From the NCBI GenBank assembly GCA_964016885.1, contig OZ024747.1, positions 84,444,001 to 84,508,000 on the forward strand: DNA of 64,000 bases, in the 5' to 3' direction. The stretch's first letter is position 1; the number at the start of each line of letters is the position of its first letter. This DNA is from Eledone cirrhosa (Eukaryota). Both the position numbers and the translations under genes were made by a program. The notes under the pieces were generated by a model. The model was given only the letters and a program-made list of their open reading frames with translations, searched no databases and was not told the DNA's origin. Shown here piece after piece: positions 1 through 64,000 of the stretch.

Positions 1-2584
<2,584 letters not shown>

Positions 2585-5500
2585 ATGATGTTCCCTGCTG
2601 TATTAGCGTTAAATTTTCCCTGCTGTATTAGCGATAAATTTTCGAGGGTTTCTCTTAGTAGCTTTTTCATGTCGTTAATATTATGATGTTCCCTGCTGTA
2701 TTAGCGTTAAATTTTCCCTGCTGTATTAGCGATAAATTTTCGAGGGTTTCTCTTAGTAGCTTTTTCATGTCGTTAATATTATGATGTTCCCTGCTGTATT
2801 AGCGTTAAATTTTCCCTGCTGTATTAGCGATAAATTTTCGAGGGTTTCTCTTAGTAGCTTTTTTCATGACGTTATTATTGTTAATTTTACTGATGTAGTA
2901 TTAACTTATTAACTTGGATATTTACCATGCGGTATTCTAATCCTATTGTATCTCTCTCAGTTATTTACCATGCGACCCTCAGTTCCTACCCCCCCCCCCC
3001 CCCCCCCCCTCTATGCACTTCTTTGAGGCTTACTACCCTGTCTTTAACCTAATTCATTCAATCTGAAAATATTGAAGAGATAAGACACTTTGCCATTCTT
3101 CTCTGCTAAAATGTACCACTAGAGCTGATTCAAATTTTCCCAGCCAGCCATCCACCTAATCTACGAAGGTATTTTAGCCTACATATTGTCGTTAATATTA
3201 TGATGTTCCCTGCTGTATTAGCGTTAAATTTTCCCTGCTGTATTAGCGATAAATTTTCGAGGGTTTCTCTTAGTAGCTTTTTCATGTCGTTAATATTATG
3301 ATGTTCCCTGCTGTATTAGCGTTAAATTTTCCCTGCTGTATTAGCGATAAATTTTCGAGGGTTTCTCTTAGTAGCTTTTTCATGTCGTTAATATTATGAT
3401 GTTCCCTGCTGTATTAGCGTTAAATTTTCCCTGCTGTATTAGCGATAAATTTTCGAGGGTTTCTCTTAGTAGCTTTTTCATGTCGTTAATATTATGATGT
3501 TCCCTGCTGTATTAGCGTTAAATTTTCCCTGCTGTATTAGCGATAAATTTTCGAGGGTTTCTCTTAGTAGCTTTTTCATGTCGTTAATATTATGATGTTC
3601 CCTGCTGTATTAGCGTTAAATTTTCCCTGCTGTATTAGCGATAAATTTTCGAGGGTTTCTCTTAGTAGCTTTTTTCATGACGTTATTATTGTTAATTTTA
3701 CTGATGTAGTATTAACTTATTAACTTGGATATTTACCATGCGGTATTCTAATCCTATTGTATCTCTCTCAGTTATTTACCATGCGACCCTCAGTTCCTAC
3801 CCCCCCCCCCCTCTATGCACTTCTTTGAGGCTTACTACCCTGTCTTTAACCTAATTCATTCAATCTGAAAATATTGAAGAGATAAGACACTTTGCCATTC
3901 TTCTCTGCTAAAATGTACCACTAGAGCTGATTCAAATTTTCCCAGCCAGCCATCCACCTAATCTACGAAGGTATTTTAGCCTACATATTGTCGTTAATAT
4001 TATGATGTTCCCTGCTGTATTAGCGTTAAATTTTCCCTGCTGTATTAGCGATAAATTTTCGAGGGTTTCTCTTAGTAGCTTTTTCATGTCGTTAATATTA
4101 TGATGTTCCCTGCTGTATTAGCGTTAAATTTTCCCTGCTGTATTAGCGATAAATTTTCGAGGGTTTCTCTTAGTAGCTTTTTCATGTCGTTAATATTATG
4201 ATGTTCCCTGCTGTATTAGCGTTAAATTTTCCCTGCTGTATTAGCGATAAATTTTCGAGGGTTTCTCTTAGTAGCTTTTTTCATGACGTTATTATTGTTA
4301 ATTTTACTGATGTAGTATTAACTTATTAACTTGGATATTTACCATGCGGTATTCTAATCCTATTGTATCTCTCTCAGTTATTTACCATGCGACCCTCAGT
4401 TCCTACCCCCCCCCCCCCTCTATGCACTTCTTTAAGGCTTACTACCCTGTCTTTAACCTAATTCATTCAATCTGAAAATATTGAAGAGATAAGACACTTT
4501 GCCATTCTTCTCTGCTAAAATGTACCACTAGAGCTGATTCAAATTTTCCCAGCCAGCCATCCACCTAATCTACGAAGGTATTTTAGCCTACATATTGTCG
4601 TTAATATTATGATGTTCCCTGCTGTATTAGCGTTAAATTTTCCCTGCTGTATTAGCGATAAATTTTCGAGGGTTTCTCTTAGTAGCTTTTTCATGTCGTT
4701 AATATTATGATGTTCCCTGCTGTATTAGCGTTAAATTTTCCCTGCTGTATTAGCGAATAAATTTTCGAGGGTTTCTCTTAGTAGCTTTTTCATGTCGTTA
4801 ATATTATGATGTTCCCTGCTGTATTAGCGTTAAATTTTCCCTGCTGTATTAGCGATAAATTTTCGAGGGTTTCTCTTAGTAGCTTTTTTCATGACGTTAT
4901 TATTGTTAATTTTACTGATGTAGTATTAACTTATTAACTTGGATATTTACCATGCGGTATTCTAATCCTATTGTATCTCTCTCAGTTATTTACCATGCGA
5001 CCCTCAGTTCCTACCCCCCCCCCCCCCTCTATGCACTTCTTTGAGGCTTACTACCCTGTCTTTAACCTAATTCATTCAATCTGAAAATATTGAAGAGATA
5101 AGACACTTTGCCATTCTTCTCTGCTAAAATGTACCACTAGAGCTGATTCAAATTTTCCCAGCCAGCCATCCACCTAATCTACGAAGGTATTTTAGCCTAC
5201 ATATTGTCGTTAATATTATGATGTTCCCTGCTGTATTAGCGTTAAATTTTCCCTGCTGTATTAGCGATAAATTTTCGAGGGTTTCCCTTAGTAGCTTTTT
5301 CATGTCGTTAATATTATGATGTTCCCTGCTGTATTAGCGTTAAATTTTCCCTGCTGTATTAGCGATAAATTTTCGAGGGTTTCTCTTAGTAGCTTTTTCA
5401 TGTCGTTAATATTATGATGTTCCCTGCTGTATTAGCGTTAAATTTTCCCTGCTGTATTAGCGATAAATTTTCGAGGGTTTCTCTTAGTAGCTTTTTTCAT

Positions 5501-7905
5501 GACGTTATTATTGTTAATTTTACTGAATGTAGTATTAACTTATTAACTTGGATATTTACCATGCGGTATTCTAATCCTATTGTATCTCTCTCAGTTATTT
5601 ACCATGCGACCCTCAGTTCCTACCCCCCCCCCCCTCTATGCACTTCTTTGAGGCTTACTACCCTGTCTTTAACCTAATTCATTCAATCTGAAAATATTGA
5701 AGAGATAAGACACTTTGCCATTCTTCTCTGCTAAAATGTACCACTAGAGCTGAATCAAATTTTCCCAGCCAGCCATCCACCTAATCTACGAAGGTATTTT
5801 AGCCTACATATTGTCGTTAATATTATGATGTTCCCTGCTGTATTAGCGTTAAATTTTCCCTGCTGTATTAGCGATAAATTTTCGAGGGTTTCTCTTAGTA
5901 GCTTTTTCATGTCGTTAATATTATGATGTTCCCTGCTGTATTAGCGTTAAATTTTCCCTGCTGTATTAGCGATAAATTTTCGAGGGTTTCTCTTAGTAGC
6001 TTTTTCATGTCGTTAATATTATGATGTTCCCTGCTGTATTAGCGTTAAATTTTCCCTGCTGTATTAGCGATAAATTTTCGAGGGTTTCTCTTAGTAGCTT
6101 TTTCATGTCGTTAATATTATGATGTTCCCTGCTGTATTAGCGTTAAATTTTCCCTGCTGTATTAGCGATAAATTTTCGAGGGTTTCTCTTAGTAGCTTTT
6201 TCATGTCGTTAATATTATGATGTTCCCTGCTGTATTAGCGTTAAATTTTCCCTGCTGTATTAGCGATAAATTTTCGAGGGTTTCTCTTAGTAGCTTTTTT
6301 CATGACGTTATTATTGTTAATTTTACTGATGTAGTATTAACTTATTAACTTGGATATTTACCATGCGGTATTCTAATCCTATTGTATCTCTCTCAGTTAT
6401 TTACCATGCGACCCTCAGTTCCTACCCCCCCCCCCCCCTCTATGCACTTCTTTAAGGCTTACTACCCTGTCTTTAACCTAATTCATTCAATCTGAAAATA
6501 TTGAAGAGATAAGACACTTTGCCATTCTTCTCTGCTAAAATGTACCACTAGAGCTGATTCAAATTTTCCCAGCCAGCCATCCACCTAATCTACGAAGGTA
6601 TTTTAGCCTACATATTGTCGTTAATATTATGATGTTCCCTGCTGTATTAGCGTTAAATTTTCCCTGCTGTATTAGCGATAAATTTTCGAGGGTTTCTCTT
6701 AGTAGCTTTTTCATGTCGTTAATATTATGATGTTCCCTGCTGTATTAGCGTTAAATTTTCCCTGCTGTATTAGCGATAAATTTTCGAGGGTTTCTCTTAG
6801 TAGCTTTTTCATGTCGTTAATATTATGATGTTCCCTGCTGTATTAGCGTTAAATTTTCCCTGCTGTATTAGCGATAAATTTTCGAGGGTTTCTCTTAGTA
6901 GCTTTTTTCATGACGTTATTATTGTTAATTTTACTGATGTAGTATTAACTTGGATATTTACCATGCGACCCTCAGTTTCCCTGCTGTATTAGCGATAAAT
7001 TTTCGAGGGTTTCTCTTAGTAGCTTTTTCATGTCGTTAATATTATGATGTTCCCTGCTGTATTAGCGTTAAATTTTCCCTGCTGTATTAGCGATAAATTT
7101 TCGAGGGTTTCTCTTAGTAGCTTTTTCATGTCGTTAATATTATGATGTTCCCTGCTGTATTAGCGTTAAATTTTCCCTGCTGTATTAGCGATAAATTTTC
7201 GAGGGTTTCTCTTAGTAGCTTTTTTCATGACGTTATTATTGTTAATTTTACTGATGTAGTATTAACTTATTAACTTGGATATTTACCATGCGGTATTCTA
7301 ATCCTATTGTATCTCTCTCAGTTATTTACCATGCGACCCTCAGTTCCTACCCCCCCCCCCTCTATGCACTTCTTTAAGGCTTACTACCCTGTCTTTAACC
7401 TAATTCATTCAATCTGAAAATATTGAAGAGATAAGACACTTTGCCATTCTTCTCTGCTAAAATGTACCACTAGAGCTGATTCAAATTTTCCCAGCCAGCC
7501 ATCCACCTAATCTACGAAGGTATTTTAGCCTACATATTGTCGTTAATATTATGATGTTCCCTGCTGTATTAGCGTTAAATTTTCCCTGCTGTATTAGCGA
7601 TAAATTTTCGAGGGTTTCTCTTAGTAGCTTTTTCATGTCGTTAATATTATGATGTTCCCTGCTGTATTAGCGTTAAATTTTCCCTGCTGTATTAGCGATA
7701 AATTTTCGAGGGTTTCTCTTAGTAGCTTTTTCATGTCGTTAATATTATGATGTTCCCTGCTGTATTAGCGTTAAATTTTCCCTGCTGTATTAGCGATAAA
7801 TTTTCGAGGGTTTCTCTTAGTAGCTTTTTTCATGACGTTATTATTGTTAATTTTACTGATGTAGTATTAACTTGGATATTTACCATGCGACCCTCAGTTC
7901 CTACC
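2585..7905 (+). repeat. Higher-order tandem array: about 30 copies of a 98-bp monomer in runs of 3 or 5, separated by a ~320-bp poly-C-containing spacer
   Basis: Monomer ATGATGTTCCCTGCTGTATTAGCG... starts at 2585, 2683, 2781; further runs start at 3200, 4002, 4609, 5218, 5825, 6629, 7551. There are seven long spacers and two shortened ones (~6910-6975, ~7830-7905). Copies are near-identical. Confidence 0.96.
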
Positions 7906-8148
7906 TCACAATTTCCCTCCCCCCCACCCCCACACACCACCATAGTCTATTCGACCAATCAAACCTAGCATGCCATTTCCACTGCTGCTGCTGCTACTAC
8001 CTGCCTAACTAACTCTCTCCTCCTCTGGCGCATCCCAACACACCCTGCCATTACCCCACCACCATTGTCCTTCTAGCCCTCAATTTTCCCACCGTTAGGG
8101 ATGGATGAGCTGGGAATACACGAGCAACTCTGAATCAATAGATGAAAT

Positions 8149-11100
8149 ATGAATCTGCGAGCTACCAAGCACCCACGTGAAGCGCCAACCCAGAGACCCT
8201 CCCCTACGAGTGTCGACAAATGCCCAAAACTCCGAGTTGGTACCATCAATGTAGGCTCAATGAAAGGAAGAGCAGGAGAAATCGTAGAAATGCTAGAGCG
8301 AAAGGAAGTTGATGTATGCTGTGTGCAAGAGACTAGATGGAGAGGAGGGTCTGCTAGAGTCCTTGTAGGAAAAAGCCAGTGCTACAAATTTTTCTGGGTA
8401 GGAAATGACGATGGGATGGGTGGTGTAGGTATACTATTAGCTGACAAGTGGGTAGATAAAGTAATCTCAGTGTACAGGGTAAATGCAAGAATCATTAAAC
8501 TCAGACTAGTCCTGAATAAGACAATTACCACAATAATATCAGCTTACGCACCCCAATCGGGGCTGCCAGACGAACTTAAGGATAGGTTTTACGAGTCCCT
8601 AATACACACTACTGCTCTAACAGACGACAAGGACTTCCTAATCATTGCAGGAGATTTTAACGGACACGTAGGTAAACACTGCGACGGCTTCAATAGAGTA
8701 CATGGAGGCCATGGAGTTGGCACAAGGAATGAGGAAGGATTCAGACTTCTAGAATTCTGCGACGCCAATGACATGTCGATATGTAACACAAACTTTAAAA
8801 AACCCGACAACCACCTGATCACCTATAGATCAGGGGAGCACTCTAGTCAGTTAGATTTTATCCTCATCAGAGGACGTGACAGATGGACGGTCGTAAACAC
8901 AAAAGCCTTCCCTAGTGAGGAATGTACATCCCAACATAGCTTAGTTGTCAGCGACCTCACGGTCAGAACTAGACGAGCCCTGAAACAGAGGCCAACCTGG
9001 AGAAGAAAGATCTGGAAGCTGAAAGTCCCCTCAACCAGTAACAGATTTAAAGATATTTTACTCAACGCCTACGACAGTAAAGAAGAACAGATAGAGACAT
9101 TTAACGTAGAAGAGAACTGGGAGTTCCTAAAAAATAACTTACTAGAGGCGACGGATGAGGTTTGTGGCTGGAGTAAGACCTCAAGCAGGAGGAGAGTGAC
9201 TTGGTGGTGGAACAATAAGGTAGATGAAGCAGTCAAGGCCAAGAGACAGGCATGGAAAGAATGGAAGAACGGGGGGAGCAGGGTACATTACATAGAGACC
9301 AAGAGGGAAGCTAGGCGACAAGTATACTTAGCTAGGAGGGAAGCAGAGGATAGAAAATTCAAGCATGTTTTACAACGTGAGGACCAGAAACAGGAGGTAT
9401 TCAAGATTGCGAGGCAGTGTGTCAGAGATAGTTGTGATGTCATTGGAGAGAAGTGTATCCGGAATGATAAAGGTGAGCTTGCCCTCACAAGTGCTGAGAA
9501 GAAAGATGCATGGAAGAGTCATTATGATAGATTACTAAATGAGGAGAATGCATGGGAAGAAGAGACCCTACCCCACGTAGACCCTATAGAGGGACCAGCA
9601 GTACAAGTCAGCGGCAGCGTAGTAAGTAAGGCAATCAGAGATATGAAGATAGGGAAGGCAACCGGTCCATCGGGTATAGCTGCCGAGATGCTGAAGGCAT
9701 CTGGGTCTGTAGGTCACACTATAACCACACGTATCATTAACCAGGTAATACTAGAGGGGGCCATACCAAAAGATTGGTGCAGTAGCATCATTGTCAACTG
9801 CTACAAAGGTAAAGGCGATGCACTAGATAGAGGAAACTATAGAGGTATAAAGTTGATGGACCAGGTCATGAAAGTAACAGAAAGAGTTATAGCACAGCTG
9901 ATTAGGGACCGGGTGAATATAGACGAGATGCAATTTGGGTTTGTTCCAGGGAAAGGCACCACTGATGCGCTCTTCCTTGTGAGGCAATTACAGGAAAAGT
10001 ACCTAGCTAAAAGTAAGCCACTCTACTTGGCATTTGTCGACCTTGAGAAAGCCTTTGACAGAGTTCCACGTGCAGTAATCTGGTGGGCTCTTAGAAAACT
10101 AGGAGTAGATGAATGGCTTGTGAAAGCGGTACAAGCCATGTATAGGGGAGCAGTCAGCAAAGTTAGGATTGGCAATGAGTATAGCGAGGAATTTAGCGTA
10201 CAGGTTGGGGTCCACCAGGGCTCTGTTCTTAGCCCTCTCCTGTTCATCATAGTCCTGCAGGCAATAACGGAGGAGTTTAAGACCGGATGCCCATGGGAAC
10301 TCCTGTATGCTGATGACCTCGCACTCATAGCTGAATCTATGGTAGAACTAGAGAATAAATTCCAAACCTGGAAGCAGGGACTAGAGAGAAAGGGCCTCAA
10401 AGTCAACATGACAAAGACTAAGGTCCTTATAAGTAGACGAGAAAACAGAACCCAGATCCCCTCAGGGAAATGGCCTTGCTCAGTATGTAGGAAAGGTGTA
10501 GGTAGGAACTCCATTCTTTGCCCCAAATGCAAACAATGGGTACACAAGAGATGTAGCGGGATCTCAGGAAGCTTAATTAAGAATGTAGGATTCACATGCA
10601 GCAGCTGTGCTGAAACAGCAAGCAAACAGCCACAGGAAACAAGTACCACCAATCTCTGGGAGGGCCCTGTAGAAACAGTAGACAGCTTCTGCTACCTAGG
10701 TGACCGAATTAGCAACGGAGGTGGGTGCTCAGAAAGTACAATAACTAGGGTAAGAACGGGATGGAAGAAGTTTAGGGAACTACTACCACTGCTAGCTGCA
10801 AAAGGCTTCTCCCTCAGAATGAAAGGCAGACTGTATGATGCGTGTATCCGAACAGCGATGTTGCATGGTAGTGAGACCTGGGCGCTGAAGGTGGAAGACT
10901 TACGTAGATTAGAGAGAAACGAAGCCTGCATGCTCCGATGGATGTGTAACAGTAATATACGTGAACGACAAAGCATAAATGAATTGAGAGAGAGACTGAG
11001 CATAAGAGGAATCAAATGCTGCGTGCAGGAGAGGCGGTTACGCTGGTATGGACATGTGATGCGTATGAAGGATGACAGCTGCATAAAAAGGTGCAGAGCA

Positions 11101-11268
11101 CTAGAAGTTGATGGAAACCGCGGAGTGGGGAGACCCAAGATGACTTGGGATGAGGTGATAAAAGCCGACCTTACCCAACTACACCTCTCAAAGTCAATGA
11201 CACACGACCGTGACTTCTGGCGTCACGCAGTAATACAGGGTACCCGACCTCCCATGGGTACATGCTGA
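8149..11268 (+). CDS. RTE-clade LINE ORF: APE endonuclease, reverse transcriptase and inserted PHD-type (C4HC3) finger; intact 1039 aa
   Basis: EN motifs NVGSM, VQETRW, GVGI, SAYAPQ, GDFNGHVG, LDFIL. RT motifs [35 protein letters not shown]-type C-terminus [11 protein letters not shown]...GRPKMTW. No stops or frameshifts. Confidence 0.96.
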   Translation: MNLRATKHPREAPTQRPSPTSVDKCPKLRVGTINVGSMKGRAGEIVEMLERKEVDVCCVQETRWRGGSARVLVGKSQCYKFFWVGNDDGMGGVGILLADKWVDKVISVYRVNARIIKLRLVLNKTITTIISAYAPQSGLPDELKDRFYESLIHTTALTDDKDFLIIAGDFNGHVGKHCDGFNRVHGGHGVGTRNEEGFRLLEFCDANDMSICNTNFKKPDNHLITYRSGEHSSQLDFILIRGRDRWTVVNTKAFPSEECTSQHSLVVSDLTVRTRRALKQRPTWRRKIWKLKVPSTSNRFKDILLNAYDSKEEQIETFNVEENWEFLKNNLLEATDEVCGWSKTSSRRRVTWWWNNKVDEAVKAKRQAWKEWKNGGSRVHYIETKREARRQVYLARREAEDRKFKHVLQREDQKQEVFKIARQCVRDSCDVIGEKCIRNDKGELALTSAEKKDAWKSHYDRLLNEENAWEEETLPHVDPIEGPAVQVSGSVVSKAIRDMKIGKATGPSGIAAEMLKASGSVGHTITTRIINQVILEGAIPKDWCSSIIVNCYKGKGDALDRGNYRGIKLMDQVMKVTERVIAQLIRDRVNIDEMQFGFVPGKGTTDALFLVRQLQEKYLAKSKPLYLAFVDLEKAFDRVPRAVIWWALRKLGVDEWLVKAVQAMYRGAVSKVRIGNEYSEEFSVQVGVHQGSVLSPLLFIIVLQAITEEFKTGCPWELLYADDLALIAESMVELENKFQTWKQGLERKGLKVNMTKTKVLISRRENRTQIPSGKWPCSVCRKGVGRNSILCPKCKQWVHKRCSGISGSLIKNVGFTCSSCAETASKQPQETSTTNLWEGPVETVDSFCYLGDRISNGGGCSESTITRVRTGWKKFRELLPLLAAKGFSLRMKGRLYDACIRTAMLHGSETWALKVEDLRRLERNEACMLRWMCNSNIRERQSINELRERLSIRGIKCCVQERRLRWYGHVMRMKDDSCIKRCRALEVDGNRGVGRPKMTWDEVIKADLTQLHLSKSMTHDRDFWRHAVIQGTRPPMGTC

Positions 11269-11544
11269 AGCATATAAACAATATGCCCTCCCCCCCCCCC
11301 CCCCCCCCACCGCAAGGTGGTCGTGGAGGTGCCACGGCAAAAAAGCACCCAGCCCACACTGTAAAGTGGACGTGTAGGCGCCACGAAAAAGCACCCAGCA
11401 CTCACTGTAAATGAGGTTGGTGTTAGGAAGGGCATCCAGCTGTAGAAATCAAGCCAGATCAGTTCCTGTATGAGCAAGGCATGGTCAGCCGACCAGACAC
11501 TGCCCACAACAGGACAACCCGTCTAACCCATGCTGAGTTTATAC

Positions 11545-13787
<2,243 letters not shown>

Positions 13788-14086
13788 AACGGCATTCCTG
13801 TATTAACGACATCACAACTTTCTCCGCTTGGCCTGTTTCCCCCCCTTTTGGAACTTTCCCCCGTTGATGGGCGTGAGCCCGAAATATTGGGATTAAATCT
13901 CCACTACGGTAACCCTTCTACCTTTGTTTTGTTTTCATCTTTGTCTCTCTCAATTTTCACTTTCACCTGTTTTTCCTATCTATCTTTCACTTCCTACCTC
14001 GAGATTTCCCTCTGCATTGTTGTGGCTTTCTTAAATACGTATTTTACACATTTCACAATGCTTCAAGCAAACTTTAACACCCTCTT
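13788..14086 (+). mobile_element. Possible Penelope-like element terminal fragment
   Basis: Hammerhead-like TTGAT-GGGC-GTGA-GCCC-GAAA at 13864-13884 (non-canonical core); non-coding island inside (TA)n. Confidence 0.35.
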
Positions 14087-14149
14087 ATATATGTATATAT
14101 ATATATGTATATATATATGTATATGTATATATATATGTATATATGTATG

Positions 14150-14200
<51 letters not shown>

Positions 14201-14227
14201 GTATATATATATATGTATATATATATG

Positions 14228-14258
<31 letters not shown>

Positions 14259-14329
14259 GTATATATATATGTATATATACATATATATATGTATATATAT
14301 ATATATGTATATATATGTATATATATATG

Positions 14330-14408
<79 letters not shown>

Positions 14409-14505
14409 GTATATATATATGTATATATATATATATGTATATATATATGTATATATATATATATGTATATATATATGTATATATATATATATGTATATAT
14501 ATATG

Positions 14506-14554
<49 letters not shown>

Positions 14555-14558
14555 GTAT
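14087..14558. repeat. Interrupted (TA)n microsatellite
   Basis: Direct inspection. Confidence 0.97.
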
Positions 14559-14559
14559 A

Positions 14560-15000
14560 GAAAGATTTGAATGGATACAGTTTAGTTGAAAGGAATTTAT
14601 TGACACGTGTTTCTATAACAGTTACATAACCTAAAACAGCTATCTACAAACTTTTAGTTATGCAGACATTCAATATTTCAATGTTATTATTTACTGTCAT
14701 TTCATCAGAATAATATTACTGAGGACCTATTTAGTTTTTATAGAGAATATTAGGAGGGAGGGGTGAAGTTGTTAGAAGAATAGTTGAAGGAGTGGTTTTT
14801 CGATAGCAGTGAGAATTCTTGGTGGCAGTGAGTAATTAGATTCCCATCTGTTGTTTTGACATTTTTTATAGAATATATTATTGGTTATTTTTCTAAATCT
14901 ATAGAAGGATTAGAGATAGTAAAGATATGCGTGGTTGGTTTTGTGTTTGCACTTAACATTCAGACTTAAATTTTTCTTTCAAGTGTACGTATTCTTTCAC
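14560..15000 (-). mobile_element. Possible degenerate Penelope-like element 3' fragment
   Basis: Minus strand reads CTGATGA-AATG...CATT-GAAA (about 14708-14676), a hammerhead core with a degenerate stem III. Confidence 0.35.
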
Positions 15001-15282
15001 CCACGCATTCACACACAAATATATTTGCACACCTCTACAAAATACATATACTCACAATTCACATATTCATACTTACATATATATACACATGCATACACAT
15101 ATATATACACACATGTATTCATGTACATACATACGCGCTCATGTGTATACATTTTCATACTCAACTTATCTTTATATATACACACGTATAGACACACACA
15201 TATATACATACACACTCTAGTCCATGTGTACACACATACACATACATACACATCCATATACACATACATACATACACATATA

Positions 15283-15336
<54 letters not shown>

Positions 15337-15510
15337 CATACATATACATATATACACACATATACATATACACACACACATATATATATATATAAGCACT
15401 TTAATACATGAATACACTTACATCTAACTATACACATCAACTATACACATCAAACATATATATATATTTACTTATTTATATACATTTTCACATATATATA
15501 CATACTTATG
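15000..15510. repeat. Degenerate (CA/TA)n low-complexity tract
   Basis: CATA/CACA/TATA mosaic. Confidence 0.85.
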
Positions 15511-15571
15511 GACGTTTTTAGACACATTCATTATCACATATTTGTACCTATTCTCATCAGCATATCTTTTC

Positions 15572-15690
15572 ATTCAAATCCCGCTGAGGTTGACTTTGCC
15601 TTTCATCCTTACGGGGTCGATAAAATAAAGTACCAGTAATGCACTGGGTAATTGCTGGCCTTGTGCCAAAAAGTAGAAACAATTATTAGT
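15572..15690 (+). mobile_element. tRNA-derived SINE, partial (B box, Nin-like core, ATT tail)
   Basis: TTCAAATCCCGCTGAGGTTGACTTTGCCTTTCATCCTTACGGGGTCGATAAAATAAAGTACCAG...GAAACAATTATTA; near-identical copies at 41175, 49682 and 55210(-). Confidence 0.85.
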
Positions 15691-15856
15691 ATGGTAATTT
15701 AAGGTTATTAATATATGTTGAGAAGAGATTGTATATATATGTATATATATATGTATATATATATGTATATATATATATATGTATATATATCATATATATA
15801 ATGTATATATATATATGTATATTATATATGTATATATATATGTATATATATATGTC

Positions 15857-15887
<31 letters not shown>

Positions 15888-15943
15888 GTATATATATATG
15901 TATATATATATATATGTATATAATATATATATGTATATATATA

Positions 15944-16949
15944 CTAACTCATTCCATTGCACAGGTGGTTCTATAAAAATAGTGGACAGCTTCCGTTACC
16001 TGAGTGATGAAATCAGCAGTGGGGGAGGGTGCTCTGAAAGTACAGTAGCTAGAGTCAGAACGGGATGGAAAAAGTTCAGAGAGCTTATACCACTATTGGC
16101 CGCTAAAGGGTTCTCTCTAAAAATGAAAGGTAGGCTGTATGATGCCTGCATACGAACAGCAATGTTACATTCCAGTGAGACCTGGGCATTGTGTCCAGAG
16201 GATATACGCAGACTGGAGAGAAATGAAGCTTGCATGCTCCGCTGGATGTGTAATAGTAATATACATGAACGGCAAAGCATAAACGAACTAAGGGAGAAAT
16301 TAAAAATAAGAGGATCAGATGTTGTTTACTCGAGATAAGACTATGTTGGTATGGTCACGTGATGCGTCTGAAAGACGACAGCTGTATAAAAAAGTGCAGG
16401 GCAATAAAAATAGACGGTAGCCACGGAGTAGGCAGAACCAGAAAAACCTGGGACAACTTGATAAATTCCAACCTCACACACTTACACCTCTCCAAGACAA
16501 TGTCACTGGACCGAGATCTTTGGCGCTACACAGTAATAGAGAAGACCTGCCTTACCTAAGTGCAAAGTGAAACCTACTACAGTCAGTAGGCACCTCTAAA
16601 AAAATACACCCCGTCCCTCTACCCCCACCTCATCCACACCACCCCTTTCAATGTAAAGTTATGTTGGTATCACAACATCCAGCCCGAAACAAATGAGGTC
16701 GTGTAGGTTTCACGACAAAAAAACACAGTCCACGCTGTAATGTGGCCGTGTAGGTAACACGGTAAAAAACCTCCCAGTTCCACACTGTAAATGTGGTTGG
16801 TGTTAGGAAGGGCATCCAGCCGTAGAAAACCCGCCAGACAGTCCTATGCGAGCAAGACAACCACTCTTTACCTCAAGTGGGACAACTCCCGTCCAAACCC
16901 ATGCGAGCGTGGAATATGGACGTTAAACGAAGATGATGATGATGATGAT
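15944..16949 (+). mobile_element. 5'-truncated RTE LINE (family B)
   Basis: VDSFRYL...[12 protein letters not shown]...[15 protein letters not shown]; one frameshift near 16312; ends in (GAT)n; (TA)n on both sides. Confidence 0.93.
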
Positions 16950-17112
16950 ATATATGTATATATATGTATATATATATATGTATATATATAATATATATGT
17001 ATATATACATATGTATATATATATATATGTGTATATATATATATATATGTAATATATATATATATGTATATATGTAGATATGTATATATATGTATATATG
17101 TATATATATGTA

Positions 17113-17143
<31 letters not shown>

Positions 17144-17310
17144 ATATGTATATTATATTTATATGTATATATTATATATATATATATGTATATATGTATA
17201 TATGTATATATATATGTTATATATATATGTATATATATTATATGTATATGTATATATATATATGTATATATATGTATATATATTATATATATGTATATAT
17301 ATATATGTAT

Positions 17311-18157
17311 CATCATCATCATCATCATCAGCGTTTAACGTCCGTGTTCCACGCTTGCATGGGTTTGGACGGGGGTAGTCCCACTTGAGGCAAGAGTGAT
17401 TGTCTTGCTCGCATAGGACTGTCTGGCAGGTTTTCTACAGTTGGATGCCCTTCCTAACACCAACCACATTTACAGTGTGGGTCTGGGAGGTTTTTACCGT
17501 GTTGCCTACACGGCCACATTACAGCGTGGACTGTGTGTTTTTTTGTCGTGACACCTACACGATCTCATTTGTTTCGGCCTCGATGGCGCGGCACCAACAT
17601 AACTTTACATAGAACGGGGTGGTGTGGATCGGGTGGGGGTGGTGGGACGGGGTGTATTTGTTAGAGATTGCCTACTGGCTGGAGTAGGTTTTACTATATA
17701 TTTAGGTAAGGCGGGTCTTCTCTGTTACTGAGTACCGCCAAAGGTCTCGGTCCAGTGACATTGTCTTGGAGAGGTGTAAGTGTGTGATGTCGGAGTTTAT
17801 CAGCTCGTCCCAGGTTTTTCTAGGTCTGCCTATTCCGTGACTACCGTCTATCTTTATTGCCCTGCACTTTGTTATACAGCTATCGACTTTCATGCGCATC
17901 ACGTGTCCATACCAACGTAGCCTTCTCTCGAGTAAACAACATCTGATCCCTCTTATCTCTAATTTATTCCTTAGTTCGTTTATGCTTTGCCGTTCACGTA
18001 TATTACTGTTACACATCCAGCGGAGCATGCAAGCTTCGTTCCTCTCTAGTCTGCGTATATCCTCTGCACACAATGCCCAGGTCTCACTGCCATGCAGCAT
18101 TGCTGTTCGTATGCAGGCATCGTACAACCTGCCTTTCATTTTTAGTGAGAACCCTTT
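17311..18157 (-). mobile_element. 5'-truncated RTE LINE (family B)
   Basis: ORF 17702-18181 encodes the RTE C-terminus; (CAT)n tail at 17311; tail-to-tail with the previous copy across a ~360-bp TA tract. Confidence 0.93.
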
Positions 18158-18234
18158 TATGTATATATAGTGTATATACATATATGTATATATATGTATC
18201 GTATATATATGTATGTATATATATTATATATATA

Positions 18235-18317
<83 letters not shown>

Positions 18318-18507
18318 GTATATGTATATGTATATGTATATATATATATATGTATATGTATATGTATATATATATATATATGTATATGTATATGTATATG
18401 TATATATATATATTATTGTATATATATATATATATAGTATATATGTATATATATATATATATGTATATATAATATATATGTATATATATATATGTATATA
18501 ATGTATG

Positions 18508-18542
<35 letters not shown>

Positions 18543-18547
18543 GTATG

Positions 18548-18598
<51 letters not shown>

Positions 18599-18956
18599 GT
18601 ATATATATGTATGTATATATATATATATGTATATATATATATACTGTATATGTATATATATGTATATATATATGTATATATATATATATGTATATGTATA
18701 TATATATGTATATATATATATACGTATATATATATGTATATATGTATATATAAATTTATATGTATATATTTATATATATGTAATATATATGTATATATGT
18801 TATATATATATATATGTATATGTATATATATGTATATATGTATATATGTATATATGTATAATATGTGTATATATATATATATATATGATATATATATATA
18901 TATGATAGTATATATATGTATATATGTATATATATGTATATATATATATATGTATA

Positions 18957-18989
<33 letters not shown>

Positions 18990-19917
18990 GTAATTAATAT
19001 ATATATATTTATATATATAGTATATATATATATATGTATATATATATATGTATATGTATATATACTGTATATATGTAGATATATATGTATATATGGTATA
19101 TATATATTATTTATATATATATATGTATATATATGTATATATGTATATATATATATGTATATATTATATGTTATTATATATATAGTATATATATATATGA
19201 TGTATATGTATAATATATATATGTATATATGTATATATATATATGTGTATATGTATATGTATATATGTATATGTATATATGTATATATATATATGTATAT
19301 ATGTATATATATATATATGTATATATATGTATATATATATATGTATATATGTATATATATATATATGTATATATATGTATATATATATATGTATATATAT
19401 GTATATATATATGTATATATATGTATATATATATATGTATATGTATATTTATATATGTATATATATGTATATGTATATACTAAATGTTATACTATTGTAT
19501 ATATATGTATATATATATATGTATATATATGTATATATATGTATATTATATGTATATATATGTATATATATATATGTATATATATGTATATGTATATATA
19601 TGTATATATATATATGTATATATATGTATATGTATATATATATATGGTATATATATGTATATATATGTATATATATATATGTATATATATGTATATATAT
19701 GTATATATATGTATAGTATATATATGTATATATATGTATATGTATATATATATATGTATATATATATATATGTATATATATATGTATATGATATGTATAT
19801 ACGTATATGTAATATAATATATAGTATATATATATATATATGTATATGTATATATGTATATATAAATATATATGTATATATATATATGTATATGTATATA
19901 TGTATATATATATTATG

Positions 19918-19966
<49 letters not shown>

Positions 19967-19974
19967 GTATATGT

Positions 19975-20005
<31 letters not shown>

Positions 20006-20219
20006 ATGTATATGTATATATATGTATATGTATATATATGTATATATATATATATATGTATATATATGTATATGTATATATATATATATGTATATGTATA
20101 TATATGTATATGTATATATATATATATGTATATATATGTATATGTATATATATATATGTATATATATATATATGTATATATATATGTATATGTATATGTA
20201 TATACGTATATGTATATAC

Positions 20220-20251
<32 letters not shown>

Positions 20252-20260
20252 GTATATATG

Positions 20261-20291
<31 letters not shown>

Positions 20292-20320
20292 GTATATGTA
20301 TATATGTATATATATATATG

Positions 20321-20369
<49 letters not shown>

Positions 20370-20377
20370 GTATATGT

Positions 20378-20411
<34 letters not shown>

Positions 20412-20736
20412 GTATATGTATATATATGTATATGTATATATATGTATATATATATGTATATGTATATATATGTATATGTATATATATATATATGTATATG
20501 TATATATATGTATATGTATATATATATATATGTATATATATATGTATACATATATATGTATATATGTATATATATATACATATATATGTATATATGTATA
20601 TATATATATATATGCATATATATGTATATATATGCATATATATGTATATATGTATATATACATATATATGTATATATGTATATATATGTATATATACATA
20701 TATATGTATATATGTATATATATGTATATATGTATA

Positions 20737-20785
<49 letters not shown>

Positions 20786-20868
20786 TATATATATGTGCAT
20801 ATATATGTATATATATATATATATATATATACATATATACATATGTATATACATATATATATATGTAA
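18158..20868. repeat. 2.7-kb interrupted (TA)n/(TATATG)n array
   Basis: Direct inspection. Confidence 0.97.
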
Positions 20869-20929
20869 TACTTAGGTTATCTCCTCCGCTATATATATAT
20901 TGTACGCCCTTTGTGTGTGTGTAGCCTCT

Positions 20930-21248
20930 GCGCACCCTCTGCACCATACTATCGACACCACCCCATCTATTGTTCAGCTAACCACCCGACTCCCGGGAAT
21001 GAATATGACCGCAGCTAGTAAACAAGGACCCACACCCCACCCTCCCGCACCAAAATTAGACTTATCGTCCCCTACTTTTGCTCTTTACTCTCCTTACTCT
21101 TTGTTCTTGAATGTTTGGTTGGTAGAGTCCATAACACCAATCAAACCCCTTTTATAGCTCTGACGAATCCTACGGTTATGTAAGGAAGAAACATTGTAAG
21201 CCAATAAAAAATCTTTTGATGTTGTAGACGCTCTTGTGTTCTTTTTCA
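20930..21248 (+). mobile_element. Penelope-like element 3' fragment
   Basis: Translates [12 protein letters not shown], resembling the I..L.T..P.GLN C-terminus of PLE GIY-YIG ORFs, followed by a hammerhead motif and AATAAA. Confidence 0.55.
21151..21210 (+). ncRNA. Minimal type I hammerhead ribozyme motif
   Basis: GCT-CTGACGA(21160-21166)-stem II TCCTAC/GTAAGGA-GAAA(21188-21191)-C ATT G-TA^AGC. Stem I is GCT/AGC, extended by TTTAT/ATAAA. The first stem II pair is an A.A mismatch. Confidence 0.65.
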
Positions 21249-21432
21249 TATATATATATATGTATATATACCAACTTATAATATTATAAAATTAAATCAA
21301 AAATGTTTTAACACTACAAGTGAAGTCATTCTTTTCCTTTTTTTTCAAATATATATATCTATATATATTTAAAATACACGTAAAAAAAGATATACATACA
21401 TATTTAATTATTTATTTTATTTTATTCATCAG

Positions 21433-21577
21433 AATGGGCAATTTGGCACCTGATCGTTTTCTGATGGTGTATGATCTACGTTTCATAAGAGCTATGGCAC
21501 CTATAAAAGTTGTTATTGATCCAGCATTCCTACGTTTTTTGCCAGCTTATACAAACAAACTGTGTGTTGTTTCACAA
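21433..21577 (+). CDS. PAN2: PAN2 exon (WD40)
   Basis: cag|A ATG...CAA|gtaagt; [48 protein letters not shown]. Confidence 0.93.
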
Positions 21578-24500
21578 GTAAGTCCATTACCATTTTACAG
21601 CCTCTCGCTTTACATTAACTCTTAACATCTTCTCATGGTTTAGCAGAAAATATCTGAAAACAGGTTTGAAAGATTCACATGTATACAGTATGTTTACTAG
21701 TGGGTGAATTGTTGCGAAAATTTACAGTAAACTAAAGTCTAATTTTTAATGTGATGCAGCCATCGTGCTGTTTTGTACTTTTCAAGAATGTCTTAATAAT
21801 GCAGTTTCATGTGGTATAGGACATTCAGAGTTAAGACAAACATATCTGCCAAGAACTTTACTTTCTTTCTTTTATTCTGATCTCATCAGGGAATTGGTTT
21901 TTCTCAATATGTAGGTAAAGAGTAAGTAGAAAATCTATATAATGTAAATCTTAGGTACATGAAAGGTATAGTGGAATAGCACACAGACAAACAGAAAATA
22001 TAGACTTTTTCTATAGCAGATGTACAGGGATAGTTGGTAGTAAGAGCATCAGCAAAATAAATATTTTTCAATTTCAGGGAAAGTCCACAGGAATAGTTGA
22101 TTGCTTCTGTTATCTAAATAACCTAATTAACAGTGGAGGAGGTTGCTCTGAGAGCATTGTAGCTAGAATAAAGATAGGATAGGAAAAGTTCAGGGAGCTA
22201 CAATCTCTGTTGGCAACAAACTGTTTCTCTCTGCAAATGAAAGACCAGCTGTATGATTCTTGCATGTGATATGCAATGTTGCATGGCAGTGAGTCATGGC
22301 CAGTAAATGAAGAAGATATATGAAAGTAAGAGAGAAATGAAGCAAGCAAGCATGCTTTGGTGGATGTGCAATGTTAATGTGTGAATAATAAAGCGTGGAT
22401 CAACTGAGAGAAAAATTGGGTGTTAGAGGAATCAGATGTAGTTTGCAAGACTGTGCTGGTATGGACATGTGATTCATATGGATAACTATTGTTATGTGAA
22501 GTGCCAAAAAATCCCAGTGGAAGGAAACCATTGTAGAAGACCACAAAAGAATTGGATGGAGGTGATCTCAAATTTCTGAAGCTCACAAAAGAGATAACAA
22601 TGGAACACAACATGTGGAGGGATACTATGCTAGAAAAGATCCATCCAACCCAGTGATCTGTATTCATTAAATGATAAAGTTACTGTTTGATATAAAGGCA
22701 CTTACTGTTTTACACTAGTTTAGATAAATGCAGATACATATGCACATACATATATTTTTTTCTTTGCTGTTTGTCAAAGTCAAAGATAACATCCCTCTTC
22801 ATGGCAGCCAGTCATAGGCATGTACGTGTGTGTTTGTTAGAATAATTAAAGCATTAGATATTTATTCCATGGAAAAGTGGGCATAAAAATGATAATAATT
22901 GTTTCTACTTTTGGCACAAGGCCAGGAATTATCCCAGTGCATTACTGGTACTTTATTTAATCGAGATAATAATAATGATAAACTATACTACTTCTTGTAC
23001 ATATTTACAGAGGTGGGGGGAACTCTACAGTATCATGCACAGGTAAAGTATGAACTACTGATCCACCTAGCCATTTAGTCTTTCATTCATCTCCTTTAAA
23101 TGTATTATAAAACTAAGCAATTTTAATTATTTATTTCTTACAGGTTGGCCATTTTCAAGTACTAGATACTACAACAATGGCACCTGGCTCTATGATGTTG
23201 TACCAGGTGGATACACAAGGAGGTGTTTTAATGAGTTTTGATGTATCTCCCACATGTCAATCAATGGCCTTTGGAGACAGCACTGGTAAGCTTTCAAATC
23301 AGTTATGTTATTGACTTTTATATCCATATTAAAATAAGCATTTTAAGGCCACTTTTCCAACTAAAGCAGGAGTTCCTAACCATTTTTGCATCATCACCCA
23401 CTTTCACATGGAAACATTTACCACTGTTTTTAGCCTCCTGTCTTTTTTTCTCTGTAAGTTCTTTGCATATCTCCGACTATTTTTTTTTTTGGGGGGGGGG
23501 GGGGGGGTAGCATATGTCAAAATACCTTCTTAATACTTAAAACCTTATCTCAGCCACCAAAATTTCTAATCAGCCATCATTTTCTGTTCAGTTTCTGATA
23601 GCCTACACAACAGTTAAAATCACCCACGTTCATCACCTACCCAACAGTGATATTGGCCAGGTTGGGAAACCTTGCACTAAAGCAATAGTTAACCTTGTGG
23701 ACCCCATAACAAGCTTCTCCATTTTAACCTGCATCTCCACTCATCAACTTTCATTTCCTTTCCATCATTCTTAGTCATATCTTTCTTGGTTTTCTCCTTC
23801 CTCTACTTCCTTCCACACTAGTTTTCTTCTCTCTTATCACCTAGTCACTTTTCTTCCTCTGTCAATCCACCTTCCTATCACCCTTCATTATAATTTCTAA
23901 CAGAGGCAGAAGGCCCCTGGGGGAAGAATGAATCAACCCCAATACTTGACTGCTACAGGTGGTACATTAAAATGTATCCAATACACTCTGTATCAGGTGA
24001 AAGGGTAGAGAGGTCTATAGTAACATCAAGGAAATGACAAAATCTCTAGTGCTTGTGCCATGATAAACTGCATCCAATATTCTCTGTAAAGTGGTTGGCA
24101 TTAGAAAAGCCATCCTGCTGTAGAAACCATACTAAAATAGTATTGTGCAGGATATGGATCTCAACCAATCTAGAAGGACAGTAACTCTAAGTGTTGTCTA
24201 GGTCTGTAACTACCCATCCAATTCATGCCAGCATGAAAAAAATGGATATATAATGGTGGTGATAAACAGCAAAGTCAACCTCTCTGGGAATGTTTAAACT
24301 AAAAACAAAGAACTACAACTAATTAATCATTATTCTTCTAATTTTTCATCACTTATTCATCATTACCATGATCACAAGTTACGCTAGACTGGCATGTCAG
24401 ATGACTTTCTTTCTCATACATTCCATTTAGGCAAGGTTTCTATAGCCTTTCACAATTTTTACAGAGTGCTTTTTTGTGTCACCAACACTACTACTTTACA

Positions 24501-27500
24501 ATAAGGTAATATAATTACTAATCTGTCAAATGTTTGTATATAGCTGCTGTAAATATTTATTTTTGATATTTCTAGGTTATATCCACCTGTTTTCTACAAA
24601 TGAACAAGCAGCATTCAATGCTTACCCTGAACAACCAGAGTTTGCAGACCCAGTGAGTAATAATCTTTTGGTGACCATATTTCTAATAGAATACACTCTA
24701 TTTTAATTAGTTAATTAATGAAGAATGTTGAAGGATTTACTAAAATTGATATTTCATTACTAATAATCAAGAATTTGAAGCGATTTAGTAATATAACTAA
24801 CCTTTTCATAATTAAACTGCTGTTATGGACATAACATAACAAAGATTCTTACATAAAATTATGATGGAAGATTTTTATATAAATATGAACACCATAGAAC
24901 CAGAGATGGTTTCCGGTGGTTTGGTATCAAAGTTGATATTAATAAGGGCTCTTTTTAGTATATACACACACATATATATATATAATAGTAATGGTGTTGA
25001 TGATAATAATAATTGTTTCTACTTTTGGCACAAGGCCAGCAATCATTAATTTATCAAAGTAAATTTCCTAGTTTCTATATTTGTTCATATATTCAGTAAA
25101 CCTGGTATATATGACATACCAGTCCTGGGCTACAAAGATTAACTGTTCAATGCTATTGCCATCATTATTGACTTATTTGTAATGATAATAATTTAGATAT
25201 TGACTCCATTTGTAATAATAGTAATTTAGTTACAAATCATTGTTTTACTCTTATAAAATGATAATTTTCTTCTGACCAGGTGGAACCAGTTACCCCTATC
25301 CATATCAACGATGAACTTGCACCATTGTCCATCATACCCATGACATACCCCAGTGGGGTAACCCTGCTCTCTGATTGGCCTGCACAACTCTGTCAAAAAG
25401 TTTACAGGTAAGTAAATTCATTTCAATTAATGTATAAACTTACATGCTATTGCCATTGTTGTTTAACCTTTTTATTAACATATTTCTTATGAAATGCACT
25501 ACCTGTGTGTTTCAATTAATTATGGAAATAATCAAATATTTGAAGGAATTTATGATGATGATGACTCTTTCATTAGTAAGCTGCTATTTCAAATGTTACT
25601 TAACAAAAATTTCTTCAATTAAATTATGATGAAAGGATTTTAAAATGAGCAGTTTTGTATCATGAATGCATGGCAGTTTTGGTGATAGGAAAGGCATTAG
25701 AAAACCTGCCGAAAACAGGTTGGGAGGACTCTATCTCTGTCAAAGACATGACAACCTTTTTGCTGTTGGTGTCAGGATAAAATGCACTTGGTAGAATGTG
25801 GGAGTGTATGCAAGCAAGATGCAAAGCCCAAGCACATCAGAGAGATCAGTAGCTCTGCTTCAGTACTGACTCAATCTTTAATGACCAATCCAACCGCTGC
25901 TAGCACAGAAAACATTTGTTAAATGATGACAATGATGATGTGACTACCATTGGTCGAGAAATTTGTATAGTGGTACCACACACGTGTGATTTGTGATAGA
26001 ACCAGCAGGTTAGGAGCCAGGGTTAAGTGCCCCTTCCCCTAGAGTCCACAACAGGGAGACACTGCACCAGTAACAGCAAAGAGACAGCCACCAGGTTTGT
26101 GTGTATGTATGAATCCACTCAGCTGGCAAAAATGAGTTGTACTTGTCATACTGAATCTCCCTGAAAATTATTTTAAAGGTGCACTTATCTGTGGAATGTT
26201 CAGCTACCTACATGTTCATTTTGTAAGCAAATTGAGGCCCAACACATGTATGTATGCATCTATATATATCTGTATGCATTTATGTATGTATGCATACATT
26301 TTTATATATATATACATGCATATATGTATGCAGGCTTGCTTGTGTATATGAATTTTTTTTATGTGATTGTATATATGAATTATTTTTACATATATGTGAT
26401 TGAGTCTATGTGGTTAGTTGGCCATTTCTGCCAAGTTGTATACAGTGCATTCTTCTAATTTAGGGCGCACAAACCAGTTGAACCAGAATTACTACGCACC
26501 ATGAAGATGAGACACAATGTGGGGTACGCTCCCAACCCAGGCACCACCCACAGAAACCAAGTACCTTATGATCTGAAAAATGACAACAACTACAAGAAGT
26601 CTGTTCCTGAGTCTTCCAATGGCAGAGGTATAGTTATTTATGTTTGAGTGTGTATGTGTTTTGTTACTTCTCAATGTGCACTGGAATGAATGGTATCAAC
26701 CTTAATGTATTGAAACCATAGTGATTCCCAGAGGTTGACTGGAGATGGGACTGCTCGTTTTCCAGTTCTTTTTTTCCATTGTCTTTGCCCTGTGTGTGAC
26801 CCCCCCCCCTCCCCACAACTTATTTTGAATTGATATTCTAAAGACTTAGCCATGCAGACTTTTTTAAAAAGTATCATTCATATATATATATATCATCATC
26901 ATCATCATCATCATTTAACGTCCACTTTCCACGCTAGCATGGGTTAGACGGGAGTTGTCCCACTTGAGGCAAGGTTGGTCGGGTGACCGTGTCTCGCTCA
27001 TATAGGACTATCTGGCAGGTTTTCTACGGCTGGATGCCCTTCCTAACACCAACCACATTTACAGTGTGGAACTTGGAACTTTTTACCGTGCTACCTACAC
27101 GGCCACATTACAGCGTAGACTGTGTGTTTTTTTCTCGTGACACCTACCTGATCTCGATCTCGGTCTCATTTATCTCATTTATTTGGACTGGATGTTGTGG
27201 TACCAACTTTATAGAGAGGGGGTGGTGTTGGTGGGAGTGGGAGGATAGGGTAGGGGTAGTGGATTGGGGTGAATATTTGGTTAAGAGGTGCCTACTGACG
27301 GTAGGTTTCGCTTTGTACATAGGCAAGGCGGGGCTTCTGTATTACTGCGTAGCACCAAGATCTCGGTCCAGTGACATTGTCTTAGAGAGGTGCAAGTGTG
27401 TAAGGTCGAAATTTATCAAATCGTCCCAGGTTTTTCTGGGTCTACCTACTCCGTAACTACCATCAATTTTGATCGCCCTGCACTTTTTTATAGAGCTGTC

Positions 27501-30500
27501 GTCTTTCATGCGCATCACGTGGCCATACCAATGTAGTCTTATATATATATATATATATACCACTATTAGCCGCTAAAGGGTTCTCCCTAAAAATGAAAGG
27601 CAGGTTGTATGATGCCTGCATACGAACAGCAATGTTGCATGGCAGTAAGACCTGGGCATTGTGTGCAGAGGATATACGCAGACTAGAGAGGAACGAAGCT
27701 TGCATGCTCCGCTGGATGTGTAATAGTAATATACGTGAACGGCAAAGCATAAACGAACTAAGGAAAAAATTAGAAATAAGAGGGATCAGATGTTGTTTAC
27801 TCGAGAGAAGGCTACGTTGGTATGGTCACGTGATGCGCATGAAAGACGATAGCTGTATAACAAAGTGCAGGGCAATAAAGATAGACGGTAGCCACGGAAT
27901 AGGCAGACCCAGAAAAACCTGGGACGAGCTGATAAATTCCGACCTCACACACTTACACCTCTCCAAGACAATGTCACTGGACCGAGACCTTTGGCGGTAC
28001 TCAGTAATACCTAAATACAAAGTAAAACCTAAATACAAAGTAAAACCTACTACAGTCAGTAGGCATCTCTAACAAAATACACCCCCGTCCCACCACCCCC
28101 ACCCCATCCACACCGCCCCTTTCAATGTAAAGTTATGTAGGTGCCACAACATCCAGGCCGAAACAAATGAGATCGTGTAGGTGTCACGACAAAAAAACAC
28201 ACAGTCCACGCTGTAATGTGGCCGTGTAGGCAACCCGGTAAAAACCTCCCAGCCCCACACTGTAAATATGGTTGGTGTTAGGAAGGGCATCCAGCTGTAG
28301 AAAACCCGCCAGACAGTCCTATGCGAGCAAGACAATCACTCTTGCCTCAAGTGGGAAAACCCCCGTCCAAACCCATGCAAGCGTGGAACACGGACGTTAA
28401 ACGTTGATGATGATGATGATATATATATATATATATATCTATATATATATGTATGTGTGTGTGTGATGGGCTCTCCCATCATATTTCGATGTATGAGGGT
28501 TTAACAGTCTTTTCAGTTCATTTTTATGGTTATGCATAAAAACCAGCCGTATTCAGCCAGAATTCTCTCACCACTTTCTGTTCAAACTGGCAATTCATAC
28601 TGATGTTAAGGTATTGTTCTCAAAATACATAATATCAGAATCTCATAGATTGAATATTATGTGAGATAAAGCCTTTACCGTGAAAATACAATATATATAT
28701 ATAGTAATGTAAATGCTAAAGGGTTAAATGGCACTTCAGTCCAGCTGCTGATTTACATATCAAGCCACATTTAGTGCAGATGATAGGACTCTATATAATA
28801 GTGTTGACAGTACCACTGCACGATAAACTGCAACTTTTGTTTTCAGGGATATACCTCTGACACCCCATAGGTGATGATGTAGTTTGCCAAAAGTGTCAGC
28901 TGCTTTGGAGACGCAATTGACAATCTCTTTGTCCAGGGATACAGTGGGGTTCACCGTCAGATCCTTGCCATCAACAGTGATGGGAACATAAATATGCCTG
29001 TGCCCTGGCTGTCCCTGCTTAACATCTTCTACCTGTCTTTGGTTGATGTACCACCTCAGTCTGGTTGTTAAATCAAATGCCTTACAGGTAAGCAAGAAGT
29101 GGTTCATCAATTCTTGTGCCTCTTCTCCAGGGATGTTGCAACAAGTGCAGCAACTTCAACAAACAGTAAATCCTAAATAACACTTGTTTGTGTAAGTGTT
29201 TTAGCCTTAAAACACTAATGGTTGAATAGCCCACCTGATGTACGGAATTCAAATCTGACACTAGTGTCTAAGTCACCAAATACATATTGAAGCATTCAGC
29301 AAAGAACAAAGCAACGAAAACAGGATCCATAACACAATCCTGCTGCATACCAGTTGTGACGCCAAAGGGTTCGGGGTATTCACCATTTGACATAATTAAT
29401 CATGAAAAGACATGATGATATTCAGCATTTTGTCCGGTATGCCAAAACTTTTAGAAGATTTTCCAGAAAGCTTTGGACAAGTTGGCAAAAACCATAAACA
29501 GCTCCTTTTCACAAATCTTCTCACAAATTCACAAATCTTCTCTGCAACCTGGCGAAAGGAGAAGATCATGTCAATCGTACCCGTCCTGTGCAGAAACCTC
29601 AAAAGGATGAATGGTAAAGTTGAACGCAAAAGGATTTGAACTCAGAGAGCTAAAACAAATGCCACAAACCATTTAATCCAATGTCCTAACAACTCTGCCA
29701 ATTCACCACCAGGAATACTAGCACAAAATGTTGACACCATCCCGAGGTGAGGTATTCCGTACTTCTCTGTACTGTTATATATACATGGAGGCACATGGCT
29801 TAGTGGTTAGAGCACTGGGCTTGTAATCGAAAGGTTGTGAGTTCAATTCTCAGACCGGGTGATGTGTTGTTTCCTTTAGCAAGACACTTTATTTCACATT
29901 GCTCCAGTTTACTCAGCTGTAGAAATGAGATGATAGGGACTGGGGTCCCTATCATTCCACTGTAAAGTGGACGTATAGGCGCTACGGGAAAAAAGCACCC
30001 AGCACTCACTGTAAATGAGGTTGGTGTTAGGAAGGGCATCCAGCTGTAGAAATCAAGCCAGAATCAGTTCCTGTCCCACTCTTGCAAGCAGGGAAAAGCG
30101 GACGTAAAATGATGATGATGATATAATTATATATTCGTGTAGATATTTTTGCATACACAATAATAAAATATAAACAAACGTATTTATTTCACGAGGCTTG
30201 ATAAGGATAAATATATATCAAATATATAAGAACCCTAGAGCAAATCCCAAGCAATGTTGGGCCATTCTGCTAATTTAGTCTAAATCTATAAGCAGTATAT
30301 CCAAGGCAAATAGGGATTGTCATTCCAAAATGCAATAAAGATTATATGAACAATTACCTATAATTTAGACCATTTTTTTTTTGTTTTTTTTTTTGTCACT
30401 TAAATCTACTTCACCTTAACCAACACTTGTATCGGCATTAACTTCATTTATCTCACTTATTACTGGTAACCTAGAAAAATAAAATCTTGTGTTCTGCTTG

Positions 30501-32633
30501 AATCAACTATTTAATAAGCATTTAAAAACACTCCTAATTTTTATCTCACCATAATTACTCAGCTTATTTAAGCATTTTAGATTTTGTTCTGAAATTGTAC
30601 ATAATATGTATTGCACTATAATTTATGTGTGGGCATGGTTGTGAGTTAATAACCTTACTTTGCCAACAACGGGTTCTATCCCATTTCATGGCACTACAAC
30701 TGTCTTCTATTATATAATAATAATGAAATATTGTGTACAGTGCTCAGGTGCACTACAACTCATCAAAAAGTGTATGTATAGTACATAGGGTAATGTACAA
30801 ACGTCAGGAAAATGAACAATGCATGAGTCATGATATACACATGTGTGCATGTGTATGGAAGGGGTACATCAGGTGTAGTTTTGGCGTATTTCGGGAAGCA
30901 TGGAGGCCTTAAAGGATGCAGTGTCTCGGCAGCTAACAACTGATGCAGGTAGTTTGTTCCATGCTTCAGCAACTCTGAGTGTGAAAAGATGTTTACAAAA
31001 GTCATGGGAGCTGTGCTGTTTTCTGATTGTGTAGGCATGTCCACGTGTATTAGACACATGGAGATCAAAAAGGTGCTCAGGGTTGTTGTTGGCGAGATGG
31101 TTAATAACTTTGTGAGTGTTTACCAAGTCCATTGCCAGACGTCGGAGGTTCAATGAATCCATGCCCAGGGAAGCAAGGCGTTCAGAGTATGGTAGGTGTC
31201 TGATGGAGGGTATGCGCTTTGTTGCACGTCTCTGAACAGTTTCCAGGAGGCCAATGTTCTGAGCAAGATATGTAGATATATGTCATCATCATCATCATCA
31301 TCGTTTAACGTCCATCTTCCACGCTTGCATGGGTTTGGACAGGAGTTTTCCCACTTGAGGTAAGAGTGGTTGTCTTGCTCGCATAGGACTGTCTGGCGGG
31401 TTTTCTACGGCTGGATGCCCTTCCTAACACCAACCACGTTTACAGTGTGGACTGGGAGGTTTTTACCGTGTTACCTACACAGCCACATTACAGCGTGGAC
31501 TGTGTGTTTTTTTGTCGTGACACCTACACGACCTCATTTGTTTCGGACTGGATGTTGTGGTGCCAACATAACTTTACATTGAAAGGGGTGGTGTGGATGG
31601 GGTGGGGGTAGTGGGACGGGGGTGTATTTTGTTAGAGGTGCCTACTGACTGTAGTAGGTTTCACTTTGTACTTAGGTAAGGCGGGTCTTCTGTATGACTG
31701 TGTAGCGCCAAAGATCTCGGTCCAGTGACGTTGTCTTGGAGAGGTGTAAGTGTGTGAGGTCGGAATTTATCAAGTCGTCCCAGGTTTTTCTGGGTCTGCC
31801 TACTCCGTGGCTACTGTCTATTTTTATTGCCCTGCACTTTTTTATACAGCTGTCGTCTTTCATGCGCATCACATGACCGTACCAACGTAGTCTTCTCTCG
31901 AGTAAACAACATCTGATCCCTCTTATTTTTAATTTTTCCCTTAGTTCGTTTATGCTTTGCTGTTCACGTATATTACTATTACACATCCAGCGGAGCATGC
32001 AAGCTTCATTCCTCTCCAGTCTGCGTATATCTTCTGCACACAATGCCCAGGTCTCACTGCCATGTAACATTGCTGTTCGTATGCAGGCATCATACAGCCT
32101 GCCTTTCATTTTTAGAGAGAACCCTTTAGTGGCTAATAGTGGTATAAGCTCTCTGAACTTTTTCCATCCAGTTCTGACTCTAGCTACTGTACTTTCAGAG
32201 CACCCTCCACCACTGCTGATTTTGTCACCCAAGTAACGGAAGGTGACCACTATTTCTATAGAACTATTTGTGCAATGGAATGAACTAATATTCTGTGGGC
32301 ACTTGCTGCTACTTATTGCACCAGAGCACCAGCCACATATAACATCTATGTTCTTAGTTAGCTTACTTGTGATCCCACTATCCCACTACATCTTTTATGC
32401 ACCCATACTTTGCATTTGGGACATAAAATGGAGTTTCTACCTACTCCTTTCCTACACACTGAGCATGGCCATTTCCTGGATGGGACCGGTGCCCTATTTT
32501 CCTTCCTACAAACTAGAACTTTAGTCTTAGACAGGTTAATTTTAAGGCCTTTTGATTCTAGGCCATGCTTCCATGTTTGGAATTTCTTCTCTAGTTCGGC
32601 CATTGATTCAGCTATGAGCGTTAGATCATCTGC

Positions 32634-32665
<32 letters not shown>

Positions 32666-32715
32666 CCAATGCGTGGAAGATGGACGTTAAACGATGATGA
32701 TGATGAGGATACATA

Positions 32716-32800
<85 letters not shown>

Positions 32801-35800
32801 CTCGCCAGAGCAAGGTGCAACACACATGAAATATTAAACAATATTAGAAAAATATTTTTGTAAATAAGACAATAATTTATATACATACATAAATATACAT
32901 ATACTCCCACACATGTAACTATCGGCTGCCAAGTCAACATGGATACTTTTACCAGAATTTCACGAAGGTTAGGGGTTAATCTTACCTTTACTTTGTTATT
33001 TTTCCTTATCGTTTTTTTTTATTATAAAGTTGTGAATGTAATTGTGGCAAATACATTGTTGTGTTTTATTAATTTACTTATTTTGTTCTGGATATTTTTA
33101 CTTGGTCGTGCACCCAAATAGGGACTTGGTGTCGTTCTGTTTGTTTACAAATTATTTCCCCTTGAATTTATATATTCATATGTGTGTGTGTGGACAACCA
33201 CTGACATTTGTTTAAGTCCCATATGATCAATGTCCTGACCTCTCAGCGCAACAGTTCAAATTGTTTATATCAGTGGAATAAGTAAATAAGTAACTTACTT
33301 AGAACAGTTGGCATCCGAAAGGGCATCTGACCATAGAATACTGCCTCAAAAAAGATTCATCCAACCCAGCATAGGAAAAACTATACTCTAAAGCAACAAG
33401 TCTATAGTTATTTCTTAAGCCATACTGTTTCATACAAAACTATTTGTTTTAATTTGTCTATATTTATCTAAAAACTTTCCATCATAATTTTATCTAAGAA
33501 CATTTGTTATTTTGCAAACACAAACTTAATAGTTAGTTATATTATTAAATCCCTCCCAATTCAGTGCTTTTTATTAGAAATATAGTAAGAAAAGACTTAA
33601 AATAACTTGTCTATCTAATGTATTTTTCTTTTTTTTGCTCTCTTACAGATGATACCTCGATCAACATACCTAAAAGATATCGCAAAGTTGAAATAAAATA
33701 TTCCAAGCTTGGCATTGAGGATTTTGAATTTCGCTATTATAACAAAACCAATTTTGCTGGTTTAGAAACCCAAATTCCTAACGCTTATTGCAATGGAATG
33801 CTACAGGTCAGTTATTGAGTTCTCTATTAGCCTTTTTGAAACCAAACCACCTGAAACCACCACTGGTACTATGATAAAGAATGGTTTCCTTTAAAGTATT
33901 TATATTCATAAAAAATAATCTTCCATCAATTGTTTTGTCTGATGAACGAACTGGATGTTTTCATGCAAGAATTATATAGTTTCTTGAAATCTTCAGTAAT
34001 GAAATAATTATATTGTGTTGTTTATTATGTAATTAAATAGTTCTGTACAATACATAGAGCACTCTTCTTTCCTTTACCTTTTCTACGGAAATACTTAGCA
34101 CGTATAGATATAATATAATATATCAATGGCCAGCAAACACAGGCTGGGTATAGAAAGTGAAGCAACAAGGGATGTGCCCCAGCATGGTCTCGGTCAGATG
34201 GCTAGAACAGGTAAAAGAGTAATATAATATATAGCCAATTTCTTCCAGAGGAGAGAATGAGAGAAATAAGAAATGGGAAAGAAATATAGAGGAAGAATTC
34301 ACCTCAGTATTGAACTGATACTTTTTTTTATTGACCTTTGTCCAAGTCTTATTCAAAGGAGTTGCCCACATAGACGGGCTAGAGGATCACAGCTCACCCA
34401 TATGTTCTAATTTTTAGTTTGGTTTCTACAATCGGATACCTTAATCAATTAACAGAGTTTATTGGGTGCATTTTATCATAGCAAGAACACTAGGGAGGTT
34501 GCCTCGTCCTCAACAAGACTAATGAGCCCTCTTACATCTTATTCAACCACTTTACTGAGTGTACTAGATGTATTTTATCATGGTACCTAGATAACTTTGA
34601 TTATCATTAATTTGGTTTATAAATTTAATATTATTAGTTTTTTGTTCTATTTTATTCTCATTTTTCTTTTGTTTCTGTAGGTTTTGTATTTCATTGAGCC
34701 TCTGCGATGTGCATTGAAGTCACATCTCTGTGAGAGAGAATTCTGTTTGGCATGTGAACTTGGCTTTCTTTTCCATATGTTAGATGAACAAAAAGGACAA
34801 ACCTGCCAGGTATTTTTTACTTTTCTATCTATCTTATATTTATGTACAGGCATGGTTGTGTTGTTTAGTTTGCTTTGCAATCACACGGTCATGGGTTCAA
34901 TACTACTGCATGGCACTTTAGGCAAATACCTTCGGCTATAACCCAATGCCGACTAATACCTTGTGAGTAAATTTGGAGGATGGAAACAGTGTGAAACCCA
35001 CCATATATGTGTATACATATTATTTAAAGTTTAAGCAGAGTTTTTACCCTTTCTTAGGATCTTCTGCATATCTCTGGAATGGGTAAAATCAGAGATTTTC
35101 TACTTAAACTTTTAATCTGTTTAAATAGTTATTATTTACTCTACAGTATTTTATTTGCATATATATAACTTTTATTCACAGGAAAGTAGCATAAGTCTTT
35201 ATCTGGAATAATCTGATCAACACACAATGATACACAAATATGAAAAATGAATTGTTTCAGAATGGCAATTAAATTGTGTGGTTCTTATAATTAGACACCA
35301 ACCAACAATACCCAGGAATAAACATTATATATATGTTTATATGTTTGCTTGTTTCCTATAAAGATCCCTTCCATAAACTAGTGGGGATTCACACCAAGAA
35401 AGGCATCCAGCTGTAGAATATATCTTTAAAAAGCATGAAAAAACAACAAAGGTGATTTCAGATATTTTCTATATTTTACTTGCAGGCCAACAATTTTCTT
35501 CGAGCTTTCCGTACAATTCCAGAAGCTTCGGCCCTTGAGCTTATCATTGGCGATCATGACCAACTGCAAGGAAAGGCAAACTTCACCCGCCTCATCCAGA
35601 ACTGGCAGCGCTTTGTACACCAACAAGTTCATTCTGTATGTGTATCAAACAGTTCTTTCACTTGTGGTTTTCTCTTCCAATTTTATCATAACACATGCAC
35701 ACACCCATCTTATAGATATAAGGGCATATAAACATGCATACATATATGCATGTATATTTATATATACATCTGTACATCTATATATATACGCTCACACTGT

Positions 35801-37015
35801 AAAGCGGATGTGTAGGCACCATGGAAAAAAAGCACCCAGCACTCACTGTAAATGAGGTTGGTGTTAGGAAGGGCATCCAGCTGTAGAAATCAAGCCAGAA
35901 TCAGTTCCAGTATGAGCAAGATATGGTCAGCCGACTAGACACTGCCCACAACAAGACAACCCATCTAACCCATGCTAGCGGGGAAGAACGGACGTAAAAC
36001 GGTGATGATGATGATACTCTCATAGTCACATGTTCATAAGTTTACATATTGGGCCCATCATCATGAGACACTGGATGGTACTGCCTAACCCCTACTTTTC
36101 AGTGGTGCACCTTCAAATTTAAAAAGTAGAGTTCCTGAAATACATTCCTTAAAGTCTTGACCTTACTATGTTTAAAAAAAACAATGCAAAGAAGCTGATC
36201 ACAAAATTCCCTAGGGGATTAGAGTATCCACCCATCCAATGTACTCTAAAGCCTAGCGATGTATATACATAGTAACATGCAAATTTCTCTCTCGCTTTTC
36301 TCTTTCTTCTTTCTGTGTTTTCTACTCCCCACTCTCTCTCCCTCTCCACCATGCTGTCCTTCAACTCACCTTTTGATATCAAACCACCTGAAACTACCTC
36401 TAATTCTATAATAGAAAACTGCTTAATTTATTTTTTTTATATTTATCTAAAAGTCTTCCATCATAAGTCCCTCCTAATTCTTGATTATTTTCAGAATGAT
36501 TTCAAAATCACCTGTAGTGTTGTCTTACGTAAAAGATATGGTAACAAAAGAGCTAATCATGTGTAAATGTCTTGATTTTGCAGGAAAACTGTGTTAGAGA
36601 GCCACTCTACCACACAACTATACCTGATGGTGTCATTCCTGTTGATGGTTGCCAGCAGGAAATGCAAGAATACTTCTCCATGCCTGTCTACAATGAACCC
36701 TGCCCCATACAGGAGAACATTCCAGAAGCTGCACACATCTTTGATCAAAGCAGTGACACTGTGCCGAAAAGGTAACAACAATAAATACTGCAATAAATAA
36801 TAATGGTGGATCATGGATGGACTTGCTGATAGTGTAAGGGTTTTAATTTAGATATGAGGCCAGCAATTTGAGGTAGAGGGGTTGATTGTATTGAGTCAAG
36901 TGCACATATCTGTGGAATACTCAGTCACTTATGCTGCTAATTCAATGAACAGACAGTTCAGTTGGTCAATTATTGTTGAAACTAACAGAGATCCATTTAC
37001 TTCATGCGTAAGTAA

Positions 37016-37054
<39 letters not shown>

Positions 37055-37361
37055 ATGTTGAAGGATTCTTCAGTTGTGTCAAAAACATGACACCTTGCTC
37101 ATACGTTGTTTTTAGCTTGGTTTTTTTTTTTATGGCTGGAAGCCCTTCCTAATGCTAACCACTTTACAGCATGTACTGGAAGATTTTTGGTGGCACCAGC
37201 ACTACCTACTTCACAAGGGTAGAAAACAACAACAACTTCATTATTAGATTGCTATTTGTAGACACAGAATAGCTTAGTGGATAATCAGTTGAATTACACT
37301 ATAGGTGTTTTAGTGTATTTATTTGGAGAGGAGGATTAGGTAGAAAAACCTCTGAGAAATA

Positions 37362-37408
<47 letters not shown>

Positions 37409-40400
37409 TTATGTATTGTTATCTATAATTCAGTCCACCAAAAGCCAGTGAGCCAGAAGTTTCAATAGTAAGTCAACTGTTTGGAATTGAGATTGAAACC
37501 CTTCTACGATGTCGTTGTGGCCATGAGACCCACCGAGTCTCTCACCCTACCCTCACCAACTTATCATATCCTACCTCAAACTCAGGTCAGTTATATGTTT
37601 GCCTTTGCTATATTTCTCTTTTCCCTCTTCTGCCTTCTCTGACATCTAATAATAACAACAAAAATATGATTATGCTTCACTGATATCTATACATATCTGG
37701 TTTAGAATAGGTAGACTGTATCCCTGTATGTCATTAGAGGTGACTGAAAGGGTTGGTGCCAGAAAAGACATCTGGCTTAAAGGGACTCCATGATGAGTAT
37801 AAAATCTGTCATGAAGCCTGCAATGTTAACCACTGCTTTAACAGGTATTTGCTTCACTGAGAAGTTTTATTAAAACATGTCTGTTGCTTTCACCAGTTAG
37901 CTTTAATGAGAAGATCCATTTACATTGTCTTTATTTTTGAAAAATTTCATTTAGTTGACTTTATTGAAGTTATTTCCCTTGCTTGTTTTTATATTTTAAC
38001 CACACTGAGAATTTTTTGTCTATTAACTGCATGAATAATCTAAGTTAATTAAAGTTTTTCAACTCCCTAAATTAAATATGTGAGACCCTACTGTATGTGT
38101 TGTGTGTTTGTGAGTGTATAAAGGTTTTTCTCTCCTAACATTTACCACTCCTTCCACTATCACAAACAACTGATGTTTAACTCTTAAACATGATGTTTCC
38201 TTGTTTTTATATATTTCCAGATGATTCTCCTCAGAGCATTTCATTCCCTAGTGTCCTGTTCCACAGTTTAACATCAGAGCAAGTGATGCAAGCTTGGTGC
38301 AGTGTTTGCAGTCGTTATCAAACTCATGTGAGTAGACTATATGCCCACTTTTATCCTCTCACTCCATCTCCCTATCTCTCTTTCCCTCTACCTCCTCCTT
38401 CTCTTTACTCCTCACTCCCTCCACCCACCCTTCCTTCTCTCTATTACACGTCTCCCTCTATCAACCTTTGTGACACAGTGCATTTCTACTGTGGAAAATA
38501 TTTAAAAGGAAGAAGAGGAAATATGGGAAGCTGAAAAAGACTATTCAGGTGAAGAAGTCATTTTAACATTACTCACCGTTAGTGTAATATGTAATAATGA
38601 CATAAAGAGGTTTCACTTTGTTTTATTTGCAGGTTCAAAAGAAGCTCATAAAATCCCTTCCTGATATTCTAGCCTTAAACTGTGGCTTAGATAACCCTCG
38701 TGATGTGGAATTTTGGAAAACACAATTACAGGTGAATTTGCAGCTTTAATATCTTTTGCTGTTCGACTTTTTTTATTCATTTTTAATTTTATTTTGGTGG
38801 TGAATTGGTTGAGCCATTAGAACATCAGATAGAATGCTTTTCGGTATTCATTTTGGTTCTCAAGCGTGCCCTAAGTTCATAAAAAACTGCCATGGTTAAC
38901 TTCACCTTTCATCCTTTCGAGGTCGATAAAAAAGTAGCAGTCAAGTACTGGAATCAATTCTTTTTCTATATCTCTTTCTCACTTCCTCTCTATCACTCTC
39001 TCTCTTCTTCTTCTCTGGAAGTAATCTATTGTGTTCAGAACTAGAGAGGTGATGGGCCCCCACAAGGTTTAAGTGTATATTATAATGGCACCTCTATGAT
39101 TCCATCAGGAATCTATACATAACAACACCTTATCTCAGTATCCAGGCTGAAAGATTAATAACTAACATTTTCATTATTAACCTGGTTTGGGAGCATAACA
39201 TTACAAACTTTCTTACATAAAATTATAATAGAAAGCTTTTAGATCAATATAAACACCATAAAACTGATTGGATCAAACACAAAGCAAGCCATACTGAACA
39301 TAATTATACACCATGTGTGTTTGTATATTTATATATATCCCCATCTGTAACTCCTCTTTAAAAGTTACACATATATACATGCAATGCATTTCCTATTTCA
39401 GTTGTTTTACTATGATGTTTGCTTTTTAATTCCAAGGTCCTGGGTTCTAACCCTACATTTGTTCCTGTAAATAGTTATTTCACCAAAGTTACTCATACAT
39501 TTTCTGACAAAATCAATTACAAACAGATACATACACAGAACAGAAGGTGTTGAATATCTAAACCCTACTTACCATTCTTTTAACCCTTCCATTAGTGTGT
39601 TTCATTAGATACACACTCTACATGAATTAATTAACAAAGAATTTGGAGGAATTTACTAAAATTATTTCACTAAGATGATATTTGTAACATAACTAAACAA
39701 TATGTTAAGTTATATAAAATTATGTTGGAAGATTTTGATTTAAATAGGAAGCCTATATATGACCAGCTGCTTACAGTTGCATCTACCAAATTCATTCACC
39801 CAGCCTTAACCACCCCGGTTGTGAATTGCACTTCTTAGCCTCACAGCTATTTCTATAAAAAAAAGAAAAACTAATTTCATTCTTACTATCTTCTTTTGGT
39901 TTCTCAAAGCTTATAAAAAAAGATGTCACAGAACAGAAAGAAGAGATAACAAGTCCAAAGAAAAAACTGTGCCGTTATGGTAAACTCTGCAAACGGAAAG
40001 ATTGTTTCTTTCGACATGAACCAAATCCACAGTAAGTAAAGAGTGCGCTCAAGTCGTGTCAAAGACATGACAACCTCTCTAGTGTTGATGATTTACACAA
40101 TAAACACATCCAGTATACACTGTAAAGTGGTTGGTGATAGGACGGCCATCCTGCCAGAGAAATCTTGCCAAACAAACGTTTGGGAGGATCCTCAGTTGTG
40201 TCAAAGGCATGGCAACCTCTCCTGAGCACTCGGTGGAATGTGAGACCATACATAAGTGACACACAGATCCCTGGGAGATCAGTGGATCTGCTTCAGTATA
40301 GACTTGGTCTATATAGACCTGTCCAACCCTAGCTAGCAGGGAAAGCAGATGTTAAAACAACAACAACAATGATATTTTGTAGTATGTCTGGCATGTTATA

Positions 40401-43400
40401 TGTCTAGTGGCAATCCAACACTGGGGTCTCTCTCGCTCTCTGTTAAACCAGGCAATGGATTTTTGTAGAGTGTCCAAGATGTAGTGCACCAAGGGTGCAG
40501 CAATGCATCCTGAGGCCAATAGTGTAACTGAATTGTAGTAGTGCACCGGTGATGCAGGAGTCCATCTGGGGCATAGTTGTGCAAGAGTCTATCTGGAGTG
40601 TAGTAGTGTATTGTATGGTGTGATGAGGATACTGTGATATGTTTTGCACTTGTGATTCTTCATGCTTTAATGATTTCTGCTTTTTTCCTTTACTGTTTAT
40701 TTAGAGGGAGGAGGATTAGACAAAGTTTATTTCTATAGCAAAAATTAAATTGAAATTGAAACACATAAAAATGTAAAGAAACAAAACAAGTATAGTGATG
40801 TTGTGATGATGATGATGGTGGTGAGTTTGTTTTAGAAATACTTCTAAGGGAAAACTTTATTATTAATCTTCATCCTTTTCAGGAGTTATGACCAGTCAAG
40901 TGATGGTGGTGAATCAGTTAATGATGAAAATACTCCATCTAGCTATGTTCCAATTGGCCTACGTCTTTCTCTAGCAAACAACACATTTACAGTGACTAGT
41001 TTAACAGAAGAGGTAAGTAGATGTTACAGAAAAAAAAGGTTGAAATCTGTCCCAAGCCACAAGACCTTGAGAGAGACTTTATAAGTATTATAAGGGGCAG
41101 TGAATTGGCAGTATCAGTAGAGGGTCGGCCACCATGCTTTGCAGCATAGAGCTATATCCCTTTCTATTCTGAATTCAAATCCCACCGAAGTTAACTTTGC
41201 CTTTCATCCTTACGGAGTTGATAAAATAAAGTACCAGTAATGTGCTGGGTAATTGCTGGCCTTGTTCCAAAAGTAGAAACAATTATTAGAATGGGCATAA
41301 GGTGGTGAATTGGCAGAATCATTAGAGTATTGGACAAAATGCTTTGCAACTTTTTGTTATAACTCTTTAATATTTGAGTTCAAATCCTGCCAGAATTAAT
41401 GTTGTCTTCCATTCATTCGAGGTTGAGAAAATAAAATACCACTCAATTAGAGGTTGATAAAATCGACTTACTCCTCCCAAAAAATGTCTGGCCTTGTGCC
41501 CTTGTTGGAAACAATTATTAGAATGGACAGTGGAGTGGCAAAGTCATTAGAGCGCCAGATAAAATATTTTGCAGTATTTGTTCTGGCACTCTGCACTCCA
41601 AGTTCAAACCCCACTGAGGTCAAATTGGCCTTTTATCCTTTCAAGTTCAATAAATAAAGTATCAGTCTAATATTTGGGTCAATTTCCTTTCTCCCTCTCT
41701 TGAATGACACTGCCTATGATTTTCATATAATTTTGAAGATAATCAAGAATTTGTAGGGATTTAGTTAACTAACTTTCTCATTATTAAACTTGTGTTGGAA
41801 CATAACTTAATAACAATTCTCACATAAAATTATGATGGATAGTTTTTAAATGTATATAAACATTTTAAAAGAAACATTTCTCTATCATAGAACAAGGGGT
41901 GATTTCTGATGGTTTGGTATCAAAGGGGTTAAATCTTGTGCTTTTTCCATCCAATCTATACCAGCATGAGAAACAGATGTTAAACGATAATATGGTATGT
42001 GTCTGATCAGTGGGGTTGAAGGTAAAAGTATGGCTTGCATTTTTATAGATTGTGTTTGTCTATGTTCATGGATAGCATTGGAATGGTGTAGATTTGTTTA
42101 CATTCATGTTGAGGTAATTGAAGGTTTTAGTTACATAGATTTATGGGATACTAGAGAGAAGTTGGGCAAGCAGGAATGTCATTGAAAGAAGGGGAAAAAG
42201 CAGAGTACCTTTGAGAGGCACAGGTCAAGTAGGATGCCTTTGAGAGGAGGAGGATAAGCAGGGTGTTACTGAGAGGAGTTGGACGAGTAGTTTGTCCCTA
42301 AAAGGAGTTGCGGAAGTAGAGTGTCACTGAGAACCAGGTAAGTAAGGTGTCTCTGATATAAAGATCCCTCGGTGGGATCAGCTATTATTGATTTGCTTGA
42401 ATTTGTGGCTAGCATTGGATTGGTGTAGATTAGTAGTTACATATATTTATAGCAATGTCAACCATTCCTCTCTAACAGCCTTGTGATATTTTTACCACTT
42501 TCTTTCATTTTCTTTCTCTTAATGATGGTATAATTATCTCAGGGCAAGTCCCCACCACCAGACGAGTTCACTAAAGACTATGAGATCTATGCCACTGTGG
42601 CACATATTAAAGATACAAAAACCTCAGGTAACTTAGTCAGTTGTATCAAAGTTGGCAAGAAGTACCACCAGCGTAAAGAAAAAGTCACCTGCACCCAGTG
42701 GTATCTGTTCAACGACTTCTCTATCACACCAATTGAATTAGTAAGTTCAGATCTTCTTAAATTTTTGGTTTGATATATCATGTTGTTTCTATTGTTTTGT
42801 TTTTTTTCTACAAACCAGTCCAACCATTTGAGATAATGGAAAGGGAATGGGGTATAAAGACTGACAATGATAGGAAGGAAGAGGAGGAAATAGAAGAGGA
42901 TGAGTATAAAAAAGAATGTAGTTAGAAGAAAATTACAATGTTTTCCAGACTAGAAGGAATTATTTACATGAAAGAATCCATGTCAACTATATCCACTGAC
43001 TATTGTGGCATCAGCATTAGAGGGTTTGTCTGACATTGACGCAACTGAAGAGCCCTCTCTACCCAATGGCAGGGAGGACTGCATAATGCCATGGAGTGAT
43101 AAGTATATATATATAAATTAAGTATAATGAGCTATCCGTTTAGATCTGCTGCTATCCACTCATTCAATGAATTTACAAAAATTGCATGTTGGAAATACGA
43201 ATTTGCAATCCAGAGTGGACACTATACGTTAAATAGTGGATAAACAGCTTAGTGTGAGAACCAAAAATATGCTCCAAACTGTACAGTTTTGTTGCTACGT
43301 CCTGAGTGCAGCAGATGCATCAGCAATCACTACACACAAGTCGTACAATATTTCCAATAATTACAAACATTACATAACTATGACTGGCACAGCAATTCAT

Positions 43401-46400
43401 CAATGGAATTCAGTCCTAATCATACCAGGAGATTTCATCCAAGAGACTGCCAAGGTGAAAGTGGAACTTCACAGTGATAGTGATAGCAGTTTCATGCTGT
43501 GGGAGAATCCTGTGACTTTTTAAAGAAGAAAGCAATAGAATTCAGCCATTAGGAAGAAGCTCACTATTGGTGGTACACTTCAAATAGTTGAAAAGGCTCT
43601 GAAGCTCTCAAACTGGTTAGTTATGTGAATAACAAAGACAGTAATGCAAAAATACATACAAATTGAACTAATATAAAAGAAAAAGTGTTCAACTTATGGT
43701 TAAAGGTATGTCTGTCACCTGGGAAAAATTATAAATTAAGTATAAAATCACAAGTAAAATGTAATGGTTAAATGTTGTAGATATTAAGTGAGCAAGATTA
43801 TCAAAATTATCCATGAACATTTTCATATTAATAAATATACCTACAAAATTGTTGTTCCCCTAAGTTTTCAAAGTTCAATCTATTGTCCTTGACTCTGAAT
43901 ATATCATTTCAGTCAGAAGCCTTGCACTTTGACATGGATTGGAAAGTACCCTGCATCATATATTTTACTCGTAAAAACCTCAACCAATACTATGATCTAA
44001 CGGGTGAGTACTTGGCTTTGCCTAGATATACACTATTGGACTACTCGTACAGTAGTTGGGTTGGATCTTAGCCTCAAGTGATCCCTGATTTAGCAGATCT
44101 TTGATTAATTTTTAACATCCTGTACCACTTCAAACCACATGAACGAGACATTCTTGAAACGTATATAACAACACTAAGACTGCAACGCAATTGTGACATA
44201 AAAGTATGATCTAGTTTAGCACACTCTGTTTATTTTATTTTACGATTTGCCGGTGTACTTAGTGTCACGAATGACCAGAAAAAGGAGGCCTGGAAATGTC
44301 ATTATGAGAGACTGATGAATGTGGAGAACGAATGGGAGAGAGAGAAATTACCCTTGGTAGATCCGACAGAGGGACCAGCTATTGAGATTGACGAATATAG
44401 GGTCCAAGAGGCGATTAGGGAAATGAAAAATGGTAAGGCGGCCAGACCATCGGGAATAGTTGCTGAGATGCTGAAGGCATCAGGGGACGTAGGCACTAAA
44501 CTGGTTGCACGCATCATCAATCAGGCTATATATATGGTGGTGTCATACCCAAAGACTGGTGCAACAGTATTCTCATAAATTGCTACAAAGGTAAAGGGGA
44601 TGCTTTGGAGAGGAGCAATTATAGGGGTATAAAACTGATAGATCAGGTTATGAAAGTGGCAGAAAGGATTTTAGCACAACTAATTAGAGAAAGGGTCAAA
44701 CTAGATGAGATGCAGTTTGGTTTTGTGCCTGGGAAGAGTACAACAGATGCCCTCTTCTTGGTGAGACAAATGCAAGAGAGGTTCTTAGAGAAGAATAAGC
44801 CACTATACTTAGCCTTTGTTGACCTAGAGAAGGCCTTTGATAGGGTACCCCGATCTGTCATCTGGTGGTCCCTAAGGAAGCTAGGTGTTGAGGAATGGCT
44901 TGTGAGGACAGTGCAAACTTTGTACAGAGGTACTCTCAGTAAAGTCAGGGTAGGAATGGAGTTTAGTGAGGAATTCCAGATACAAGTAGGAGTACATCAG
45001 GGTTCGGTCCTCAGCCCGCTCTTGTTCATTATAGTCCTCCAAGCCATAACAGAGGAGTTTAAGACTGGCTGTCCATGGGAACTTCTCTATGCTGACGATC
45101 TGGCTCTTATAGCAGAATCAGTAGAGGAGCTAGAGAATAAATTCCGGCTATGGAAACAGCAGTTGGAAGCAAGAGGACTGAGAGTAAATCTAGCTAAGAC
45201 AAAAGTGTTGATGAGTAGAAAAGAGGACAAAACCCTGATTCCGTCAGGGAAATGGCCATGTTCGATATGCAGAAAAGGAACTGGCATAAATTCTATAAAA
45301 TGCACACAATGCAGGTCCTGGGTACACAAGAGATGTAGCGGGATAGCAGGCAAACTAACAGGTAGGGAGAAATATGTATGCAGTAGATGTACAGGGAAAT
45401 TAGACAGTAGAAGTCGCACTGATAGACACATTTTTCAAATGCGAGAGGGCGCTATAGAAGTGGTGGATAGCTTCCGGTACCTAGGAGATCAGATTAGCAT
45501 GGGAGGAGGGTGTTCCGAGGCCATAGTATCTAGAATAAGGACGGGTTGGAAGAAGTTTAGGGAGCTGCTTCCTCTGTTGACGAAGAAGGGTTTCTCCCTG
45601 CGTACGAAAGGCCGGTTGTATGATGCCTGTGTGAGGAGCGCGATGCTGCATGGTAGTGAGACATGGGCAGCAACCGCAGAGGATATGCGACGGCTGGAGA
45701 GAAATGAGGCAAGCATGCTCCGTTGGATGTGCAGTGTAAATGTGCGTGAACGACGCAGCATAAATGTGTTGAGAGAGAAACTGTGTCTGAGAGGGATAGA
45801 ATGTAGTGTACGGGAGAGGAGACTGAGGTGGTATGGACATGTGATGCGCATGGAGGATGACCGATGGGTGAAGAAGTGCCAGGAAATGCCAGTTGAAGGA
45901 AGACGTGGTAGAGGTAGACCACGAAAAACATGGGCGGAGGTGATGAGAACAGACCTCAGATCATTGAAGCTCACGGTGGAGATGACGAGGGACCGTGACG
46001 AGTGGAGAGATGCTGAATAAGACCCGTCCCACCCTTGCAAGCAGGGAAAAGCGGACGTAAAATGATGATGATGATGATGATGATGATATATGGGGTTTTT
46101 TTTTTTTCTAGTGCAAAATCCCATCACACAGAATGTTCTGCTGGACGAAAGTGGAGTTGTGAATCCTAAAATTACAGAAAAGACCTTTATTCCATTAACA
46201 CCAGATGAGTTCCCGAAAAAGGGCTCCCTGGTGGCCCTTGATGCAGAGTTTGTCTCATTAGATCAGGTATCGTCTTTATTCATATTTCTACTGTTGGTTT
46301 ACTTTCAAATAGTTGTTGGTATTTATTTAATCCAAGATTAGCTCTAATTGAGCAGCTCTAAGATCAAAAGCTTACTGTGTACTTGATGCAGTTTATCATG

Positions 46401-48414
46401 GCACCAACATTACCACCTCACAGAGTGTACTTGGTGCAATTTATCATGGCACCAGCATTATTAAAGAGTGTACTAGGTGCAATATATCATAGTACCAATA
46501 AATAATAGTTTACAAAAAAAAAGAAAAATAATGTAAGTCCTTTCTTATAGAAAAATGGAAGGTTTAACCTTTTCATTACCATATTCCTAATGAAAGACAC
46601 TGCCTATAACTTTCAAATAATTTTGAAAATAATCAAGAATTTAGAGGAATTTTGTAATATAATTAACTTTCTCATTATTAAAATGATATTCAAAACACAA
46701 CTTAACAAATGTTCTTAAAATATTATGATGGAAGGTTTTTAAATAAATATAAACACTTTAAAACAGGTGGTTTTTCATCATAGAATCAGGGGGAGTTTCA
46801 AAGAGATCGGTACCAAAAGAGTTAAACAGTCTACTTTCTTCATAGTATATTGTAATATTTTCTGTTTTGAATCCCTGACAGGAACAAGCAGAATTGAAAA
46901 GTGATGGAACACGGTCCACAGTGAAACCTTCACACCTTGCACTTGCTCGTTTGACCTGCATTCGGGGGTACGTTCTATAACATAATAAAACATTCATCAA
47001 ATATATATCTGTTATTTTTGTTTTCCCAATCCTATTTTCCTTTAACCCTTTTATGACTGTCATTATTGTCATTGTTTTACATCCATTTTTTCATGCTTTC
47101 ATGGGATTTTTCAAGAACAGCATCTCCCCATTCATTGCAGTCCTTTGTCATCTCTTGTGTCAGCTTCAGTGATTTGAAGTCAGCTTTCACAAACTCTGCT
47201 CAGGGTTTTCTTTGGTCTCCCTCTAATTCAGCTTCCTTCCATTGGGATTTCTTGGCACGTCTTCACCCAACATGCATTCCTAATGAAACACTCTTTATTT
47301 TAATTCATTAATAAAATATTTGGAAATATTTGCTTGAATTATTGCAGGGCATTGTCATTCAGCATTACTCATCAGCCATATATACATCTTACAGTTTCTC
47401 CAGTCAGTAGAGGTCCTTATCCTATATTTATCCATGTTCCCTGCCATATACCATCACACATCATACAGTATCATCACTTACTGTAGCTCCTTTGCTCTCA
47501 TTCACTGTTCCATGTTTCACTGTCACTCACTTTAGCTTTCTCCCTTATTCGCTTCTCCTGTTTCATCCCCTTCTTACACCATCACACATCACTCTACTGT
47601 TCCTTCAAACCATACAGATCTTTTTCTATTACTAATTGAAATATTTACCTCTAATTTCTTTCCATTTTAGATATGGCCCTCTACATGGTGAACCCTTCAT
47701 TGATGACTATATTGCCATGCAAGAACAGGTCGTTGACTATCTGACAGAATATTCTGGCATTAAACCTGATGATCTCATTGCTTCAGTTTCCACAAAACAT
47801 TTAACTACGCTCAAGTCAACTTACATGAAACTACGATACCTTGTAGATCAGGGAGTTTGCTTTGTTGGCCACGGACTTAAAAAGGACTTCAGAGTTATAA
47901 ATATTTCAGTAAATAATGAAACCTTTAATTTTACATTTAATCCTTATATATTTATATATATATATATATATATGTATTTGTATATATATATGTGTGTGTT
48001 TGTGTGTGTATTGTTGTTTGATAGAGTAAATTTTAAATCCAAACAAATCCAGCCATGACTGGTTTTTTTTTTGGTATATCTTGGACTACATTATCCAATG
48101 TTCTATGGTTAATATTAGTTGTTGTTGTTGTTGGACCTCTGTTGACTCCAACACTGAGTGTTCCAGCTGTTTGATCAATGGCTCAACAACCTGTTCAATT
48201 ACAATATATGAGAAGACGCTTAAATCTGCAAATTTTCCTTCACCTTCATAAACATCAATTTGCCATCTTCTTTGTTGTGGTGGTAGCAGCAGTAGTAACA
48301 TTTTTTTTTTCTTTTGTAAGGGAAAAAAATTATGTAACTACTTCCTAGATACACAAATTTCTTGTATTTTATATGTATATGTGTGTGTGTGTGTATATAT
48401 ATATATATTTGCAG

Positions 48415-48466
<52 letters not shown>

Positions 48467-51091
48467 GCAAGAATGGACATAAAATGGTGATGATCATATA
48501 CACATACACATTCTGTTATTTTCCTTTCTTCTAGGTTCCCAAGAAACAAATTTTTGACACTGTTGAATTATTACGTCAACCCAGACAAAGGAACATATCT
48601 CTCAAGTTTTTGGTTCGCTACTTTTTAAGTTAGTGAAAATCTTTTCTTTCTTCATCATCGTTATTGCTTTTGTGCCAGTTTTTCCATGCTAAGCAATGCC
48701 TGGAGGAGACATTTTGAAGTAGAATTCTGTCGCTGGATGCACTTTTTGGTGTTAACTCTCACATTTTTGTTTGTTTTTATAAATAAACTACCAATCTTGG
48801 CACATATAATAACTGAACTGTGAAGTGAAGACACAGAGGCAAACACATAGACACATATATATATATTATCATCCTTATCTCACATCTATTTTCCATGCTG
48901 GCATGTGTTGGACAGGTTGGCACAGACCAAGTCAGTATTTAGTCAGAGCTACTGTCCTCCCAGAAAGGCCAACAACCATGTCTTGCTTACATTTCTTTAG
49001 ATGTGGTTTCTTCAGCTTCATTCTCTTCTTAACACCATTCTCCTTACAGGTGCCTTTTATTATGGCACCAGCACTAGTTAGCTTGTCATGTTTTTAACAT
49101 AACTGAAGTGTCCTTTCAACCCTTTGTTTGGCATGGTTTCTATGACTGATGTCCTTCCTCACACCAACCACTTTACAGGGTGTACTGGGTGCCTTTTATC
49201 ATGACACTAGCACTAGGAAAATTGTCAGTCGACTTAAGTAATCTTTCTATTCTTAGCTAGTCACCCACTTCACAGAATGTACTGAGTGCATTTTATGGTG
49301 ACACCAACACTGGGGTAGGAGATGCTTTGTCCCATGGCAGATATGTTTGGTGGTGAGAGTAGAAGAGGGTTAAGGTGGATGACAAATGCAATGGATGTAT
49401 GAAAGGTCTCCTCCAGTACAGCATGTCACCAGTCTTATTGTTAATCTATTATGGAAAACCACATGTCCCCATAACTGAAACAATTCTGTTATATATCACA
49501 TTAGTGATAATACTTAAATTTACCGTTATTTTTTCACTGCCTATTTGATATCGATATTATTATTATCATCATCGTTATTGTTATTACTGTTATTCGGGGT
49601 TGATTTAACTGACTTTCCCTTTCCCCACAAATTGTTGGCCCTGTGCCTAAAGCAGAAACCATTATTTCCCTTTGCGATCTGAGTTCAAATCTCGCCGAGG
49701 TTGACTTTGCCTTTCATACTTACGGGGTCGATAAAATAAAAGTACCAGTAATGCACTGAGTAATTGCTGGCCTTGTGCCTAAAGTAGAAACAATTATTAT
49801 TATTGCTCCACTATTTGAGTCTTGATAATTTACGTGTATCCTTTATCTGTCTTCCTAACTAGAGTAGCAACTAGTTATCACCAATATTTTTTTTTTTTAC
49901 CCCATCCCCCAGTTTTCAAAATGTCCAGGGGGTCCCACTGAAGTAACCCATGCTCACACAATGGCTAATAAGATAGCGACCGACAGACACCTTGATTGTT
50001 CCAGGCCTAGAAATCTGCAAAAACAGACTTCTATATTATATCTCAAAGATTCAACTCGATGCAAAAATCATAGTGCTTAAAATTGCAATAGGATCCTTAT
50101 CCTGGAAAATCCTGGAGCCCAGCTCCACAGTTAGTCATGTGGCTGTTTCAAGTTAGGACTATAACTGCAGCAGTCAATACATAAAATAATACATCTCTTA
50201 ATCAGTTAATCCAACAGTAAATGGCAGAGATAGTGAGCCATGATAAAATAGTTTAAAAGATAGTACACATTCACTTTTTGTTTTTTACTTACTCTTCCAA
50301 CAATACCACACTAAAGTGTTCTAGGATATTTTGACTATTTTCCTTGTTTAGTGTCATATATTAACACTTAGCTTCCTAATTTCATGTCATATATCTCCCC
50401 AGCCCCCATTGCTTTGCTCCCTTCGTTTTGACCTGACCCCAGGTCAATTGGGCTACAGGGAGTGACACCAGGCTTGACCACTACTGTAAGTTGGTATACA
50501 TGACTACAATGTCACTAAGAATGACCGTGGCAGGTAAGACACCAAAATAACTGGTGCCTTGGGAGGGTGGCAGTGGTGCTGTAACATCCCAGCAACCATC
50601 ATCCATATACATTAAATGTCCATACAAATGTAATCTTCTCTCTTACACTACATCTGATTCTTCTAATACCCAGTTTTTCTCTCAGTTCCACTATGCTCCG
50701 TCATTCATGCGCAGTTAGGGTTGATAAAATATGGACTATTTATATACTAGGGTTCAATTCAGTTGACTGTACTCATTACACTTTGAAAGATGCCATAAAT
50801 TAATAATGATCAAAGACAGGGAAGCTGTTAACTAGTATTATTTATAATGAGAAATTGTTTACTGATGATCTACTTTCAGAAATGGACATCCAGTCTTTTA
50901 CACACGACTCGATTGAGGATGCACGTAGTGCTCTACGTTTGTACCGCTTGTATGAGGAAATGGCAAAAAAGGGAGAAACCCACATCAGGAATGTAATTAA
51001 AAACCTGTACGAATATGGACGGAAAGTTCAGTGGAAGTTACCACCACCAGAAGAACTTGCTGAATCTATGCTTCCAGTATTTACATGCTGA
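21433..51091 (+). CDS. PAN2: PAN2 poly(A)-specific ribonuclease catalytic subunit; spliced, 21 exons in window, 5'-incomplete (~987 aa)
   Basis: All intron phases are compatible and all introns are GT-AG. Motifs: [10 protein letters not shown] (WD40), LLSDWP and VGYAPNP (linker), [21 protein letters not shown] (pseudo-USP Cys box), [29 protein letters not shown] (DEDDh). Confidence 0.96.
22070..22660 (+). mobile_element. Old degenerate RTE fragment
   Basis: [12 protein letters not shown]...KFREL similarity with stops and frameshifts. Confidence 0.8.
23144..23285 (+). CDS. PAN2: PAN2 exon (WD40)
   Basis: cag|GTT...ACT G|gtaag; VGHFQVLD...[17 protein letters not shown]. Confidence 0.92.
24576..24652 (+). 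CDS. PAN2: PAN2 exon
   Basis: tag|GT TAT...CCA|gtgagt; [26 protein letters not shown]. Confidence 0.92.
25280..25407 (+). CDS. PAN2: PAN2 exon (linker)
   Basis: cag|GTG...AG|gtaagt; [21 protein letters not shown]...[14 protein letters not shown]. Confidence 0.92.
26464..26627 (+). CDS. PAN2: PAN2 exon (linker)
   Basis: tag|G GCG...G|gtatag; [35 protein letters not shown]... Confidence 0.9.
26893..27540 (-). mobile_element. 5'-truncated RTE LINE (family B)
   Basis: [14 protein letters not shown]...GRPRKTW; (CAT)n tail at 26893. Confidence 0.92.
27557..28420 (+). mobile_element. 5'-truncated RTE LINE (family B)
   Basis: ORF 27593-28072; (GAT)n tail to 28420; head-to-head with the previous copy across ~18 bp of TA. 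Confidence 0.93.
28740..29600 (-). mobile_element. Old degenerate RTE (BovB-like) RT fragment
   Basis: [26 protein letters not shown] and [21 protein letters not shown], in broken frames. Confidence 0.8.
29787..30121 (+). mobile_element. Full-length tRNA-headed SINE with CORE-like body and RTE-derived 3' tail
   Basis: A box TGGCTTAGTGG, B box GTTCAATTC, body GCAAGACACTTTATTTCAC...CAGCTGTAGAAATG, then RTE 3' UTR sequence and (GAT)n. Confidence 0.85.
30122..30275 (+). mobile_element. Non-autonomous Helitron 3' fragment
   Basis: Reverse-complement homolog of 52532-52690; ends in a decayed hairpin and GCCATTCTGCTAAT. Confidence 0.65.
30712..31270 (-). mobile_element. 5'-truncated CR1 LINE
   Basis: [12 protein letters not shown] upstream, then [13 protein letters not shown]...TRGH...[13 protein letters not shown]; (ATT)n tail near 30715. 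Confidence 0.88.
31283..32638 (-). mobile_element. 5'-truncated RTE LINE (family B) starting at YADD
   Basis: ORFs 32358-32825 and 31672-32250 include the PHD-type cysteines; (CAT)n tail at 31283. An opposite-strand ~44-bp RTE tail follows at 32665-32708. Confidence 0.93.
33649..33806 (+). CDS. PAN2: PAN2 exon (start of pseudo-USP domain)
   Basis: cag|AT...CAG|gtcagt; [47 protein letters not shown]. Confidence 0.95.
34124..34222 (+). mobile_element. Short 3' end of the same CR1/L2-group family as 1154-2280
   Basis: GCAACAAGGG..GTGCCCCAGCATGG...AACAGGTAAAAGAG matches the reverse complement of 1160-1250. Confidence 0.75.
34681..34809 (+). CDS. PAN2: PAN2 exon
   Basis: tag|GTT...CAG|gtattt; [35 protein letters not shown]...CQ. 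Confidence 0.95.
35486..35635 (+). CDS. PAN2: PAN2 exon
   Basis: cag|GCC...TCT|gtatgt; [20 protein letters not shown]...[16 protein letters not shown]. Confidence 0.95.
35791..36015 (+). mobile_element. Solo 3' UTR of RTE family A with complete terminus
   Basis: Matches 11355-11534 and continues AGCGGGGAAGAACGGACGTAAAACG then (GAT)n. Confidence 0.85.
36584..36771 (+). CDS. PAN2: PAN2 exon (poorly conserved insertion in pseudo-USP domain)
   Basis: cag|GAA...AG|gtaaca; open frame; its phase 0 to 2 is needed to join the flanking exons. Confidence 0.8.
37434..37585 (+). CDS. PAN2: PAN2 exon
   Basis: cag|T CCA...G|gtcagt; [24 protein letters not shown]...NLSYP. Confidence 0.9.
38221..38327 (+). 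CDS. PAN2: PAN2 exon
   Basis: cag|AT...CAT|gtgagt; [29 protein letters not shown]. Confidence 0.93.
38633..38731 (+). CDS. PAN2: PAN2 exon
   Basis: cag|GTT...CAG|gtgaat; [33 protein letters not shown]. Confidence 0.93.
39910..40031 (+). CDS. PAN2: PAN2 exon encoding a CCCH zinc finger
   Basis: aag|CTT...CA|gtaagt; [40 protein letters not shown]; phase 0 to 2 bridges the neighbouring exons. Confidence 0.85.
40883..41012 (+). CDS. PAN2: PAN2 exon
   Basis: cag|G AGT...GAG|gtaagt; SYDQSSDGG...[25 protein letters not shown]. Confidence 0.87.
41094..41690 (+). mobile_element. Three head-to-tail tRNA-derived SINEs (Nin-like core family)
   Basis: Three units starting ~41094, ~41300 and ~41525, each with a TGGCA A-box-like motif, a TTCAAA(T/C)CC B box and a TTTCATCC...GATAAAATAAAGTACCAG-like core. 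Confidence 0.8.
42543..42740 (+). CDS. PAN2: PAN2 exon (pseudo-USP His-box region)
   Basis: cag|GGC...TTA|gtaagt; [54 protein letters not shown]. Confidence 0.95.
43913..44003 (+). CDS. PAN2: PAN2 exon
   Basis: cag|TCA...G|gtgagt; [30 protein letters not shown]. Confidence 0.94.
44252..46087 (+). mobile_element. 5'-truncated RTE LINE (family C; RT, PHD-type finger, ~40-nt 3' UTR)
   Basis: ORFs 44315-44578 and 44605-46020 are joined by a frameshift in a TATATATAT run (~44527-44535); YADD present; (GAT)n tail 46062-46087. Confidence 0.94.
46112..46266 (+). CDS. PAN2: PAN2 exon (start of DEDDh nuclease)
   Basis: tag|TG...CAG|gtatcg; [28 protein letters not shown]. Confidence 0.95.
46564..46825. 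mobile_element. MITE with TTAA flanks and imperfect TIRs (piggyBac-like)
   Basis: TTAA-CCTTTTCATTACC...GGTACCAAAAGAG-TTAA. Related copies at ~24680-24950, ~33827-34030(-), ~36365-36556(-), ~39579-39750 and ~41700-41932. Confidence 0.65.
46882..46967 (+). CDS. PAN2: PAN2 exon
   Basis: cag|GAA...GG|gtacgt; [29 protein letters not shown]. Confidence 0.95.
47671..47908 (+). CDS. PAN2: PAN2 exon
   Basis: tag|A TAT...TCA|gtaaat; GEPFIDDYI...[16 protein letters not shown]...[16 protein letters not shown]. Confidence 0.96.
48535..48628 (+). CDS. PAN2: PAN2 exon
   Basis: tag|GTT...A|gttagt; [31 protein letters not shown]. Confidence 0.94.
49678..49805 (+). mobile_element. tRNA-derived SINE, partial
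   Basis: Near-identical to 15572-15690. Confidence 0.85.
50880..51091 (+). CDS. PAN2: PAN2 last coding exon
   Basis: cag|AA ATG...TGA; [21 protein letters not shown]...[13 protein letters not shown]. Confidence 0.96.
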
Positions 51092-51233
51092 CAAGCAGAC
51101 TAATTACACCTAACAACAGAGATATCTATTTTTCTAATGAAAAGCAAAAAATAAAAACTAACTACAGTACATTTGTTATAATTTGCTCCTATCATCAGAT
51201 CCATTTTGTATGCCTACATATACATACACACAC

Positions 51234-51275
<42 letters not shown>

Positions 51276-52531
51276 TATATACATACATATACATATATAT
51301 ATATATATATATACATACATATATAAATGTGTGTGACTTTAAATAAGATATATCTCTTAAATAATATTTTTAAACATATTCTAAATAAATTTATTACTTT
51401 TTTTTTACTTCATTATTGTTGTTTCATTTTATTTTTTCCTAATCCTGGTCTTTAGAATAGGTACACCATATTTTTATGTCATAAGAGGTGACTAAAGGGT
51501 TTAGCATCAGGAAGGACTTCCTCACAGTAAAGTAAAACACTACAGTTTGAAGAAACTAATAAGTGTTGTCTTGACAAAAATCATCTCAGTAATGATGAGG
51601 AAATGGAACAGGTTCATGTGCCATGTGAAGAGAATTCTAATATTTTGATTATAAACTTTATGAATTATCAAAGTGCTGGAAGTGTTTGAATTTTTAAAAA
51701 TCTGAGTTCCAAATATGTAAAATAACTGTAATAACAGTTGACTAGTACAGTTAATAGTTGGGAAAATCTGGTAAATTATCCTTAGAGATGGAAAAAGTGG
51801 ACAGGCGCCTATGAGGAATTTAACCAATTATTTCTCAAATATCGTATGAATGCAGTATCATTACACTAAGAGATGATTCACACTTCTTCCTGTCTTTTTT
51901 AAGATGCTATACTATACAGCTAGAATGTTGCTGGATCTAAATAAAGCTAATCAAAAGCTCTGAAATGCATCCGTCTTGGATTAGAAAATTGCTATCATGT
52001 CACTTCATCGCAGCATAGATTGATAGGGTTTGCATCAACCTACATTATTTTATGTCTCTTTTGGGTGTCTTCTACTTTAGCCTCGGGTTGACCAATGCCT
52101 TGTAAATGGAATTTGGTTGACAGAGACTGTGTAAAAGCCCATTGTATATGTGTGTGTGTCTGTGTTTTGGTTTACTTTTTATGTCCTGTAACTTAGCAGT
52201 TTGACAAAGAGATTGATAAAATAAGTACCAGACTTCAAAAACTAAATTCCTCCAAGCATGGCCAGTCTAATGACTAAAATATGTATATAGCATTGGTATG
52301 TAAGTATATGTTATGTGTGTGAATACATATATTATATAATCTATATATAAAGCAGAAAATAGGGCATCAGATTAATTGTTTTGTGGTATTTACTCTAGCT
52401 CTCCAAGTTCAAATCCCATTAAGACCAACTTAGTACTTCATCCAGTATATACAACAGAAACTGGCAAGTTTAGTTGTATTGCCTTGGCTTGGGCTTAAGT
52501 GCTAAACTGCATTTGTTTGTTTTAGATATAA

Positions 52532-53094
52532 CTAGCAGAATGGCCCGGCGTTGCTCAGGATTTGTTCTAGGGTTCTTATATATTTGATATATATTTATCC
52601 TTATCGAGCGTCGTGAAATAAATACGTTTGTTTATATTTTGTTATTGGGTATGCAAAAATATCTGTACACGAATATATAATTATATATATATATATAAAA
52701 ATAACAGATTAAAGTTTAAGCAAAGAATCACTGCTTTCACCCTTAACGGGATCTTCTGAAACTAAAAAAATCAATCTGTGAACGCAGAAGTAAATATTTC
52801 GAAAAACATTACACACTATATATATATATATAAATACACACACACACAGCGTCATAATGCAGGCAGCCAGACAGATATTATAAGGGCGCAACGTTATCTC
52901 TATGTATCTCTCTAAAAAGAAAGACGAAGAATTATAGAGAGAGATCGCTAAATCGCCTAATTGAAATATTTTTTGCTCAAAACACTCACAAGACCATAAG
53001 TATTACGTGTGTAAAGTTTGAAAACAATCGGTTGGGTGGTTCTCGAGTTTTAGGGAGACAGATAGACAGACATTCTCTGTTTTAGATATATAGA
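52532..53094 (-). mobile_element. Non-autonomous Helitron
   Basis: Minus strand starts TCTATATAT followed by a (CTGT)-type microsatellite and ends with a CCTGAGCAACGCCGGG hairpin, CCATTCTG and CTAG-T. Confidence 0.75.
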
Positions 53095-53615
53095 CTAGCA
53101 GAAAACCACCCGGTGGGCGGTTTTCTGCTAGCAAATCTAGTGTATATACTGATATTGTTGAGATTTGGATGAGAAATGTTTTCGGCACCACATGTTCACC
53201 GTCTCTCGGTGTGTCTTTTATGCATGTATAAATATATATGTTATCTATACGGTGAAATCTTTGAAATAAATATATGTTAAAACGAAAAAGGAGAAAAAGA
53301 GATTAGTGACGGAAATATAAACGTTATGATATAACGATGGAAATATATCTTCAAATGGTCCTTGGCAGAACCGCCTCGAACTGGTTACTTCTGGCTTGTG
53401 CAAGGTGTCTCTATAGCAACCAGCGATTCCCTCGGCCTCAGTGACCAAAGTCAGTGGAGAGGGGAAGGTAATGTTTCTTTAGCGACAGTGTTTCTCTTGG
53501 TAGTACCAAAGTGGAGAAAGGAAGGGGAAGGTAATATTTCTGTAGCACCTACATTTGAGTTTTAGGGAAGGACAGACAGACAGACAGACAAACAAACAGA
53601 GAAATGCCCATATAT
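53095..53615 (-). mobile_element. Second abutting Helitron-like element
   Basis: CTAG end with a hairpin at 53095-53131; the GAGTTTTAGGG...(GACA)n segment at 53557-53600 parallels the first element's 5' end. Confidence 0.55.
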
Positions 53616-53681
53616 TTCTGTGTGTGTATATATATATATATTACACACACAGAAATGTATATATATTTCTGTGTGTGTATA

Positions 53682-55058
53682 TCATCATCATCATCATCAT
53701 CATCGTTTAACGTCCGTGTTCCACGCTTGCATGGGTTTGGACGGGGGTTTTCCCACTTGAGGCAAGAGTGATTGTCTTGCTCGCATAGGACTGTCTGGCG
53801 GGTTTTCTACAGCTGGATGCCCTTCATAACACCAACCACATTTACAGTGTGGGGCTGGGAGGTTTTTACCGTGTTGCCTACACGGCCACATTACAGCGTG
53901 GACTGTGTGTTTTTTTGTCGTGACACCTACATGATCTCATTTGTTTCGGCCTGGATGTTGTGGCACCAACATAACTTTACATTGAAAGGGGCGGTGTGGA
54001 TGGGGTGTGGGGTGTGGGGGGGGGGGGTCTATTTTGTTAGAGATGCCTACTGACTGTAGTAGGTTTTACTTTGTATTTAGGTAAGGCGGGTCTTCTCTAT
54101 TACTGAGTACCGCCAAAGGTCTCGGTCCAGTGACATTGTCTTGGAGAGGTGTGTCTGAGGTCGGAATTTATCAGCTCGTCCCAGGTTTTTCTGGGTCTGC
54201 CTACTCCGTAGCTACCGTCTATCTTTATTGCCCTGCACTTTGTTATACAGCTGTCGTCTTTCATGTGCATCACGTGACCATACCAACGTAGCCTTCTCTC
54301 GAGTAAACTACATCTGATCCCTCTTATTTCTAATTTTTTCCTTAGTTCGCTTATGCTTTGCCGTTCATGTATGTTACTATTACACATACAGCGGAGCATG
54401 CAGGCTTCGTTCCTCTCTAGTCTGCGTATATCCTCTGCACACAATGCCCAGATCTCACTGCCATGCAACATTGCTGTTCGTATGCAGGCATCATACAACC
54501 TGCCTTTCATTTTTAGAGAGAACCCTTTAGTGGCTAATAGTGGTATAAGCTCTCTGAACTTTTTCCATCCAGTTCTGACTCTAGCTACTGTACTTTCAGA
54601 GCACCCTCCACCACTGCTGATTTTGTCACCCAGGTAACGAAAGCTATCCACTATTTCTATAGAACCCTCTGCGCAATTGAAAGAGCTAGTATTTTGTGGG
54701 CACTTGCTGCTACTTATTGCACCAGAGCACCGGCCACATGTAAAATCTATGTTCTTAGTTAGCTTACCTGTGATCCCACTACATCTTTTATGCACCCATA
54801 CTTTGCATTTGGGACATAAAATGGAGTTTCTACCTATACACTGAACATGGCCATTTCCCGGAAGGGACCGTCACCTTATTTTCTTTCCTACAAACTAGAA
54901 CTTTAGTCTTAGCCAGGTTAATTTTAAGCCCTTTTGATTCTAGGCCATGCTTCCATGTTTGGAATTTCTTCTCTAGCTCGGCCATTGATTCAGCTATGAG
55001 CGTTAGATCATCTGCGTATAGGAGTTCCCATGGGCAGCCGGTCTTGAACTCCTGTTAT
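53682..55058 (-). mobile_element. 5'-truncated RTE LINE (family B)
   Basis: [15 protein letters not shown] through the C-terminus (ORF 54100-54795) with small indels; (CAT)n tail; ~38-bp duplicated flank. Confidence 0.93.
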
Positions 55059-55202
55059 ATATATTACACACACAGAAATGTATATATATTTCTTAGAACA
55101 AAATTATTATTAATGTTTTGCTTTCATAACAATTGGAATTGAAAAATTACATTTATTAGTTATTTTACTAATGCTTAGATATGTAAAAATGAAGCAATGT
55201 TT

Positions 55203-55390
55203 CTAATAATTGTTTCTACTTTTGGCACAAGGCCAGCAATTACCCAGTACATTACTGGTACTTTATTTTATCGACCCCGTGAGGATGAAAGGCAAAGTTA
55301 ACCTCGGCGGTATTTGACCGTAAAGGGACGTAACTCCATGCTATGAAGCATGGTGTCCGACTCTATAGATTCTGCCAATCCACCGCCCTA
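55203..55390 (-). mobile_element. tRNA-derived SINE (Nin-like core family), near full length
   Basis: Reverse complement of the 41094 unit, from the GGCGGTGGATTGGCAG head to the GAAACAATTATTA tail. Confidence 0.82.
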
Positions 55391-56825
55391 ATGTCTGTAC
55401 GTAATGAGGGAGTGAGAGGGGAGAGAAAGAAAGGCAGAGGTGAAGTGACTCTCTCCTCCCACATTCATCACAGCGATAGAGGGGAGGAATGTTAGTGTGT
55501 TACAAAGAGAAAGAGTGAGAGTGAGAGAAACAGACAGACTAAAAGAGTGGGATAGCTGGAGAGAGAGAGAGAGATAGCAACCACGCGCGCACGTGTTTCC
55601 ACTGTCGGACAGACAGACAGAGAAATTGCTGGTTATATATTATGTAAATTATATTACAATTGGAATTAGATTTTAACAGTAGCAGTGATTGAGAAATATA
55701 TTTTCTTTCGAATTTTCATTTGGCTACCTTACACCTAACAATGTCATATGTTCACTAGATCATCATCGTTTTAATGTCTACTTTCCCTGCTAGCACAAGT
55801 TGGATAGCTCTATGCAGACTGATCTAGACAAGTCAGGGATCTGTATCTCACTTATGTACAGTCTCATGTTCTACTGGGTCCACAGGAGAGGTTATCATGT
55901 CTGACACAACTGAGGGCTATCCCAATACTTTGTTTGGAAAGCTTTCTATAGCTGGATGCCCTTCCTATTACCAACTGCTTTATAGCATGTATTGGCTGCA
56001 TTTACTGTGTAGATCACAAAACACTAGTATCACAAGCCCTCCAAGGCTGGATGCTTTTCCCCCATCACCAACTTAACAAGGGGACAATAGTGTAGTGATA
56101 TTGAGAATAGCTGTGAGTGCTAGTGGAAGGGGGTAGACATGGGTGTAAGTCAGCCACATGTCTTAAGTGTGTTCTTTGTGCCCACCTTCCCTTAGCATCT
56201 GCCACATGTCAAGTTTATCTTTTCCATTAATGCAATCCCATTACATCACTTGTGCGTCCATAGTTTACATTGGGGAAATGTTTGCCCATCCCTTTGATAT
56301 ATCAAACAAGACCACTTTCCTGATGGTATGCACTTCCTGTGTTCTTTCCTACTTAAGACTGTATATTTCTCACACTTATGTTGATTCACAAATTATATCA
56401 GCCTCTTTACAGGGAGTCAGGAAGGAATTATGCTATAAATTTTTTTTAATTATATAAATCTAAGCCAACGATTGAATCATTCATTTGATGAAATACATGC
56501 ATACAAACGTTCTCAACTTTAATATTTATGATGATGTATCTAAGATTCAGACATATATCCAATAATAGTATGGTGCAATATTTCACTTTCAGATTTGTGT
56601 ATTTATTTATAACATACTTATACAGAGATGTTATCCCATCATGTAAAATAGTATACCTCTCTGGAAATATCTTAAGACTGAATATATTTTGAAAGAAAGA
56701 TTTTATTTAAAATATTACAGCATATAGTTGTGAATTATATAAAATATTTGTTCTGGCAATCTTATAACCAATTTATGGTTATAAGAGATACTTTTATTTC
56801 ATTATGATTTTATAAAGGGATACAA

Positions 56826-57929
56826 CTACTCTTCTTCCTGAATACATATATGTGTAGTTAAATGACCTTTTCGAGAGAATGATTTACCACAGCTATCACA
56901 GTTATATGGCTTCTCACCTGTATGGATGTGTTTGTGCTTCATCATGTGATCCTTTCGAGAGAATGATTTACCACAGATATCACAGCAATGTGGTTTCTCC
57001 CCTGTATGGATGCGTTTGTGTTCAGTTAAGTGATTACTTCGAGAGAATGCTTTCCCACAGATACCACAATGATATGGCTTTTCTCCTGTATGAACACGTC
57101 TGTGAGTAGTTAAAGAAATTCCATGAGAGAATGATTTACCACAAATATCACAATGATATGGCCTTTCTCCTGTATGAATGCGTTTGTGAGAAGTTAATTC
57201 ACAATTTTGGGAGAATGATTTACCACAAATATCACAGCGATATGGTTTCTCTCCTGTATGAATACGTTGATGAGTAGTTAAGTAATCCTTTCGAGAGAAT
57301 GATTTACCACAAATAACACAGCAATGTGGCTTCTCTCCTGTATGAATACGTTTGTGATTATTTAAGTGACTTGTTTGATTGAATAATTTACCACAGATAC
57401 GACAGTGGTATGGTACCTCTCCAGTATGAATACGTTTATGAGTGGTTAAATGGCTTGACTGAGAGAATAATTTACCACAGATTTGACAATGATATGGTTT
57501 CTCTCCTGTATGAATATATCTGTGGCTATTCAAGTGATTATTTCGAGCAAATATTTTACCACAAATATCACAGTTATACGATTTCTCTCCTGAATGAATA
57601 CGTTTGTGTTGAGTTAATGAATTTCCATGAGCAAATGTTTTACCACAGGTATCACAATTATATGGCTTCTCTCCTGTATGAATGCGTTTGTGTGTAGTTA
57701 AGGTAATTCCATGAGCAAATGATTTACCACAGATATCGCAATGATATGGCTTCTCTCCTGTATGAATGCGTTTATGTATATTCAAGGCACTTGCTTTAGA
57801 AAATGACTTTGTACAGATATCACAGTGAAATGATGCTTTTCCTTTCCCTTTCTTTATTTTGACAGGAAAATCAATTTTTATAGATTGTGTTTTACGTTTA
57901 ACTTTGTTCTTACAAAATTCATTTTCCAT
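56826..57929 (-). CDS. Tandem C2H2 zinc-finger protein (12 fingers, single coding exon, 367 aa)
   Basis: Twelve C-x2-C...H repeats with HTGEKPY-type linkers; the last finger ends HIC instead of H-x3-H. A likely 5' UTR splice acceptor lies at ~58241 on the minus strand. Confidence 0.95.
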
Positions 57930-60699
57930 AATTTTCTCTAAACATAATATACAGATGTTTTCTTTTAGTTTCTATATCTTATTCCTAACAAATATTTCTA
58001 CTGGTATATTTCTATCAATATCTGAAGATAGTGAAAACTTCTTTGTAATTTTAAGTTTAATTAGAATTCAAAATCATTTTATACACATTCTAAACAGTGA
58101 AAATGGGAAATATTTCACAGTAATTCTACCACTTATTTTATAAACAGAGTTATGTATCAGCTTCCTTTAGTTTTTATAAGATAAGTATTATTGATATATC
58201 TGCAGCAAAAGATTCTTTTATTCCAATGTCATCCAATACTCTGAAATGATAAAGAAACAATATTAGATATAAAGGATATTTAAAAAGTAGATACAGCAGT
58301 GGAAATTTCCATATTGATAAACTGTAGATAACCTCTATTCAAACATTTAAAAGTTTTCTTTTAATTTATTAAAGTTACATCATAGATTTGTTTTGTAAAA
58401 TCTATGTACTTACAGACTACAGCTACATCTTGAGATTGTGTAACGCTATATATCTGTTTAACTAAAGAGTAGTGGACAATAGCTGTCTTCTCTCTCCCAT
58501 ATTATTTGTCAGAAATGTTTAGTACATTTTTTGAAAAAATATATTCAATCCAATCATAATCTACGTGGTGTATTCAGTGGGGAAAATAAACCTATTTAAT
58601 TAAGAAATAAAAACACATAGCTATAACAAAGTCATGTAGGTATTAATTATTTTTCAATATATGAACCATTTTTCCCCGTATATTTTCTCACTACTTATAG
58701 AACGCACCATGGTACGTTGCTTAAACTGTTATCTGGAACTTTAAAGTTAGAGCGGGGAGGCCATTTTTTTTTTTTTTTTTTTTTTTTAAATCGTAATCTC
58801 CTACAATTGAAAATGTAGAAATATGAATAAAGTTTTGAATAACTAAAAGTTACGAAGGAAGGGGTGTGAATTTTTTATTTATAAAGAATTGTAATCTCCT
58901 CTGTTTGAAATATAATATAATATAAGGAGAAATATTTTCGAGAATATGGTAACTGTTGCAAATTGAGTAATGGGCAGCAGATTTTGTCGTTATTTAATTT
59001 TGCAGAATCTTAATTTTTTATGTATAAAACAAAAATCCGTCAAGATTGTCAGGAAAAACGGAGGCTTTTTCTGAAATCCATCCAAGGAAAATCAACGTGA
59101 ACAAGGTGAAATTATACAGTTGAGGGGTATATGGAATAAACATAAATAACGGGACTGAAAGAATTAGAATATATCTCCTGAAAACTAAGTTTGAGGTTAA
59201 ATCTTATTTTAGATCGTAAAACAAGTTACTGGATTCTGTATTAGCAGTTGCCAGAGCAGTATTAAATATTAATAAATATTAAGAAATAAGCACGTGGAAA
59301 CAGACATAAACGACAAACGAATATAAGCATCTATTCTCTTCATCAACCTCTAGGATATACATTCATACATATACTAAATTTTTTTTAAACACACACATAT
59401 ATATTACACATATGCTGCAACACTGACTTCGATTCTACTTAGTTTATCAACACGCTGCACCACTACAAACGCCTTAACTCCAGTAAGTTACTGTCACTTA
59501 TTTTGAGACCTAAAATAAGACTTAACCTGGTTTTGAATGAAGAGAGAATTAAATAATTTTAAGAAAACAGAATCTTGTTGGGAACAAGAATAGTAGAGAT
59601 GAAGTAGAAATGTAATTATAAAAAAAAGAGATATTCTATAAAAGAACTGTGTATAATATATAAATAATACGTACATAACAATGCAGTTTATATGAAATAA
59701 TAAGTAGATACAGAAGTTGTGAAAGTTGAAATTATGAGGACGCTAAGAAAAACATTCAACTATTTCTTACCATAACTCTTTTTTATTCGTCTGGTTAATG
59801 AACAATGTCTTGAATTAACAACAGGGGTTAATTGTTTATCATTAACGTAGTATAAATAAATGTAAAGAAAGAATTACCTCCAATGTATATATATATTTAA
59901 CGAAGTGCGGCTCACATGCCGCTACATACATTGATCACATGGGGAAAATTGACCTCTAATCACAAGAGAGTGTTATTTAGTTACTCTTAGTGATAATTGT
60001 TCTTTGCATACACATTTACAGTTCTTGAAATAAATACAAATATGTTTTGTTTTCGTTATTAAAAAGTTTCTCGTTGTTGTTTAACCTTGGTGTTGGGATT
60101 CCAGATTAAATTTGCTCCTAATTCCTGTAACTTGAAATTCAGATTACCGAGAAGTAAGATGAAAAAGATTTCAAGTAAAAAAAAAATACTTAAACGCTGA
60201 TTGAAAAATAGTTTACAAGGAACACATATTTAAAAAAAAAGAGAGAATTATTCCGTTCGGCTATAGACGCTGTGACCTTCACTTTTACCGCATCATACCG
60301 GTTGTGAGAGAAAGCAAAAGAGTCACTGACTGTGGCGTCCCAAATGAGACATCTACCTCTTATTCAGGGACAAGGGGTAAGGCCATCTAGTCTCTTACCA
60401 TAAACTCTGGAAAAACCAGCTGTCTGTAGAATTGAGGGGGTATTTACCCGAGCCAGGGCCCACTTAAATGTCTCTCAATTTCAGATGGCATAGAGGTAAT
60501 TTGAAATGGAAGGAAGTTTTTACACCTGATTAGGTTTGATACTAATCTAAATGATATTGGCAAATTTATAAGATATTTGCATCATAAAAAGCGAAGGGAC
60601 CTACCTTTGCGTCTCCACACATGTCCAGATGAATCTCCTTGCACAAATGTCCACCTGTTTCATTCACTCATTCACAGCAGTCATAAAAAATACGTCCGC

Positions 60700-62420
60700 A
60701 CACAATGCCGCTTGTAGATCAAAAGAGGCCTTGAGACCTCCCACACTTACAATTTGATGTCACTGGCTCCTCGCTTCTGGCAAGAGCTCCCTTGCACTTC
60801 CGTCACCCTAGCCCCACATACCCCCCTGATCTCAAGAATCAATCACCCCATAATATCACTCCATACCAAAGTCCATCATCCACTAGGGTGAGCAGCATTC
60901 TATTCATATCTATATATCGTCCTGTATGACTTCATCTCCTCAGGCTGTCCCACCGAAGGTGACATATTATACCAGAACAATACCATTAGAAAAATGTGTC
61001 CATTCTCCGTCATGGATTTGATCGTGCGATACTGTCTCTACACAATTCCATTTCCACTCGGCCTGTATGCCGCTCTGAAGAAGTGGCTCACATTCCACCC
61101 ATTGAGCATCTCCTTCAGCACCTTCAAGTGAAATGTTGTGCTGTTGTCAATCAACAATTCACTCACAGGGCCCCGCTCCAAGAATATCTCTTTCAGCATC
61201 CATGCAATTTCTTCCGCAATCTTCATTTTCATCTCCCTCCATATTACCAATCGACCATTGAGAGATATCTTCCCTGTCGGTACTGTGTCACATCCACTGA
61301 CAATTGCTTTCTGTTGTGCTTCACTGGGATGTTACTCATCCCGTGCATGCCTGAGGCAAGGTCGATAGACTGACAACTGTCGCAACTCCCAACCACTTTC
61401 TGGACACTGTCTGGTAATGTCAGAGTCAACTTTTCTGGCTAGGAACAGGGTCCTATCCACTCCCATATGATGTATGGTATGCAACTTCCTCAACTCCAAG
61501 TCACTCAGCCCACACACTGTAACTAACCGCTTTTCCACATTCTCTGGCACTTCCAGCCCATCTTTCTTCACCCTGGTTAGGCTGTCTGCCCTATTTTTCT
61601 CTGAGGGCACAAAGACTACACTGAACTTCATGCCAAACTCAGCAGTCAGCTCTTCCAGAGTTCCCAGGCAGCACTTTATTAGCATTTCTGCTACCCCTCT
61701 CATTTGTAAGCACTGATCTCGCCCATCCAAGTACAGTGGCTGAATCAAAATGAATCTCTATGGTAAGCAGCCCCCATCTTGGGGCGAGATTCACTCCCTT
61801 CAGCACAGCATCCAATGTTGATGTGCTTTTGCAGTCCTACTTCTTCCTAAGCCAGGCTGCGTCTTTGACCTCAATACACCCTATTTCCAGAACAACCCCT
61901 AGCACTATGCTACTGGCATCATACCATATAGTCCAATTCTCCAATTTGAGTATATATTAGCTTCCTACACAACCCACTAGACATAAGGATGGATTGCAGC
62001 ATCATCACAGACGATTGCCATCTCTTACTGATTCTTCATTGTCATCCCATCTGCATCCATGACTTCATAGATGACTTTGTAGACCAGCTGTAGATCTGCA
62101 TGGTTTACCACACAGGTGACAGAAGAGAGTTGTGCTTTCCATAGGACTGGTGGGGTCACCCTGTGGGACACAATCGTTAAACACCACCATGTGTTTTTTT
62201 TAGTCCAGAACTGGTTCTACACACTTTGTTGCATATCACGCACATTGTTTAGCCAGGTCTTTCTTGAGTGGTGTTGCAGGTGATTATCTTTTCATGTGAC
62301 TTCGGGTGATTAACATAACCAGCTTTTTAGCGGAGTACACGCTGACAGAAATTGTATGTCCAACTACTGATGACTTAATCAAGACTGTGAGCACAACCCT
62401 TCAGGAGCTGATGTTTCATA
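60700..62420 (-). mobile_element. Decayed Ty3/Gypsy LTR retrotransposon pol
   Basis: RNase H-like DASSIVLGVVLE (~61890-61920), SEKNRADSLTR, HHCC (LHTIHHMG...CDSCQ), integrase core ELLIDNSTTF and FRAAYRPSGNGIV; frameshifted; no LTRs recognised. Confidence 0.85.
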
Positions 62421-63011
62421 CATCATCATCATCATCGTTTAACGTCCATCTTCCACGCTTGCATGGGTTTGGACGGGAGGTTTCCCACTTGAGGCAAGAT
62501 TTGTTGTCCTGCTCGTATAGGACTGTCTGACAGGTTTTCTATGGCTGGATGCCCTTCCTAACACCAACCACGTTTACAGTGTGGACTGGAACGTTTTTAC
62601 CGTGTTACCTACACGGCCACATTACAGCGTGGACTGTGTGTTTTTTTGTCGTGACACCTACACGATCTCATTTGTTTCGGACTGGATGTTGTGGTGCCAA
62701 CATAACTTCACATTTAAGGGGGGGGGGGGGGGGGGTATTTTGTTAGAGGTGCCTACTGACTGTAGGTTTCGCTTTGTACTTAGGCAAGGTGGGTCTTCTG
62801 TATTACTGTGTAGCGCCAAAGATCTCGGTCCAGTGATATTGTCTTGGAGAGGAGTAAGTGTGTGAGTCGGAATTTATCAAGTCGTCCCAGGTTTTTCTGG
62901 GCCTGCCTACTCCGTGGCTACCGTCTATTTTTATCGCCCTGCACTTTTTTATACAGCTGTCGTCTTTCATGTGCATCACCTGACCGTACCAACATAGTCT
63001 TCTCTCGAGTA
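62421..63011 (-). mobile_element. 5'-truncated RTE LINE (family B)
   Basis: LERRLCWYGQVMHMKDD...GRPRKTW; (CAT)n tail abuts the Gypsy remnant. Confidence 0.92.
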
Positions 63012-63179
63012 CATACTTACATATATGCTTATGTGTGTGTGGTTGAATGTATGTATTTGTGTTTATATCCCATAACTTAACAGTTTGACAAAAAGAGATC
63101 AATAAACTAAGTAATATATATATATATATAAAGGGTAAAGTCTATAAATGACCATGTATTTTGCATCTAGAGTGTTCCC

Positions 63180-63366
63180 TTCCGAGGCACAAGCCACTGA
63201 TGTTATCCAAGGGAAAATCAAAGGCAGATGATACTTGGCATCAGTATCATCTTATATTTTCCAGCTGAGTGAACTGGAGCAATGTGAAATAAAGTGTCTT
63301 GCTGAAAGACAATGCGCTTTCTGGTCTGGGAATTGAACTCACAACCTCACAATTGTGAACCCAACA

Positions 63367-63367
<1 letters not shown>
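63180..63367 (-). mobile_element. tRNA/CORE-like SINE fragment
   Basis: Reverse complement of the head and body of the 29787 SINE (GGTTGTGAGTTCAATTCC...GCAAGACACTTTATTTCACATTGCTCCAG). Confidence 0.78.
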
Positions 63368-63407
<40 letters not shown>

Positions 63408-63413
<6 letters not shown>

Positions 63414-63533
63414 AAAAAAGGAAAAGAATGACTTCACTTGTAGTTCTAAACAATTTAATTTAATTTTATATATAAAATTAAATTAAATTGTTTGGAACTA
63501 CAAGTGAAGTCATTCTTTTCCTTTTTTTAAATA
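63408..63533. repeat. ~126-bp near-perfect palindrome
   Basis: AAAGGAAAAGAATGACTTCACTTGTAGTTC...TATA|TATA...GAACTACAAGTGAAGTCATTCTTTTCCTTT, centred at 63470/63471. Confidence 0.93.
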
Positions 63534-63574
63534 TACCTAACTGTACCAAGGATTTCATACATTTTCCAATATAC

Positions 63575-63606
<32 letters not shown>

Positions 63607-63741
63607 AACTTTGGTCAAAATCCCAATTTAAGATGTTTAAGTATTAGAGACATAACTTTATATAATGTATACACACTTCAACAGCATTCTAATAAATATG
63701 TGAATAAATTTTGGGGAGACACCCTGTATATATAAATATAT

Positions 63742-63809
<68 letters not shown>

Positions 63810-63954
63810 CCAAAAGTTAAACAAGGTTAATTGATTAATCAATGAATATAGTTTTACAATAGATTAGAAGCACTCAACAAAAACGTTTTCTGGAGTTATT
63901 AATATTGGAATTGAACCATCAGCACAGTTGAGGTCTGTCATATATCAATTTATA

Positions 63955-64000
63955 TATTTTATCTGATGAGGACGTACTGAAAAAACAGCACAGTACCTCC
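63955..64000 (+). ncRNA. Hammerhead ribozyme motif cut by the window edge (Penelope-like fragment from ~63808)
   Basis: CTGATGA (63963-63969), then stem II GGA-c-GTACTG / CAGTAC-c-TCC ending exactly at 64000; GAAA is expected next. Confidence 0.6.

Follow-up and report, generated by a model that had tools for sequence, protein, structure and literature searches.

The tandem array at positions 2584–7893 of the window (the whole 64,000-nucleotide stretch of Eledone cirrhosa DNA that was analysed) forms the 5' end, variable in length, of a family of RTE-like LINEs that is very young, and is no local oddity. We consider it fairly probable that this array is built of likely promoter units of ~410 bp and is likely kept up by a cycle of truncation and regrowth. 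In the available text of PMC6454616, the survival of tandem 5' promoter arrays under truncation-prone copying is described as a standing question for mouse L1, and the tandem monomer design is singled out as a special trait of L1Md; the array described here is probably a separate, independent instance, in a LINE with a single ORF. One genome contains about 600 near-identical copies, a three-step unit history and all stages from one unit to a 43-kb satellite. With all stages and a readable history in one place, array regrowth and the birth of satellites from active retroelements become testable.

Structure of the array and of the copy in the window

The features of the copy are given below (strand as indicated).

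2280..2583, no strand: (TA)n tract of the upstream flank (the tract itself runs to 2586), a common target type of the family
2584..7893, +: two-tier 5' tandem array of the LINE, with 98-bp monomer runs nested in ~410-bp monomer+spacer units
2584..2681, +: first 98-bp monomer, the 5' end of the copy, fused to the (TA)n tract
3025, 3827, 5043, 5650, +: near-private A>G variant in 4 of the 7 long spacers
3056, 3858, 4465, 5074, 5681, 6485, 7407, +: predicted +1 of the motif pair, which is present in all 7 long spacers
3856..3889, +: initiator-like TCATTC (+1 A at 3858) with DPE-like AGACA at +28..+32, a predicted start site read from the sequence
6909..6976, +: internal copy of the terminal-type short spacer, with TT microhomology, joined to monomer position 33
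7831..7893, +: terminal short spacer, the array/leader junction, with 615 exact genome matches
7894..8148, +: non-repeated leader ('tether'), 255 nt
8149..11268, +: single open ORF of 1039 aa (AP endonuclease, reverse transcriptase, PHD-type finger)
11269..11534, +: 3' UTR, 26 nt short of the family's 3' end and with no (TGA)n tail
11540..14559, no strand: (TA)n tract of the downstream flank

Counted from 2584, the array has 30 monomer starts and one partial monomer, in runs of 3, 5, 3, 3, 3, 5 and 3, followed by a shortened spacer and then by 2.7 and 3. Each 98-bp monomer contains an 18-bp duplication (at +8 and +33), and 19 of the 21 monomers that have another monomer directly 3' are letter-identical. 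The seven long spacers (310–321 bp) differ mainly in poly-C length (C11–C21), apart from which there are two single changes and an A/G site. Deletions of 8 bp and 44 bp are present in the terminal short spacer, which is continuous with the leader, the ATG lying at 8149. The original prediction had named the monomer with its duplication, the run order, a ~320-bp spacer varying mainly in poly-C, an unbroken passage of the last, shortened spacer into the ORF leader, and (TA)n tracts on both sides of the block (here 2280–2586 and 11540–14559). All of these were recovered, with a leader of 255 nt in place of the ~240 bp given earlier. The monomer+spacer of ~410 bp is the basic unit, to which the 98-bp monomer runs were added recently as a second tier. 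The composition of the unit is 37% GC with 8 CpG and no CpG island.

The copy had also been called an intact RTE LINE. This holds for its ORF, which is open over 1039 aa, but not for its 3' end, where 262 of the 288 nt of the family's 3' end were matched and the (TGA)n tail is missing. The full 3' end is present in 114 of 122 parsed copies of the family. Because the 3' terminus of the family is missing, the copy at this locus is likely a dead end. No target-site duplication could be read for it. No other long ORF lies between the array and the 1039-aa ORF, no Rfam families were found in 2500–11700, and the predicted fold of the 3' end is weak.

The family that carries the array

Genome occurrences of the monomer and the array were found by sequence patterns. 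Across the 3.0-Gb genome, pattern matching gave 615 exact junctions of array and leader; the loci sampled amount to about one fifth of the family. Among 122 parsed ORF starts, 106 continue into the array and the remaining 16 stop no more than 275 nt from the ORF. The median ORF identity was 99.7% and 79 of 115 full-length ORFs were open, which bears out the very recent amplification suggested earlier.

All monomer loci checked (17/17, in C1:0–61.5 Mb) run into the same leader and ORF at 99–100% identity, as expected if the array precedes this RTE family, and the giant arrays examined are attached in the same way. Short-read contigs from 4 public runs, which belong to 3 studies, contain the monomer-to-monomer join, and those of run X2, which may be the assembly's own sample, contain the spacer-to-monomer join as well. 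These contigs include the joins and none spans the whole locus; the array structure is not an assembly artefact. The long (TA)n tracts on both flanks, and the fact that no single read was seen spanning the locus, are what one would expect of a free satellite that chanced to adjoin a LINE, or of an assembly artefact. Since every monomer locus checked is attached to the ORF, giant arrays too end in leader and ORF, and independent short-read contigs contain the joins, such an origin is refuted for the family and is hardly credible overall. Low-depth matches in runs X6 and X7, which carry other organism labels, were rejected as a sign that relatives carry the array.

The array and the ORF move together as one insertion. 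At one locus (L047) an array plus ORF of 6.8 kb has inserted into an older coding sequence for RT, and 7 bp are duplicated there. Target duplications of at least 4 bp were present at 18 of 36 non-TA sites, compared to 20% in shuffled pairs, and the overlaps are short (3–7 bp). TA-rich sequence was found on at least one side of 57 of 93 copies.

We call the family RTE-like from its anatomy, the RT homologues found being unnamed elements. AP endonuclease and RT are encoded in its only ORF, there is no ORF1, and a simple-repeat 3' tail, (TGA)2–9, takes the place of poly(A). A PDB search with the element protein returned L1 and R2 relatives only. One ORF with AP endonuclease and RT is common to lepidopteran RTEs (PMC2887409) and the octopus RTE-2_OV, which also has a zinc finger (PMC9115989). 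A simple-repeat tail, including (TGA)n, and many 5'-truncated copies are likewise shared with RTE LINEs (PMC2887409; PMC9115989). The available text of these two papers reports 5' UTRs of 276 to ~600 nt with no mention of a tandem array, whereas an array is present here, and target duplications of 6–12 bp compared to 3–7 bp here.

A predicted start site in the spacer

The Inr-DPE consensus is TCAKTY with RGWYV at +28..+32. An initiator/DPE-like pair was present in 222 of 226 units, the chance in shuffled units being 0.9%. The initiator matches at 7 of 8 positions and the downstream element near +28/+29 at 6 of 8, relative to a Drosophila consensus that may not be the host's (PMC1636488, the available text of which gives a close form of TCAKTY/RGWYV). 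The same text describes an initiator with a downstream element near +28/+29 in the internal promoters of Drosophila jockey, Doc, F, G and I; these elements have one 5'-end promoter of demonstrated function, whereas here there is an array and the function is predicted (PMC1636488). From the motifs we infer that the pair marks the start of transcription, and the ~410-bp units would then likely each act as an internal promoter. The proposal of a monomer-type promoter array is kept in part: the array behaves like one, but the unit is the ~410-bp monomer+spacer, with its predicted start in the spacer and not in the 98-bp monomer.

The 5' ends of the copies were counted after removal of 10 duplicated, nested or gapped loci. 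Unit positions 265–297 held 15 of the 93 ends where 5.5 were expected (2.7-fold; scan test p 0.012–0.027), and the enriched interval begins at the +1 A (unit position 268). Genome-wide, among the matches listed, TA-flanked ends lay at the site in 29 loci, while the two control windows had 16 and 20. Left out of this count were five loci of an older subfamily, an unrelated one and one shared between sets. The same comparison without the discovery loci gave 25 versus 14 and 15 (p about 0.03). The genome-wide end enrichment is about 1.7-fold and broad.

In an older subfamily (ORF 96%), TCA and AGACA are kept at the same spacing. Identity between the subfamilies is ~80% over +1..+120 and 50% just upstream; no other part of the unit is as well kept as +1..+120, and there are no gaps across +1..+32. 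Four of about 18 older loci end at 0..+14, and older single-unit copies start at or just after +1, though these were picked by their ends and are so biased.

Array was lost at ~0.6 per kb, versus 0.7–1.0 per kb in the ORF, and copies end anywhere in the array; a common 5' terminus was sought among them and not found. This flat loss rate, the scattered ends and the 37% GC without a CpG island would suit a neutral unstable minisatellite in the 5' UTR, with an upstream host or leader promoter and a chance match to Inr/DPE. Such a minisatellite does not account for an end enrichment that begins at the motif in three samples, for the ungapped and best-kept +1 region, or for the beginnings of the older single-unit copies (with the bias noted), and we regard it as quite unlikely.

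It may be noted that the end enrichment is modest, with an excess of about 10 among 93 ends distributed over 30 nt without a sharp peak, and was noticed after the fact. As the enriched region is AT-rich, part of the signal may come from microhomology to TA targets. Within the array the loss rate shows no rise, so the majority of copies end elsewhere than at a unit start. A search for RNA found a single run, a fish-gut metatranscriptome with one 174-nt contig, which is possibly DNA.

Growth of the arrays and comparison with known systems

The unit evolved from ~285 bp to ~400–410 bp and then gained the inner 98-bp monomer runs in a single event. After 9 rows had been dropped, monomer runs were found only with one ORF SNP, that of the youngest ORF haplotype (37/37), and in none of 28 other-haplotype loci with the full unit. 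In the same set, a sample-private SNP was present in at least 2 units at 11 of 45 multi-unit loci; the check was genome-wide for the copy in the window, and the other 10 loci may have unsampled sisters. The A>G spacer variant of this copy had only one other exact genome match, an unrelated unit in C1718, and no sisters of the copy were found through it.

The 5' length of the copies has a median of ~1 kb and a tail to 43 kb. Giant arrays of >26 kb (L127), 42 kb (C11) and 43 kb (C1718) are each still joined to leader, ORF and tail, as foreseen in the suggestion that the array is giving rise to a satellite. Each has a probability below 2e-7 under the truncation rate, and C11 has a higher-order periodicity among diverged units. 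Some arrays have been duplicated in place, up to 43 kb. Steady array growth with age was rejected (rho −0.17, p 0.07, for array length against ORF age); as length does not rise with ORF age, regrowth is sporadic and not steady.

In the cycle that we propose, reverse transcription would shorten the array at insertion and DNA-level duplication at the new site would lengthen it again. A copy keeping one +1 site would stay expressible, and the 98-bp runs downstream of the start may tune expression or be neutral.

Alternatively, arrays could be extended during insertion, if RT on reaching the 5' end of the RNA jumped to a homologous unit, either of that RNA or of a second one; the 'second-strand priming' model proposed for mouse L1 is a related idea. 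The same ORF haplotype does occur with very different array architectures, and array length does not increase with age. Moreover, five loci, including that of the copy in the window, have a terminal-type spacer inside the array, with joins at most ~13 nt from the array/leader border at short microhomologies. These joins lie at the limit of homology between terminal and inner units, and DNA recombination predicts the same. Arrays of 26–43 kb are unattainable by jumping at a loss of 0.6 per kb, the periodicity of C11 is unexplained, and copying of an RNA template cannot repeat a SNP found at no other locus, unless the source is outside the assembly. We therefore consider extension by jumping unlikely. 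RT template jumps, the other proposal of the original prediction, are not needed for the arrays and explain neither the giant ones nor private SNPs repeated within one array; they are possible for single junctions such as 6975/6976.

The truncate-and-regrow reading can be carried further, to an RTE lineage with a self-renewing two-tier promoter array. DNA expansion would restore the start sites lost at each truncated insertion, the 98-bp gain would have raised output and driven the newest burst, and through the same instability the family would steadily turn out satellites still wired to intact LINEs. We offer this tentatively, as possible but doubtful. Against giant arrays as super-sources, the 43-kb copy has 4 ORF SNPs that were found in 0 of 115 sampled copies.

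By analogy, the array probably works like the mouse L1 monomer promoters (its promoter role being predicted), probably by convergence. As far as the available text of PMC6454616 and PMC5381506 goes, mouse L1Md (A, Gf, Tf) and rat L1 share with it a variable tandem 5' array and a ~250-bp non-repeated tether to the ORF, a truncated 5'-most unit and a distinct terminal unit. In the rodent elements the ends are enriched at one site, an enrichment that is modest and broad in the present family. Rare very long arrays are also common to both, 50 monomers being reported in mouse, and for the expansion of mouse L1 arrays, insertion-time and unequal-crossover models both stand (PMC6454616; PMC5381506). 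Array and tether are family-wide here, but the host is not of the L1 clade and the monomers are not CpG-rich, so the array is an analogue of the L1Md type and not a member. Unlike L1, the present element is single-ORF and RTE-like with a (TGA)n tail, its units are AT-rich without a CpG island and in two tiers (98 bp inside 410 bp), and an Inr/DPE-like signal, of predicted promoter activity, stands in place of YY1. The arrays are also longer (median ~1 kb, to 43 kb) than the mean of about 3 monomers given for mouse L1 in the text available. Our literature search, with most subscription papers, repeat-library entries and supplements outside its scope, found no description of tandem 5' arrays in RTE elements.

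The A-module of Dictyostelium TRE5-A is tandemly repeated, and we know of no nested tier or giant arrays in that element. In the available text of PMC3159450, this 5' module measures 200 bp and has promoter activity; the non-LTR element that carries it differs in its two ORFs and its tRNA-gene targeting. The comparison may be extended to satellite DNA. In satellites derived from retrotransposon parts, a repeat within a mobile element is amplified where it lies and takes on higher-order structure; here, in contrast, the 42–43-kb arrays stay each within a single tailed insertion, one of them with an open ORF.

Array and Leader as the 5′ End of a LINE Family

The tandem array was confirmed as originally noted, with runs of a 98-bp monomer between spacers that vary chiefly in poly-C length. 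Recounted over 2584–7893, it holds 30 full monomer starts and one partial, in runs of 3, 5, 3, 3, 3, 5, 3, (short spacer) 2.7 and 3, with long spacers of 310–321 bp; monomer and spacer form an array unit of ~410 bp. The monomer–monomer join was also found in short-read contigs from four public runs. The array continues into the leader and ORF. Features of the window are as follows.

1154–2279, minus strand: 5′-truncated LINE of a different type (RT fragment), adjoining the upstream (TA)n tract
2584–7893: tandem array
6909–6976: copy of the terminal spacer inside the array
7831–7893: terminal short spacer, running into the leader
7894–8148: non-repeated 255-nt leader
8149–11268: ORF of 1039 aa (AP endonuclease, RT, PHD-type finger)
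15971–62991: nine older related RT fragments (69–78% identity), most adjoining (TA)n tracts
56826–57971, minus strand: likely host-gene exon, an open frame encoding a tandem series of ~11 C2H2 zinc fingers (period 84 bp)

Exact matches were counted over the whole 3.0-Gb genome: 4112 for a monomer 33-mer, 1714 for the long spacer, 615 for the array/leader junction, 532 for the leader, 2290 for mid-ORF and 6500 for the 3′ ORF. Whether the monomer always precedes this RTE had been posed as a check; among the first 100 matches listed, all 17 monomer loci (17/17) are followed by this leader and this ORF, at 99–100% identity. Conversely, 106/122 leader-selected copies extend into the array, and 16/122 stop ≤275 nt from the ORF. 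These parsed copies come mostly from one contig (C1) and cover about a fifth of the family. Full-length ORFs are open in 79/115 (median identity 99.7%), and family copies terminate in (TGA)2–9. TA-rich sequence lies at or adjoins the site in 57/93 copies, short duplications exceed chance across 36 non-TA sites (p 5e-5), and at one locus (L047) an older RT sequence has been split by a 6.8-kb array and its ORF, leaving a duplication of 7 bp. The 5′ array is thus real and family-wide, and forms the 5′ end of the LINE family. Five copies (L035, L036, L037, L052, L053) are inserted within an 18-bp minisatellite region at C1:8–9 Mb.

The window copy had been called an intact RTE LINE. This holds for its ORF, but the family's last 26 nt and (TGA)n tail, both present in 114/122 parsed copies, are missing. 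Because RTE-type LINEs are thought to depend on their own 3′ end (PMC3747384), the window copy is likely a dead end.

Putative Promoter in the Array Unit

No common 5′ terminus was seen among 112 copies; their 5′ ends are scattered over the array, with a loss of ~0.6 per kb compared with 0.7–1.0 per kb in the ORF. Ends are over-represented at unit positions 265–297 (15/93 vs 5.5 expected; scan p 0.012–0.027), an excess that is broad, post hoc, about a tenth of ends and possibly subject to microhomology bias. An initiator-like TCATTC has its A (+1) at position 268, and a DPE-like AGACA follows at +28. The pair occurs in 222/226 units and in 0.9% of shuffled units. Genome-wide, TA-flanked ends fall within 265–297 at 29 loci, compared with 16 and 20 for the control ranges (p about 0.03–0.04). 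TCA and AGACA are conserved at unchanged spacing in an older subfamily, whose identity to the young unit is ~80% over +1 to +120 and 50% immediately upstream; of its roughly 18 loci, 4 have their 5′ ends at 0 to +14. This type of promoter is found in Drosophila LINEs (PMC1636488).

A monomer-type promoter array had been proposed. The motif pair and the end enrichment suggest that the array likely acts as a promoter with a predicted start in the spacer, but the role probably belongs to the 410-bp unit, not the 98-bp monomer; the 98-bp runs may tune expression or be neutral. The arrangement would work like the monomer-plus-tether promoter of mouse L1 and likewise includes rare very long arrays (PMC6454616, PMC5381506). 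Unlike mouse L1, the family has a single ORF, a (TGA)n tail, AT-rich units and two tiers, and it is not a member of that class. In the sections cited, RTE 5′ UTRs are given as 276–600 nt and arrays go unmentioned (PMC2887409, PMC9115989), and recently active Octopus vulgaris RTEs are counted, their ends not being described there (PMC13282606). The main-text literature searched yielded no description of tandem 5′ arrays in RTEs.

Growth and History of the Array

Arrays have grown in place. An A>G change occurs in 4/7 spacers of the window copy and in none of the other units (226 sampled); this variant has one further genome match, in an unrelated array. Repeated sample-private SNPs were present in 11/45 multi-unit loci.

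Three giant arrays remain attached to leader, ORF and tail. The first (L127 with L227 and L230; C1:422.76–422.79 Mb) mixes 357- and 405-bp units over >26 kb, a lower bound, as the traced sequence stops short of its 5′ end. The second (C11:3140300–3186100, minus strand; L195–L200) is ~42 kb, with 153 units of 236–286 bp and higher-order periodicity, in an older-subfamily copy with a broken ORF. The third (C1718:16200–62900; L209–L214) has 104 monomer starts over 43 kb, ~410-bp units and an open ORF; it interrupts a single short repeat, duplicating 4 bp, and the L099 insertion hit the same position within that repeat family. Such lengths have a probability below 2e-7 under one RT pass and are beyond its reach, which counts against the repeated RT template jumps originally suggested. 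A jump does fit the terminal-spacer copies found inside the array in five loci, the window copy included, as does recombination. Array length showed no rise with age; growth is therefore sporadic.

Monomer matches number 2451 forward vs 1661 reverse, and junctions 281 vs 334, which hints at more giant arrays of the youngest subfamily.

The unit itself has a traceable history. The older subfamily (ORF 96–97%) carries one or two copies of a ~285–300-bp unit without the 98-bp monomer, and middle haplotypes have ~400–410-bp units with a single monomer each. Monomer runs are confined to one ORF SNP (37/37 loci; 0/28 other full-unit loci), and the group that carries it has the lowest number of private SNPs (median 1 vs 4.5). 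Taken together, these observations make the higher-order structure a one-time, recent innovation. Copies of the same haplotype diverge in run pattern (2,2,2; 4,4,4; 8,5,19), each regular internally. Of 21 loci, 9 have a leader-adjacent run that exceeds the inner mean and 1 has a shorter one. Length variants of monomer or unit (95, 123 and ~436 bp) extend throughout entire arrays at L081, L085, L086 and L071; L081 and L085 share one and look like sister copies.

What the first reader, a model, noticed from the sequence alone, without database searches (positions are those of the whole stretch)
39910..40031. PAN2 carries a Nab2/ZC3H14-type CCCH zinc finger inside its pseudo-USP domain
Seen: a 122-nt exon, absent from the ORF track, encodes [19 protein letters not shown], i.e. 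C-x5-C-x4-C-x3-H with an aromatic two residues after the first Cys and another before the His. Its phases (0 to 2) are needed to join exon 38633-38731 to exon 40883-41012. Skipping it alone frameshifts; skipping it together with the next exon (252 nt) keeps frame. Established: this spacing is that of the polyadenosine-binding fingers of Nab2/ZC3H14, and in yeast and human the poly(A)-binding CCCH finger of the complex is on PAN3, with PAN2 described as WD40-USP-DEDD only. Inference: this lineage may have a deadenylase with its own poly(A)-reading module, possibly switchable by two-exon skipping. The finger may be shared with other invertebrate PAN2s, so novelty needs checking.
Basis: partly seen in the sequence, partly recalled or inferred. 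Interest (0 to 1): 0.8.

Follow-up and report, generated by a model that had tools for sequence, protein, structure and literature searches.

The report
Overlooked zinc finger in invertebrate PAN2
The enzyme PAN2, which trims mRNA poly(A) tails, carries a small zinc-finger motif in this octopus, in most other invertebrate groups sampled and in single-celled relatives of animals, but not in vertebrates; the motif likely grips adenosines, so the textbook yeast and human enzymes would be missing a part that most animals keep.

Summary
Exon 39910-40031 has canonical splice sites, keeps the PAN2 frame and encodes a C-x5-C-x4-C-x3-H motif inside the pseudo-USP domain.

It is not a cephalopod novelty. 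The motif sits at the same site in 51 of 53 non-vertebrate PAN2 proteins and 0 of 67 vertebrate-block ones. It occurs in cnidarians, an acoel, a nematode, a tardigrade, a sea spider, echinoderms, hemichordates, amphioxus and two choanoflagellates. It is absent in Ciona, an ichthyosporean and 105 of 105 more distant PAN2 representatives. So it likely arose by the choanoflagellate-animal ancestor and was lost in tunicates and vertebrates.

All 77 fingers of this spacing keep the three residues that Nab2 fingers use to bind two adenosines (PMC3874189). Single copies score under Pfam's cut-off, which may explain why it was missed.

Octopus PAN3 appears to have lost its own poly(A) finger: the reverse of vertebrates.

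The proposed two-exon skipping switch is not supported. Zinc and RNA binding are untested, no RNA run of this species was listed, and key subscription papers could not be read.

The parts
39910..40031 (+). PAN2 coding exon (122 nt, phase 0 to 2) carrying the Nab2-type CCCH finger
   Evidence: 90% identical to residues 789-830 of Octopus PAN2 P0002
39970..40017 (+). Finger motif C-x5-C-x4-C-x3-H, with Arg and Tyr after the first Cys and Phe two after the third Cys
38633..38731 (+). Upstream exon (99 nt): pseudo-USP core strand and start of the long helix that leads to the finger
40883..41012 (+). Downstream exon (130 nt): acidic disordered linker, then two confidently predicted core strands of the pseudo-USP domain
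   Evidence: pLDDT 91 and 86 for residues 851-870
40894..40895 (+). Cryptic AG that would be in frame with the donor at 38731; no evidence of use
42543..42740 (+). Exon (198 nt) with the C-terminal blocks of the pseudo-USP domain
   Evidence: UCH_1 E 2e-14
33648..38336 (+). Six exons encoding the N-terminal part of the pseudo-USP domain (approximate tblastn bounds)
46111..51091 (+). Exons of the DEDDh exonuclease domain, catalytic acidic residues and His present, stop at 51089-51091
21389..26626 (+). Exons for the rest of the WD40 domain and the PAN3-binding linker (from residue 230 of P0002; residues 1-229 did not match in the window)

Best explanation
The exon encodes a Nab2-type CCCH motif at a fixed site in the pseudo-USP domain of PAN2, kept from choanoflagellates through most invertebrate groups sampled and absent in Ciona and vertebrates; it likely binds zinc and likely clamps up to two adenosines, which would give PAN2 its own weak poly(A) grip. 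Shown: the exon, the motif, its position, its conservation and its distribution. Predicted: it sits at the tip of a long helix and is followed by a disordered linker, so it would be a flexibly tethered module. Inferred: like the single PAN3 finger (60-100 uM in yeast) it would bind weakly and add avidity, helping to hold the tail near the exonuclease. Also inferred: it overlaps in function with the PAN3 finger, which would allow either to be lost. Vertebrates keep only the PAN3 finger, octopus seems to keep only the PAN2 finger, and many molluscs keep both. The exon is most likely constitutive in octopus; amphioxus has one- and two-finger isoform records.
For: 77 of 77 fingers of 5-4-3 spacing (from 78 proteins; 3 further fingers have one extra residue) have Arg after Cys1, Tyr/Phe two after Cys1, Gly next, and Phe/Tyr two after Cys3. 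These are the base-stacking positions that mark a two-adenosine Nab2 finger (PMC3874189, passages). Best PDB sequence matches are Nab2 fingers. Present in 51 of 53 non-vertebrate rows and 0 of 67 vertebrate-block rows, and absent from human PAN2 chain 9qtu_C. Present in 29 of 45 representatives in one clade and 0 of 105 outside it. Named carriers include two Salpingoeca species, Symsagittifera, Hypsibius and Mesorhabditis. Tandem duplication occurred twice, in amphioxus and S. urceolata, as expected for a weak avidity module. AlphaFold2 gives pLDDT about 73 for the finger core between a helix (778-802) and a disordered linker. The host protein is a poly(A) nuclease whose UCH-like domain helps shape the RNA entry cavity (PMC6547884). 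Octopus PAN3 lacks its finger in 9 of 9 models and in genome scans.
Against: No binding or zinc data. A single finger binds weakly, and Nab2 needs tandem fingers for high affinity (PMC3874189, PMC4158885). The single finger is below the Pfam cut-off. Vertebrates, Ciona and at least five unnamed intact PAN2 sequences in the same clade lack it, so it is dispensable. Complementarity with the PAN3 finger rests on few lineages and was not tested statistically; many lineages keep both fingers. Fingerless PAN3 isoforms coexist with fingered ones in Pomacea and Dreissena, so missing fingers in single models can mislead. Four O. bimaculoides models and the Lottia model lack the finger; I read these as annotation faults but did not check their genomes. 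Tree support for the finger-bearing clade is only 0.79, midpoint-rooted.
Confidence: 0.62

Rival explanations
1. The finger is real and folded but binds a protein partner (for example PABPC, PAN3 or an adaptor) or another adenine-containing ligand such as ADP-ribose, not the poly(A) tail.
For: Weak matches to the ADP-ribose-binding fingers of APLF (E 0.097 and 0.25). Single CCCH fingers can serve as protein contacts (general knowledge, recalled). Position relative to RNA not measured.
Against: The APLF alignment lacks the third Cys and needs a gap. All three Nab2 RNA-contact positions are invariant in 77 of 77 fingers while neighbouring surface positions vary.
Confidence: 0.17
2. The finger binds RNA but not the poly(A) tail as such: it reads A-rich 3' UTR elements or binds single-stranded RNA loosely, giving transcript selectivity or simple tethering.
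For: Nab2 fingers can recognise spaced adenosines elsewhere in transcripts (PMC3874189 abstract). In vertebrates RNA adaptors give PAN2-PAN3 its specificity (bioRxiv 10.1101/2025.09.27.678968, passages). One finger reads at most two bases.
Against: The tail is the nearest and most abundant A-rich ligand for this enzyme. The analogous PAN3 finger raises affinity for polyadenylated RNA (PMC4158885).
Confidence: 0.14
3. One reading: skipping the finger exon together with the next exon makes a fingerless but active PAN2 isoform.
For: The 252-nt double skip keeps frame. Amphioxus records show that finger number can differ between isoforms (26-residue second finger).
Against: 0 of 51 isoform and cluster records show that deletion. 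The second exon encodes strands 855-861 and 864-870 at pLDDT 86-91, a block also aligned in human PAN2, so the skip would likely break the domain.
Confidence: 0.04
4. The motif is a cephalopod-specific insertion, a chance pattern or a pseudo-exon.
For: No RNA of this species could be laid. O. bimaculoides models lack it.
Against: Conserved at the same site from choanoflagellates to amphioxus. The O. bimaculoides models also lack the conserved upstream core exon, and two carry low-complexity filler there.
Confidence: 0.01

Closest known systems
Nab2 / ZC3H14 (MSUT2) polyadenosine-binding CCCH fingers, Pfam PF14608; yeast Nab2 fingers 5 and 7 (PDB 2lhn, 5l2l)
   Same: C-x5-C-x4-C-x3-H spacing; basic residue after Cys1; aromatic two after Cys1 and two after Cys3.
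   Different: Single copy (two in amphioxus and S. urceolata), not an array of up to seven; embedded in a loop of a cytoplasmic nuclease, not in a PWI-domain nuclear protein; a single copy scores under the Pfam cut-off; binding untested.
PAN3 N-terminal CCCH finger (yeast, human; PDB 4CYK per PMC4158885)
   Same: A single CCCH finger in the PAN2-PAN3 complex; proposed role of adding weak poly(A) selectivity.
   Different: Different spacing (x8-x5/6-x3) and different family: octopus PAN2 scores 2.5 bits against a PAN3-finger profile where PAN3 controls score 64-68. It is on the catalytic subunit, one per complex instead of two. Not a moved copy of the PAN3 finger.
Yeast, Neurospora and human PAN2 (PDB 6r5k, 4czw, 9qtu)
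   Same: WD40, linker, pseudo-USP and DEDDh exonuclease in the same order, with catalytic residues present.
   Different: Human PAN2 has a loop at the same site without the Cys/His ligands. The fungal chains were not aligned across this loop; 105 of 105 representatives outside the finger-bearing clade lack any CCCH match.
PBZ ADP-ribose-binding fingers of APLF (PDB 2kuo, 2kqb)
   Same: Similar first half: Cys, then Tyr-Gly, Cys, then Arg-Lys.
   Different: E 0.097-0.25 only. In the alignment the third Cys of this finger has no Cys counterpart in APLF, whose fingers use two His ligands (recalled).

Membership tests
Nab2/ZC3H14-type CCCH finger (PF14608) | C-x5-C-x4-C-x3-H ligand spacing | tested here: met
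   same spacing as yeast Nab2 fingers 5-7
Nab2/ZC3H14-type CCCH finger (PF14608) | Basic residue after Cys1, aromatic two after Cys1 and two after Cys3 (two-adenosine code) | tested here: met
   77 of 77 fingers; code from PMC3874189
Nab2/ZC3H14-type CCCH finger (PF14608) | Score at or above Pfam's curated cut-off of 25.8 bits | tested here: not met
   17.9 bits for this exon; 14.9-23.9 bits in five other PAN2 proteins, no hit at E 0.1 for full-length Octopus P0002; met only by two-finger amphioxus PAN2, 34.6 bits
Nab2/ZC3H14-type CCCH finger (PF14608) | Tandem array of fingers | tested here: not met
   single in octopus; two copies only in Branchiostoma isoforms and S. urceolata
Nab2/ZC3H14-type CCCH finger (PF14608) | Binds one zinc ion and binds adenosine selectively | not testable with these tools
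   needs biochemistry or NMR
Nab2/ZC3H14 protein family | PWI domain plus finger array, nuclear poly(A)-binding protein | tested here: not met
   host protein is PAN2
PAN2 deadenylase | WD40 + pseudo-USP + DEDDh exonuclease in one chain with catalytic residues | tested here: met
   88% identity of exon 42543-42740 to Octopus PAN2; WD40 residues 1-229 lie outside the matched part of the window
PAN2 deadenylase | Deadenylase activity in complex with PAN3 | not testable with these tools
   PAN3 gene found in the same genome; activity not testable
PAN3-type CCCH finger | C-x8-C-x5/6-C-x3-H at the N-terminus of PAN3 | tested here: not met
   2.5 bits against 64-68 bits for controls
PBZ (APLF-type) finger | Two Cys and two His ligands (recalled) | tested here: not met
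   third ligand is an invariant Cys; weak gapped match only

The most novel reading that the evidence does not exclude
The ancestral animal PAN2-PAN3 deadenylase had two unrelated poly(A)-reading fingers: a Nab2-type finger on PAN2, gained by the choanoflagellate-animal ancestor, and the older finger on PAN3. They are interchangeable, and lineages dropped one or the other: tunicates and vertebrates the PAN2 finger; octopuses, and perhaps insects and crustaceans, the PAN3 finger. In octopus (and perhaps flies) the catalytic subunit would then be the complex's only adenosine-selective finger, and amphioxus would tune it by splicing in a second copy.
Probability: 0.35. Interest if true: 0.78.

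Novelty: new variant of a known kind. Interest (0 to 1): 0.62.

Why it matters
PAN2-PAN3 is one of the two main deadenylases. The papers read describe PAN2 as unable to bind RNA well alone and as relying on PAN3 and PABP, from yeast, other fungi and human. If most invertebrates keep an adenosine-binding finger on PAN2 itself, that model does not carry over unchanged to molluscs, cnidarians, nematodes and probably insects. The pseudo-USP domain would be more than a scaffold, and vertebrates would be the derived, reduced case. It gives a precise, cheap test: a 20-residue module with four ligands and three predicted contact residues, and natural one- and two-finger forms in amphioxus.

Tried and rejected
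RNA evidence for this species: no RNA holder listed. The three listed runs (one sample) gave contigs that run through exon and intron, so no splice joints could be read.

So I could not view the DNA behind the unnamed cephalopod-like PAN3 proteins or the unnamed full-length PAN2 proteins; PAN3 finger status in squid and cuttlefish stays open.

ESM Atlas with residues 740-900 of P0002 gave only generic UCH clusters at 0.82 or less: no information. Two searches of earlier scan findings returned nothing. A genome search with the exon peptide found no second copy; three other hits had E 4.8-5.7 and are unrelated CCCH-like stretches.

Rejected: cephalopod-specific gain; two-exon skipping switch; relocation of the PAN3 finger to PAN2; PBZ identity.

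Rows set aside: 12 of 35 hits are fragments of 120-257 residues without the finger, which I read as not reaching the site (22 of the other 23 have it). Of 16 fingerless representatives inside the 45-member clade, 8 are fragments or models that lack or garble the region, 1 groups with vertebrates, 2 are Ciona and its unnamed sister, and 5 are unnamed with intact flanks. A possible relic of the PAN3 finger in the first octopus PAN3 exon (one Cys followed by hydrophobic residues) was seen by eye but gets no profile score, so it is not claimed. No complex prediction was run, as RNA cannot be scored there.

Jonas 2014 (PMID 24880343) and Tang 2019 (PMC6555765) were not held.

Full report
OBSERVATION. 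The exon is as described. Window 39910-40031 has a pyrimidine-rich AG acceptor and a GTAAGT donor and encodes a 40-residue peptide with C-x5-C-x4-C-x3-H at 39970-40017. With its neighbours it gives an open frame. Skipping it alone gives 14 stops, and skipping it with 40883-41012 keeps frame. The next exon ends at 42740. An in-frame cryptic AG at 40894-40895 means the phases alone do not force inclusion. The motif is the only match of that spacing in six frames of the window. Contigs of three runs of one sample match the exon letter for letter.

THE GENE. Twenty-one tblastn segments from 21389 to 51088 match residues 230-1230 of Octopus PAN2 P0002. Exons on both sides of the finger match Pfam UCH_1, and a later one RNase_T. 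In P0002 the finger (810-825) lies within the UCH_1 span 499-934. The exonuclease motifs are present. The genome is that of an octopod, by 88% identity of exon 42543-42740 to Octopus PAN2.

DISTRIBUTION. Of 35 hits, 23 are 787 residues or longer and 22 of these carry the finger; 12 short fragments do not. One search listed the best 120 of 1754 hits. The finger is in 51 of 53 non-vertebrate rows and 0 of 67 vertebrate-block rows (64 named vertebrates, 3 unnamed). Named carriers: Octopus, chiton, bivalves, gastropods, Capitella, two nemerteans, Lingula, crinoids, Acanthaster, Diadema, three hemichordates, Branchiostoma, corals and Exaiptasia; also Argonauta and Sepia and the sea spider Nymphon. 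Human PAN2 (9qtu_C) has a loop there without the ligands. The two exceptions are an O. bimaculoides model and the Lottia model. All four O. bimaculoides models also lack the conserved upstream exon, two with low-complexity filler in its place, and the limpet Patella has the finger; I read these as annotation faults, unchecked.

A profile search of 1.84 billion representatives listed its best 150 of 9466 hits. The finger is in 29 of them. On a FastTree tree (994 columns, these 150 plus 18 named references, midpoint root) all 29 fall in one clade of 45 representatives with support 0.79; 0 of the 105 outside it have any CCCH match. I could name 10 representatives. Carriers: Salpingoeca helianthica (one finger), S. 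urceolata (two), the acoel Symsagittifera, the tardigrade Hypsibius and the nematode Mesorhabditis; two carriers stayed without a species name. Ciona savignyi and the ichthyosporean Chromosphaera lack it with intact flanks, and the Diaphorina model lacks the whole region. Unnamed carriers group with Diaphorina, so insects probably have it; Drosophila and C. elegans were not named. Read on the accepted species tree (recalled, not tested here), the simplest history is a gain by the choanoflagellate-animal ancestor and loss in the tunicate-vertebrate line. The gene tree does not join Ciona to vertebrates, so one loss or two cannot be told. Five unnamed intact sequences in the clade also lack it, so there were further losses or they lie just outside.

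WHAT KIND OF FINGER. The best PDB sequence matches are yeast Nab2 fingers 5-7 (E 7e-6 over the three fingers; 9-15 bits each), then weak APLF matches. In 77 of 77 fingers of 5-4-3 spacing the four ligands, Arg at 2 and Gly at 4 are invariant; position 3 is Tyr (64) or Phe (13), and position 14 is Phe (71) or Tyr (6). [quoted passage not shown] Pfam scores single copies at 14.9-23.9 bits, under the cut-off of 25.8; only two-finger amphioxus PAN2 passes, and it is the one row with PF14608 precomputed. This likely explains why the module is missing from standard annotation. It is not the PAN3 finger: 2.5 bits against 64-68 for controls.

STRUCTURE. AlphaFold2 on O. vulgaris isoform P0038 with 65 sequences (mean pLDDT 70.6, pTM 0.55) predicts a helix at 778-802, the finger with block pLDDT 55, 73 and 62 (801-830), a disordered linker at 828-847, then strands 855-861 and 864-870 at pLDDT 91 and 86. 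The nuclease part of that isoform is modelled poorly. From recall, this loop corresponds to blocking loop 1 of USP enzymes; not tested. [quoted passage not shown]

SPLICING. Of 51 isoform and cluster records compared with 9 references, 46 have the finger, four O. bimaculoides models and one truncated oyster model do not, and none shows the double skip. Unnamed full-length cuttlefish-cluster proteins of 1228 residues lie on contigs of about 4.0-4.1 kb, one of them on 30 contigs; these must be intronless, so I infer spliced transcripts that include the finger. The double skip would remove core strands and is unlikely. In amphioxus, 10 of 15 records have two fingers and 5 have one, differing by 26 residues, which suggests a cassette exon for the second finger.

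PAN3. The 5' part of PAN3 is on G000:C28 (minus strand) and the 3' part on C308. Its first matched coding exon corresponds to the Octopus N-terminus. A profile of 13 metazoan PAN3 fingers finds nothing above 7 bits in C28:70666001-70736000, about 55 kb upstream included. Genome-wide searches with a bivalve PAN3 N-terminus (3 matches) and with PF18345 (24 matches) give none on C28 or C308; these searches score only their best candidates. All 9 Octopus PAN3 records lack the finger, two or three being partial. Of 33 PAN3 proteins chosen from the 112, 15 have it (chiton, bivalves, Lingula, Tubulanus, a centipede, a tick, three fungi) and 18 do not, including 8 of 8 named insects and crustaceans. 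Pomacea and Dreissena have both fingered and fingerless isoforms, so absence from single models is weak evidence; the octopus case rests on the genome scans too. Human, mouse and Xenopus PAN3 have the finger (PMC4158885 supplement 7).

MECHANISM. Most likely the finger binds zinc and stacks up to two adenosines, adding a weak, flexibly tethered grip on the tail to the catalytic subunit. The yeast PAN3 finger binds A15 at 60-100 uM and its loss slightly slows deadenylation (PMC4158885, section 6 and passages); a similar modest effect is expected. Sequence, site, conservation and distribution are shown. Fold is predicted. Zinc, RNA binding and function are inferred. Vertebrates (PAN3 finger only), octopus (PAN2 finger only) and many molluscs (both) fit overlapping roles, but this was not tested statistically.

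PRIOR NOTICE. Ten library searches (one search was for Nab2 background) brought up no listing that reports a finger in PAN2. Passages of PMC4158885, PMC10590902, PMC9570436, PMC10318531, PMC6547884, PMC3985635, PMC12990809 and bioRxiv 10.1101/2025.09.27.678968 mention none; I read passages, not whole texts. For PMC4158885 I also searched 12 of 13 supplements. bioRxiv supplements are closed. Jonas 2014 and Tang 2019 were not held; Schafer 2014 and Christie 2013 were not looked up. Their alignments may show fly PAN2, and database profiles other than Pfam may already flag the motif.

VERDICT. Real, strongly conserved, apparently undescribed domain of a well-studied enzyme: a new variant of a known kind. 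Interest 0.62.

Noticed in passing
G000:C28:70681007-70681333 (-), L023/L026; G000:C308:22213-63286 (+): PAN3 of this genome is split between chromosome-scale contig C28 (5' half) and small contig C308 (3' half). Its N-terminus has no CCCH finger, as in all 9 Octopus records, while other molluscs keep it.
   Followed up: yes
proteins P0124, P0332-P0345 (Branchiostoma): Amphioxus PAN2 records come with one or two tandem fingers (5 and 10 of 15), differing by 26 residues: likely a cassette exon that tunes finger number.
   Followed up: partly
proteins P0230, P0239, P0243, P0267, P0270, P0273, P0293, P0298: All 8 named insect and crustacean PAN3 proteins examined lack the N-terminal finger, while a tick and a centipede have it: possible loss in Pancrustacea.
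   Followed up: partly
proteins P0211/P0321 (Pomacea), P0229/P0324-P0327 (Dreissena): PAN3 isoform records with and without the N-terminal finger in one species, echoing the fingerless splice variant reported for Chaetomium (PMC4158885).
   Followed up: no
proteins P0003, P0037, P0040, P0041: O. bimaculoides PAN2 models lack two consecutive exons, including a conserved core exon; probably an assembly gap patched by annotation.
   Followed up: partly
window 56826-57971 (-): A 381-residue open frame of tandem C2H2 zinc fingers just downstream of PAN2 on the opposite strand, typical of octopus C2H2 expansions (recalled).
   Followed up: no
window 44500-46020 (+), also 27494-28072, 31672-32385, 54100-54870: Reverse-transcriptase-like open frames and fragments of LINE-type retroelements in PAN2 introns and downstream (by eye).
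   Followed up: no
window 1-21388: No match to residues 1-229 of Octopus PAN2, so the 5' exons probably lie upstream of the window behind a long intron.
   Followed up: no
L002:1501-1599 and L003 (G000:C1): Two short open frames with a C-x8-C-x4-C-x3-H pattern and similar flanks on C1, perhaps parts of a repeat family.
   Followed up: no
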